DNA from: a virus
Lineage: Duplodnaviria; Caudoviricetes
Direction: 5' to 3' (one strand)
IMG/VR virus record: IMGVR_UViG_3300046791_000121
Coordinates: 1-57,952 of that record
Length of the DNA stretch: 57,952 nucleotides
Part shown: piece after piece, positions 1 through 57,952 of the stretch
How the letters are laid out: each line of letters opens with the position of its first letter
How positions within the stretch are numbered: position 1 is the stretch's first letter
Translations under genes and position numbers: made by a program
The notes under the pieces: model-generated
Told to the model about the DNA's origin: nothing
The model's database searches: none
The model's input: only the letters and a program-made list of their open reading frames with translations

Positions 1-386
1 TCGTGTCAACGACGATCACCACCTTCGGGTCCGGCCCTTGTAGCTCGGGAAGCAACGGTGCGTCGTCGCCCCATCCAAGCCCACGGAGAACCTCGCGCCG
101 ACGCGACGGGCGACCCCACGCCCAATCGACGCGACCTCGAGCGCTGCTCACTGCTCCGCGCACCTCGGCGGCAAGGTGCTTGCGCCAATCGACCTTGGGC
201 GGCTCGAACATCGAGCGCGCCCACTCCGCCAACCAGTTGCCAGGAGCTACTCCGCGCCCGCCACCGCTCGGCCTCCAATCGAGGACCGCGCGCGCGACTT
301 GGCGCTCGATGACTTCTTGCGCCGCGTTGGTCGTCGGGTCGGGGAGATCGTCGCCCACTTCGGCCTCGTAGGACTGGTGGTGTCCG
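1..386. repeat. Left copy of imperfect terminal direct repeat (circularisation overlap)
   Basis: Aligns without indels to 57567-57952; first 103 nt identical, then about 20 substitutions by manual alignment. Confidence 0.95.
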
Positions 387-1327
387 GCACAGCCCCCACA
401 GCTTCCGCCGCCCACTGCCAGAGCAGGAGTTCCGCCACCGCCACTTCCCGCACCCGCCTGAGCATCCCCATCGCCGTCGCGCCCTTCGCCGCCATCGCCT
501 GGCGCGTCTTCTCGTGCGTCGTCGCCACTATCTGGATCGCCCCCACCGGCAGCACCACCTTCGTCCTCGTCGTCGTCCATGCCGCCTTCTCCAGCGCCTT
601 CGTCCTCGTCTTCAGAATCCGGTCGATCCTCTTCTTCCGAATCGCCATCATCCTCCGGTTCTTCGCCGCCTCCCTCTGCGTCCTCTTCGCCATCTTCGTC
701 GCTTGGTCGATCTCCTTGCGGGCCTGCCTCTCCTGCTTGGCTAGACGGCGCGCTCGGTTGGGGCTGACCGGAAGTTGTTCCACCTGGCATCCCTCCTTCG
801 TCGGGTGGCGCCTGCTGTTGCTCGGCCCACTCGATCATCGACTTCGCGTAGAACTCGCCGGTGCGATCGTCCGGCAGGTCGTACTTCTTTGGCATCATGA
901 ACTGATGCGACTTCGGGAACACCCACCCCGCGCCTACGAGGTCGTCGTTGATCTCGAAGTCGGCAGCAACGTTCCACAGGTGATGCCACGACTCGATGTG
1001 GCGAGCCGCGCGCAAGATGTGCGCGACCCTCTCGTACCTCCCTCGAAGCGAGGCCGACGTTGCGGCCTCGCGTTGCGTGTGCCGACGAACAACGTGCTGG
1101 ACTTCGTGCGCCAGGAAGCAGGCCACGTCGTCCACCGTGAACTGGGCGAGCCACTCGGGGTCGAACCAAAGACGCATGCCATCGTCCACCGACACGCCTT
1201 CGATTCCCCTCCGCTCGATCGGCTTCAGGTTGAACAGCGCCGCCGTGAAGTAGGGGTGGCGCTTCCACACCTTGATGCGAGCCGCCCCGATCATGTTGCG
1301 CGGGCTAAGCGACTGCGGTTGCGCCAT
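1..1327 (-). CDS. 5' part of DUF2201-type putative metallopeptidase/vWA protein; continues across the circular junction to 57178 (about 571 aa in total)
   Basis: Absent from the ORF track because it runs off the end. Manual translation from ATG 1327 gives MAQPQSLSPRNMIGAARIKVWKRHPYF...FLAHEVQHVVRRH (HExxH), an acidic Gly/Asp linker, SCGGCAG, VDWRKHL and VVIVVDT, in frame with the 57178-57924 ORF. Confidence 0.85.
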   Translation of the reverse strand, partial: MAQPQSLSPRNMIGAARIKVWKRHPYFTAALFNLKPIERRGIEGVSVDDGMRLWFDPEWLAQFTVDDVACFLAHEVQHVVRRHTQREAATSASLRGRYERVAHILRAARHIESWHHLWNVAADFEINDDLVGAGWVFPKSHQFMMPKKYDLPDDRTGEFYAKSMIEWAEQQQAPPDEGGMPGGTTSGQPQPSAPSSQAGEAGPQGDRPSDEDGEEDAEGGGEEPEDDGDSEEEDRPDSEDEDEGAGEGGMDDDEDEGGAAGGGDPDSGDDAREDAPGDGGEGRDGDGDAQAGAGSGGGGTPALAVGGGSCGGCAGHHQSYEAEVGDDLPDPTTNAAQEVIERQVARAVLDWRPSGGGRGVAPGNWLAEWARSMFEPPKVDWRKHLAAEVRGAVSSARGRVDWAWGRPSRRREVLRGLGWGDDAPLLPELQGPDPKVVIVVDT

Positions 1328-1916
1328 CGGACTCCACCTCCTTCGCTGACTGCTGGCCGGAGATTCGCTTCTTCATGTCGCCGACCCATCCGTAGTACAA
1401 CTCGTTCTTGGCGCGCACCGACTGGTGCAGCCCTTCGAGCAATGGCTTGATCTCGCCCATGAGGTCGAAGGTCACGGCGCACTCCTCTGCGCTGGCCAGG
1501 AACTTCTTGGCCGAGCGCAGCGACCGCGACGCCGTGTCGCCTACCTTCTTGAACCGCTCCTCGCTCGGCACCACGCCGGGCTCGGGGAGCATGCTGCGGA
1601 TCGTGAGCGTCTGCTCCTCGAGCTTGGTGCGAAGATCACCAAGCTCCTTGACCAGGGCCTCGCGGGCGAGGCGAATGATCGTCGCCCCGTCGCGCTCGTC
1701 GAAGCGGACAAGCTCGACCGTGCAGCCGCGCTCCTTCCAGGACTGGATGGGCAGCATGGCCACGTTCTTGTCGGGGATCACCCAACACGACAGGTTGATG
1801 CGAGCCCCGAAGCGCCAGAGGAACGACGACGGGTTCGCGACCTTCGTGCGGGCCGGGATGTCGTACACCAATAGATGAGCGCGGGTCGCGCTCGCGGCTG
1901 CCGGGTTCTGCGTCAT
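1305..1916 (-). CDS. Protein with N-terminal Cas2/PaaX/ChrB-like ferredoxin-fold motif and helical C-terminus
   Basis: LLVYDIP...FGARINLSCWVIP pattern; ATG at 1916 with AAGGAG RBS; 3' end overlaps the vWA gene start. Confidence 0.55.
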   Translation of the reverse strand: MTQNPAAASATRAHLLVYDIPARTKVANPSSFLWRFGARINLSCWVIPDKNVAMLPIQSWKERGCTVELVRFDERDGATIIRLAREALVKELGDLRTKLEEQTLTIRSMLPEPGVVPSEERFKKVGDTASRSLRSAKKFLASAEECAVTFDLMGEIKPLLEGLHQSVRAKNELYYGWVGDMKKRISGQQSAKEVESDGATAVA

Positions 1917-2278
1917 GATGCGATCTCCTTCAGGCGTGCGATTACGCCGGGTTCGACGAACGCTTGCACGCTCGGTTCGGGTAGGTTGAAAATCTTCGAC
2001 CACACGGAGCGGCGCACCCACACGATGTCGCCCGTGCGGTGGGCCTCTTCGGGGCTCATCATCACGCCCGACTTCGGCGCGTTCTTCACGCCGACCAGCG
2101 CGACGTATTCGCCGGTCTGCTTCTGGCACTCACCACAGAGCGGGCCGTAGCCCACCACCGTGTTGCGCTCGAAGGTGGGCCTCAAGCGCGTGTCGAGCAG
2201 GATGTTCCCTGTGTCCGATGCCTTGCCGCACACCGGGCACGCTCGCTGCTCCATCGAGACGTAGGACTTCTCACTCAT
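1913..2278 (-). CDS. Hypothetical Zn-finger protein
   Basis: CPVC...CGEC pairs; coupled to neighbours. Confidence 0.7.
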   Translation of the reverse strand: MSEKSYVSMEQRACPVCGKASDTGNILLDTRLRPTFERNTVVGYGPLCGECQKQTGEYVALVGVKNAPKSGVMMSPEEAHRTGDIVWVRRSVWSKIFNLPEPSVQAFVEPGVIARLKEIAS

Positions 2279-2507
2279 GGGCCCGCTCCCGCGGCCCCGC
2301 GACGTAGAGGGTGATGAAGGGCGCGGTGAACTTCCGCCACCGTCCCCAGCCGTCGCATGTGTCGCCGCTCGCCGTGCCCCACTTATTGATCACGCGAACT
2401 CCGCCGCGCAGGATGTCGATTTGGTCGGCAACCTTCAGGCTGGCGAACCAGCGGCCGACGACGACGTCGAGCGTCGCGCCGCCCCTGTACCTCGTGAGGC
2501 GAATCAT
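2271..2507 (-). CDS. Hypothetical protein
   Basis: ATG 2507 after GGAGG; overlaps stop of upstream ORF. Confidence 0.55.
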   Translation of the reverse strand: MIRLTRYRGGATLDVVVGRWFASLKVADQIDILRGGVRVINKWGTASGDTCDGWGRWRKFTAPFITLYVAGPRERAHE

Positions 2508-2743
2508 CGGCACACCTCCTCCTGGATGACGGCCCAGCAATGCGAGCGCCACCGATCGGACGGGCTAACGTCGGGCCGGTCGGTCTGCAACTCGATCTCC
2601 ACCACCGTCAGCACGTCGCCGCCTTCGACGGCCTCGCGTAGCAACGCCGAGTCGCCCTCGCTCGCCGGGTAGCACGAGTCGTAGCGGAGCATGTCGAGCG
2701 GGAAGGGGTAGGACCCTCGGACTCTGAAACGTGACGGCTTCAC
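2504..2743 (-). CDS. Conserved-looking phage hypothetical protein
   Basis: FRVRGSYPFPLDMLRYDSCYP...RWRS motif; GGAGG RBS. Confidence 0.7.
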   Translation of the reverse strand: MKPSRFRVRGSYPFPLDMLRYDSCYPASEGDSALLREAVEGGDVLTVVEIELQTDRPDVSPSDRWRSHCWAVIQEEVCR

Positions 2744-2745
2744 GG

Positions 2746-3942
2746 TTAGCCTCCGAATCCGCTCGCCGCGACCATCGGAGCGAGCCGTTGAATGACGGGG
2801 ATGTATTCAGCGAGCAGCCTGCCCTTCGGCTTGTTCGCGCCCAGGTGCTGACCGGCTACGAGCGCGAGGTCGTCGCCTGCGCCAGCGTCCAGCGTGATCC
2901 GAATGATTTCCCAACCCCAATGCCACCAATCGCCCTTCTCCTTCTCGGGGATGCTCTTGTTGGTCGCCGCGAGCGCGACGGCCATCAACTGCGCGAAGGT
3001 GCGATCCTGGCGACGGGGATCGGGCTGCCACAGCTTCGGATTCTCGCGGAGCTTCGCGATTGGAATCAGGTCCTGATCGTTGTAGAAGGACATGAACTGC
3101 AACGCCTGCGGCTCGCCGATGGTGCCGGTGAGAATCTCCTGCATGGCCTCGGGGTCATCGAACATCCTGCACGTCGCCGCGAGGTTGAGCGCGTAGTCCC
3201 ACGAGCGCGGTGTCGCGTAGGCCAGAGGGAAGCGACTCGAAATCACTGGGTCGGAAATGTTCTCCAGCAACGTGCCGATGCCGACACCGTGAGGGGGCGG
3301 CATCATGTAGGCCGTGTAGATGCTCACGACTTCCGCCTTCGCCACCTCGTGCTTCTCGTCGCTCCACCTCGGGAACAGGTCCGGACGCAGGTCTCCGTTG
3401 CCCTGCACGTAGCGAACGTGATCAGCGGGCCCCGGTGGATTGAACGGGAGCCAGATGGCCCGGTTGCCGATCGGCTTGGAAATGTCCTGCGCGTCCGCCG
3501 CATGCTCGGGCTCGTTCATCGCACCCATCACCGTCACGGCCGCGTTCAGATGCGTGTCGCCAACCTTGCGCGGCAACTCGTCGAGCACCTTGAGCATCGC
3601 GCCCTGAGTCGAGCGCAGGGCCAGATTGAACTCATCCAACATCCACAGCGCGGGCTGACCATCGTTGATCTCTCGAATGCCCGCCGCCGCCTTGAACCAA
3701 AGCTCGCCACCCGACGGGGTCGGCCAGCCATTGAAGTCTTCCGGGCCATGCTGCCCGACCGACCACCGCAAGAAGTGCTTGTCGTCGACGCCGAATGCGC
3801 GACCGACGCTCCTGCCGAACTGCGTCTTGCCAATGCCCGGAGGCCCGATCCAGATCAGGACGTGCGCGCCAGGGGTACGAAGGACGTAGAAAGCCTTGAG
3901 CGCGTTGCGCTCCATCGGCGAGTTAAGAAGTTGTAGACCCAT
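2746..3942 (-). CDS. MoxR/AAA_5-type AAA+ ATPase
   Basis: Walker A GPPGIGKT, Walker B WMLDEFN, sensor GAMN, IGNR, TPRSW; ATG 3942 after AGGAGGG. Confidence 0.9.
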   Translation of the reverse strand: MGLQLLNSPMERNALKAFYVLRTPGAHVLIWIGPPGIGKTQFGRSVGRAFGVDDKHFLRWSVGQHGPEDFNGWPTPSGGELWFKAAAGIREINDGQPALWMLDEFNLALRSTQGAMLKVLDELPRKVGDTHLNAAVTVMGAMNEPEHAADAQDISKPIGNRAIWLPFNPPGPADHVRYVQGNGDLRPDLFPRWSDEKHEVAKAEVVSIYTAYMMPPPHGVGIGTLLENISDPVISSRFPLAYATPRSWDYALNLAATCRMFDDPEAMQEILTGTIGEPQALQFMSFYNDQDLIPIAKLRENPKLWQPDPRRQDRTFAQLMAVALAATNKSIPEKEKGDWWHWGWEIIRITLDAGAGDDLALVAGQHLGANKPKGRLLAEYIPVIQRLAPMVAASGFGG

Positions 3943-3952
3943 CGAATCCCTC

Positions 3953-4180
3953 CTAGTTGAGACTGGGGTTGAACGGCATGCGCTCTGCGCGGTGGATCGC
4001 AGCGACTCGATCACCGCCCAGCTTGTACGAGTACAGAAGCGCCGCCATGATCGTCGTAACCTCGCCGACCATGTCGCTCTCGGACTTCTGTTCCTTCTCA
4101 AGGCCGAGCCCAATGATCACCTTCATCACCGTCTGCCTGATGGCCTCGGCGTCCTCTCTCGACATCTGGTCTTTGTTCAC
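3953..4180 (-). CDS. Hypothetical protein
   Basis: GTG 4180 coupled to upstream stop; GAGG RBS. Confidence 0.55.
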   Translation of the reverse strand: MNKDQMSREDAEAIRQTVMKVIIGLGLEKEQKSESDMVGEVTTIMAALLYSYKLGGDRVAAIHRAERMPFNPSLN

Positions 4181-4383
4181 TGCAACACCTCTTCGACGAA
4201 CTCGCGCACGGAGTAGCCGGACCAATAAGCCGCGAGCGTCTTCTTCCTGCTCGGCATCACGATTTCGTTGAGTCCGGCGACGCCGAGCCCGCCAATCTTG
4301 CGATCGATCTCTCGAACGACCTTCGCGACGAACTGCTCCTGCCCATCGACATGCTTCAAGGTGAGAGCCCACGTCGAACGCAT
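4177..4383 (-). CDS. Hypothetical protein
   Basis: Strong AAGGAGG RBS before ATG. Confidence 0.65.
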   Translation of the reverse strand: MRSTWALTLKHVDGQEQFVAKVVREIDRKIGGLGVAGLNEIVMPSRKKTLAAYWSGYSVREFVEEVLQ

Positions 4384-4419
4384 CGGCCTGTCCTCCTTCT
4401 TGGTTGGGGTGGATGTCGG

Positions 4420-4923
4420 TCAGTCGTTGTAGATCACGACCGTGCACAGCACCGCGGTGTACGTCGTCGAGAACTCGTCCGACGCTGACCGCTTGAGCAT
4501 CTTCCACTCGCCATTGACGTAGGCGAGGATCGACGGCGGGAAGAAGTCGGGGGGCCATCCGAGATCGCTCGCCTCGGCGACCCACATGCCAGCGGCGCCG
4601 CGCCTCAAGTCGGTAGGCTTCAACGTCGCCTTCTGCATCTCCTCCCAGGTCATCGGGCGCGCCGCTTCCTTCGCCAGCGCCTCCGCGACGAACTCGTCCA
4701 TCAGCGAGACGGGTTGCGGTATCGGAACCACGAGCGCCTTGTTCAGCAGGAGGTGCCTGTTGGCGATCCCGAGCACTCGCGGGTCGCCGTCGGTCTTGAC
4801 GTAGTACTCGACGCAGCCGAACGGGAGATCGACGACGCGCTCGACTTCGTACACGGTGTTGATCTTCAAGCCTTGCGCCTCGATCCTAGCCACGACCTTG
4901 TCGCCCTTCTGGAACGTTGACAT
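4420..4923 (-). CDS. Hypothetical protein (N-terminal SH3-like FQKGDKV motif)
   Basis: ATG 4923 after AAGGAG; the longer ORF-track start is unlikely. Confidence 0.6.
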   Translation of the reverse strand: MSTFQKGDKVVARIEAQGLKINTVYEVERVVDLPFGCVEYYVKTDGDPRVLGIANRHLLLNKALVVPIPQPVSLMDEFVAEALAKEAARPMTWEEMQKATLKPTDLRRGAAGMWVAEASDLGWPPDFFPPSILAYVNGEWKMLKRSASDEFSTTYTAVLCTVVIYND

Positions 4924-4994
4924 CGCAGGACTCCTTGAATGAATGGTCTGACAAAATGGGTGGACGGTTTTTGTGGCTCGCTCTTTCGACTGAA

Positions 4995-5186
4995 CTACCG
5001 CGACTCCTCCTTGACCCGCAGCGCCAAGGTGTCCAGCGCGTCCTGCTTGCTGTTCGTGTAGTAGGTCGAATCTTCGACCACCTCGGCGTCGAGAAGCGTC
5101 TGGACCATGTACTCGCCGCTGAACGAATCCTTCACGATCCGAATCACTACTCGATCGTTGACCGCTACCCGCTTGAACGCTGACAT
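4995..5186 (-). CDS. First gene of the leftward early operon, hypothetical
   Basis: 63 aa; GAAGGGGG RBS. Confidence 0.6.
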   Translation of the reverse strand: MSAFKRVAVNDRVVIRIVKDSFSGEYMVQTLLDAEVVEDSTYYTNSKQDALDTLALRVKEESR

Positions 5187-5390
5187 CGCGAACCCCCTTC
5201 GTTAATGAGTGGGTGGTTTTCTGAGCACTGCTGTTGACTACCGCCTGCGTACTTGTACCTGGGCCGGGTTGGAGCCCTCTGATCGATTCGCTCGCCGACT
5301 TACTCGCGACCACCTAGCGTGCTGCTCTGCGCTAGGACCTTCTATCGCGACGCGCTCACGTCGAACCGAAGAGATCGACTGCTACGCCTG

Positions 5391-5478
5391 ATGCAAGCCG
5401 CCCGTCTTGGGGTCGCTGCTTCGCTTGCATGCGCGCTCGCCGCCGCCCGTCTCGGGGTCGCTGCTTCGCGGTTCGCGC
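5391..5478 (-). repeat. Tandem 28-bp direct repeats forming two hairpins in the leader
   Basis: GCCGCCCGTCTYGGGGTCGCTGCTTCGC at 5397-5424 and 5442-5469 (1 mismatch), each closed by a different inverted repeat. Confidence 0.85.
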
Positions 5479-5631
5479 TCCGGCCTCTGCCGATCTTCTA
5501 TGTCCACCAGACCTTGCGCCCGTTTCGCCGGGGGCCTTGCGCGAGAGCACCTATCCGTCGAGCCGTTTCGACGGGTCGCTGGCCTCTCGCTTCTCGATCT
5601 GGTTTCTAGCCGCCTCCTCAGCGGCACATAT

Positions 5632-5660
5632 ATAATGAGAGATTTTGCTCGGGTGCGCAA
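5632..5660 (-). promoter_or_regulatory. Leftward sigma70-like promoter
   Basis: TTGCGC-17 nt-CATTAT on the minus strand, in the most AT-rich patch nearby. Confidence 0.6.
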
Positions 5661-5904
5661 CCGCTTTATATCCATGAACTACAAGGGGTTACAGAGTCGA
5701 AACTGCTCGATTTTGCTGGTGTGAGAAGGGGTCTCGTTTGGCACCAGATTTTGCAAGGATTCCGACCAGCGCCCGCTCTTCTCTTGAGCAGCCTAGTAAT
5801 GCTCGCGGGGAGCATGCTGAGTGCAGCGAACAAGACCTGGTCGTTGCGCTGATCTCCTGACCGCAGTCGATCGCGTCGCGCGCCTTGAGTTAGCGCCCAG
5901 ACGT

Positions 5905-6010
5905 TCTTCCGGCAATGCCGGGATGTTTGCTACGCAACGCCACGGCAATGCCGGGCGGTTGCCCTGCTTAGAAGAAGAAGAAGAAGAAGAAAGAATCTGA
6001 ATAAGAAACG
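5905..6010. repeat. Candidate replication origin: palindromic repeats plus (GAA)n purine tract
   Basis: CGGCAATGCCGGG twice (5910, 5943), each a CGGCA-A-TGCCG palindrome, followed by GAAGAAGAAGAAGAAGAAGAAAGAA at 5971-5995. Confidence 0.45.
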
Positions 6011-6121
6011 AGGCGACTTGCGACAAGGCGCAAGTTGAGGCGAGAGGCACACCAACAGGCATGACTTCGAAGCCCGCTTGGAGGCGTGCGAAAAAATCTG
6101 CGCGAATGCGCATTTTGACCC

Positions 6122-6150
6122 TTGCTACTAAGTGCCCCGGAGCATACGTT
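6122..6150 (+). promoter_or_regulatory. Rightward sigma70-like promoter
   Basis: TTGCTA-17 nt-TACGTT, upstream of AAGGAGG RBS and ATG 6198. Confidence 0.6.
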
Positions 6151-6197
6151 GTGAAAGGCAGCAAGAGATCAACAGCCCACCGAAGGAGGAAGGACAG

Positions 6198-6491
6198 ATG
6201 GCACTCGGAGTATCGGATGAGCCGAAGGCGAAGGGCGAGCGCCGCAAGGCACTCACCGTCGCCGAGCGCGCCTCGAAGTTCGACCGTTCGATCGCCGCGC
6301 ATGAAGCAGCAATCGTGAAGCTCAAGGCCCGCAAGTCCGACCTGGCGAAGGCCGCCCGTGACAAGGCGGCGCAGCTACTGAGCGAGGCGGGGATCGGAGT
6401 CGATCCTGGCACGCTCCGCCTGCCCGGCGAAGGCAGTCGTACCGTGATGGTCGATGTGGAAGACGCTGGCGCAACGAGCGGGTCGGGTTAG
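6198..6491 (+). CDS. Small basic coiled-coil protein
   Basis: Strong RBS; Ala/Lys-rich heptads. Confidence 0.7.
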   Translation: MALGVSDEPKAKGERRKALTVAERASKFDRSIAAHEAAIVKLKARKSDLAKAARDKAAQLLSEAGIGVDPGTLRLPGEGSRTVMVDVEDAGATSGSG

Positions 6492-6831
6492 CACGGTGGG
6501 GCGCGAGCCAGCACAGCGATCTGGACCAAGGGCCTCATCAGCCTCGACCTCGCGCCCCGCCTCTTTCCTGAATCACAACGGCGAGCAGTTCGTCGCAGTT
6601 GAGATCACGCGAGACGGCATCAAGTGCCGATTCTGCCAGCGCATTATCAGAGTCCGCGAAAGAGCCGCACGGTTCGTCAGCGGCAACGGTTACGAATGCA
6701 CCGACTGCGTCTACGACGAACCGATCACCGACTTCAATCGTGAGTGGAGGGAGAAGCATGACGCTCGCACCCGAGCAGCAAAATCTTCCAGCGACCCAAA
6801 GCAGCGTTGGGACCTCGCAGGGGATCACTAG
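6454..6831 (+). CDS. Hypothetical Zn-finger protein (start uncertain)
   Basis: CRFC...CTDC pairs. Confidence 0.55.
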   Translation: MWKTLAQRAGRVSTVGREPAQRSGPRASSASTSRPASFLNHNGEQFVAVEITRDGIKCRFCQRIIRVRERAARFVSGNGYECTDCVYDEPITDFNREWREKHDARTRAAKSSSDPKQRWDLAGDH

Positions 6832-7750
6832 CGGCAGCGGCAGGCTGCTCGCGATCGGCGCGATGTCGGACGCCGAGTTCGAGAACAACCTTAAAGCGCT
6901 CACGCGCGCGGTCGATCGCATCACCAAAGCCAAGCTCACCGTGATGAAGTCGGAAGTAGACTTCGGCATCATCCCCGGCACCAAGAAGCCGACATTGCTG
7001 CAACCCGGTGCACAAAAACTCTGCATGCTCGCCGGGCTCGTACCGTCTTACGAGGCGACCAGGACGGTGGGTCGCGATGAGATCGAGCCCGACGTTCACT
7101 ACATCGCGAAATGCAGGCTCCACTTCGGCTCGACCGACAGCCCGGCGATCGCGGAAGGGCTCGGAAGCGCGAACTCGTATGAACGCAAGTACCGCTACCA
7201 CTCAGGCACCAGGACCTGCCCGGTGTGCGGTGCTGCGGCGATCTACAAGAGCAGGTACCCCGATCGAGAGACCAACGAGAAGGGCTGGTATTGCAACGCG
7301 AAGAAGGACGGGTGTGGCGAGCAGTTCCTGGCCGCCGACGAGCGCATCATCGAGCAAGAGGTGGGGAACGTCGAGAACAACGACCCCTACGACCAGGACA
7401 ACACGCTCTTGAAGATGGCTGCCAAGCGCGCATTCATTTCGGCCACGCTCGTTGCGACCGCTTCGAGTGGCGACTTCACCCAAGACCTGGAAGACAACCC
7501 GGAGCAGGCCGAACGCGATGCGTTGACGGCGCGGCTCGGAATCGCCGCGAGGGCGCTCGGCATCGATAAGGCGCGGCCACTCGGCGAAGAGGTCGCAAGG
7601 GTCTTGAATCGTAAAGGCATCATCGATCCGCGCACGCTCAAGACCCCCGATCTCCAGAGGGTCGTCGTCGCCTTCGAGGACTACGTGGCCGTGGCTCACA
7701 AAGAGAAGTCGAGCGCGCAGGAGGTACCGGCCGATGCCAGCGCTAACTGA
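6758..7750 (+). CDS. Putative single-strand annealing/recombination protein with Zn-ribbon insert
   Basis: DFGIIPGTKKPTLLQPGAQKL and NTLLKMAAKRAF...FTQDLED motifs; CPVC...C...C insert; adjacent to Gp157; GGAGGG RBS. Confidence 0.6.
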   Translation: MTLAPEQQNLPATQSSVGTSQGITSGSGRLLAIGAMSDAEFENNLKALTRAVDRITKAKLTVMKSEVDFGIIPGTKKPTLLQPGAQKLCMLAGLVPSYEATRTVGRDEIEPDVHYIAKCRLHFGSTDSPAIAEGLGSANSYERKYRYHSGTRTCPVCGAAAIYKSRYPDRETNEKGWYCNAKKDGCGEQFLAADERIIEQEVGNVENNDPYDQDNTLLKMAAKRAFISATLVATASSGDFTQDLEDNPEQAERDALTARLGIAARALGIDKARPLGEEVARVLNRKGIIDPRTLKTPDLQRVVVAFEDYVAVAHKEKSSAQEVPADASAN

Positions 7751-8246
7751 CATCCTCGACGATCTGCGCGCGGTCGAAGCGTTGATGACCGAGTTGGACG
7801 ACAACGGCGTCGCGATACCGAGCAGCGTCACCGACAAGCTCGCCGAGTTCGTGACGGTGAAAGAAGGCAAGGTCGATGCTATCGGCCGCCTGGCGCTCGC
7901 CTTGGACGGGTGCGCTGAGTCGTGCAAGCAGGAGGCAAAGGCATTGCAGTCGCGAGCGCGCAAGTTCGAGGAACGAAAGAAACGCCTGCTCCACTACGTA
8001 GGCTACGCGATGTCGCGGGCCGAGCAGAAAAAACTCGAGGGCGCGCTCTGCACGCTGACCGTCGTCGCCGGACGATTCCATGTTGAGATCAAGGATCACA
8101 ATCTGATCCCCGACGACTGTATGCGAGTAGTCCCCGAGACACGCGAGCCGAACCTGATCGAGATTGGCGAACGGCTCAAGCGCGGAGTGCCGGTGCCGGG
8201 CACGGTGTTTGTGCAAGGCGAAGGCAGCGTGCGGGTCTACCAGTGA
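7734..8246 (+). CDS. Siphovirus Gp157-family protein
   Basis: Coiled coil KVDAIG...EAKALQSRA, then IPDDCMRV...EPNL...LKRGVPVPG. Confidence 0.8.
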   Translation: MPALTDILDDLRAVEALMTELDDNGVAIPSSVTDKLAEFVTVKEGKVDAIGRLALALDGCAESCKQEAKALQSRARKFEERKKRLLHYVGYAMSRAEQKKLEGALCTLTVVAGRFHVEIKDHNLIPDDCMRVVPETREPNLIEIGERLKRGVPVPGTVFVQGEGSVRVYQ

Positions 8247-8713
8247 TGTACCCGGAGCGGGGGGAGAGCAGCGCCATCGGAGGCGACCACGATGGGCACG
8301 ACTCAGACGACATCGTGCGTTCTACTGAAACCGAGCACCGTTCTCCTGACGTGCAGGGGGCGGACTCTCAAGGGAAGGGCGGAGGGAAAGACGGAGTGCT
8401 AGCCAACTCGTCGAGTACCGGTACGGTGGAGCAAGGAGCCTCCCGCTCCGGCACCAGTGGCGTAATAGTCTTGTTGGGCATCGAGAAGAACCAGCGCAAG
8501 GCGCGGCTAATGCCGTGGCCGCAAGTGGATGTATTCCAGTCTGCGCCCCCGATAGTCCCGCCGCGAGTCACTCGGGCGTGGGTGATCACATGCGCGACGA
8601 ACGCGATGGCAGAGCAGCAGGCGGAGTCCTGGCCTGTGATGGTCGAGGGCTGCACCGTGCTGCGCGTGTTCCATCGAGGCAAGTGGCACGCACGCAAAGG
8701 CGTCGCACCGTGA
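8243..8713 (+). CDS. Hypothetical protein
   Basis: Coupled by overlapping start/stop on both sides. Confidence 0.5.
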   Translation: MMYPERGESSAIGGDHDGHDSDDIVRSTETEHRSPDVQGADSQGKGGGKDGVLANSSSTGTVEQGASRSGTSGVIVLLGIEKNQRKARLMPWPQVDVFQSAPPIVPPRVTRAWVITCATNAMAEQQAESWPVMVEGCTVLRVFHRGKWHARKGVAP

Positions 8714-9090
8714 GCCGCGAGCCAGAACACAAACCACAGCAAGCGCCGAGCGACCGACGCCACCTGCTATTCCTGCTGGACAACGACGAGTGTGCATGGG
8801 CGATGCTGGCAACATGGCCCAACGTGAACCGAGAGCGCCTACCGAAGGGGCGCGCGGCGTCGCGCAGGGAACTCGTCGAGCGGTGGTCGGCTCTCGCGGG
8901 CTATCGCGAAGTGGAAGTGAACCGTGCCTACGACAAGCTCTTCGGCAATGGATTCATCGATGACGAGGGCCGTGTGGACGCCGACGCGGAGAGGTACGTC
9001 GAGGCAATGATCGTCGCGAAGCTCCCCCGCGAAGTGCGACCCAAACGAAAACAGCAGTCGGCAGACCGTGAAGTGGAAGGAGCACCATGA
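8710..9090 (+). CDS. Hypothetical protein (possible winged helix)
   Basis: GTG 8710 overlaps upstream TGA; helical, with KLFGNGFI wing-like motif. Confidence 0.6.
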   Translation: MSREPEHKPQQAPSDRRHLLFLLDNDECAWAMLATWPNVNRERLPKGRAASRRELVERWSALAGYREVEVNRAYDKLFGNGFIDDEGRVDADAERYVEAMIVAKLPREVRPKRKQQSADREVEGAP

Positions 9091-9338
9091 CAATCGTTCC
9101 AGACAACAACGCGCCCGTCGAGGTGACGGACGATCTCAGTCAGAAGGAGCGCGACCTCCTGGTGTTCCTGGGCTCATTCAGCGACGAGCACCACTACGCG
9201 CCCTCGCACCTCGAAGCGTCGAGGGCGCTCGGTTGCAGTCCTGCGCTCGTCCGCTTCTACATCAAGCGACTGGTAGCGAAAGGCTACGTGAGGGCGGTTA
9301 GGCACCAGCCACGAACGATCACCGTACTGAAGCGCTAA
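9087..9338 (+). CDS. Stand-alone LexA-type winged-HTH DNA-binding protein
   Basis: LSQKERDLLVFL...YAPS...LGCSPALV...LVAKGYV...PRTITVL matches the LexA N-domain pattern; no S24 peptidase domain. Confidence 0.8.
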   Translation: MTIVPDNNAPVEVTDDLSQKERDLLVFLGSFSDEHHYAPSHLEASRALGCSPALVRFYIKRLVAKGYVRAVRHQPRTITVLKR

Positions 9339-9361
9339 TCACAAGGAATGGTGGCCGAGAC

Positions 9362-10192
9362 ATGCGATACACGGCACGCGCGCGGATGCTGTCGTTCGAC
9401 TTCCTGATCGACGATGTGGTGTACGGACTAAGACCAATGCTAGGGCTCTTGCTGGCAGGCATGATCACGCGCGCAGACAATCTTGGAAGGCTTCCGGGTG
9501 AGCCGTCCGTGCTTTTGGCGTACCTCTTCTATCCGCGAGCACCGCGACCCGATGCTGGAGCGGACGATGTGCGCGATCTGTTGATCACTCTCTCGACACT
9601 GAAGCCAGCGGTGGTCGCGTGGTACTGGGTCGGCAATACGCGATTCGTCGAGTTCGTGCACTGGAAGCGCCACCAACCCGGCCTCCGAGAGCACAACCTT
9701 CGGAGTTCATTCCCCGGCCCAGACGCCGATAGCGCGCGGGCGGTGTTGGTGCCCCACCACGGTACCGAGGCGCTCGACCTAGATTCGCCACCAGAGGGCG
9801 AGAGTTCCCCGCCGCTGGACTTGGGCGCCCTAGTGAAGACCGTGGCGCGCAGCCACTCGATGGACGCCGCGCTTGGGATGTACGACGCGGAGAGGGTTGC
9901 CGAATGGTGCGCCCACTCCGACGCCGTTCGCCAAGCCGCCCCGGCCGATAAGTCCATCCCGCAACAGGTGGGCCACTGGCTCTGGAACAGCGGCGTCGCG
10001 AACATGGACGTTGTGATCGCGATCCTGGACGAGTACGCGAGGCTGAAGCCCGCAAACCCATTCGCATACTTCGCTCCCAGGTCTGTTGCACGCGAGGCGA
10101 TCGTGGCGCGCTTCCACGGCGAGCGCCAGATCGCCGAGCACGCGAAAGAGAAGGCGGAGACCGAGCAGTTCTTGGAGGGTGGCGCAGGGTGA
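9362..10192 (+). CDS. Putative phage replication initiator (replisome-organiser type)
   Basis: N-terminal GMITRADNLGRL...WYWVG...VHWKRHQ pattern typical of phage Rep N-domains. Confidence 0.65.
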   Translation: MRYTARARMLSFDFLIDDVVYGLRPMLGLLLAGMITRADNLGRLPGEPSVLLAYLFYPRAPRPDAGADDVRDLLITLSTLKPAVVAWYWVGNTRFVEFVHWKRHQPGLREHNLRSSFPGPDADSARAVLVPHHGTEALDLDSPPEGESSPPLDLGALVKTVARSHSMDAALGMYDAERVAEWCAHSDAVRQAAPADKSIPQQVGHWLWNSGVANMDVVIAILDEYARLKPANPFAYFAPRSVAREAIVARFHGERQIAEHAKEKAETEQFLEGGAG

Positions 10193-10204
10193 CCCGGAGG
10201 ACGC

Positions 10205-10492
10205 ATGGGCGGGATCGGGTATGGCGGACGACGCGCGAAGGCTGACCTGATACAGAAGGACATCGTTAAGGCGTTGCGCCGCTGCGGAGCGACCGTCGTG
10301 AGCCTGCACCGGCACGGCTGCGGAGTCCCCGACATCCTCGTCGGGTATCGCGGCGTCAACCACTTGCTCGAAATCAAACGCGAAGGCGAGGAGCCGAGCA
10401 AGATGCAAAGCGACTGGGCCGATAGCTGGGGCGGCGCGGCGCAGGTCGTCCACAACGAGACAGAGGCACTTCGAGCGGTGGGGGCCTTGTGA
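10205..10492 (+). CDS. VRR-NUC/PD-(D/E)XK nuclease
   Basis: GVPDILVG...LLEIK...Q..W motif. Confidence 0.85.
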   Translation: MGGIGYGGRRAKADLIQKDIVKALRRCGATVVSLHRHGCGVPDILVGYRGVNHLLEIKREGEEPSKMQSDWADSWGGAAQVVHNETEALRAVGAL

Positions 10493-10683
10493 AGAGCTAC
10501 CACCTGTTCAGGCACGCGCTCATCCAGCGGCAGCTTACCGAGAGCCTGCTTCCGAAGCAGGTGGCCGAGTTGCTTGCCGAAGGAGCGCGCGTCAACACCG
10601 AGTGGACGCTCGAGGTCCGCGGCATGCTCGTAACCGAGATCGAAAACCTATACCGCATGGGCGACACCTGGAGGTCGAAGTGA
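10489..10683 (+). CDS. Hypothetical protein
   Basis: Coupled overlaps with neighbours. Confidence 0.55.
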   Translation: MKSYHLFRHALIQRQLTESLLPKQVAELLAEGARVNTEWTLEVRGMLVTEIENLYRMGDTWRSK

Positions 10684-11018
10684 TCGCAAAGGAAGTGTTG
10701 AGCGAGAAGACCAAGATCAAGTACGAGTTCGGCTACCTGATGGCGTCCGAGATCGCGGTTCACCTCGCGATGGACATGGCAGACGACACTGGAGGCGGAT
10801 CGAACGACCTGGTCGGCGTGATATGCCAGCTTCAGGCCGAGCGCGACTTCGCACTGACAATGCTCAGCGACGCCGTCCCTGGCTTCACGCCGGACCTGGT
10901 CTTTCTCGAACTACTCGACAAGCTCGCCGACGACTACATCGAGAGGTCGGCTGCGAAGAGGCACGAACAAGCCAAGGCGTTCCTGACCTGGATTATGAGC
11001 AGAGGAAAGACTCACTGA
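10680..11018 (+). CDS. Hypothetical protein
   Basis: GTG 10680 after GGAGG. Confidence 0.6.
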   Translation: MIAKEVLSEKTKIKYEFGYLMASEIAVHLAMDMADDTGGGSNDLVGVICQLQAERDFALTMLSDAVPGFTPDLVFLELLDKLADDYIERSAAKRHEQAKAFLTWIMSRGKTH

Positions 11019-11503
11019 TGCGCGCCGTCTCGCTCGAACGCAGGTCGGCAATGCAGCGTCGGGCCGCATTGCGGAGTACCGGGCCGCTTGCTCGAATCTC
11101 TGATAAGGGCCGCGAGGTCGAGCGGCTGTGGCGCCGCTGTCGACTCGTGATCTTCAAGCGCGACGGGTTCAAGTGTCGCAGGTGCGGCGTTGCCGGGGTC
11201 GCACACAGGCGAGACTCATTCGACGATCGGCCGGTGCTGCACGGCGCGCACATTCTGCCGAAGAAGACCTGGGCTGCGATGCGGTTCGAGCCCGACAACA
11301 TCCTAACGATGTGCGGCTGGTGCCACACGGAAGGCCCTGATGCTTGGCACAACCGGCCAGCGCAGGCAGAGGCGTGGGCCAACGAACACCTGGGCGTCGA
11401 GTTCATGGATCGACTACGACAGCTAGCGAGGAGCAGGGTAAAGCTCGACATGGATGACGCGCGAAACTGGCTCGACGCCCTTAATGAACGACTCAAATCA
11501 TAA
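11018..11503 (+). CDS. NinG/HNH-like endonuclease
   Basis: RDGFKCRRCG...HGAHILPK...MRFEPDNILTMCGWCH. Confidence 0.8.
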   Translation: MRAVSLERRSAMQRRAALRSTGPLARISDKGREVERLWRRCRLVIFKRDGFKCRRCGVAGVAHRRDSFDDRPVLHGAHILPKKTWAAMRFEPDNILTMCGWCHTEGPDAWHNRPAQAEAWANEHLGVEFMDRLRQLARSRVKLDMDDARNWLDALNERLKS

Positions 11504-11509
11504 GGAGGG

Positions 11510-11749
11510 GTGATGGTGGACTTCAGCCGCGATGTTAGGAGCAGGTGGATTCCGGAGCACGGAGGTCGTGCTGCCAAGTTCGTCTACGCGCCGCGCCTCT
11601 ACGCGACGACGACGTTCGGCGGCAGGCCCAGGGTCGGGATCGTCGCCCGGCTGGGCATGCTCGCGCTGTACGCGTTCGTCGGCTACCTCGTTGGCTACGC
11701 GCTGTTCTGGGCTTTCGTAGCGGCGCTCATCGCGAGGTATCACCGATGA
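11510..11749 (+). CDS. Small membrane protein
   Basis: TAAGGAGG RBS; C-terminal hydrophobic segment. Confidence 0.6.
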   Translation: MMVDFSRDVRSRWIPEHGGRAAKFVYAPRLYATTTFGGRPRVGIVARLGMLALYAFVGYLVGYALFWAFVAALIARYHR

Positions 11750-12135
11750 CCTACGATGCCGATTCCAAGACGCTCGACATCGGCGCAGGCGTCATCACAT
11801 GCGCGATGTGCGGAATAGTCTTCGCGGTGCCGCACCACTGGGAAGAGAAGCGCCGCGCCGACCACGCCAGATTCTACTGTCCCAACGGTCACGTGCTGGT
11901 GTTCAACGGCAAGACCGACGCCGACAGGTTGCGCGAAGAGTTGAAGTGGGCCAAGGAAGACGCGCGGCGTCAGCGAGACGCCGCGTTGAAGGCCGAGCTT
12001 TCCCTGCGCGGAACACGTGGCGCACTCACCCGCGTAAAGAACCGCGTCAAGAACGGCGTGTGTCCATGCTGCAACCGTAGCTTCCGTGAACTCGAGAGAC
12101 ACATGGCGACTAAACATCCCGAGTGGCAACCGTGA
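11746..12135 (+). CDS. Zn-finger coiled-coil phage protein
   Basis: CAMC...FYCPNGH...GVCPCCNRSF...HMATKH. Confidence 0.8.
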   Translation: MTYDADSKTLDIGAGVITCAMCGIVFAVPHHWEEKRRADHARFYCPNGHVLVFNGKTDADRLREELKWAKEDARRQRDAALKAELSLRGTRGALTRVKNRVKNGVCPCCNRSFRELERHMATKHPEWQP

Positions 12136-15100
12136 CCGACCAGCCCAAGGCGCTCCCGTACTCCGATCAGCACGTTGATTGGCTGGTGTCAGCCGAACCC
12201 GACGATATCTTCAAGTGGCACTCGGTCCGCAACAAGGGGGACGTGGTGCAGTCCATTTCAGCGTGCATTGAGGTCATCCGCGCCGAACGTCTCGCCCGTC
12301 AGAGCGCCGAGCAGAACTACCAGGTCATCCTCGATGCCCAAATGGAGGAGATCAAGCTACGTCAGAGCGCCGAGCGGGAAGCACAGCGGTTTCAGAAACT
12401 AGCGAAGCACACCAGCTTGGACTCGTGCCCGGAGTGGGGGAAGTGTCGCACCGATGCCGAGTTGGCGGGGCTCTTCGAGCACATGGGATACGCCGACGGG
12501 GATTCGGGTTACGTTGACCGCTACTTCTCCTATGGCGAGATGGAACGCATGAGGGCGCTGTTTAGCGCCGAGCGGGAACGGGATGAGGCGATGGGTCTAC
12601 GCGATGCGACCGTGGCGAGGAATGAGGCCATGTACGGCTTGATGAAGAACTACCAAGAACGCGCCGAAGCCGCCGAGGCCACCATCCGGGAACTGAGGGA
12701 GGCGCTGCTACGGTTGGGGTGTGATTGTGGGGCACACGAACACCATCGCCCGCACCACTCGTCTTGTGCCGCTTCCAGTGCTCTCCGCGCTCTCGCCCCA
12801 GACTTGAAGGCCCCGTGATGGGACCAGCAGACGAAACTGACGGATGGGCTGACAAGTGCGAGGCTCTGGCCGCTGAAGTCCAGAAGTTAGACGACATGCT
12901 GGAAGAGCAAGTCGTGGCAGGGTGGCGGCTGGCCTGTCAGGTCCAAGCACAGCGCGAACTCGGCGAGCAATGCATTCGGGAGAAGGATGGTCTGGCCGCT
13001 CAACTGAAGGAACTACAAGAGAAAGCGGACGAGCGGTGGGCGGTTGCTGTTGCAACAGCCGACTCGTTGCGCGCTGAAGTGGTACGCCCCAAGCCTGCCG
13101 AGGGCGAGACGCTAGAGGACACCCATGACTGACCGCCGGAAGCGCGGACAAAGAACCGTGAACGGGCGCCCGCTGAGGAGCGCCAACGCTCGCCTCGTAG
13201 CCGAGCACGACGCCGCACTAACCCGAATCGAGGGGCTCGCCGCCCAGGTGCAGACCCTCCGCACTTCGCTCGCCGAAGTGACGCGGGAGCTTGAAAGCGC
13301 ACCCGGCGGGCTACGGAAGAACATCAAGGCGGCCGCAATCGCTGGGGCACATGCCGCCCTCGCCGCAACGTCAGGAGAGACGCCCCACTCAGAGGAGGTG
13401 ATGCCAGATAGACCCCGAAGAACTGAGGGAGATGTCCCGCGCCCAGAGGAAAGCCGTGGAGCCGGGCTACATGCCGTAGCGGGGGCCGCGCATCCGACTC
13501 ACGCGGAGCCAGTCACCCCCGAGGGGCCAGCACCCACGGAGAGCCCGCGATGATCCGCCGCACAGAGTGGAACACCGGCAAGGAGGTATGGGTCAGGCCA
13601 AGTGCCGTGGTGGCAGTCAGGGACCACAAGAACGGGGGTGGCTCGTTCGAGGTCATCCTAGAGGGCGGGACTCGCCTTCCGCTGTACGGAGACGTCCAAA
13701 AGTTCGTGACCGAGGTGGGCGGGGTCGCCCCAGAGAAGGAGCCGCCCAGGTGAGTGAGCGCCCGCTGCCGAAGCGCATCTACGCCGTGGTCAACTCCTTC
13801 GGTGACGTGGAGGAGGCTTTCAATCTCCGCAAGGACGCCGAGAAGGAGGCCGCCCGGCTCACCATGTTCAACGATGATGAACAGCGGGGCGACTCGTTCC
13901 GCGTGGCTCGCTACGAACTGGCAGCCCCCGGAGAGAAAGGTAGGGAGAGATGAGACTCCGCTGCTGGGTAGTCGTGGACATGGAATATCGCCCGCTTCCG
14001 GTCATCGTCGAGGCGAGCGCCAACAGGGACTGGTGCGTGTCCGACGCCAAAGAGCGTAACGCCCACTACGACAACCGGCACTCCGTGAAGCGCCGTTTCA
14101 AGGTCTACTCCGCCGCAACGGAGGTGACGGTTTGACCCAGCCCAGCGCAACCGACCTCCAGAAAGCCGCTGAGTGGTTGGACGGCCCCGGTGGAGATGCC
14201 TGCCTCGCGAGTGACCAATCGAAGGCTGTCCCACTGCTCGCCGGGCTCATCGCTGAGAGCCGAGAGCAGGGCCGAACCGATGCCATCGAAGAGATCATGC
14301 ACAACCCGCAGACCTCGCCTACGAGCCTCGCCGCGATGCTGGTCCAGCAGGGCCGAGAGCAGGAGAGGGAACGGTGTGCGGACCTCATCCAACTGTGCGC
14401 CTGTCCTGACTGCTACGGGGCCGGGCACACCGAGGCGATGAAGGATTGCCCGACCTGCGAGGGCGTCGGCACGCTGCATCCGTTGCCTGATCTTGTGCTT
14501 CGCATCCGCTCTCTGGGGGACCGATGACTGACCTACGGAAGCCGCGAGTCAGTGACGAGAGGTTGGCCAATATATTCGTCTACATTGACAGCCCGGAACG
14601 CCAAGGATACCCCGTACCAACTGCGGAGTTCGAGCTACTCATGCTCGACCTCCGTGACTCCAGAGCCCGCATCGAGGAGTTGAGCCGCGCCCTCAGAGAG
14701 AACGTGGTTGAGCTTGAGCATTGGGGACGATGCACCGAGGAGTGTGGCGATAACCAAGGCTCTTGCAACTGCGGATTCGAGGCCGCGCTTGAACGCCTTC
14801 GCCGAGTCAGTACCGGGTCAGCGGGCCAGGAGGGGAAGTGAGCCGCGCTGGTAGCGACTCACCGGGCCTCGCAGCGCCTGGGTGGAGCGACCCCGAGGCC
14901 GTTCCCGTCAACGTCACGGCCCTCGTCATCGATGAATCCATTACGGTTCACTTCCACGATGGAAGGACCGTCCTCCTGAATGCCCGTACCCCGACCTACC
15001 CGACCCGCCCGACGACCGAGGAGGAAAGATCACGCACCGGTCTGGCGTGTACGAGGTTCGAGAAGTATCCGGATGACTTCGCTCCGCTCGAAGGGAGGTA

Positions 15101-15530
15101 CTGGTCGTGATCCCCTGGCGCTGGAACTGGGACGAGTGGTGGCTTCAGTGGTGGTGGATATGGCTCGGCAAATGGCCGTTCTAACGCACGTCTTGGAGGC
15201 GATCGAAATACTCGCCGGATGCTGGGTGTTTATCGTCACGGTCCCGATCTGGTCGCGGCTCTTCGACCATTTCATCACAGCGCCAATGGACTTCTTCGAG
15301 CGCCTCGGCCGGAAGTGGTTCGGACCATGAAGTCACTTCGCGACCTGCAGCAGGACGCCGACCTGCGACGCGGCGATCCAGATCACGTCGAGCGCGGGCT
15401 CCGCCGCTGCGTCGAGGAGTATTGGCGCCATCCATCCCCGGCATCACATCGAAGGATTGCCGGCGCTGTTCAGGCCATGATCCTAGCCTGCGGCGGGGCA
15501 TGGAACGGGCATTCCTGGAGGGCTCCATGA
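12132..15530 (+). other. Nin-like cluster of about 11 small, translationally coupled hypothetical ORFs
   Basis: Chain of ORFs ending 12818, 13132, 13553, 13753, 13953, 14135, 14527, 14841, 15110, 15330 and 15530, mostly joined by overlapping stop/start codons; several coiled-coil or Cys-rich. Confidence 0.7.
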
Positions 15531-15853
15531 GCAAGTCGATGGAGATGGAGATGCACATAACGATGCCCGACGGATCCGTGTGGGGCGTCCCGGTAAAAGC
15601 TATCGCCCGCCACCGCGCGGCCTACTACGCTGGAGAGTTCGGCAACGACCTCGAGCGCAGCCTGGAAGAGGATACGTTGCCGATGTTCAATGATATGCCC
15701 TCCGAGATCGCCGACTGGGCCTCCAACAACATGGACTGGAGCGATGTGAGAGTAGTGGCGAGGCTGGTCAGCCCACCCAGGATGAGCGATAGAGATTTCC
15801 AGGAAGGCTGGGTCAACGGCTCCAAGACATTCGCACTACCAACCAAGGCGTAG
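15527..15853 (+). CDS. Conserved-looking phage hypothetical protein
   Basis: ITMPDGSVWGVPV...DWASNNMDWSDV; GGAGG RBS. Confidence 0.7.
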   Translation: MSKSMEMEMHITMPDGSVWGVPVKAIARHRAAYYAGEFGNDLERSLEEDTLPMFNDMPSEIADWASNNMDWSDVRVVARLVSPPRMSDRDFQEGWVNGSKTFALPTKA

Positions 15854-15854
15854 C

Positions 15855-16403
15855 ATGAGCGTGACGTTCCGCCTCACCGACGAAGAGACCCAACAGGCCA
15901 GAGAGATCGCGCGCGGGCGACAGGCCGAGAATGCTCACAACAAACGCACGACGTACAAGGTCGATCCCGGCAAGTCCGATCTCTGCGTCCACGCATGGGG
16001 GGCGTTCGCAGAGGTCGGCGTCGCGAAGGTGGAAGGCTCAGCCATTCGCTGCGTTGTCCATGGCCCCGAGGACGGCTTCATGGAGAACACCGAAGGCCCC
16101 GACGTTGGAGAGTGGGAGATCAAGGCAACCCCACACCGACTCGGGCGTCTGATCGTACCCGCGCACCTGACCCACAAGCACAAGCCACACCAGAAGTATC
16201 TACTCGTTCGCTGTGATCCGCCATACGGCAACATCGTCGGCTGGGCTTACGGCCACGAGTTCATCGAGTGGGACGACTGCCTGATCGGCGAAGGACTCGG
16301 CGCCTCCGAGTTCGACAAGAGGCTGCCGGTACGCGCTTACGTAGCGAGAGAGCTACACGACTTCGAGGCGACCTTCGAAAGACTAGCCAGGGCTGGGATG
16401 TGA
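15855..16403 (+). CDS. Putative PD-(D/E)XK-fold nuclease-like protein
   Basis: GAFAEVGVA...PDVGEWEIKAT...IVGWAYG. Confidence 0.6.
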   Translation: MSVTFRLTDEETQQAREIARGRQAENAHNKRTTYKVDPGKSDLCVHAWGAFAEVGVAKVEGSAIRCVVHGPEDGFMENTEGPDVGEWEIKATPHRLGRLIVPAHLTHKHKPHQKYLLVRCDPPYGNIVGWAYGHEFIEWDDCLIGEGLGASEFDKRLPVRAYVARELHDFEATFERLARAGM

Positions 16404-16499
16404 AATGAGCGGAGGCCATGATGCGCAGGGAGACCCTGTGATGCCGAACTCCTTCCTCGGTGATGAAACAGCCGCCGCTCTTGTAAGTGGAGGTGCCTA

Positions 16500-16748
16500 A
16501 TGCTTCGAGTAACATCGACCGAAGGGTTCCGCGTCCGCAAGGGCATGGTAGTCGTCGGAACCGGAATCCCCGGCCGCGCCGTAGTATCGAAGGTCGCCTC
16601 TCACACCAGCATCGACGTCGGGCTGCCGCCGTGGTGGAAGGTGGGCGCGATCATAGCGATAGGACTGCTCCTGCTGTTCGCGGTGCCCGAAGCCCTGCGC
16701 TGGTTCCTGGCGTGGGTTGTCGAGTGGTGCCTGCGACTCTCCTCTTGA
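16500..16748 (+). CDS. Small membrane protein
   Basis: GGAGG RBS; hydrophobic IIAIGLLLLFAV. Confidence 0.55.
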   Translation: MLRVTSTEGFRVRKGMVVVGTGIPGRAVVSKVASHTSIDVGLPPWWKVGAIIAIGLLLLFAVPEALRWFLAWVVEWCLRLSS

Positions 16749-16778
16749 GGAAACCCAGGCCGAGAGTAAGATGCCGAC
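16745..16778 (+). promoter_or_regulatory. Candidate leaderless promoter for TerS
   Basis: TTGAGG-16 nt-TAAGAT, 6 nt before GTG 16779; no SD sequence. Confidence 0.45.
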
Positions 16779-17231
16779 GTGATCAGACCTAAAACCCAGG
16801 CACAGATCAACGCCGCACGCGAGAACGGAAAGAAAGGCGGGCGGCCGCGTGGTAGCGGTTCCAAGACCGGCGTCCGCGCCATCAACCGCCTAAAGGACGA
16901 GGCGCGCAACGAGATACGGGCAGAAGGCGGTGAATGGGACGTCGTCGCGGCGCGCAGGCTGCGAGACAAGATCAGGGAGTTCCTGGAATACGAGATGGAC
17001 AATTCCCGCAACACGATGAAGGACAGGATTCTAGCCGCAGGCAACCTGGACAAGATCGTGGTCGACATGGAAGACCGCCAAGGATCCCCGAGGCAGCAAG
17101 CTGTGGCCATGAACCTGAAGTCAGATGACCCGCCCAAGCTCGTAGACCTGACCTACGCCGAGAGCCCGCCGCCGAGCGCGCCGCCAGCCGAGCCGCCCAT
17201 CGAAGGAAACGGATCGGGCCACCTGAACTAG
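16779..17231 (+). CDS. Probable terminase small subunit
   Basis: ENGKKGGRPRGS motif, helical core, position just upstream of TerL. Confidence 0.65.
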   Translation: MIRPKTQAQINAARENGKKGGRPRGSGSKTGVRAINRLKDEARNEIRAEGGEWDVVAARRLRDKIREFLEYEMDNSRNTMKDRILAAGNLDKIVVDMEDRQGSPRQQAVAMNLKSDDPPKLVDLTYAESPPPSAPPAEPPIEGNGSGHLN

Positions 17232-17401
17232 CTCGAGGTGCCAGATGCCTGAAATGACTCACGTTGTAGCGAGGGGCTCACACTACCGCATCGGCGAGTC
17301 CTGGCGGACGTGGAGAACGCGCGATGTGGAGAGGCTGGGCCCCTCGGACTTTCGGCCTTGCTCACGAATAACCCAACCGAATCGCTAACCATCGAGGAGC
17401 C

Positions 17402-17512
17402 TTGCTCGACTTCTACTGCCTGATCGTGAGTCTGATCGGCATGTGGTACTGCGGCTTCCAGGCCGGGATCGCGATCGAGAAGAGGCGTGCGAAGAAGAAG
17501 GCGCGGGCGTGA
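17402..17512 (+). CDS. 36-aa single-pass membrane peptide coupled to TerL
   Basis: TTG start after GAGGAG; hydrophobic core then RRAKKKARA; TGA overlaps TerL GTG. Confidence 0.45.
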   Translation: MLDFYCLIVSLIGMWYCGFQAGIAIEKRRAKKKARA

Positions 17513-18957
17513 CGGTCGAGGTACTCGATCCCCAACTCGCGCCGCCCGGCGCCTACTTCAAGGGCGGCAGTTGGGCGCAGTGCCAGGCGATCCTGAGCCG
17601 CGCACCCGAGGTGCTGTACTCGGGGCGCTACGGTAGCTCCAAGAGCCGGACGCTTACCGAGTCCGGGGACATCTACTGCCGCCTCTTCGACGACGCCCGC
17701 GTAATCATGGCGCGCAAGCGCCGCGTGGACCTAGGGCTGACGACGCTTCGGATTCTCCTGGAGCAAACGATCAGCCCCTCGCATGCAGCCGTCGGATGGC
17801 AGAAGTCTGCCGAAGGTGGCAGCACGCTGCACTATCCGAACGGCTCCCAGATCATCTGCGTAGGATTGGACGAGCCGTTCAAGCTCAAGTCCGGTGAGTT
17901 CGACCTGATTCTCGTAGACCAGTGCGAAGAGATCGAGGAGGACGAGTGGCTCGCCGCGGCCGGGCGGTTACGCAACAAGGCGGGCGACTATCAGTCGATC
18001 AAGGGTGCGTGTAACCCCGACTCGCCGTCGCACTGGCTGTTCAGGAAGTTCAATCCAACGTACTCGCACAAGACCTACAGCAACGAGGACCTGAAGCTCC
18101 CCAACGGCGTGGTCGTCCCGAAGGGCACGCTCGTGTCCGAGACTATCCTGGCTGGTCCGCTCGACAACATGGAGAACCTGTCAAACGCCTACCTCGCCAG
18201 GCTGGCCAGGTTCAAGGGCCGCTATCACGCGCGCTACGTTCTGGGCCAGTGGACGAGCTACGAAGGCATCGTCTTCGGAGATGTGTGGAATCCGAACGTG
18301 CATTGTCCGCCACGTCCGCCAGAGTGGGAGCGATGGGGAGGCTATCCGCCACACAACTGGCCGCGCTTCCGGAGCTTCGACTTCGGATTCAATAATCCTT
18401 TCGTCTGCCAGTGGTGGGCGCGCGATCACGACAATGTGTTCTGGCGCTACCGGGAGATGTACATGAGCCACCGGACGGTGCCGGATCACAAAGCCAAGAT
18501 CAGGGCCGAGGAAGAAAAAGAACTGGCCGTCCTGGTTGCCGCCTGCGAGCGCGAGGCGATCGCTCCGCCGCTACGACTCCCATTCTCGTACTCGGTCGCC
18601 GACCATGACCTGGGCGAGCGCGAGATACTCGCTCAGTCGCCGCACCGGATCATCACCTATCCCGCGCGGAAAGAGATCGAGAGCGCGGTTCAGACGGTGT
18701 ACGATCTGCTCTCGGAGGGACGCATTCGGCTGGTCCAAGGCGCGCTCGTAGAGCAGGACCAATCGCTGCTGCATGACGACAAGCCGACCTGCACGGAGGA
18801 GGAGATGCCGCAACTCCACTACCCGACCACGCAGCACACGTCACTCGTCACGCGCCAGCGCGAAGGACCCGTGAAAGAGAACGATCACGGCTTCGATGCG
18901 CTCGCGTACCTGTTCGACACCTTGAAGAACAAGAACCGACCGTCGGTGGCGCGATGA
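17509..18957 (+). CDS. terL: Terminase large subunit (PBSX/Terminase_3-like)
   Basis: Walker A YSGRYGSSKS, Walker B LILVDQCEE, GACNPD, RNase H-fold SFDFGFNNPF and DHGFDALAY. Confidence 0.93.
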   Translation: MTVEVLDPQLAPPGAYFKGGSWAQCQAILSRAPEVLYSGRYGSSKSRTLTESGDIYCRLFDDARVIMARKRRVDLGLTTLRILLEQTISPSHAAVGWQKSAEGGSTLHYPNGSQIICVGLDEPFKLKSGEFDLILVDQCEEIEEDEWLAAAGRLRNKAGDYQSIKGACNPDSPSHWLFRKFNPTYSHKTYSNEDLKLPNGVVVPKGTLVSETILAGPLDNMENLSNAYLARLARFKGRYHARYVLGQWTSYEGIVFGDVWNPNVHCPPRPPEWERWGGYPPHNWPRFRSFDFGFNNPFVCQWWARDHDNVFWRYREMYMSHRTVPDHKAKIRAEEEKELAVLVAACEREAIAPPLRLPFSYSVADHDLGEREILAQSPHRIITYPARKEIESAVQTVYDLLSEGRIRLVQGALVEQDQSLLHDDKPTCTEEEMPQLHYPTTQHTSLVTRQREGPVKENDHGFDALAYLFDTLKNKNRPSVAR

Positions 18958-21435
18958 AGGTCAACGGGGTCGAGGTCACGCGAGAGACCGTGCAGGAGCA
19001 GGAGGGCCGCATGTTCTCACGTGTCGCGCTCCTGCGCGATGGCGTCTACCTGGAGGACGCGATGAACGACCAGGACAAGCAACAGACCGCATCGTCGATC
19101 TTCGGCAACGCCCTCCCGCCGGTGCAACGCCCAGGGGAGCTAGGCTCCTCATACGCCATGCGTCTCAAACGCGAGAAGGTCGAGGACGACATCTTCCATG
19201 GGTGCGCGGCCGGTCCATCCAGCGAGCAGGGGCCGTGGATTCAGATCAAAACGCCGCCCGAGAACTTCGTCGCCTTCTTCCAGGCAGCCCTCGGGTTGCC
19301 TGCACAGTTTGAGCGCGACGGGGACTTCCGGGTAGCCTACGCGCATTGGGCGACGGACGTCGCCGACCCATCCATCAAGGCCATCACGTTTCGCGCAGCC
19401 GAGGACGGCCGGTACTTGGTGATTGAGGTCGAGCGCCGATGAAGATTGCCGTCAAGTCTGATCACGGGACGGTCTTGTACGGGCCGGAGAGCGTCATTGC
19501 CGTCGTGCTGACCCGGAAGGACCGCGAGAACATCGCGAACATGCTGCCCGAGGCGACCGTCTATTGCACCTTCCCCGATGACCCAGCGCCAGACCGGGAA
19601 GCAATCAGCGACTGGCTGCAGACGCTCAAGGACACCCAGTGACCCCGGCCGACTCCATCGCCGCCGCCGTCTACCAGTACAAGGTCCGCATGGACCTCGT
19701 CGGCACGCTGATCGGTCTCGGCCTCGTCGGCCTGTGCGCCCTCACGGCGTGGCTCGCCTCCCGCGTCTCGTTCAGGCGGCCGACATGAGCATGCTGTCCG
19801 ATTCAACGTATGAGGTCGAGATTCGGAAGTGGATGAGGAAGCATCGCCCGCGCGCCTGCCCTGGGTGCGGTGATGACGACGAGTTGCTGTCCACGCTCAG
19901 CCGCGACGGAGTATGGAAGACCTGGAGATGTCTGTCCTGCAACACATGGTGGAGGGTCAAGGCCGATGCCAAGCCGCCGATGGTGGAATAGGTTGCTCGA
20001 CTGGCTCGTGGGGCGCGAGGACGAGGTCGCGTATAAGCCGAGGGTCATCCGCAAGGCCCTGTTTCGCGACGGGCCGATCGGAGGCCAGTGGCTCGAAGTC
20101 AATCCCGCTGCTCGCCGCTACAACATCCCGGTCGATGCGGACTGCATGATGATCGCCGAGTACGAGCGCAGCACCGATGGGTCGTTCTTCTTCGTCAGGA
20201 CCAGGAAGGCGTGGCTTGAGGCGCGGGACGAGGCGATCCGATGACGGCCGTCCCCAACCGTATGCGTCTCGTCCGCATCAAGATCGCCTTCCAACTACTG
20301 GAGCAGATTCTCAAGGGCGGCATGATGCGTGCCGGAGAGCGCGTCGAGACCGACCTGCCAGCCGACGCCGAGATCATCCGCATCAATCCGGAGACATGGA
20401 GCTATCCGGACGTCCTGGAGGTCGTCGTCCGCAGCGCCGAGTTCGACGAGGTCGAGTCGGGGAACATCATCCCGCTACGCGACGTGCAGATGAGGCGGAT
20501 CACCCTATGACCAGAACTACCTGCCTCAAGAAGATGCGGCGCCTGCTGCCATCGATCGCTAGGCGCGAGGCCTATGCCGAGAGGGTCTCGGGACGGTGCG
20601 AGGTTGGCTGGGACCTGAAGACCGAACGAGGCGACGTCGGCCGTCGCGAACGCCATGCACTGGCAAGAACCGATAGCTGGGAAGAGTCGTATCGCAGGGC
20701 GCAGCGAGCAGTCGGAAAGTAGGCAATCGGCACACAGGTGGGGGGCCGCAGGAGGCGCTGGTTGTCATGGAACGGATGGTGTCCGAAGTGCAGGCGGTGG
20801 GGCCACAACTCGGCGGATTGCAAACGCAAGCCGGCGACTCCGGGTGCGACGATCGAGACTCCGTCACACAACGGCGTCTACCAGGGCCAGCGGCGTCCGA
20901 TCGCGATCCCGGCGCGAGGATTGTTCATACGTAGGAAGAAGAGCATTCGCTGACGCAGACATTCCAAACGGGGGCCGAAGATGAAGAAGAGCGCCAAGAA
21001 GAAGGCTGACAAGCAGGTCAAAGGCTACTGGGTGCCGCCTCAGGCGAAGCCGCCGAAGGTCCTCCATGTGATCCTCAGCCTTGAAGGCCAGATCATGGGC
21101 TCGTTCAAGTCCAGCCCCGCAGCGCAAGCATTTGCCTTCGCTCACGAACTGGTGGCGATTTACGTGCTCGACAAGTCCGAGCGTGTGCTCCGAGGCCTTC
21201 GCAAGCCATGAGGCTCCATCTGTGGGAAGAGGTCTGTCGGCTGTACCACTCCGACTTGGCCAAGCGCGTCTTTCCATATCCCGGCAGGAGATCGCGGCGG
21301 GGCCTAATGATCAGGAACAAGGACGTGCCTCTCTGCTCGTGTGGGGCGCTCAACCTCGTTGAAGTATTCGGTCACCTGTGGTGTCCGCGATGGCGTCCAT
21401 GGAGTTTCTGGCGCCACCGAGCCAGGGCAGAATAA
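18954..21435 (+). other. Cluster of about 10 small hypothetical ORFs between TerL and portal
   Basis: ORFs ending 19442, 19642, 19787, 19991, 20244, 20510, 20722, 20953, 21211 and 21435, many coupled; some Zn-ribbons. Confidence 0.7.
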
Positions 21436-21477
21436 GTCCTTGGAAGTGCGGCCCGGTTTCTGATATGCACTGGCCGC

Positions 21478-23733
21478 GTGGCGAAACGGACGTCGTCTTC
21501 ACCCGCGCGGATGTCTTACGAGGACTGCCTCAAGTCCTGCCGCTCCGCTGATCGGCGCGTAAAGAAGTCGATCGAATCGACTGCGCTCGCACCCGCGGGC
21601 CGCAAGCGCGCGTTCACCATGGTCCCGTCCTGGGTCATGGGCCACCCCTCGCAGTTGCCTGCGCAAAGCCTCGACTATCCCTTCGCGTACATGATGGTCC
21701 CGGATGTCTACGCCTGCGTCACGATCATCCGCGAGGAGATCGGCAAGCTGCCGCTCAAGTTCTACATCGAGAACTCGGACCGATCGCGGCGCGACGAGAT
21801 CGAGCGCCTTCCGGGGACCATCACCGATCTTTGGTCTAAGGCCAACGGCCACCAGACCGACTTCGAGATCAAGGAAGAAATTTCCGCTGGCATGGAGATT
21901 TGGGGCAACTCATACCTCTTCACCGACAAGATGGGCACGGGCAAGCCGGTCGAGCTATACGTGCTCCCCGGCAATCAGGTGCGTCCGGTGCTGGGCCCCA
22001 CCGGAGCGGCACGCGCATTCGAGTACTGGATCGGCACCGCGCAGCGCGTGCTCATCCCGGCGGACCAGGTCATCTGGTTCAAGAACTACACGCCGAACAT
22101 GGACAACACCGGTCTCGGCATCTCGACTGTCGGTGTCGGCCGCATCGCCTGGGAGACGCAGTACAACGCATCGCGCTGGCAGAACGAGTTCTTCAAGAAG
22201 GGCGCGGTTGCGGCCGGGTACTACTCGACCAAGGACGCGCTCTCAGATGAGGACCGCGAGGCCCTGATCAACGATCTGAAGAAGCAGGCGCAAGGCGTCG
22301 AGCGGTCATGGGATCCCGTCCTCCTTATGAGCGGGCTCGAGTTCCAGCGAGCGGGCCTGACTCAGCAGGAGATGGACTACGGCGGCGCGGCCGAGCGGAC
22401 GACCGAGCAAATCCTCCGCATCTTCCGCATCCCGCCGACGGTCTTCGGAATCAAGCGCGGCGGCGCCCTAGGCTCAGACGGTGCCGACGTTGACTGGCTG
22501 ATGTACTACGAACAGTGCATCAAGCCGCGCACCGAGCGCATCGAGCGGATGCTCAACGAGTTCCTGTGTCCGCAGTTCGGGCCGCGCGTGGTCGCCGAGT
22601 TCGACTTCACCGGAATCCTTCCCTACCAGGAAGTCTTTCTGACGCAGGTGAAGGCCTACTCAGAGGCGACAGGCGCACCGATCCTCACGGTCGAAGAGGC
22701 GCGCATGCGCATGGGCCTGCCCGCCGAGCCCCAAGATGGCGAGTTGCTGGTGCCGTACACACTGTCCCCGGCGAGCGAGGTGCCGCAGCAGTTGCCTGCG
22801 GCGGACGCGGCGCCAGGGGGACCCGACAAGGCAGACGGCACCAGCGACCCGGCTCAGCAGGAGAGTCGCAATCGCATGCGAAAACTGGCGAACCGCGATC
22901 TGCAACGCCATGAGCGCATGTTCCGCAGGGGCCTCGCTCCCTATTTCCAGCGGCAGGAGCAGCGCGTGGTCGAGCGGCTGCGCGAGCAAGGCGTCCGAGA
23001 TTTCCAGCGCGTCATCGATCTGGACCAACTCCTTGAAGATGCCGAGGGCGACCGCGAGCTAATCCGCAACCTGATCCGTGCCATCGTCGACGAGCGTGGC
23101 GCTGAGGTCGTTGAGGAGCTAGCACCCGAGGTCGCCTTCAGCGTTTTCAACGAGCGCGCCGACCAGTTCATCCGGAACAAGGCCGCGCGCATGGTGACGA
23201 TGGTCAACAACACCACCAGGGCGAAGTTGCGCGACGCGCTCGGTGATGGGCTCGCGAACGATGAAGGCCTCAACGAACTCGTCGCGCGCGTGCGAGAGGT
23301 TTACGGAGACCGCAGGATTGGGGGCGCGGCGGTGATTGCGCGCACAGAGACCGCTGCCGCATACAACTTCGCGACGAACGAGGGCTACGAAGTCAGCGGC
23401 ATCGACGGCAAGGAATGGCTCTCGGCTCACGATGACGCGGTGCGGGATGCGCATGCGGAGGCCGATGGTCAGGTGGTCACCGTGGACGACACGTTCACCC
23501 TCACGGACGACAACGGGCAGGTGTGGGAGGCAGAGTACCCTGGGGCGCCATCGCTGCCTCCGGACCTCGCCGCCAACTGTCGCTGCACCATGCTGCCGGT
23601 GATCAACGCGAGGAGTCGCAAGCGGAAGCGTAGGCAGTCAGTCGAAGAACTCTTGAACGGCAGGCCGCACGTTAATGGTAACGGCAAGGTCCGCGTGAAG
23701 AACGGCGTCACTCTGGAGGAGCTACTGAAATGA
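21478..23733 (+). CDS. HK97-type portal fused to a MuF (SPP1 gp7-like) minor head domain
   Basis: Portal motifs VYACV...GKLPL, WGNSY, FRIPP; MuF motifs IARTETAAAYN, KEWLSAHD..VRDAH...DGQ, NCRCT. Confidence 0.92.
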   Translation: MAKRTSSSPARMSYEDCLKSCRSADRRVKKSIESTALAPAGRKRAFTMVPSWVMGHPSQLPAQSLDYPFAYMMVPDVYACVTIIREEIGKLPLKFYIENSDRSRRDEIERLPGTITDLWSKANGHQTDFEIKEEISAGMEIWGNSYLFTDKMGTGKPVELYVLPGNQVRPVLGPTGAARAFEYWIGTAQRVLIPADQVIWFKNYTPNMDNTGLGISTVGVGRIAWETQYNASRWQNEFFKKGAVAAGYYSTKDALSDEDREALINDLKKQAQGVERSWDPVLLMSGLEFQRAGLTQQEMDYGGAAERTTEQILRIFRIPPTVFGIKRGGALGSDGADVDWLMYYEQCIKPRTERIERMLNEFLCPQFGPRVVAEFDFTGILPYQEVFLTQVKAYSEATGAPILTVEEARMRMGLPAEPQDGELLVPYTLSPASEVPQQLPAADAAPGGPDKADGTSDPAQQESRNRMRKLANRDLQRHERMFRRGLAPYFQRQEQRVVERLREQGVRDFQRVIDLDQLLEDAEGDRELIRNLIRAIVDERGAEVVEELAPEVAFSVFNERADQFIRNKAARMVTMVNNTTRAKLRDALGDGLANDEGLNELVARVREVYGDRRIGGAAVIARTETAAAYNFATNEGYEVSGIDGKEWLSAHDDAVRDAHAEADGQVVTVDDTFTLTDDNGQVWEAEYPGAPSLPPDLAANCRCTMLPVINARSRKRKRRQSVEELLNGRPHVNGNGKVRVKNGVTLEELLK

Positions 23734-24038
23734 CCCCGCTGACCAGCATTCAGAGCCCTGGGACCGGTGGATACCTGGAAGTCCTGAGCCAACTCAGCCG
23801 CATGAAGTTCAACGTACTGGCCGGGACGACGGCGAACACGAACATCGCGGTGTCGGGCATTGCGACGGACGACGTCCTCATGTTCTGCCTGCGGCTCGAC
23901 CGCGATGCGACGGCGGCCAACATCACCATGGCGGATGTCACGGCGGAAGTCGCGATCACGTCGGCTGGCAACGTCCAGCTATCGACGACCAACACCACGG
24001 GCGATTCGCTGCTGCTCATCTGGTGCGACAAGCAGTAA
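23730..24038 (+). CDS. Small beta-rich virion/decoration-like protein
   Basis: Thr/Ala-rich beta pattern; located in head module. Confidence 0.55.
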   Translation: MTPLTSIQSPGTGGYLEVLSQLSRMKFNVLAGTTANTNIAVSGIATDDVLMFCLRLDRDATAANITMADVTAEVAITSAGNVQLSTTNTTGDSLLLIWCDKQ

Positions 24039-24221
24039 ATGCACAACGACCTGGGTCACCGCATTCCGGGCTCGCCGGTGCCGACCGGTCGCATGAGGTC
24101 CAATCTGTTGACCTGCCCGGAGTGCAAGCACCAGTTCGTCGCCGTCGCGAATGTTCTCAAGCAGGCCTGTCCCAACTGTAGGACGGAGATGCGAGTCAGG
24201 CCGATGGAGGTGCAGCGATGA
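24039..24221 (+). CDS. Zn-ribbon protein
   Basis: CPECK...CPNC. Confidence 0.65.
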   Translation: MHNDLGHRIPGSPVPTGRMRSNLLTCPECKHQFVAVANVLKQACPNCRTEMRVRPMEVQR

Positions 24222-25309
24222 AGTCGTTCATTGCGAGGCGCGCTGCCGATACGGTCAACGGCCTCGATCTTGATCCGGCTCGCGGCGTGGACGGTTCACG
24301 CGGAGCGCGGGTGCTGGCGGAGCGGTACATCGGAAAGATTCGCGCGATCGCTCGCAACAACGAACTCCAGTCGGACGAGGTCCATGTTCGCGGGATGTGG
24401 CTCTGCAACAGCGAGCGCGACTACTACATGAGTCGCTTCACGCTGTCGGCGTTGGACGAGATCGCCGAGATGTTGCCGGGACGCCCGGTGATGGTCGGCC
24501 ACGACTACAGCCAGGCCCCGGTGGGCCGCTTCTTCGCGGCCGAGCGCGTGTTCCGCGACGACCTGCAACGGCCCAAGCGCGACAACTACTGGGTCAAGGG
24601 GCTGTTCTACACGCTCGCACGAGACGAAGAGGGCGATGCGATCGCCCGAAGGATCGATGGCGGCATCTACCAGGAGGTGTCAGTCGGTTGGCGCTGCCTG
24701 AACGCCACCTGCGCTCTGTGCATGAACCCGATCAACGACCACAACCGCTGCCCGCACGTCCCTGGCGAGCTTTACGAGGAAGGACTCTGCGACTACGAGT
24801 TCTCGGATGTGACCACGGTGCTCGAAGGCTCGCTGGTGTTCGCTGGTGGACAGAAGGACACCAGCATGTTCACGCCTGATCCGGGCTCACGCATGCTAGG
24901 CGGCATCAAGAAGTCGCTGTCGCTCGACGAGTTCCTGGCGGCCGACGACCTCGAGGAGCCTGTGATCAAGGACCTCAAGCGCGGGTTCGTCGCAGGAGTG
25001 CCGGACTTCCAGTCGATCGTCAGCCTGCGACAGCTTCGCAACGAGGTGCAGACGGTGCTGTGTGCGCGCAGCCGATTCCAGGACGCCGACGCAGCCAAGC
25101 GTTGGGTCCGCGCCCACGAGTTCCGCGCGTCGATGATGGACGACAACGGCAATGACTACATCCGCTTCAAGCAATGGCCCGACACTGAAGTATCCGACGG
25201 GTCGGAGCGCTTCAAGGACATCGATGCAGGCGTGAAGGTGCGTCTGTGCAAGCGCCAGGACCCGAAGCGGGCGACCTCGCTGGAGGAGGTGTTCGCGACC
25301 GCCGAGTAA
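24218..25309 (+). CDS. Prohead maturation protease with extra C-terminal domain
   Basis: PVMVGHD (His), EVSVGW (Ser), EGSLVFAG; Cys cluster CALC...CPH; lies before the MCP genes. Confidence 0.85.
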   Translation: MKSFIARRAADTVNGLDLDPARGVDGSRGARVLAERYIGKIRAIARNNELQSDEVHVRGMWLCNSERDYYMSRFTLSALDEIAEMLPGRPVMVGHDYSQAPVGRFFAAERVFRDDLQRPKRDNYWVKGLFYTLARDEEGDAIARRIDGGIYQEVSVGWRCLNATCALCMNPINDHNRCPHVPGELYEEGLCDYEFSDVTTVLEGSLVFAGGQKDTSMFTPDPGSRMLGGIKKSLSLDEFLAADDLEEPVIKDLKRGFVAGVPDFQSIVSLRQLRNEVQTVLCARSRFQDADAAKRWVRAHEFRASMMDDNGNDYIRFKQWPDTEVSDGSERFKDIDAGVKVRLCKRQDPKRATSLEEVFATAE

Positions 25310-25376
25310 GACGCTGTCCCCGTCCACCGAAGGGCCGTACGCGACAAGCTAGCCCCAGCGAGAGGCGAACCGAGCT

Positions 25377-27026
25377 ATGGAGACGAAGGTCGAGAAGAGG
25401 ACGTTCGCGGAGGTCGGCGGCCTGCCGACCGACCGAAAGATCACGGCCGACGAGTTGGTGGCCAAGGTCAACGAGATTCACGAGCGCATCGCGTATTTGT
25501 GCAAGCGCGACGGCACGGTCGATCCGGACATCCAGCGGCAGATGGCCGACGACATCAAGACGATGCAGGCGCAACTCGTCGAGACCGACAAGATCGCCAA
25601 GGCGGCTGGTCGCAGTGGTGGTGCGACGGACTTCGACGCGATGGAGCCGCTGCTGCTTGCAGAGCACATCGTGCCGGACGAGAAACGTACCTCGCCAGCC
25701 TACTATGTGTTGGCGAGCCTGTCTCCGGACGAGCTTCGCTATGGAGCGGCCTATCGGTCGCTCGACAACTCTCCGGTGCAGCGAATCGCGCGGGCGGTCG
25801 AAAGCGTCAGCGAGCGAGCGATTCGCGACTTCCATCGCGCCAACGACCAACTCTACATCGCCGACCTGGTGATGACCGGAAACGGGCGCACGGCCTACGC
25901 ACGCTCATCGACCGACCCGGTCGAGCGCATGAAGCGTGGCTGCCCGAAGGCCTGGAAGGAGTGGGAACGAACGGTCGGCCAGTTCGAGCGACTCGGAATG
26001 ACGACCTCGACGGCGGCGGCGGGTGGCGCCTGGATTCCGACTCAGCTTTCACAGCGACTCGCGGAACTGATCCAGCCGGAGCTTCAGGTCGCAGGCCTGT
26101 TCGAGGTCGTGGACATGCCGAACAAAATCTTCGACTACCCGCTGTTCGGTGCCGACCCGGTGGCCTTCAAGGTGCCGGAAACGGGGTCGATTGGTCAGCA
26201 GGACATCGCAACCGCCAAGGTCACGTTCACCGCGACCAAGCTCGGCCTTCGCGTGGTCGCTAGCACCGAAGTCATCGAAGACGCGGCGATCGCACTGGAG
26301 CCGCGCATCATGCAGAAGATCGCAGCAGGAACTGGGCGCGGCATCGAGGACTCGATCATCAACGGTGACTCGCTGATCACGGCTGGCGGTACCGGAGCGC
26401 AGGACTTCGACCTCCAGCAGGCCCAGAACTCAGGCTACGCGACCGACCGTCGTGGCTCGTGGGACGGCCTGCGGAAGTTCTCGTTGGTGTCCGGAATGCC
26501 GAACAAGGACATCTCGACCTTCAACATCGAGAACCTTCTCGGAATCCGCGCGGCGATGAAGGGCGGCTCCGGCGGCAACATGTTCGGCCTGTTCGCGCGC
26601 GATCTGGTGTGGCTGGTCAACCTCGTCGGCTACATCAAGATTCTCACGCTCTCCCAGGCGTCACAGGCGTCGGCGGTGCTGACGATCGAGAAGTATGGCC
26701 CCGGCGCCACGATCATGACGGGCGAAGTCGCCCAGATCGCAGGCTCTCCGGTCATCCTGTCGGAGTTCGTCCGCGACGACGTCGCATCGACCGGCGTCAA
26801 TACCACGGGCGGTCCGAACACCCTCTCGACACTTCAACTCTTCAACAGGACCGCCTTCGCTCTTGGGCGTCGGCGCGACATCACGGTCCAGCGTTCGAGC
26901 GAACATCGCTTCGACACGGACGAGATCGAGTACACGGGAACGTGGCGTGGCCACTGGCGCGACCTGTACCCCGTCGGTGCGGGCTCAGCCAATCGGTCGG
27001 TTGGCGTCGGCCGCAACTTCTCGTAA
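25377..27026 (+). CDS. Major capsid protein 1 (HK97 fold, long N-terminal delta/scaffold region)
   Basis: GGAWIPTQLS, VTFTATKL, EDSIINGD, IAGSPVILSEFV; ends GVGRNFS. Confidence 0.92.
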   Translation: METKVEKRTFAEVGGLPTDRKITADELVAKVNEIHERIAYLCKRDGTVDPDIQRQMADDIKTMQAQLVETDKIAKAAGRSGGATDFDAMEPLLLAEHIVPDEKRTSPAYYVLASLSPDELRYGAAYRSLDNSPVQRIARAVESVSERAIRDFHRANDQLYIADLVMTGNGRTAYARSSTDPVERMKRGCPKAWKEWERTVGQFERLGMTTSTAAAGGAWIPTQLSQRLAELIQPELQVAGLFEVVDMPNKIFDYPLFGADPVAFKVPETGSIGQQDIATAKVTFTATKLGLRVVASTEVIEDAAIALEPRIMQKIAAGTGRGIEDSIINGDSLITAGGTGAQDFDLQQAQNSGYATDRRGSWDGLRKFSLVSGMPNKDISTFNIENLLGIRAAMKGGSGGNMFGLFARDLVWLVNLVGYIKILTLSQASQASAVLTIEKYGPGATIMTGEVAQIAGSPVILSEFVRDDVASTGVNTTGGPNTLSTLQLFNRTAFALGRRRDITVQRSSEHRFDTDEIEYTGTWRGHWRDLYPVGAGSANRSVGVGRNFS

Positions 27027-27040
27027 GTCATCACGGCAAC

Positions 27041-27064
27041 GGCGGGGGGCTTCGGCCCTCCGCC
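27041..27064 (+). terminator. GC-rich cUUCGg hairpin between the two capsid genes (attenuator/stability element; no U-tract)
   Basis: GGCGGGGGGC-TTCG-GCCCTCCGCC, 10-bp stem with one G-U pair. Confidence 0.7.
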
Positions 27065-27097
27065 ATACGCCTTCACCTCTCGGCCTTGGAGGGCCAG

Positions 27098-28780
27098 ATG
27101 ATCGAGCTTCTGGAGGAGCGCAACGCCTTGGAGAGCGTGTCCAAGCGCCTCCACGACCTGCGCGAGTTCTCCGACAAGGTCGCGGCTCGGGACGGCGGCA
27201 GCACTCCCGAAGAGCAACTCCAGATTCAAACGCGAGTAGCAGAGATTGCCGCCTTCTCGAAGCTCGCAATCGTCGAGCGACAACCCATCCAGGTGCGGAT
27301 GCCGCTGGTTTCGGACGATCCGCGCGATCGACTGATGCACAACCTGCTCCAGCTATCCGTCGAAGAGATGGAGGGCATGGACCGTGAGCCGATCGCGCGT
27401 GCACGTCGCAGTAGCTACGTCGCCGACCTACAGCGCGACTTGCAACAGACCAACGACGAACTCCTGGTGGCGAGCCTGCTCCTCGGGCGCGGCAGCAAGA
27501 TGGCCGAAATGCGCAGCCTCAAGCTGTGGCGTCATTGGGAGCGCCTTGTCGAGATGGTCAAGCGCGACATGGACACCGGGACTGCTGCCGAGGGCGGCAA
27601 CTGGGTGCCTTCGACCATGAGCAGCCGTCTCATGCAGTACGTTACGCCCGAGCTTGTCGTGGCGCGCCTCTTCGAGGTGTTCGACATGCCGTCGAAGACC
27701 TGGGAGCCACCGATCATCGACTTCGATCCGATCGCCAAGTTCACTCCGGAGAACGGCGCGATCCCCGCGACGGATGCCGGAGCCAACAAGGCAACGCTGA
27801 CCGCCGTGAAGCTCGCGGTGTTCATGCAGGGAGTTAGCTCAGAACTCGACGAGGACACGGCGATCGCTTTCGCCGAGACCTTCATTCGCGTTCTCGGGCG
27901 CTCCCTCGGGCGCGGTGAAGAGGATGCGATCATCAACGGCGACACGACTGTCGGAACTGGATCGGCCCAAGACACCGACATGCAGGCCAACGCTCCGACC
28001 ATCTCGACCACCGCGAACGGGACGACGACGCTGACGACCGGGGCCAACTTCTTCACCTCGGGGGTCAAGCAGGGAGACGTCGTCAGCGGTGGTACACCCG
28101 CTCCTCCGGCTGGCTGCACCGTGGTCAGCGTCGAGTCCGCGACCTCGCTGACCATGAGCGCGGCCATCACGGCGGGGGCCGAGGCCCAGAACCGCGTCTT
28201 CACCCGGACGTCGGCGGCGCTGCTGCTCCATGCCCGCAAGGCGTGGAATGGGCTGCGCAAAACGGCGCTCATCTCAGGCATGTCGAACGAAGACCTCGCG
28301 ACCTTCACTGACGCGACCTTGCCCAAGATTCCGAAGGCGATGGGGCGGTACGGGTCGAGCATGGGAGCGTGGATAGTCGGCCACAAGGGCTTCGGAAACT
28401 TCTTCATCAACAGAGCCTTGATGCCGAGCTTCCTGACACTCGATCAAATGGGTGGCAATCTCGGGGTGTTCATCCCCGGACAGATCGCCTCGTACTGCGG
28501 ACGCCCGGTCATCCTCTCGGACTTCGTACGCGAGGATGTCGCATCGACTGGCCTGGTGACCAACGCCGCCTCGAACACCTTCTCGTTCCTGCTCTTCGTC
28601 TGCCGCTCAGCGTTCCTGCGTGGTCGGCGTCGCGGAGTCGAGGTTCAGCGGACCATCCATCACCGCTTCGACACCGACGAGGTGAGCTATCGCGGCACCT
28701 GGCGCGGCATGTTCAAGGAACTGTTCTCCTCGACAGCGGCGGCCAATAAAATCGTCGGCATCGGAAGGAACTTCTCGTAG
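27098..28780 (+). CDS. Second HK97-fold capsid protein (paralogue of MCP1) with an inserted beta domain of about 70 aa
   Basis: ATG 27098 after GGAGGG; GGNWVPSTMS, LTAVKL, EDAIINGD, GRPVILSDFVREDVASTG, HRFDTDE, GTWRG; ends GIGRNFS. Confidence 0.9.
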   Translation: MIELLEERNALESVSKRLHDLREFSDKVAARDGGSTPEEQLQIQTRVAEIAAFSKLAIVERQPIQVRMPLVSDDPRDRLMHNLLQLSVEEMEGMDREPIARARRSSYVADLQRDLQQTNDELLVASLLLGRGSKMAEMRSLKLWRHWERLVEMVKRDMDTGTAAEGGNWVPSTMSSRLMQYVTPELVVARLFEVFDMPSKTWEPPIIDFDPIAKFTPENGAIPATDAGANKATLTAVKLAVFMQGVSSELDEDTAIAFAETFIRVLGRSLGRGEEDAIINGDTTVGTGSAQDTDMQANAPTISTTANGTTTLTTGANFFTSGVKQGDVVSGGTPAPPAGCTVVSVESATSLTMSAAITAGAEAQNRVFTRTSAALLLHARKAWNGLRKTALISGMSNEDLATFTDATLPKIPKAMGRYGSSMGAWIVGHKGFGNFFINRALMPSFLTLDQMGGNLGVFIPGQIASYCGRPVILSDFVREDVASTGLVTNAASNTFSFLLFVCRSAFLRGRRRGVEVQRTIHHRFDTDEVSYRGTWRGMFKELFSSTAAANKIVGIGRNFS

Positions 28781-28796
28781 CACCACAGGAGGCTGC

Positions 28797-29075
28797 ATGG
28801 CAAAGGTGAGATGGGCTGGGCCGACGAGGCTGATCGATGGCGACGAGGCCAGGAGCGCCTCGATCAACATGATGCCCGGCGACGTAGCGGATGTCTCAGA
28901 AGAGGCAGCCAGGCGGCTCGCTGGAATCGATGGCATCACGTGGCTGGATGCGCCTGCTCCAGCGAATACGGCACCTGTGCCGGCGGCGGACAAGGCTGCG
29001 ACCGATGCCGAGAAGGTGGCTAAGCCTGCGACAGTCAAGTCGGCCGTCAAGGACGCGACGGAGAAGGACGGGTAG
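28797..29075 (+). CDS. Small head-associated protein A
   Basis: AGGAGG RBS; MAKVRWAGP...PGDVADVSEEAARRL; position after the MCPs. Confidence 0.7.
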   Translation: MAKVRWAGPTRLIDGDEARSASINMMPGDVADVSEEAARRLAGIDGITWLDAPAPANTAPVPAADKAATDAEKVAKPATVKSAVKDATEKDG

Positions 29076-29078
29076 TCC

Positions 29079-29291
29079 ATGGGGATGATGAAGGTAAAGT
29101 ACGTGGGTCCAGGCGCGGCGGTGGTCTGCGACGGTGACAACGTGGGTACGATCGCGCTCGCTAGCGGAGAGGAGTGCGAGGTCCACGAGGATTGCGCAAA
29201 GCGACTCCGCACCGTCGATGGGTTCGTGATTGTCGAGGACGCCCCCGTAGCAGAGGCGGCCGTAGCGCCTGCAGCAGAAGAGACGACGTAG
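29079..29291 (+). CDS. Small head-associated protein B (paralogue of A)
   Basis: MKVKYVGP...SGEECEVHEDCAKRL..VDGF. Confidence 0.7.
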   Translation: MGMMKVKYVGPGAAVVCDGDNVGTIALASGEECEVHEDCAKRLRTVDGFVIVEDAPVAEAAVAPAAEETT

Positions 29292-29299
29292 CCGGGATT

Positions 29300-29365
29300 C
29301 GGCGGGCGGAAACCTGGAGGGATGGGTGCGGCCCCCACCAGTCAGGCGGAAGCCCGCCGTTCTTC
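29300..29365 (+). terminator. Long nested stem-loop after the head genes
   Basis: CGGCGGGC...GCCCGCCG outer stem with inner CCTG/CAGG and TGG/CCA pairs, followed by TTCTT. Confidence 0.5.
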
Positions 29366-29378
29366 GTGGAGGTAGTCT

Positions 29379-30194
29379 GTGTCGGATGTCATGCTCAAGC
29401 CGTGGGCGCTCTCGACCCTAGAGGCGGCGCGTGAGTACATCCGTCCAGGGAAGGTCGAGCAACTCGACGCGGAATCGGTAGACGCGGCCCTGATCCAGTT
29501 CGTGAATGAGGCGTCGGGAGTGCTTCAAGGCGCTACTGGCAGGAAGCTCGCCGCGCGTCCCTACGTGGACCAGTTCGGGCTCGCCAACTGCGACACCACG
29601 TTGGAGCAGAAGGTCCTGACCACCGCCGACTACGCCAACGTCCGCAACGGCATGGTGGTGACTGGCGCTGGGGTTGTCGACGGCGCGTTCATCACCGCCG
29701 AATCAGCATCGGCGCCAGAGATGAACCTTGCAGCCGAGCAGACCCTGGTCGGCGTTACGCTGACCTTCATCGGCGCAGGCCACATGGTGCTCGACGGATC
29801 AGGCGAGTCCGAGCTTCGCGTCCCCGAATGGCCGGTGACAGAAGTCATCGCTGCCACATCCATTGGCACAGACGGCAGCGCGACAGCGCTCAACGTATCG
29901 GGTGCGCGCTCGCGCGCGAACCGCATCCTGCTGACGAACGACGTTTTCCCGGAAGGCCGGATGAACATCCACCTGTCCTGCGTCGCCGGATTCAAGACGG
30001 GCTACTGGGACGAGCAGCGCCAGGAACTCGAGAACGCCTGCCTGCGGCTGGTGAGCGTCATGTTCAACGACTGGAAGGACAAGGTCGGGCGCGGGACCAA
30101 CGTCTCGATCCAGGGCTTCTCCATGACGTTCATGGACAAAGGCCTTCCAGCCGACGTGCAGAAGATCGTCGACAGATATGCGAGGAAGTCGTGA
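29379..30194 (+). CDS. Head-tail adaptor (gp6/gp15-like) with inserted beta domain
   Basis: ALSTLEAAREYI...TGRKL, LRVPEWPV, GRMNI..SCVAGF, LENACLRLV, LPADVQKIVDRY. Confidence 0.8.
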   Translation: MSDVMLKPWALSTLEAAREYIRPGKVEQLDAESVDAALIQFVNEASGVLQGATGRKLAARPYVDQFGLANCDTTLEQKVLTTADYANVRNGMVVTGAGVVDGAFITAESASAPEMNLAAEQTLVGVTLTFIGAGHMVLDGSGESELRVPEWPVTEVIAATSIGTDGSATALNVSGARSRANRILLTNDVFPEGRMNIHLSCVAGFKTGYWDEQRQELENACLRLVSVMFNDWKDKVGRGTNVSIQGFSMTFMDKGLPADVQKIVDRYARKS

Positions 30195-30835
30195 TCTCCG
30201 TCACGGTGACACAGAAAGGCGTCAAGCAGGCGGAACTCAGGCTAAAGAACTTCTCGCATGACGCGAGTGCGCCGGGCCAGGTGCGAGTGATGCAGCGCGC
30301 CACGGCCATCATGGAGACCGACCTCAAGACGGTCGCGCTCGACGGCGTGAAGGGACGGCACCCGTTCTTCGGAGTAACGTCTGGGCCGACCCTCGGCGCG
30401 CTCGGAGTCCGAAGCGGACACCTGCGCCGCAGCGTCGTGTCCGACGTCATTCACAAAGCGTCCTACCCGCCGGTGCTCATCGGCGTTACCGGAACGCCAT
30501 CCAAGATCGCCGCCATCCACGAAGAGGGCGCGCACATCCAGGGCAGACCGTTGCTGGCGATACCGCTTGCGGCAGCACAGACCATGGCGGGAGTGATGCG
30601 GCAGAGCCCGCGATCCTACGCGAACGCCTTCGTGTTCAAGAGCAAGAAGGGCAACCTGTTCCTGGCCATCAACAGGGGCGGACAGTTGGTTCCGCTGTTC
30701 ATCCTCAAGCAGACGGTGCATCTGCGAGCGCGGCATGTCTTCAAGCGGAGCCTGAAGCGCTGCAAGCGCGCCATTGAGGCCCTGTTCGATGTTGACGTGG
30801 CACTCAAGGCGCGGAAGGCGAACGGCGGCGTATGA
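30191..30835 (+). CDS. Neck/tail-completion protein (HK97 gp10-like)
   Basis: VRSGHLRRSV...AAIHEEGAHI...LAIPL; basic; position. Confidence 0.75.
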   Translation: MISVTVTQKGVKQAELRLKNFSHDASAPGQVRVMQRATAIMETDLKTVALDGVKGRHPFFGVTSGPTLGALGVRSGHLRRSVVSDVIHKASYPPVLIGVTGTPSKIAAIHEEGAHIQGRPLLAIPLAAAQTMAGVMRQSPRSYANAFVFKSKKGNLFLAINRGGQLVPLFILKQTVHLRARHVFKRSLKRCKRAIEALFDVDVALKARKANGGV

Positions 30836-31272
30836 GCCACACATCGAAGGTCAACCGCATCGTCGAGCAGGCCGTTCTGGTTCTGTCGTCCATCGATTCA
30901 GATTTGGACCCAGGTACGTGGAAGACCAAGCCGAACCTCGTCGAGCACGGATTGGTGTTGTCTAGCATGATCAGCAGTCCGGCCATCCTGCTCCAAATGG
31001 TCCACCAGGACGACACGCCGCTAGGGGGACCTGGGAAACACCGGACGACCGGACGCCTCGGGATTCGTTGTGTATCTGACGGAGTGAAGGAGATGAACGA
31101 CCTCATCGACGATGTCCAGAAGGCGCTGTCGCGGGATGACGACGACGCCAAGCTGGGCGGAGAGGTCATGCGCTCCTACACAGGGGCGACTATCGACGCC
31201 GAGAATCCGAAGGACGGGATGTCGATCGCGTATATCGAAGTCGGGATGATTTGGGACTGGAGTCACGACTAA
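30832..31272 (+). CDS. Probable tail terminator
   Basis: Size, acidity, LGG motif and position directly before the tail tube. Confidence 0.6.
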   Translation: MSHTSKVNRIVEQAVLVLSSIDSDLDPGTWKTKPNLVEHGLVLSSMISSPAILLQMVHQDDTPLGGPGKHRTTGRLGIRCVSDGVKEMNDLIDDVQKALSRDDDDAKLGGEVMRSYTGATIDAENPKDGMSIAYIEVGMIWDWSHD

Positions 31273-31302
31273 GAACCAATAGGGGCCGCAGGGGAGCGCC
31301 AA

Positions 31303-32301
31303 GTGGCAGTCGGACAGGGCAACAAGTCGTTCATCACGATTGGAATCGAGACTGCCTTTGCGGATGGGACCTCTCGTCCGCCGACCGGTGCAGGCTCGTA
31401 CAAGCTGGAAATCATCTCCGGCAACTTGGACCCGAACATCGGAACCATCCCTAGCCGTAGTCTCTATTCGGGAGTCGCGCGGCGCGGCTTCTACCAGGGG
31501 GGCCTAGGCTATGCGGGTCGGTTCCTGATAGAGGGCCGCTACCAGGGCATCGGGCGCTTGTTGTACTCCGCCTATGGATCGGTCGCGACGACGGGTCCGG
31601 TCAGCAGCGTCTACACCCACACGTACAAAGAGGCGCCGAATCCGCCGAGCCTCGTGATCGAGTTGTCCGAAGGCGACATGCCCGCCGGGAGGGTCAAGCG
31701 AATCATCGGCGCCTACGTGACGGACTTCGTCCTGCGAGGCGTCGCTGGGCAGGGCGACGACGCGCTTCTGACCTGCGAGTTCGGCATCCTCGCCAAAGAC
31801 GTGCAACTCGACCAGACGCCGACGTCGGTCAGCGCCTTCGCGCCGCTGGTCCCGTGGCTGTTCCACGAATCGACTTCGGCGACGCTCGATGGCTCGACCG
31901 AGACCCAGGCCAATCAGGTCATGCACGAACTCACGATGACGCTGGCCAACAAGTACGAGGAGCGCTACAAGTTCGGTTCGCTCTCTCCCGCGCAGCCGAT
32001 CCGCAACGATTACATCGACGCCAACTGGCAGATCACGTCAGACTTCATCGGCATCCTGGCGGCGCAGAACGCTCGTAGCTTCGCGACCGTCGCGCCGAAG
32101 CTGGTGCTGGCGCACGTCAACGACTCGGTCGAGTTCAGGTCGCAGGGATGCAAGCCGCGCGAATACGGAAACCCGGTCGAGGGCTATGGGCCGCTACTGA
32201 TGAACATGACATTCGATGCGTTCAACGACACGACCGGGGACAACTCATCCATGGTCTGTGTCCTCAAGAACCTGGACACCGCCGCGATCAATCACCTGTA
32301 G
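31303..32301 (+). CDS. Major tail tube protein
   Basis: IGIETAF, YTHTY...PSLVIE, MTLAN; position before chaperone and tape measure. Confidence 0.8.
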   Translation: MAVGQGNKSFITIGIETAFADGTSRPPTGAGSYKLEIISGNLDPNIGTIPSRSLYSGVARRGFYQGGLGYAGRFLIEGRYQGIGRLLYSAYGSVATTGPVSSVYTHTYKEAPNPPSLVIELSEGDMPAGRVKRIIGAYVTDFVLRGVAGQGDDALLTCEFGILAKDVQLDQTPTSVSAFAPLVPWLFHESTSATLDGSTETQANQVMHELTMTLANKYEERYKFGSLSPAQPIRNDYIDANWQITSDFIGILAAQNARSFATVAPKLVLAHVNDSVEFRSQGCKPREYGNPVEGYGPLLMNMTFDAFNDTTGDNSSMVCVLKNLDTAAINHL

Positions 32302-32326
32302 AACGGATGCGAGAAAAGGGGGCCGA

Positions 32327-32920
32327 ATGAACAGGCTGTTGAAGACGCTGACGCGGGAGATCGTGATTCCCGGAACAGACTCGGGCGGCGAGGAGCCGCT
32401 CGTCATCCGTGTACGCCGCCTGCCGCCCGACGTGGCGATGTCGGTGGCGCAGGACCTCGATCGGCTACAGAAGGCCCAGGCCGATCCGACGAATCCGGAT
32501 CGAATCCGAGAGGACTCGGAAGAACTGCGCCGAGTGTATGCGCGCGTCGCCAAGCTCGGCGTCGTCTCGGTAGGCAACTCGAGCGAGTCCTACACCTTCG
32601 TGTACGACGGGGACGAGGGCGGCGATCTTGGGGCAGTTCGGTTCCACGACCTGATGATTGGAACTCAGATCGAGGTCTACAGAACGGTTCTCAACATGAG
32701 CATGGAGGGCGTGCCAGCCGCTGTCGAGGCGGCCGCAGCCTTTCGACCCCAAGGGGAAGCTGGCGAGCGTGGGGTTCAGGATGGGAGCGCTGGCGTCGGA
32801 CCTGGTGGAGATGGCGACGTGGGCGAATCCGCCGCACCTCCAGATGGGCTACCAGGAGTGGCCACCACTGGCGGCGCTGACGTTCAACAGGCGGGTGTTG
32901 CAGTCGGCGAGGCTGTTTGA
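32327..32920 (+). CDS. Tail assembly chaperone (gpG-like)
   Basis: ATG 32327; between tail tube and tape measure; low-complexity tail after AAAFR. Confidence 0.75.
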   Translation: MNRLLKTLTREIVIPGTDSGGEEPLVIRVRRLPPDVAMSVAQDLDRLQKAQADPTNPDRIREDSEELRRVYARVAKLGVVSVGNSSESYTFVYDGDEGGDLGAVRFHDLMIGTQIEVYRTVLNMSMEGVPAAVEAAAAFRPQGEAGERGVQDGSAGVGPGGDGDVGESAAPPDGLPGVATTGGADVQQAGVAVGEAV

Positions 32921-32984
32921 GAAGCGCGTCAACGACGCTCGTGCAGCCGGGATCAAGGACGTTCGAGTTCTAGGGAAGGACTGA
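32738..32984 (+). CDS. Frameshift extension of the chaperone (gpGT-like) via +1 shift at GCC-TTT-CGA
   Basis: +1 frame is open from 32742 to TGA 32984, just before the tape measure start. Confidence 0.65.
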
Positions 32985-32985
32985 A

Positions 32986-34701
32986 GTGGCGAACGTAATC
33001 GAGAACCGAGTCAACACGGTCTACACCGGATCGGCGGCCGTAAACGCGGCGCTGCATGACCTGCACAAGATTCATACAGCCGCCGAGGGAGCCAGCGGCC
33101 TCGGCGGTCTCGGCGGGCTGACCCAGATCGCGGGGCTAGGTCTCGGCGTGGGAGCCATCGCCGCAGTGTCGGGCGCGTTCTTGGGGCTGTCAGAGGCGGC
33201 GAAGGGTGCAGTTGAGAGCCTGCGCGAGGCCGGCAAGGAGGCCGAGCAACTCTCCAATCTCTCGCAAAAGACAGGCATTGCGACCTCGGCCCTGGAGGGA
33301 CTCCAGCTTGCGTTCAAGGAGGCGGGGGTCGCCGAGGCCTCTCTGAACATCGGTCTGCGCTTCCTTAATCGCTCCATCTCGGAAGGCGATCCGGCCCTCA
33401 AGAAACTCGGAATCATCACGCAGGACACCAAAGAGGCGTTGCTGGAACTCGCCGACGCATTCTCGCGATCCGCCGACGGGCCGGACAAGACCGCCGTGGC
33501 AATCAAGGTGCTCGGGCGCGCGGGAAGCGAACTCATCCCGGTGCTGAACAAGGGGCGCGTCGAGCTTGAGACGTTCCTGGAGCAGGCCGAAAAAACTGGT
33601 GCAGTGCTGAGCGAGGACACAATCAAGGCGCTGAAGGACCTGGACAATCAGTTCGACGCACTCGATCGCTCGATGAAGGTGTTCAAGAACACGCTGCTCA
33701 CGCTGGTGGCTCCGGCCGTCGTCGGTTTCGTCAAGGACATCAGCGGGATGGTCCAGAAGATGGCCCTGTTGCCGCAACTGTTCGCGGTATCCGTGGCCGG
33801 AATCGCGGTGTGGAACGACATGCTCGGCAAGGACAAGGACGGCGTGAAGAAGTTGGTGGCCGAGGCGAAGGAGCTAGCCAAGCAGGCCGAGGTTATCGCC
33901 GACCTGAACAAGAAGCCGTTCGAGGTCCTCGATCTTGGTGGCCAGCGTGACGAGCTTGAGGACTTCAACGCGAAGATGCGCGCAGCCGCGACCGCCACCA
34001 AGGAGGCGGCGGACAAGGCAGAGGAGGCCAAGAAGAAGTTCCGAGAGTTGCTGGAGACATTCGTAGCCAACACCAACGCAACCCCGCTGGAGCTTCCCGC
34101 TATCAAGCCGACAGGCGCGCTAGAACCAGAGAAGTTCAAGACCGAGAAGCCAGCCGAGAACATCGAGAAGCAGTTGTCGCCGGGTATCGCGGCCATGGCG
34201 GCGTTCAAGAAGGCGCTGATCGATGCGACGGATGTAACCCTGGAGAAGGTTGGCCTGCTGCAAGGCGCGTTCGATGGCCTGGCGTCCGGGCTCCAGGAGG
34301 CCTTCTTGGGGCTCCTGAACGGAGTCGAATCTCTGGGGACGGCGATCGTAGGAGTCATCAAGTCGATGGTCTCCGCGATCCTGTCGGAGCTAGCGAAACT
34401 GGCGGCGGCGGCGATCTTCAAGCTGTTCCTCAAACTGATCGGCTTCTCACTGGGACCGGCCGGTGCGGTGATCGCGGTTGCTTCAGGGTTCTCTCCGTCC
34501 GGCAGCGGCGGCGGCTTGGATACTACAAAGCGCTCCGGCGACGTCGTCGGCCAGTTCGGTGTCGCCATCCAGGACCTGTCGCGCGAGTTGGCGAGGGCCA
34601 ACCGGAACGCGGTTCTGGTCGATCGCGTATCCTTCTTCGAGACCATCGGCAATGCGCTCGCAGCGCCGCAGCGTAGGCGGGCCTTGGCGCAGGGGTGGTA
34701 A
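32986..34701 (+). CDS. Tape measure protein (571 aa)
   Basis: Ala/Gly/Leu-rich helical; LSQKTGI...LGRAGSELIPVLNKG; follows the chaperone. Confidence 0.88.
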   Translation: MANVIENRVNTVYTGSAAVNAALHDLHKIHTAAEGASGLGGLGGLTQIAGLGLGVGAIAAVSGAFLGLSEAAKGAVESLREAGKEAEQLSNLSQKTGIATSALEGLQLAFKEAGVAEASLNIGLRFLNRSISEGDPALKKLGIITQDTKEALLELADAFSRSADGPDKTAVAIKVLGRAGSELIPVLNKGRVELETFLEQAEKTGAVLSEDTIKALKDLDNQFDALDRSMKVFKNTLLTLVAPAVVGFVKDISGMVQKMALLPQLFAVSVAGIAVWNDMLGKDKDGVKKLVAEAKELAKQAEVIADLNKKPFEVLDLGGQRDELEDFNAKMRAAATATKEAADKAEEAKKKFRELLETFVANTNATPLELPAIKPTGALEPEKFKTEKPAENIEKQLSPGIAAMAAFKKALIDATDVTLEKVGLLQGAFDGLASGLQEAFLGLLNGVESLGTAIVGVIKSMVSAILSELAKLAAAAIFKLFLKLIGFSLGPAGAVIAVASGFSPSGSGGGLDTTKRSGDVVGQFGVAIQDLSRELARANRNAVLVDRVSFFETIGNALAAPQRRRALAQGW

Positions 34702-35517
34702 GTGGCAATCAAGATTTACACCGAGAACGCCATTTGTCGCCCCGGCACCGTGTTGATGAATGGCACGGGAGGTAGCGCCCCCGCTCTCGACGAGAATCCG
34801 GATTGGCCGACTCGCTACACGCGGATCAGCGACCCGTCCATGGCGTGGCGTGCCCAGAGCGGCGGTCTCGGCCCGGCCGGAGGGACCTACCAGTTCGACT
34901 ACGACTTCGGGTCAGCCGTCAACATCGGCGCCGCTGGCTTCTGCCTGCTGCGATGTCATCCGCCGACGATCATTCCTGCCACGCTGGCGATCCAGGCGTA
35001 TCGCGGCAGCAGTTACCCACCGGGGACGTCGGTCTCGCTCAACCTGAACGCGGCTTCCGGCAACAGCCTGAAGGAGTTCACCCCGGCGTCGTCGCGCTAC
35101 TGGCGGGTCGAGATCCAGGCTATCGACATCGACGGAGCGCCGATCGAGATCAGCGGGAACCCGTGGCTGGTAGAGGCCGCCAACATCATCGTTTTGGACG
35201 ACCCCTCGCCGGGGACGCGGCTGGTCAGCGAGCGCATCGTTTCGAGGATGCTGACTCCGGCGCGAAGCCTGTTCAGCTACGAGCCTGCGGGCCAGGTTCG
35301 CGGCGCACAAGGCAAGGTGTTGAGCATCGAGTATCCATGCGACATCACGGAAGTCACGGTGATGAAAACGACGCTCGCCAACAAGAGCGATCGGTACCTC
35401 GTCCAAGACTACGAGGGCAACTTCCTTGACGGCACGCCCGCCGACGGAACCTTTGCGTGGCGTCGCGTCTTCCAGACCGCGAACGCGACGACCCTTGAAG
35501 TGTCGGGCGCATCGTGA
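34702..35517 (+). CDS. Distal-tail-like protein A with galactose-binding/discoidin-like domain
   Basis: W..., DYDFGSA, GSSYPP, RYWRVEI; directly after the tape measure. Confidence 0.6.
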   Translation: MAIKIYTENAICRPGTVLMNGTGGSAPALDENPDWPTRYTRISDPSMAWRAQSGGLGPAGGTYQFDYDFGSAVNIGAAGFCLLRCHPPTIIPATLAIQAYRGSSYPPGTSVSLNLNAASGNSLKEFTPASSRYWRVEIQAIDIDGAPIEISGNPWLVEAANIIVLDDPSPGTRLVSERIVSRMLTPARSLFSYEPAGQVRGAQGKVLSIEYPCDITEVTVMKTTLANKSDRYLVQDYEGNFLDGTPADGTFAWRRVFQTANATTLEVSGAS

Positions 35518-36311
35518 GCGACATCATCGTCGTTACGAGGAACCGCCTGACGGACATCGTTCCGTCATCCGGCACGCGCGCGATCATCAACACGCCCTCG
35601 CCGAGCCAGGACGCCGACTTTCCGATGCGGAACATCCTGGAGCCGTATCCCGAGAAGCTCTGGAAGTGCGCCAGCCCGCATCCGGCGACGCACGATGTGG
35701 ACCTCGACGCCGGACAATCCACTACGTATCGCGTCGTCGGCATCACCAGGAACCGCCAGCACAATGGCGGCGTCGGGATCACGAACGTAGAGGTGTTCAC
35801 CGGGACGGGCTCGACCTATCCGCCAACCTTCACCTCGCGCGGAAACATCAGCCTGACTCCGACCGACAACGACAAGGCGCTGGACTTCGGCTCCAGCATC
35901 ACCTGCAAGCAGTTCCGCCTCCGCATAACGGCGTCGGGACGCTACTCATGCCGGGTGTGGCTTGGCCGCGCAGCCGAGTACCTCAACCTCGGCGGCGAGG
36001 GCATGGAGGTCGAGGAGGGCATTGTGCGCGTCCGCGCGCCCGAGGTTGCCACCTACTCGGGTGGCACGACCTACGGCGAACTCGCGGCCGGAATCGGTGC
36101 GATTCGGCGACGCTTCCGCTTCTCTCACGAGATGACGGCGACGACCTCGAAGGCGATCTGGCTGGCCTCGCTTGGTGGCACGGTGTTGATGCTGTACTCG
36201 GACGGCGTTTGGCGGGAGTGCTTCCACGTTGACCCGGCGTTCGCGACTCAGCGCGCGGTCGGATCGACGGCACTGGAGACCCACACCGTCGTGCTGGAGA
36301 GTCGGGCGTGA
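35514..36311 (+). CDS. Distal-tail-like protein B (paralogue of A)
   Basis: W..., DVDLDAG, GSTYPP, KQFRLRI. Confidence 0.6.
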   Translation: MSDIIVVTRNRLTDIVPSSGTRAIINTPSPSQDADFPMRNILEPYPEKLWKCASPHPATHDVDLDAGQSTTYRVVGITRNRQHNGGVGITNVEVFTGTGSTYPPTFTSRGNISLTPTDNDKALDFGSSITCKQFRLRITASGRYSCRVWLGRAAEYLNLGGEGMEVEEGIVRVRAPEVATYSGGTTYGELAAGIGAIRRRFRFSHEMTATTSKAIWLASLGGTVLMLYSDGVWRECFHVDPAFATQRAVGSTALETHTVVLESRA

Positions 36312-39300
36312 GCTTTACCCAGGCAGCGCTGGACGAGCTTCGCCGGTCGGACTGGGCCGTCGCATGGCTTGCCCGCGTCTACCTCTCCGAGCCTTCTACG
36401 CGCACGCTGCACCTCGCGATGACCGGCTTCGACACGCCTGACGGGCGGACCTGGGAGGCCGCGATCACCAACTTTGGCGACATCGACGCGCCAGGGTCGG
36501 CATTCTCGTCCGGCGTGGACGATGTCGCGACTGCGGCATTCCGGATGGCGTCGCGCGCCGCGCTCGGCTTCCAGGAGTCGGGCAAGAACATCACCAATCT
36601 GTTCTCCGACTTCCGATGGCAGGGGGCGCGGGTCGAGATTATGGCTTGGCCTCTCCGCAGCACGAACGCGAACGACCTGACGCGTATGTACGTCGGACAG
36701 GTGCAGACCTACCAGGTCGGCCCAGACGAGTGCGAGGTGATCCTGGTCCAGCGCGACGACTGGAACCGCCAGGTGTCGCCGATCGTCATCTCTCGTGATC
36801 GCTTCCCGCGCGCTCCCGAGAAGTCCCTTGGCGCGGCGGTCCCGGTTGTCTACGGAAAGATCGGCGTCCCAATGCGCGCCCCATGGGGGCCGCTCGACGG
36901 CTACAACATGGAGCGCGTCTTCGGTATTCAGATGGGCGTCCCGGCGGTGTGTGTCGATAGCGGGCGTGGTGGGTCGGGCGAGAAGCAGAAGTTCTTGGTG
37001 GCGAGCCATGCGATCAAGTCGCACCAGGACCCTTCGACGGACTCGCTCTACTCGGTGAGAGACGTAGACAAGCTGGTACCGGTCGAGGCGACGGCTCTGG
37101 TGAACGACGATAACGGGGCCGGATTCGCTTTGGGAGACGCCTTCAAGTCGGCGTTCTATCCCATCGCGCCGACCGACCCCAACACCGGAGTCTCGAACCC
37201 TTGCGACAACCCGCGATACGCGGGCGACCCGTTCGAGGAGTCGACCTTCGCGAAGTTCGTCTACCAGCCTAGCCCGCTCATCGACAAGCGCCGAATGGAG
37301 TGGCGCCTCCCGGCCGTCAACCCTCCGGGGCGCGCGGTCAACGTGCGGCTGGTCGCCGGCTACAAGTCGTCGGCCGCGCTGACCAACTTCAAAATCGGCA
37401 TCAAGAGCCTCACGACCGGCTTCGAGACCAACCAGACCGTCTCGGCATCGACGACGCCGGCGCTCCACCTTGGGTCCGGCATCATGTCGGGCGAGAACGA
37501 CTGGGACGGAGCAATCGGGCTCCCCGGCTCCCCGTGGAACTTCATGGAGTGCCTGCTCCTGGCTTGGTGGGACTCGGTGCCCGGTGCGTTGCAGCAGGTG
37601 TGGCTCTACTTCATCGGGCTGGAGGTCCAGTACTATCCTGACTCCAGAATCTGGACGGCGGCGCAGAAGCCCAAGGTGAAGCTCCAGAAGGGCCGCCATC
37701 GCCATGAGCAGATCAGGGCGGCGCACCTATTCCCAGACCACGCCCCGCAAATCTTCGGCAAGACCGAGGGCGTCCCCGCCGACACCGAGAGCGATGCGCC
37801 CTTCTTCGGAACGATAGAAGGATTCGCGGACGACGCTTCCGGGACATACACCGGAGCGGCCAACGCGCTGATCGAACGCGCTCCGGACATCGCACGCCAC
37901 CTGTTGGAGACGTTCGGCAACCAGGGCGGCCTGATTGAGACCGATCCGGGCCTCCACGGCAACTTCGTATCACCGCGAACGACTGACAAGACGTGGCGGC
38001 AGACGACGCGCAAGCATGGGATTCAGATCGCGGAGCGCTCCGACGTAAAGACCGCACTGGAGGAGTTGGCTGAGTCATCGCTCGCCACCTGCATTATCGA
38101 TCGCTTCAGCGACCGCATGTTGTGGCTGCCGTGGCGCGAGGGCGCTGGCACGGCCTACCCGCGCGGCGTATACCTCGACGACCTACGAAGCTTCCCCGAC
38201 ATCGACCACATCGACTCGAAGCGGGTTCCGGCCGGGATCGCGGTCAAGTATGGTTGGGACGGAAACGCCAAGCGGCTCTTGCACACGACTCATTGCGCGC
38301 AAGATGGCTCGACGTCTGGGCACTTCTACCGGGGCCTACGCGACGAGCGCTTCAAGGTCGCCGCGAACGTCAACGACCGGCTAGTGCTGGTTCGCCAGGC
38401 CGGAGGCTCGCAGATCGGCGCAGGCGTCGGTCAGGTTCTCCCGGTCGGCGACTACACCGACGCCGAGTTCCTCCAGGTACTCTACTCGTTCCTCGACGAT
38501 CAACTCGGGGCAGGTAATCCGTCCGCTGCATACGGCGGCCTGATCGTCGAGAACGTCAACGACGTCTTCGAGATCAAGTACGGGATTGGCACCTTCATCT
38601 CCTGCACCATCCCGGCGGGGCGTTACTCGATGGAGGAGATGGCGGCGGCTCTCGAAGCCGCTCTTGAGGCAGCCGACGGCGGCGCATCTTGGACCGTCAG
38701 CTACAACCGGACGACGCAGAAGTTCACGCTGACTCGGGCGGGCGGGAACTTCACTATCTGGTGCGGCGGCAACTCTCATTCCGCTGCGGCCTCCTACGGT
38801 TTCGATCACTCGAACGCCGTCGCCGGATCAACGGTCGTGTCCCAGTTCGCGATCGACGAGGAACTCGTCGCCTTCTCATTCGATCAGGCCTACTCGGTCC
38901 CGGTTGCAAGCGGCACCTACGGCTCAGAGAGCGCCTCGCACTACACCGCCTCTGATGTCATCGGATTCGATCCACGCATCGACCGCGACTTCGCCACCTA
39001 CCACGTCTCCGACTGCTATAAGGGCCACCTCGAGCTACTGCTTGAGGCTGGCGCCCGAAGCTACGGCTACACGCGCGACCTGACGCGCGAACACCGGGCG
39101 ACTTATGACACGGACACAGCGCGAGACGGCCGTAACCGCCTGGTCAACTGGTGGCGCGAGCCGCGCCTCGTCATGCGTTTCGCGACATGGCGCATGCCCG
39201 ACCTGCAACGCGGTCACGTCGTCACCTTCCCCGACATGGACGACTCGGGCGTCGCGTATCCTAAGCGTGGCAGTAACGGTTCGTGGATCGGTAAGACGTT

Positions 39301-39478
39301 CCGCGTCATGAGCGTGATCCAGAAGGCCGGAACCAGCACAGACCAGGTCGTCGAGTGCATCGAGAACGACGCCTTGCCGCTCATCGAGCGCCCGGTTCCA
39401 GGACTCGGCGGTTACGGAAGTATCGACGTTGCGGGCGGCGGTGCCATCGTATTCGGCGACGTAGCGATGCCTGTCTAG
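36308..39478 (+). CDS. Large tail tip/hub protein (1056 aa)
   Basis: GAAVPVVYG, PDIARHLL, DLQRGHVVTF hub-like motifs; position. Confidence 0.75.
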   Translation: MSFTQAALDELRRSDWAVAWLARVYLSEPSTRTLHLAMTGFDTPDGRTWEAAITNFGDIDAPGSAFSSGVDDVATAAFRMASRAALGFQESGKNITNLFSDFRWQGARVEIMAWPLRSTNANDLTRMYVGQVQTYQVGPDECEVILVQRDDWNRQVSPIVISRDRFPRAPEKSLGAAVPVVYGKIGVPMRAPWGPLDGYNMERVFGIQMGVPAVCVDSGRGGSGEKQKFLVASHAIKSHQDPSTDSLYSVRDVDKLVPVEATALVNDDNGAGFALGDAFKSAFYPIAPTDPNTGVSNPCDNPRYAGDPFEESTFAKFVYQPSPLIDKRRMEWRLPAVNPPGRAVNVRLVAGYKSSAALTNFKIGIKSLTTGFETNQTVSASTTPALHLGSGIMSGENDWDGAIGLPGSPWNFMECLLLAWWDSVPGALQQVWLYFIGLEVQYYPDSRIWTAAQKPKVKLQKGRHRHEQIRAAHLFPDHAPQIFGKTEGVPADTESDAPFFGTIEGFADDASGTYTGAANALIERAPDIARHLLETFGNQGGLIETDPGLHGNFVSPRTTDKTWRQTTRKHGIQIAERSDVKTALEELAESSLATCIIDRFSDRMLWLPWREGAGTAYPRGVYLDDLRSFPDIDHIDSKRVPAGIAVKYGWDGNAKRLLHTTHCAQDGSTSGHFYRGLRDERFKVAANVNDRLVLVRQAGGSQIGAGVGQVLPVGDYTDAEFLQVLYSFLDDQLGAGNPSAAYGGLIVENVNDVFEIKYGIGTFISCTIPAGRYSMEEMAAALEAALEAADGGASWTVSYNRTTQKFTLTRAGGNFTIWCGGNSHSAAASYGFDHSNAVAGSTVVSQFAIDEELVAFSFDQAYSVPVASGTYGSESASHYTASDVIGFDPRIDRDFATYHVSDCYKGHLELLLEAGARSYGYTRDLTREHRATYDTDTARDGRNRLVNWWREPRLVMRFATWRMPDLQRGHVVTFPDMDDSGVAYPKRGSNGSWIGKTFRVMSVIQKAGTSTDQVVECIENDALPLIERPVPGLGGYGSIDVAGGGAIVFGDVAMPV

Positions 39479-39486
39479 GAGGGTAA

Positions 39487-49329: not shown

Positions 49330-49665
49330 ATGGAACTCACCAACGGACAGAAGTGCCCGGCGTCGTTCGACCTGTTCGACATGAAGGGCAAGCCGATCCT
49401 GCCGCTTCCCGATGGCACCACGGTCGTCATCACTGGTGGCGACGCTGGTGGACCGACCGGCGTGGCCCAGTGGGTCGAGGACGCATCGCCCTCGAACGGC
49501 CACGGCATGATCACGACCGATGGCGACAACGTTGGCACCGTTACCATCAGCGGGACCATGACGCTCGCCGACGGCCGGAGCTTCACCGGCGAAATCCCGG
49601 TGGTCGTGAAGAACAGCGAACCGAACACGGCCGCCTTCACGCCCGGCGAGCCGGTCACCGAGTAA
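49330..49665 (+). CDS. Single Ig-like domain protein
   Basis: AGGAGG RBS; D.KGKP...GTVTISGT...IPVVV; C-terminal PNTAAFTPGEPVTE. Confidence 0.65.
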   Translation: MELTNGQKCPASFDLFDMKGKPILPLPDGTTVVITGGDAGGPTGVAQWVEDASPSNGHGMITTDGDNVGTVTISGTMTLADGRSFTGEIPVVVKNSEPNTAAFTPGEPVTE

Positions 49666-49668
49666 CGC

Positions 49669-49866
49669 ATGCGGCTCACGGTCCTGCTTGTCCTCGCGCT
49701 CGCGGCCGTGAGCGGCTGCGACACTGACCACCGCCACAATCCGGCGGGCCCTCGGCTCTGTTCATACGTGCGCCAGGGGCCTGCCGGTCCTATCAGAATC
49801 TGGGACGCATGCCCCGATCCATCACCGACGCCGCGCCCCAGTCCGACTCCCCGTCCATGCCACTGA
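49669..49866 (+). CDS. Small lipoprotein (o-spanin-like)
   Basis: MRLTVLLVLALAAVSG/C lipobox; Pro-rich; two further Cys. Confidence 0.65.
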   Translation: MRLTVLLVLALAAVSGCDTDHRHNPAGPRLCSYVRQGPAGPIRIWDACPDPSPTPRPSPTPRPCH

Positions 49867-50792
49867 GACTCTGGGCGCTGCTTGCCCTGGTTGCCTCCCT
49901 ATACCTCGTAGCCTTCGTTGCCATCTTCCCTGACGACGCATGCGGCGCGGTGCTCGATGACTTCGGCCGCACCGACGGCCCGGTCGGTGGCAAGTGGGCG
50001 CCGCAGGCCGCGCTCTACATACAGGCTCATGCGCTGCGCGCGAGCGCCAATACGTCCTCGGCCTACGACTCCGTGCTCAGCAAGAACCAGACGGTATCCG
50101 TGGTCTGGCGTGCTGCGGTGGGGACAGAGAACGATGTACTTCTCAAGACTCAGGGAACGAGTTTCCCCACCGGGCACATCGAAGTGCGCTACGACGCGAC
50201 CGCGCACAGCTTGCAGGTCAACACTTGGGCCCCCTCGAAGTGGACCAACTTCGCGACGTGGCCAGCGACCGTGGTGGGCGGCGACACCGTGACGGCGTCA
50301 TGCGATTCGCTCGGGCTGGTGACGGCGTGGATCAACAGCGCGAAGATTGGCGAGGCCTCTGTCTCAGCATGGCCCTACGCTCAAGGTGGGGGGCGCGTGG
50401 GGATCACGATGGGGGCCTCTTCCATCCTCGACGTAATAGCAGTCGGCGGATTATCGGCTGCGCAACCGCCGCAGCCGCCACAGGTTCTGAACGACCCCTA
50501 CCTGAACGTTAGCCTCACCTGGACGTGGCAGGGCGTGGACGCATCCGGCAACCACGAGTCGAGCTTGGCTGTGGCGCGCATCTGGTACCGCCCCAATGGC
50601 TCGGCTCAGTGGTCCGGAAACATCGTCACGCATGGCGCGCCGCTGGTTCCGGGAGACGGCCGCAAGGTGGTGGTTGGAATGCCGTGGTCCTGGTTCGGCC
50701 GACAGCCGACATGGTTCATGGTGACGACGAGCGACACATCGGGCAATCAGAGCATGCCGAGCAACGAGGTTCTGAAAACGCCGCTGCCGTAG
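49857..50792 (+). CDS. Secreted or anchored lectin-like plus FN3-like protein
   Basis: Hydrophobic leader; LDDFGRTDG...NQTVSV...GDTV...GRVGI; C-terminal FMVTTSDTSGNQSMPSNEV. Confidence 0.7.
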   Translation: MPLRLWALLALVASLYLVAFVAIFPDDACGAVLDDFGRTDGPVGGKWAPQAALYIQAHALRASANTSSAYDSVLSKNQTVSVVWRAAVGTENDVLLKTQGTSFPTGHIEVRYDATAHSLQVNTWAPSKWTNFATWPATVVGGDTVTASCDSLGLVTAWINSAKIGEASVSAWPYAQGGGRVGITMGASSILDVIAVGGLSAAQPPQPPQVLNDPYLNVSLTWTWQGVDASGNHESSLAVARIWYRPNGSAQWSGNIVTHGAPLVPGDGRKVVVGMPWSWFGRQPTWFMVTTSDTSGNQSMPSNEVLKTPLP

Positions 50793-50820
50793 TAGAACGG
50801 AATGGCCGCGTGGAGAACCA

Positions 50821-51177
50821 ATGAAGCTCGACGAAGCAGCACTGATCAAGCTCGCCACGGAGTACCTGGTCGGCTACGGATGGCAGTGGACGCGATCGTT
50901 CAAGCACACCCCGAACTGGGTCGGCTACACCTTGTTCGGAACAATCACGATCTTCGCGTGGGTGTGGATGACGCCGGACGCCTTCGTCAGCTTCGCCAGC
51001 AACTGGCGCGTCGCGCTCGCGAATGTCGCCATCTCGATGGTCTCGATGATCACTGGCGCTCGTGGCGCAGGCGGGACCATGGCGGACACGAAGATTGCTC
51101 CGAAGACCGACTCGAAGGCCGCAGCGGTACCGGGACTCCCGAGCAGCGAAGAGGCCGCATCGAAGGAGCAGCCGTAA
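50821..51177 (+). CDS. Holin-like membrane protein
   Basis: 2-3 hydrophobic segments and a charged C-terminus. Confidence 0.55.
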   Translation: MKLDEAALIKLATEYLVGYGWQWTRSFKHTPNWVGYTLFGTITIFAWVWMTPDAFVSFASNWRVALANVAISMVSMITGARGAGGTMADTKIAPKTDSKAAAVPGLPSSEEAASKEQP

Positions 51178-51187
51178 GGAGGTCACC

Positions 51188-51328
51188 ATGCCTGGATGGG
51201 TGCACGACGCGCTTCACTGGATGTGGGTCGGAATCTGGGTCGGCTTCGGGCTGATCATTGGCCAGAACCTGTGTAGCTGGATCGGCGCGTGGATCGCCGG
51301 GCTGACGGCGAAGAAGCCAGCGACCTAG
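51188..51328 (+). CDS. 46-aa Trp/Gly-rich membrane peptide
   Basis: TAAGGAGG RBS; its TAG shares CTAG (51325-51328) with the convergent folE stop. Confidence 0.65.
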   Translation: MPGWVHDALHWMWVGIWVGFGLIIGQNLCSWIGAWIAGLTAKKPAT

Positions 51329-51885
51329 GCGAGCTTCAAGAACTCTGCGCGCGGTCCAGGCTCACGCATCACGCCGAGCAGCGATGACGTTGTCATCCGT
51401 CCGTCCGAGCGGACGCCGCGCGCCTTCATACAAAGGTGCTCGCCTTTGACCAGTACCGCGACACCACGTGGCTCGAGGTGCAATTGGAGCGCGTTCGCGA
51501 TCTGCTCGGTCATCCGCTCCTGCACCTGGAGGCGGCGCGCGAAGCAATGCACCAGCCTCGGAATCTTCGATAGCCCTACCACGCGGCCGTTGGGGATGTA
51601 GCCCACCGACACTGTGCCGTGGAACGGCATGAGGTGGTGCTCGCACAGCGACCAGAAGTCGATGCCCGACACCACGACCATTTCATCGTAGGTCTCCGTG
51701 AAGCGCGTGGCCAGGATCGCCTTGGGGTTCTCTTTGTAGCCGCACGTCTGCTCCTCTAGCGCGCGGATTACGCGTCCCGGCGTATCCGCCAGTCCTTCGC
51801 GCGCGGCGTTCTCGCCGAGGTAGCCGAGCAGGACGCCTACCATGCGCTCTACATCGACGCGGCCCGGAGCGCCGTCGCGCTTCAT
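51325..51885 (-). CDS. folE: GTP cyclohydrolase I
   Basis: REGLADTPGRV, SLCEHHLMPF, GLSKIPR, RRLQVQERMT, HLCMKARGV. Confidence 0.97.
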   Translation of the reverse strand: MKRDGAPGRVDVERMVGVLLGYLGENAAREGLADTPGRVIRALEEQTCGYKENPKAILATRFTETYDEMVVVSGIDFWSLCEHHLMPFHGTVSVGYIPNGRVVGLSKIPRLVHCFARRLQVQERMTEQIANALQLHLEPRGVAVLVKGEHLCMKARGVRSDGRMTTSSLLGVMREPGPRAEFLKLA

Positions 51886-52550
51886 CGCACCTTCCACTGC
51901 TTGTGCTGCTGGACCGAGAGTCTCCACTCGGGATTCTCCTTCACGAGCTTGACGCACCACTCCATCGCGCCGGGCTCCGGTTCATGGATGGGGCCGTTGG
52001 GAGAGTGCAGCGTGCGGAAGGCGGGCGAGATCAACTTATGCGTCGCCGCGATCCTGGGACGCGGGATGCCCTGGCCGTAGTTGCGCACATACTTCACTTC
52101 GTCGCACGTCTCTTGCCGGATCGTATGCTCGGCGCTCTTGGGCGATACGCACACCCAGTCGAGTCCGCTAGGCAATGAAATCGTCCCGTTCGATTCGATT
52201 GCCAGCGAGAAGCCGACCTTGTGCATGAAGTCAACGAGCGCGACATCGACCTGGAGGCCCGGCTCGCCACCCGTGAAGATGATCCAGCGCGCTGGCGTGC
52301 TCTCCTCGTGTCCGGCCTCGCGTTCGATCGCGCCGAGGACTTCGGCGTGCAATCCACCGAGGCTGAGCTTTCGCCCCGACAAGAACTCGGTGTCGCAATC
52401 GAAGCCCGCCTCCCCGTCCTTCGAGCACGTCAAGTTGCAGCCCGCGAAGCGCACGAACACATTGGCGGTCCCGGCGCGCACGCCCTCGCCCTGGAGCGAA
52501 TAGAAGACCTCGTTGACCGCGTAGGCTCTCTCGACCGCCGTCGCCCTCAT
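51882..52550 (-). CDS. queE: 7-carboxy-7-deazaguanine synthase (radical SAM)
   Basis: EVFYSLQGEG...FVRFAGCNL.C...CDT, FTGGEP, IESNG, VSPK, WRLSVQQHK. Confidence 0.95.
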   Translation of the reverse strand: MRATAVERAYAVNEVFYSLQGEGVRAGTANVFVRFAGCNLTCSKDGEAGFDCDTEFLSGRKLSLGGLHAEVLGAIEREAGHEESTPARWIIFTGGEPGLQVDVALVDFMHKVGFSLAIESNGTISLPSGLDWVCVSPKSAEHTIRQETCDEVKYVRNYGQGIPRPRIAATHKLISPAFRTLHSPNGPIHEPEPGAMEWCVKLVKENPEWRLSVQQHKQWKVR

Positions 52551-52957
52551 ACCGTTGGCCTCTGTCCGGGATTAGCGGGCCGATAGGTCGCCGCGCTCGT
52601 GCAGGTCTCTTCGACGCGAACCCCCACGAAGAGGCGTGCGTACTGGTCGGGCAGCAGCATCCCCAGTTGCCCATATATCCATGTTGCCACCTTCTCGCTA
52701 GTGGGATAGATGGCGAGCGTCTCGTTGAGGTGGTGGTGGTCGAGATACTGGTCGACCATTGGCGTCGCGTATTGCTTGATCACATTGAAGTCGATCAGCA
52801 TGCCTCGCTCTGGCCCGGCGGAGTGGAGTTCGCCGCCCTGGAAGATCAGATGCGCCTTCCACGAGTGGCCGTGCAGGCGGGCGCACTTGCCGTCATGTTC
52901 CAGCAGGACGTGGCTCGCCTCGAACGTGATCGTCTTCTCGATCGTCCAGACGCTCAT
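52547..52957 (-). CDS. queD: 6-carboxytetrahydropterin synthase
   Basis: FEASH, GKCARLHGHSW, GMLIDF, LDHHHLNE, PTSE, VEET. Confidence 0.95.
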   Translation of the reverse strand: MSVWTIEKTITFEASHVLLEHDGKCARLHGHSWKAHLIFQGGELHSAGPERGMLIDFNVIKQYATPMVDQYLDHHHLNETLAIYPTSEKVATWIYGQLGMLLPDQYARLFVGVRVEETCTSAATYRPANPGQRPTV

Positions 52958-53598
52958 GCTTGGGACCTTTCATGGACGGCGATCGCCGTCTTGAGGGCAA
53001 GCTCGAATGCGTCGAGCTTAGAGGTGCCTTCGCCGATCTTCTGTTCCGCGATCGCCAGCCACTTCTCCCACGCGCCGCGCAACTCGTCGCTCATGGGGAA
53101 GCTTAGTCGGTCCGCGACATGGTCATCCGGATTCTGATCGACAGACTTCCAGTCGAAGTCGCACAGCTTCGCGAGGCTCTCCAGGCCGGTCTTGTTGAAG
53201 GGCATGAACTCTTCCAGCGTCTCGAGGTCGAACTTCGGCAGCACGACGTTCTTGAACAGCGCCGACAGCGCGACGGTGTCGTCCTCGAACCACTGGTGGT
53301 TGCGCCGCTGCGCGAGCAGGACCGCTTCGGCCTGCGTGATCTTGCCGAAGTTCTCGACCATCACCGTGGGCCATTCGAGGAGCTTCACGGCGTCGAGGCG
53401 GTGGTTGCCATCCATCACTTCGAGCGACTTGCCGAGAACGCGAACGGCGAGCACGCCTGCCGAGCGATCGCGGCGGATAGAGGCGGCGAGTTTTTGTGCG
53501 ATCTCCGGTGTGCCGGTCTTCTTGTAGTTCCACTTCGCCGGGATCAGGCGGCCGACTGAGACTTCTTCGATGCGCGGCGCGGCTTCGGTTCTTGCCAC
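52954..53598 (-). CDS. ParB/Srx N-terminal domain protein within the modification operon
   Basis: LIPAKWNY...LAASI...EVMDGNHRL; GTG 53598 after GAGAGG. Confidence 0.85.
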   Translation of the reverse strand: MARTEAAPRIEEVSVGRLIPAKWNYKKTGTPEIAQKLAASIRRDRSAGVLAVRVLGKSLEVMDGNHRLDAVKLLEWPTVMVENFGKITQAEAVLLAQRRNHQWFEDDTVALSALFKNVVLPKFDLETLEEFMPFNKTGLESLAKLCDFDWKSVDQNPDDHVADRLSFPMSDELRGAWEKWLAIAEQKIGEGTSKLDAFELALKTAIAVHERSQA

Positions 53599-54500
53599 TT
53601 GATACCTCTCGCCTCCCACAAGCGCGTGTAGTAAGCCTCCATGTCCTGCATCGCGCGAGCCGTGCTGCTGACGGCTGTGAGGACGATCTCGTCGCGACCC
53701 GTCTCCTTGCTGTAGCTCTTGGCGGTGAGTTTCTCGAAGTCCACGCCTCGCGTCACCGCTGTGCGCATCGCCCTCTGGCGGGAGGCCTCCGACGTCGCCC
53801 GCGAATACCGCATGTAGGCGAAGCGGTCGCTGCCCATGTTGGTGAAGTGCGCGCCGTAGGTGATGCCTGCCATGAAGCTACTCGAATCGACCGAGTAGAA
53901 CGGCACCCGGTCGAGCCAGCGCCGCTTCACCATCGCGAAGCCATGCACCCTGATGCCGCGTTCGTAGAGCGCGCGCACGCAGCCGACGTAATCCAGGATG
54001 GCCCTGCCTTGCCGCAAGCCTTCCAGCGCGACGTACTTCGATGGCCACTTCTCTGCTGCCGCGAGGAACTCGGCCCACGTCTCGGCCTTTGGGTGATACA
54101 CGATGATGCACTTCTCCGCGACCCCGGCCTTGCGCAGGCCATCGCGCCACTCGCGCACCCGTGGCTGGCCGACGATCTCGCCAAGGTCGAGTTCGACGAA
54201 GTAGTCGAGCCAGGCCTGGGCGTTCTTGAGCCAGGCGACGTAGGCGCGCATGTATGACTCCGGGTCCTCGCCTTTGTGCTTGGTCACGCGCGTCGTCGTC
54301 GAGCCGATCTCGGGTCGCGAGGCGAAGAAGGTGTGCGCGCCGCTGTCAACGATCAGGCTCTTAACGCATTCGTGGACGCGCTTGATCCCGGACGCCTGTC
54401 GGCGCAGGTAGTAGTAACTCGCGAAGCCGTTCACGATCACCTTGGCAGACAGCGTGCTCGCCACGTCGGTGCCCTCGACTCCCGCGACGTAGAGTTTCAC
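53544..54500 (-). CDS. TGT-fold DNA deazaguanine transglycosylase (DpdA-like)
   Basis: LIVDSGAHTF, FVELD, IVYH, VHGFA and FYSVDSSS motifs of the TGT/DpdA family; context with folE/queD/queE. Confidence 0.8.
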   Translation of the reverse strand: MKLYVAGVEGTDVASTLSAKVIVNGFASYYYLRRQASGIKRVHECVKSLIVDSGAHTFFASRPEIGSTTTRVTKHKGEDPESYMRAYVAWLKNAQAWLDYFVELDLGEIVGQPRVREWRDGLRKAGVAEKCIIVYHPKAETWAEFLAAAEKWPSKYVALEGLRQGRAILDYVGCVRALYERGIRVHGFAMVKRRWLDRVPFYSVDSSSFMAGITYGAHFTNMGSDRFAYMRYSRATSEASRQRAMRTAVTRGVDFEKLTAKSYSKETGRDEIVLTAVSSTARAMQDMEAYYTRLWEARGIKWQEPKPRRASKKSQSAA

Positions 54501-55582
54501 GAAGACCGCTCGCGGACGACCTGCGCAATACGCTCGATGGTTTCGGTGTGGTACCGGGCCGGGGCTTCGACTTTTTCGGAAGGCATGTCGTCGGTGTTGA
54601 GGAGGGCGCTGATCTTCGAGACGGCCTCGCTCGCATTCCAGGGCGTGTAGAGTCGGGCCGGGTCGCTGCCGACCGCCTCGGGGAACGATCGGAAGCATGG
54701 CGCCACGGTCGGCGTCCCGCACGCGCTCGCGTCGAGTAGCGAGTAGCTCACCCAGTCCTGGAGCGAACACAGGAAGTGGACTCGCGCGCTCGCCAGGGTT
54801 GAGAAGTACTGCTCCTTGGTGCAGTCGCGCAGGATGGTCAGCTTGCCCGCGGCCTCGAACTCATGGGCGCGCTGGACGGCCGTTGGCTCGCCGCGCAACT
54901 CTTCAGAACCGGTGCAGACGATGAACTCGGTTCCCTGCATCCGATTGACGACGTTCAGGAAGAAGTGCGGCTGCTTCTCGCGGTCCCATCGCGACGAGTA
55001 GACGACGCGGTTTTCGCGATCCTCGCGCGGCTTCCAGTCGGCCACGCGGCGGCGCACATCCTGCATGTCGAATGGCAGCCCCACGACCTCGATCGGGCAA
55101 TGGTGGCCGAGCCAGGCGACCTGCATCAACTGCTTGTGCTCGCTCGACGCGCAGAAGATCGTCCGCGCCGTAGACGCCACCATGAGTTCGTAGTAGCGCA
55201 TCCAGGGCAGCATCTCCTCGAACGTAAAGTCGTACACGTCCATCGACTGCGCGTGGTTGCGTGCGAAGATTGGAATCTCGGCCGGCATGTAGGCGAGCGC
55301 CTCGTAGCCGGGCGTGAACATATCGTCAACGTAGACTGCGTCGTAGGTCATGCCGCCATCGATCGCGCGGACGAACTCAGCCATCTGGGTGAGCGCGAAC
55401 TCAGAGCGGCACAGTTTGTCTAGCACGCGGCCGTGCTTGATCTCGTTCCCCGACGCGTAGCCTCTGAAGGTCGTGACGGACCCCGGCCCGAACTGTTGCT
55501 CGAGTTGCCTGATGGTCCAGCCTTCCAGGAGTTCGGTGTAGCGTTCTTTGTAGGACTCGATCGGCAGGTAGGCGATCTTCAT
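54497..55582 (-). CDS. GT-B (GT4-like) glycosyltransferase
   Basis: VVYSSRWDREKQP, SLQDWVSYSLLDA...P.VAP..RSFPE; ATGA overlap with the upstream gene. Confidence 0.85.
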   Translation of the reverse strand: MKIAYLPIESYKERYTELLEGWTIRQLEQQFGPGSVTTFRGYASGNEIKHGRVLDKLCRSEFALTQMAEFVRAIDGGMTYDAVYVDDMFTPGYEALAYMPAEIPIFARNHAQSMDVYDFTFEEMLPWMRYYELMVASTARTIFCASSEHKQLMQVAWLGHHCPIEVVGLPFDMQDVRRRVADWKPREDRENRVVYSSRWDREKQPHFFLNVVNRMQGTEFIVCTGSEELRGEPTAVQRAHEFEAAGKLTILRDCTKEQYFSTLASARVHFLCSLQDWVSYSLLDASACGTPTVAPCFRSFPEAVGSDPARLYTPWNASEAVSKISALLNTDDMPSEKVEAPARYHTETIERIAQVVRERSS

Positions 55583-55926
55583 GGCATTCGTACCTCCGCG
55601 CCGTTCTCGCCATCTTCGAGGACCTCGCATCGCGATAGGTGCAGCACATCGCACAGTGCGGTGGCGATGGCCTCGCAGGAGAGGCTGCCGAACGATCGGC
55701 CTTGGGGCGTCATCGGTGAGAGCGATTCGAGCGTCGTGATCACGCGGCGCTTGAGGTCGATGATCTCGACCTCGCGATCGGCATGGCTGACGACCAGCCA
55801 GCATCTGACATGGAACTCGTGGCGATGGAGGTGACGCAGGAAGGCAACTGCGGCTGGCGCGTCAGGCCAGGCGTGAAGAGCGGAATGCCTCGCGCTCGCT
55901 ACAACCTCGATGAGAGGTCCGCGCAT
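55579..55926 (-). CDS. QueD-like T-fold paralogue (DpdL-like)
   Basis: H.WP.AP...FLRHLHRHEFHV (LxxxHRHxF), DREVE, SCE.IA, EDGENGA; lacks the QueD CxxxHGH cysteine. Confidence 0.75.
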   Translation of the reverse strand: MRGPLIEVVASARHSALHAWPDAPAAVAFLRHLHRHEFHVRCWLVVSHADREVEIIDLKRRVITTLESLSPMTPQGRSFGSLSCEAIATALCDVLHLSRCEVLEDGENGAEVRMP

Positions 55927-55962
55927 TGCGCGCATCCTACCCGCGCATCTGATCTCCGTCCA
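55927..55962 (-). promoter_or_regulatory. Candidate leaderless promoter of the modification operon
   Basis: TGGACG-17 nt-TAGGAT, 7 nt before ATG 55926; no SD sequence. Confidence 0.55.
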
Positions 55963-56212
55963 GCCCCGCTGCTCCCGCTCATGCGAGACGGGTCTGAGGG
56001 GTCGAGCAGGAGCCCCCCGGCTAGCGGCCGGGGAACTCAGGAGCCCTAGAGGGCCGGATTCGCGGTTTAGGCGGAATGAGATAGAGGGTAGCCGGAGCAT
56101 CCAGAGGCGGGCACTCAGGGGCGATTTGGAGCCCTGCGGCGATTCTACGGGGGTCCGGCGGGGGCGATACCGGGCTCTACGTCAAGACGTTGCAAAGCCC
56201 GGTGGACATAGG

Positions 56213-56241
56213 AAAAGGGGTGCTCTGAATCGAGCACCCCT
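56213..56241 (-). terminator. Intrinsic terminator ending the leftward early operon
   Basis: Minus strand AGGGGTGCTC-GATTCA-GAGCACCCCT-TTT, just after the stop at 56255. Confidence 0.85.
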
Positions 56242-56254
56242 GATCACTACTCGA

Positions 56255-57181
56255 CTACACCGACAACAGTCCGCGCGTCATGCCAAACGGACTGCGCACC
56301 TCGACGTCAGGCGAGAGACACTCGACTGCCGACCACTTGTCGCCGAGCTTCTTGGCGCGAAGGACTCGCTTCACGATGCACATCGTTCCATTCAGGGTCT
56401 CGGGCACCGCGCACTCCAGCACGACGTCGCCGGGCTTCACGACGAGCAACCGAAGCCCGAACATCCCGACCTCGGCGCCGTCGCCGCCGCCGCCTCGCGA
56501 AATGACCGACAACCCCATCCCGTGAACGCGCAGCCATGCAGCACGCATGAGCTTGATTCCGACCACCGGCTCGCCTTCGTTCCAGTAGAACGTGCAGCCG
56601 ACTTCTTCAACGTGGTTCACGGTCACGACGCCGCCGTAGGCGTTGCTCATGCGCTGGTCTCTCAGGAACCGCGCGAAGGTCGCGACGAACATCCGCCGCG
56701 CCTCGTCCGACTTCTCGTTGAACCGGCGGTGCCACTTGGCAGCGAGATTCTGTTGCCATGGGTGCCTGTAGGCCACGTTCACGCGAGCGTAGTAGTGCTC
56801 GGTGGTCTGCCGTTTGCGCGTGAACCTCAGATCGTGCGCGAGTTGGGCGGCCTTGATCGGCACCTTCCAGGCCTGCTTGCTGAGGATGTACGAGTCCCGC
56901 CGGTCCTCCCTGAACCGGCGGATGACTTCGAGGCACTGGCAACTGCGGTCGCCGAGCTTGGCCAACGTCTTGAGACTGCGAAGCTCCTCCTTCGCGTGGT
57001 CGTGAATGGTAAAGCGGCCTCGCGGCTGCCATGAGATCGAGTGGTACTGCCCTCCACAGCGGACGCGCAGCAGGAATCGCTTGTCGCTCCGGTGGCGCTT
57101 CGCGTAGACGTCCCGAGCCGGATGGTTCGGGTCCAGCGCGGCAATCTCTTCGGCGGTGAAGACCGTCTCCGAGTCCATCAT
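56255..57181 (-). CDS. Hypothetical protein coupled to the vWA gene
   Basis: ATGA overlap at 57178-57181; RVRC.G..H...HDH...C.C putative metal-binding N-domain. Confidence 0.7.
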   Translation of the reverse strand: MMDSETVFTAEEIAALDPNHPARDVYAKRHRSDKRFLLRVRCGGQYHSISWQPRGRFTIHDHAKEELRSLKTLAKLGDRSCQCLEVIRRFREDRRDSYILSKQAWKVPIKAAQLAHDLRFTRKRQTTEHYYARVNVAYRHPWQQNLAAKWHRRFNEKSDEARRMFVATFARFLRDQRMSNAYGGVVTVNHVEEVGCTFYWNEGEPVVGIKLMRAAWLRVHGMGLSVISRGGGGDGAEVGMFGLRLLVVKPGDVVLECAVPETLNGTMCIVKRVLRAKKLGDKWSAVECLSPDVEVRSPFGMTRGLLSV

Positions 57182-57952
57182 TTCTCCATGTAGACGCCGT
57201 GCTTCTTGAGGTGCGCCGGCATCTGGTCGAAGTAGTACTTGTGGCCGATGGTCGCGACGATCACTCGCATGTTGCGAGGCGTCTCGTCGATAGTCGGCCA
57301 GGGCGTCGCGCCATCGGTGAGCAGGATGCAAACGTCGGCCGCGATCCTCCTGTCGGCCGCCGCCTTCAGGCCTACCCGCATATCCGTCCCGCCGTGGCCG
57401 CCGAGCATCTTGAGTAGCTGCTCGATGGTGCGCACGGGGCGCGACTCGAACACGGCCGAATCGACCGTGATGACATGCGGGGCGGTGTTCGCCGAGCGAA
57501 GGATTCCGATGACCTCGCTGCCAGCCCGAGCGAGACGCGAGTTCTTGCCGCGCCCCATGCTGCCGCTCGTGTCAACGACGATCACCACCTTCGGGTCCGG
57601 CCCTTGTAGCTCGGGAAGCAACGGTGCGTCGTCGCCCCATCCAAGCCCACGGAGAACCTCGCGCCGACGAGACGGGCGACCCCATGCCCAATCGACGCGA
57701 CCCCGCGCGCTGCCCACTGCTCCGCGCACTTCTGAAGCGAGGTGCTTTCGCCAATCGACCTTGGGCGGCTCGAACATCGAGCGCGCCCACTCCGCCAACC
57801 AGTTGCCGGGTGCTACTCCGCGCCCGTCACCGCTCGGCTTCCAATCGAGGACCGCCCGCGCGACCTGCCGCTTGATGACTTCTTGCGCCGCGTTGGTCGT
57901 CGGGTCGGGGAGATCGTCGCCCACTTCGGCCTCGTAGGGCTGGTGGTGTCCG
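57178..57952 (-). CDS. 3' part (vWA domain) of the DUF2201-type protein
   Basis: MIDAS motif VVDTSGSM, GGTDM, LLTDG.TPWP. Confidence 0.9.
   Translation of the reverse strand, partial: GHHQPYEAEVGDDLPDPTTNAAQEVIKRQVARAVLDWKPSGDGRGVAPGNWLAEWARSMFEPPKVDWRKHLASEVRGAVGSARGRVDWAWGRPSRRREVLRGLGWGDDAPLLPELQGPDPKVVIVVDTSGSMGRGKNSRLARAGSEVIGILRSANTAPHVITVDSAVFESRPVRTIEQLLKMLGGHGGTDMRVGLKAAADRRIAADVCILLTDGATPWPTIDETPRNMRVIVATIGHKYYFDQMPAHLKKHGVYMEK
57567..57952. repeat. Right copy of imperfect terminal repeat
   Basis: About 95% identical to 1-386. Confidence 0.95.

Follow-up and report, generated by a model that had tools for sequence, protein, structure and literature searches.

The window analysed here is the whole of a 57,952-nucleotide viral record (IMGVR_UViG_3300046791_000121; Caudoviricetes). 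Two adjacent genes for related capsid proteins, here called MCP1 and MCP2, lie in its head module, between the portal and the head-tail connector genes. The record is a fragment, with a CheckV completeness of 65% and open frames running off both ends; the “roughly 57-kb” phage of the first-pass annotation is therefore better read as a minimum genome size. A search of the record for tRNA genes was negative. The features of the locus are these:

21478..23733, + strand: portal fused to a Mu F-like domain (PF04860, E 5.4e-54; PF04233, E 1e-11); start of the head module
24218..25309, + strand: product of 363 aa, encoded immediately before MCP1; tentatively a possible prohead protease
25377..27026, + strand: MCP1, 549 aa; predicted HK97-fold capsid protein; proposed bulk (hexon) subunit
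27041..27064, + strand: intergenic hairpin with a 10-bp GC stem and a TTCG loop, no T-run
27088..27093, + strand: Shine-Dalgarno sequence of MCP2, GGAGGG, 4 nt before the ATG at 27098 (direct reading)
27098..28780, + strand: MCP2, 560 aa; predicted HK97-fold paralogue; proposed minor shell subunit, most likely of the pentons
27986..28231, + strand: insert of ~80 aa in MCP2 (residues ~297-378), after the spine helix and INGD motif, delimited by alignments
28797..29075, + strand: 92-aa ORF downstream of MCP2; forms a pair of small tandem paralogues with the next ORF
29079..29291, + strand: 70-aa ORF, the second small paralogue; weak DUF7302 match (E 0.032)
29379-30194: head-tail adaptor (phrog_442)
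32986-34701: tape measure gene

The neighbours of the pair are those of a phage head. The 363-aa protein matches phrog_16951, of unknown function (E 3e-25), and has no Pfam or NCBIfam match. The ESM Atlas offers leads only, namely a DUF2213 cluster (0.88) and, at 0.87, a cluster in which 31% of the members carry Peptidase_S78; the protein is tentatively regarded as a possible prohead protease. The 92-aa ORF is 29% identical to the one that follows it (E 2e-8), with a weak DUF7302 match below the cut-off (E 0.0071) and a match to phrog_748 (E 0.0046), and is possibly a head or connector accessory. The related viral contig L004 carries the same portal/Mu F-like fusion and a 370-aa ORF in the position of the 363-aa gene. 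On another, L005, a single 65-aa ORF, similar by eye, stands in place of the two small paralogues.

MCP1 and MCP2 are intact tandem paralogues on one strand, separated by 71 nt. Their positions and lengths, the ribosome-binding site of MCP2 and its ATG start are as first annotated, and every motif then quoted as common to the two proteins is present in both translations. A longer reading frame for MCP2, opening at a GTG at 26459, was set aside as an artefact of high GC, since in alignment it is the ATG that coincides with the N-termini of the MCP2 orthologues. Nor is the pair an artefact of assembly, since its gene order recurs on two other viral contigs (see below). The MCP1-MCP2 junction is bridged by contigs of three public soil or rhizosphere runs (possibly the window's own source). 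All six sequencing runs listed with this phage are of soil or rhizosphere DNA, none of RNA, and the contigs of four runs are identical or nearly identical to the window, departing from it by a single G>T at 26163 and, in contigs of low depth, by a few indels.

The similarity of the two proteins is far above chance. BLASTP aligns them at 33% identity over 319 columns (E 7e-42), with a second match at 44% over 192 columns (E 9e-43), and their mature parts are 45-49% identical. Both match phrog_10 (“major head protein”), TIGR01554 (60.1 bits for MCP1 and 73.9 for MCP2; cut-off 27.5) and PF05065 (56.5 and 54.8 bits; cut-off 24.2), the PF05065 matches being confined to roughly the first 130 positions of a 280-position profile. 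AlphaFold2 models (pLDDT 85.4 for MCP1 and 82.2 for MCP2) predict for both the N-arm, E-loop, spine helix and P- and A-domains of the HK97 fold; these are predicted, not solved, structures. The top Foldseek matches, at probability 1.00, are T5/DT57C and HK97 for MCP1 and T5/DT57C for MCP2. In VIA comparisons with the DT57C protein (8ho3_M), the MCP1 model gives Z 19.7, rmsd 3.4 and 244 aligned residues, and the MCP2 model Z 19.4, rmsd 3.3 and 243.

T5 builds its hexons and pentons from one capsid protein. That protein, pb8 of T5/DT57C (PDB 8ho3, 8zvi, 5tjt, 6okb; profile match E 3.1e-13), provides the closest solved structures for both paralogues and, like them, sets the HK97 fold behind a long N-terminal domain; the identity is only ~20-23% over the aligned part, and T5 lacks the insert found in MCP2. 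By offset to pb8, the N-terminal region is ~205 aa long in MCP1 and ~155 aa in MCP2, and the two are 26% identical, in agreement with the first-pass claim that they differ in length and sequence. Helices are predicted in both (over residues 2-158 in MCP2), and we propose that these are helical delta or scaffold-like domains.

The pair is conserved in order. A phylogeny, the check that had been suggested for related genomes, places a gene of the MCP1 clade (support 99/98) before one of the MCP2 clade (100/100) in the window and on viral contigs L004 and L005. A scan of viral contigs with a single protein found nothing; an alignment-based scan gave 73 loci, with the pair in two (L004 and L005) and a single gene in the 71 others, all at <=34% identity. 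Among a further 81 loci the pair occurs in one, again the L005 contig. A fourth pair may be inferred on a JGI contig of 21,071 bp, the common source of P0004, of MCP1 type, and P0027, of MCP2 type. Elsewhere, tblastn against cultured phages gave no close relative (best 27-35% over partial lengths), a scan of genome contigs turned up a single remote match, in a MAG of the Planctomycetota, and no prophage that carries the pair, and literature searches found no paper on this protein family.

Constraint was judged by identity per region, synonymous sites being saturated at 44-61% amino-acid identity. Between matched genomes, orthologues are 52-61% identical in the mature part of MCP1 and 49-51% in that of MCP2. 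By this measure constraint is similar on both copies, and the pair is old and retained rather than decaying. The first-pass annotation had named loss of the HK97 fold or relaxed selection in one copy as grounds for doubt; at the level of sequence neither is seen, because both copies are intact, are predicted to adopt the fold and are conserved as a pair.

What sets MCP2 apart from MCP1 is an added, conserved insert of ~80 aa and a shorter N-terminal domain. The insert is rich in Thr, Ser and Gly, with beta strands, and is modelled at a pLDDT of 49-66. In alignments it is absent from MCP1 and from single-copy relatives; a sister clade (P0008 to P0010, support 96/90) also lacks it. Among MCP2 orthologues it is 47-64% identical, and of the 150 best representatives only four have an unbroken match across it. 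A Pfam search with the insert found no match at E up to 10. Its structural look-alikes in the Atlas, small domains that form part of other virion proteins of phages (query TM 0.69-0.77), are leads only, and the Atlas feature scores for the insert were 0.80 or less. Glycosylation of the insert by a neighbouring enzyme was considered and rejected, the window having no GT2 match and only a distant GT1-family gene. On L005, a marginal GT2 gene follows MCP2 (23.4 bits; cut-off 23.3).

These patterns bear on the notion that MCP2 is redundant, a copy that has no role of its own and is heading for loss. The few fixed differences between the clades (see below) would suit such a duplicate. However, in three contigs neither reading frame is broken even though the mature parts of their orthologues share only 49-61% identity; in addition, the insert is conserved and the gene order is fixed. 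We therefore consider this notion very improbable.

Between the two genes lies a strong hairpin. The spacer folds at -40.9 kcal/mol (z -3.5), a stability that none of 200 shuffles reached, and the hairpin ranks third in stability among the 28,954 44-nt segments of the + strand of the window. Hairpins of different sequence stand at the same place on L004 (z -3.24) and L005 (z -3.0), and thus in all three contigs; among single-capsid-gene relatives, a hairpin of z <= -3 follows the gene in 25 of 65 loci, including the closest ones (L006 to L009), and downstream of MCP2 the values are only -2.28 and -1.77, all the z values for relatives and for the region after MCP2 being biased low because they are minima over overlapping windows. 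We propose that the hairpin may be an attenuator or a stabiliser of the 3' end, by which MCP1 is kept above MCP2 in amount. Codon bias points the same way: ENC is lower in MCP1 in all three pairs (36.2 vs 40.0 in the window; 29.9 vs 31.4 and 30.3 vs 35.5 in the others, the last on a partial gene), by differences that are small and length-dependent. From the hairpin between the genes and the stronger codon bias of MCP1, we infer that MCP1 is the bulk subunit and that MCP2 is made in smaller amounts. Weighing against a minor role for MCP2 are its strong Shine-Dalgarno sequence, compared with only GAGAGG 12 nt upstream of MCP1, and the lack of a T-run after the hairpin.

Could the roles be reversed, with the insert-bearing MCP2 as the bulk hexon protein and MCP1 in the pentons? 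The better ribosome-binding site of MCP2 would suit that arrangement, as would the fact that bulk capsid proteins often carry inserted surface domains, the I-domain of P22 being an example. But it is MCP1 that lacks an insert, as the single-copy relatives do, that keeps the hairpin which many single capsid genes have behind them, that has the stronger codon bias in three of three pairs and that has the shorter branches in the tree. We regard the reversal as distinctly unlikely.

Comparison of the two clades reveals how little separates the proteins. Residues invariant in both number 25 of 91 in the N-arm and E-loop, 14 of 60 in the second P-domain segment and 12 of 139 in the first A-domain segment. 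This pattern fits two proteins bound to one lattice, although the argument is weak because in general it is the A-domains that are least conserved among HK97 proteins. Only three sites are fixed differently between the clades, all of them conservative, and so no signature of five-fold versus six-fold packing emerged from the clade-fixed differences.

Such closeness raises the possibility that both proteins occupy hexons, as mixed capsomers, in a shell of variable composition or with MCP2 confined to one hexon class, for instance on a symmetry axis or beside the pentons, which would then consist of MCP1 or of both; we judge this arrangement, taken together, to be fairly improbable. The identity of the mature parts and the scarcity of fixed sites argue for it, as does the N-terminal scaffold-like domain that each protein keeps. 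Against it, though not strongly, stand the intergenic hairpin and the lower codon bias of MCP2, both of which suggest that the two proteins are made in different amounts. Further, we know of no tailed phage whose shell mixes paralogues in its hexons, and a literature search aimed at such cases, in the portions of the sources available, found no tailed-phage precedent, which is likewise not a strong objection. A parallel from outside the phages is the Family 2B encapsulin of Streptomyces lydicus (PMC12407261; PDB 9bje, 9bix), in which, according to the part of that paper available, two HK97-fold paralogues co-assemble into a two-component shell of variable composition. Both of its chains match the proteins described here (Z 16.9-17.7), but as described in that source it is an irregularly tiled cellular nanocompartment rather than a DNA-filled head.

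The first-pass annotation had also allowed for two head types, that is, dimorphic capsids or one gene devoted to a satellite or alternative particle. The separate scaffold-like N-terminal domains of different length might suit two heads. The remainder of the module does not bear this out: it has one portal, one candidate protease and one terminase gene, the two capsid genes share a strand and are separated by 71 nt, with no promoter-like site found in 21000-33000, and the lattice-contact regions of the two proteins have invariant residues in common. We attach very little probability to it.

The reading that we prefer, and to which we give about an even chance, is that a single head is built of two related HK97-fold shell proteins, with MCP2 as the minor subunit, probably in the pentons. 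MCP1 would be the bulk subunit and the ancestral form, without the insert, and would keep the ancestral layout, in which a strong hairpin comes directly after the capsid gene and either limits or stabilises its message. MCP2, beyond the hairpin, would be made in smaller amounts and would co-assemble with MCP1, its insert facing the outer surface of the shell. Each protein would bring its own scaffold-like N-terminal domain, presumably removed by cleavage on maturation.

In T4, gene 23 precedes gene 24, the identity of gp23 and gp24 is low, and gp24-bypass mutants exist. The split of HK97-fold paralogues into hexons (gp23) and vertex pentons (gp24) is of a kind called rare in the available part of a 2026 review (PMC13185644), and a similar split would hold here. 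The virion of T4 is that of a large prolate myovirus; in the window, by contrast, there is a tape measure gene, and none of the genes tested codes for a sheath. The first-pass annotation had treated dual capsid proteins as a T4-like speciality, a view now out of date because the Mycobacterium abscessus siphophage Jabs has them too. In the part of the 2026 Jabs preprint available (bioRxiv 10.64898/2026.07.24.740622), cryo-EM of a T=9 capsid assigns the product of the first gene (MCPh, ORF72) to hexons and that of the adjacent second gene (MCPp, ORF73) to pentons. As described there, Jabs resembles the present case in its siphophage-type genome, its two adjacent HK97-fold capsid genes, the long N-terminal domain on the first and the presence of T5 among its structural matches. 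A second, diverged copy of a capsid gene also occurs in the Caulobacter siphophage Colossus, where, in the available part of its description (PMC3556154), gene 36 is a diverged duplicate of the major capsid gene 81; those copies are ~21 kb apart, not tandem.

The comparison with Jabs also marks the limits of the likeness. According to the same part of the preprint, MCPp has 257 aa, no N-terminal domain, a reduced axial domain and 18% identity to MCPh, whereas the second protein here is larger (560 aa), keeps a ~155-aa N-terminal domain, has gained an insert and is 45% identical to the first in the mature part; capsomer roles were assigned there by cryo-EM and are proposed here. Reduction of the penton protein, a subtype feature of Jabs and not of T4, is thus not seen in MCP2. 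The original proposal that MCP2 is a vertex or minor lattice subunit agrees with the hairpin and codon bias, which point indirectly to smaller amounts of MCP2. Because the mature parts are 45-49% identical, compared with 18% in Jabs, the specialisation of MCP1 and MCP2 may be slight.

A more specific form of the one-shell, two-protein reading, which we put forward tentatively as possible rather than probable, is that the pair represents an early stage in the division of labour between hexon and penton. The minority protein, through its conserved insert, would present a turret or adhesin on the outside of the head, at about eleven positions, and the inherited hairpin would set the ratio of the two. 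Since each protein keeps its N-terminal scaffold-like domain, the vertex (or other minority) capsomer would in that case have its own internal scaffold.

Dual capsid proteins are of a kind already known from T4 (gp23/gp24) and from Jabs. The pair described here is a variant of that kind, in that an N-terminal domain is retained in both and the larger copy is the second. Its interest lies in an old question, namely how an HK97-fold protein chooses between five-fold and six-fold capsomers. In the available part of their preprint, the authors of the Jabs study describe theirs as the first icosahedral example (10.64898/2026.07.24.740622). The present proteins are closely related and full-length, and the contrast between them would be gentle: MCP2 has gained a domain and has a shortened scaffold domain, and otherwise the sequences differ little. 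Swaps from one copy to the other could therefore be used to map the determinants of capsomer type, in a small system comprising the 363-aa protein, MCP1 and MCP2. The conserved hairpin suggests that gene order and RNA structure may be a simple means of setting shell stoichiometry. If MCP2 instead proves to be mixed into hexons, this would be the first such case in a tailed phage known to us.

The first-pass annotation described two full-length tandem capsid paralogues in this DNA, and our analysis bears this out. MCP1 (549 aa) and MCP2 (560 aa), encoded by the first and second genes of the pair, align by BLASTP in two blocks, with an MCP2 insert lying between them; identity is 33% in one block (E 7e-42) and 44% in the other (E 9e-43). 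Both proteins exceed the PF05065 and TIGR01554 cut-offs by a wide margin, and both match phrog_10. The genes lie within the following head-tail module:

17443-18957, +, large terminase
21478-23733, +, portal with a fused Mu F-like domain
between the portal and 363-aa protein genes, +, 102-aa ORF
24218-25309, +, 363-aa protein, just before MCP1
25377-27026, +, MCP1, 549 aa
27098-28780, +, MCP2, 560 aa
28797-29075, +, small ORF (92 aa), the next after MCP2
29079-29291, +, small ORF (70 aa)
29379-30194, +, head-tail adaptor
31303-32301, +, tail protein
32986-34701, +, tape measure protein
last in the module, +, tail-tip and spike-like genes

No sheath gene was found among the window genes tested, and thus the tail is likely of the siphovirus type. 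A search of 21000-33000 for promoter-like sites found none. The linear-class IMG/VR record (57,952 bases; G+C ~63%, even along its length) has a CheckV completeness of 65%, and open frames extend past both ends; it is therefore a genome fragment. The fusion of portal and Mu F-like head-morphogenesis domain also occurs in L004 (2598-4760), another viral contig with the capsid pair. The 92-aa and 70-aa ORFs form another tandem pair of paralogues (29% identity, E 2e-8), with weak, sub-threshold DUF7302 matches; the contig L005 carries only one ORF (65 aa) at the corresponding position. The pair may represent a likewise duplicated accessory protein of the head or connector. At the left end, a protein with a DUF2201_N putative metallopeptidase domain (E 8.5e-32) adjoins an AAA_5/AAA ATPase (2-1327 and 2746-4113, both -), and a 435-aa protein at 54497-55804 (-) has a glycosyltransferase group 1 domain (PF13692, E 1.1e-7; PF00534, E 2.8e-6).

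The HK97 fold claimed for both copies is upheld by their predicted structures. AlphaFold2 models, for which 80-row alignments served as input, have mean pLDDT values of 85.4 (MCP1) and 82.2 (MCP2), and their top Foldseek ranks are T5-like phage and HK97 capsid proteins. Against DT57C chain 8ho3_M, VIA-align gave Z 19.7 (rmsd 3.4, 244 aligned) for MCP1 and Z 19.4 (rmsd 3.3, 243 aligned) for MCP2; the MCP2-clade profile also matches T5 pb8 (E 3.1e-13). The protein family is an ordinary HK97/T5-like one. By offset to pb8, the mature part would start near residue 206 in MCP1 and 156 in MCP2, and the residues before it are helical by prediction in both. These N-terminal regions differ as had been noted, in predicted length (~205 versus ~155 aa) and in sequence, being 26-35% identical within a genome, where the mature parts are 45-49% identical. 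A distant relative, P0024 (693 aa, Logan), combines PF05065 with PF04586 (Peptidase_S78), so that the wider family includes a fusion of protease and capsid protein.

An alignment-based scan of IMG/VR yielded 73 loci, two of which (L004 and L005) have the ordered pair, the second gene of L004 being cut off by the contig end. The remaining 71 have one capsid gene each, with at most 34% identity to MCP1. Scans of metagenomes and species genomes added 81 loci and one pair, which was the L005 contig again. In a maximum-likelihood tree, the first genes of the window, L004 and L005 form one clade (99/98) and the second genes a separate one (100/100); because of this separation, the duplication is, as judged from the tree, older than the split of the three phages. 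The pair is conserved in these related contigs, the order being the same in L004 and L005. A fourth pair is likely, since one JGI contig (21,071 bp) is the source of both P0004, which is of the first type, and P0027, which is of the second. The lineage, from soil and rhizosphere, is rare in the collections searched.

The MCP2 insert (~80 residues, ~297-378) lies immediately C-terminal to the spine helix and INGD motif. Thr-, Ser- and Gly-rich, it has short strands and is modeled with low confidence (pLDDT 49-66). Every full-length MCP2-type protein, four in all, has the insert, and its sequence is well conserved among them. A search of 1.84 billion representative proteins gave 1,674 matches; among the best 150, inspected for the insert, only the window's own MCP2, P0021, P0022 and P0027 matched across it in one stretch. 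An insert-free clade (P0008, P0009 and P0010, from ENA/Logan contigs) groups as the sister of the MCP2 clade (96/90) rather than of MCP1. The insert has no Pfam match. The ESM Atlas model of MCP2 resembles small domains that occur inside other virion proteins of phages, namely sheath, tube and adaptor, a lead only that the insert could be a surface module. P0020, a near-identical MCP2 variant on another JGI contig (9,911 bp), has M295I, at the insert edge, as its sole difference from P0002. In L005, an ORF between MCP2 and the small ORF (3022-4047, +) matches glycosyltransferase family 2 marginally (23.4 bits versus a cut-off of 23.3), raising the idea that its product might glycosylate the Thr/Ser-rich insert; the window has no match to that family.

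Between matched genomes, the mature part is 52-61% identical for MCP1 and 49-51% for MCP2, the insert 47-64%, and the N-terminal domain 33-43% and 33-38%, respectively. MCP2 also has the longer tree branches. By these comparisons, MCP2 evolves slightly faster than MCP1, yet is clearly constrained; redundancy of the two proteins is kept as an unlikely rival reading. Positions invariant across the two clades reach their highest density in the N-arm and E-loop (25/91) and the second P-domain segment (14/60), and their lowest in the first A-domain segment (12/139). Only three sites, all conservative, are fixed differences between the clades.

Several indirect lines favor MCP1 as the major copy. 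The 71-nt spacer between the genes (folding z -3.5) contains a hairpin at 27041-27064 (+), its GC stem 10 bp long and its loop TTCG. Among 28,954 44-nt windows of the + strand, it ranks third in stability. At the corresponding position, L004 (z -3.24) and L005 (z -3.0) also have hairpins, with sequences of their own. Within ~110 nt after the stop codon of related single-capsid-gene loci, a hairpin reaches z -3 or lower in 25 of 65 and -2 or lower in 41, the closest relatives L006 to L009 included. These values are for comparison only, each being the minimum across overlapping windows, and near-duplicates occur among the loci. Such a hairpin looks like a widespread feature of this capsid-gene family: in L006-L074, many distant relatives have a strong GC one straight after the capsid gene, in some cases with a perfectly paired stem of 11 to 14 bp. 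MCP2 is followed by a 16-nt spacer, with best downstream z values of -2.28 (window) and -1.77 (L005). Since the strong hairpin follows MCP1 and not MCP2, MCP1 retains the arrangement of “the” capsid gene, with MCP2 beyond the hairpin. Further, codon bias is stronger in MCP1, with a lower ENC in all three pairs, and the MCP1 form, without insert, is ancestral. Against MCP1 as the major copy, the intergenic hairpin lacks a T-run, and MCP2 has the better ribosome-binding site, the annotated GGAGGG lying four bases 5' of its ATG, whereas MCP1 has only GAGAGG twelve bases before its start. In the MCP2 frame, a longer ORF starts at 26459; it was rejected as a high-GC artefact because the N-termini of MCP2 orthologues align at the MCP2 ATG. 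The two most stable 44-nt + strand folds (49431-49474 and 49743-49786; -28.2 and -29.9 kcal/mol) are close together, just 5' of an ORF at 49809-50792.

Most likely, to judge from the genes, a single shell contains both proteins, MCP1 supplying the bulk of the subunits and MCP2 a minority, for which the pentons would be the obvious position. In a preprint, cryo-EM of the Mycobacterium abscessus siphophage Jabs places ORF72 in hexons and the adjoining ORF73 in pentons (bioRxiv 10.64898/2026.07.24.740622). T4 divides its capsid paralogues likewise, an arrangement called rare in a 2026 review (PMC13185644). Jabs resembles the window in having two adjoining HK97-fold capsid genes, but its roles come from cryo-EM and ours from genes and predictions. 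Its penton protein is short, without an N-terminal domain and 18% identical to its partner, whereas MCP2 is the larger of its pair, retains a scaffold-like domain and shares 45% identity with MCP1. Because these differences are real, we regard the penton assignment as evenly balanced and keep its rivals. Mixed or special hexons could hold both proteins, a rival with an HK97-fold precedent in the two-component encapsulin of S. lydicus (PMC12407261); less probably, the roles could be reversed or the phage could build two head types. The tandem dual-capsid kind is already known. Particular to this pair are the close paralogy and the retention of both N-terminal domains, together with a conserved added domain on the second copy and a conserved intercistronic hairpin.
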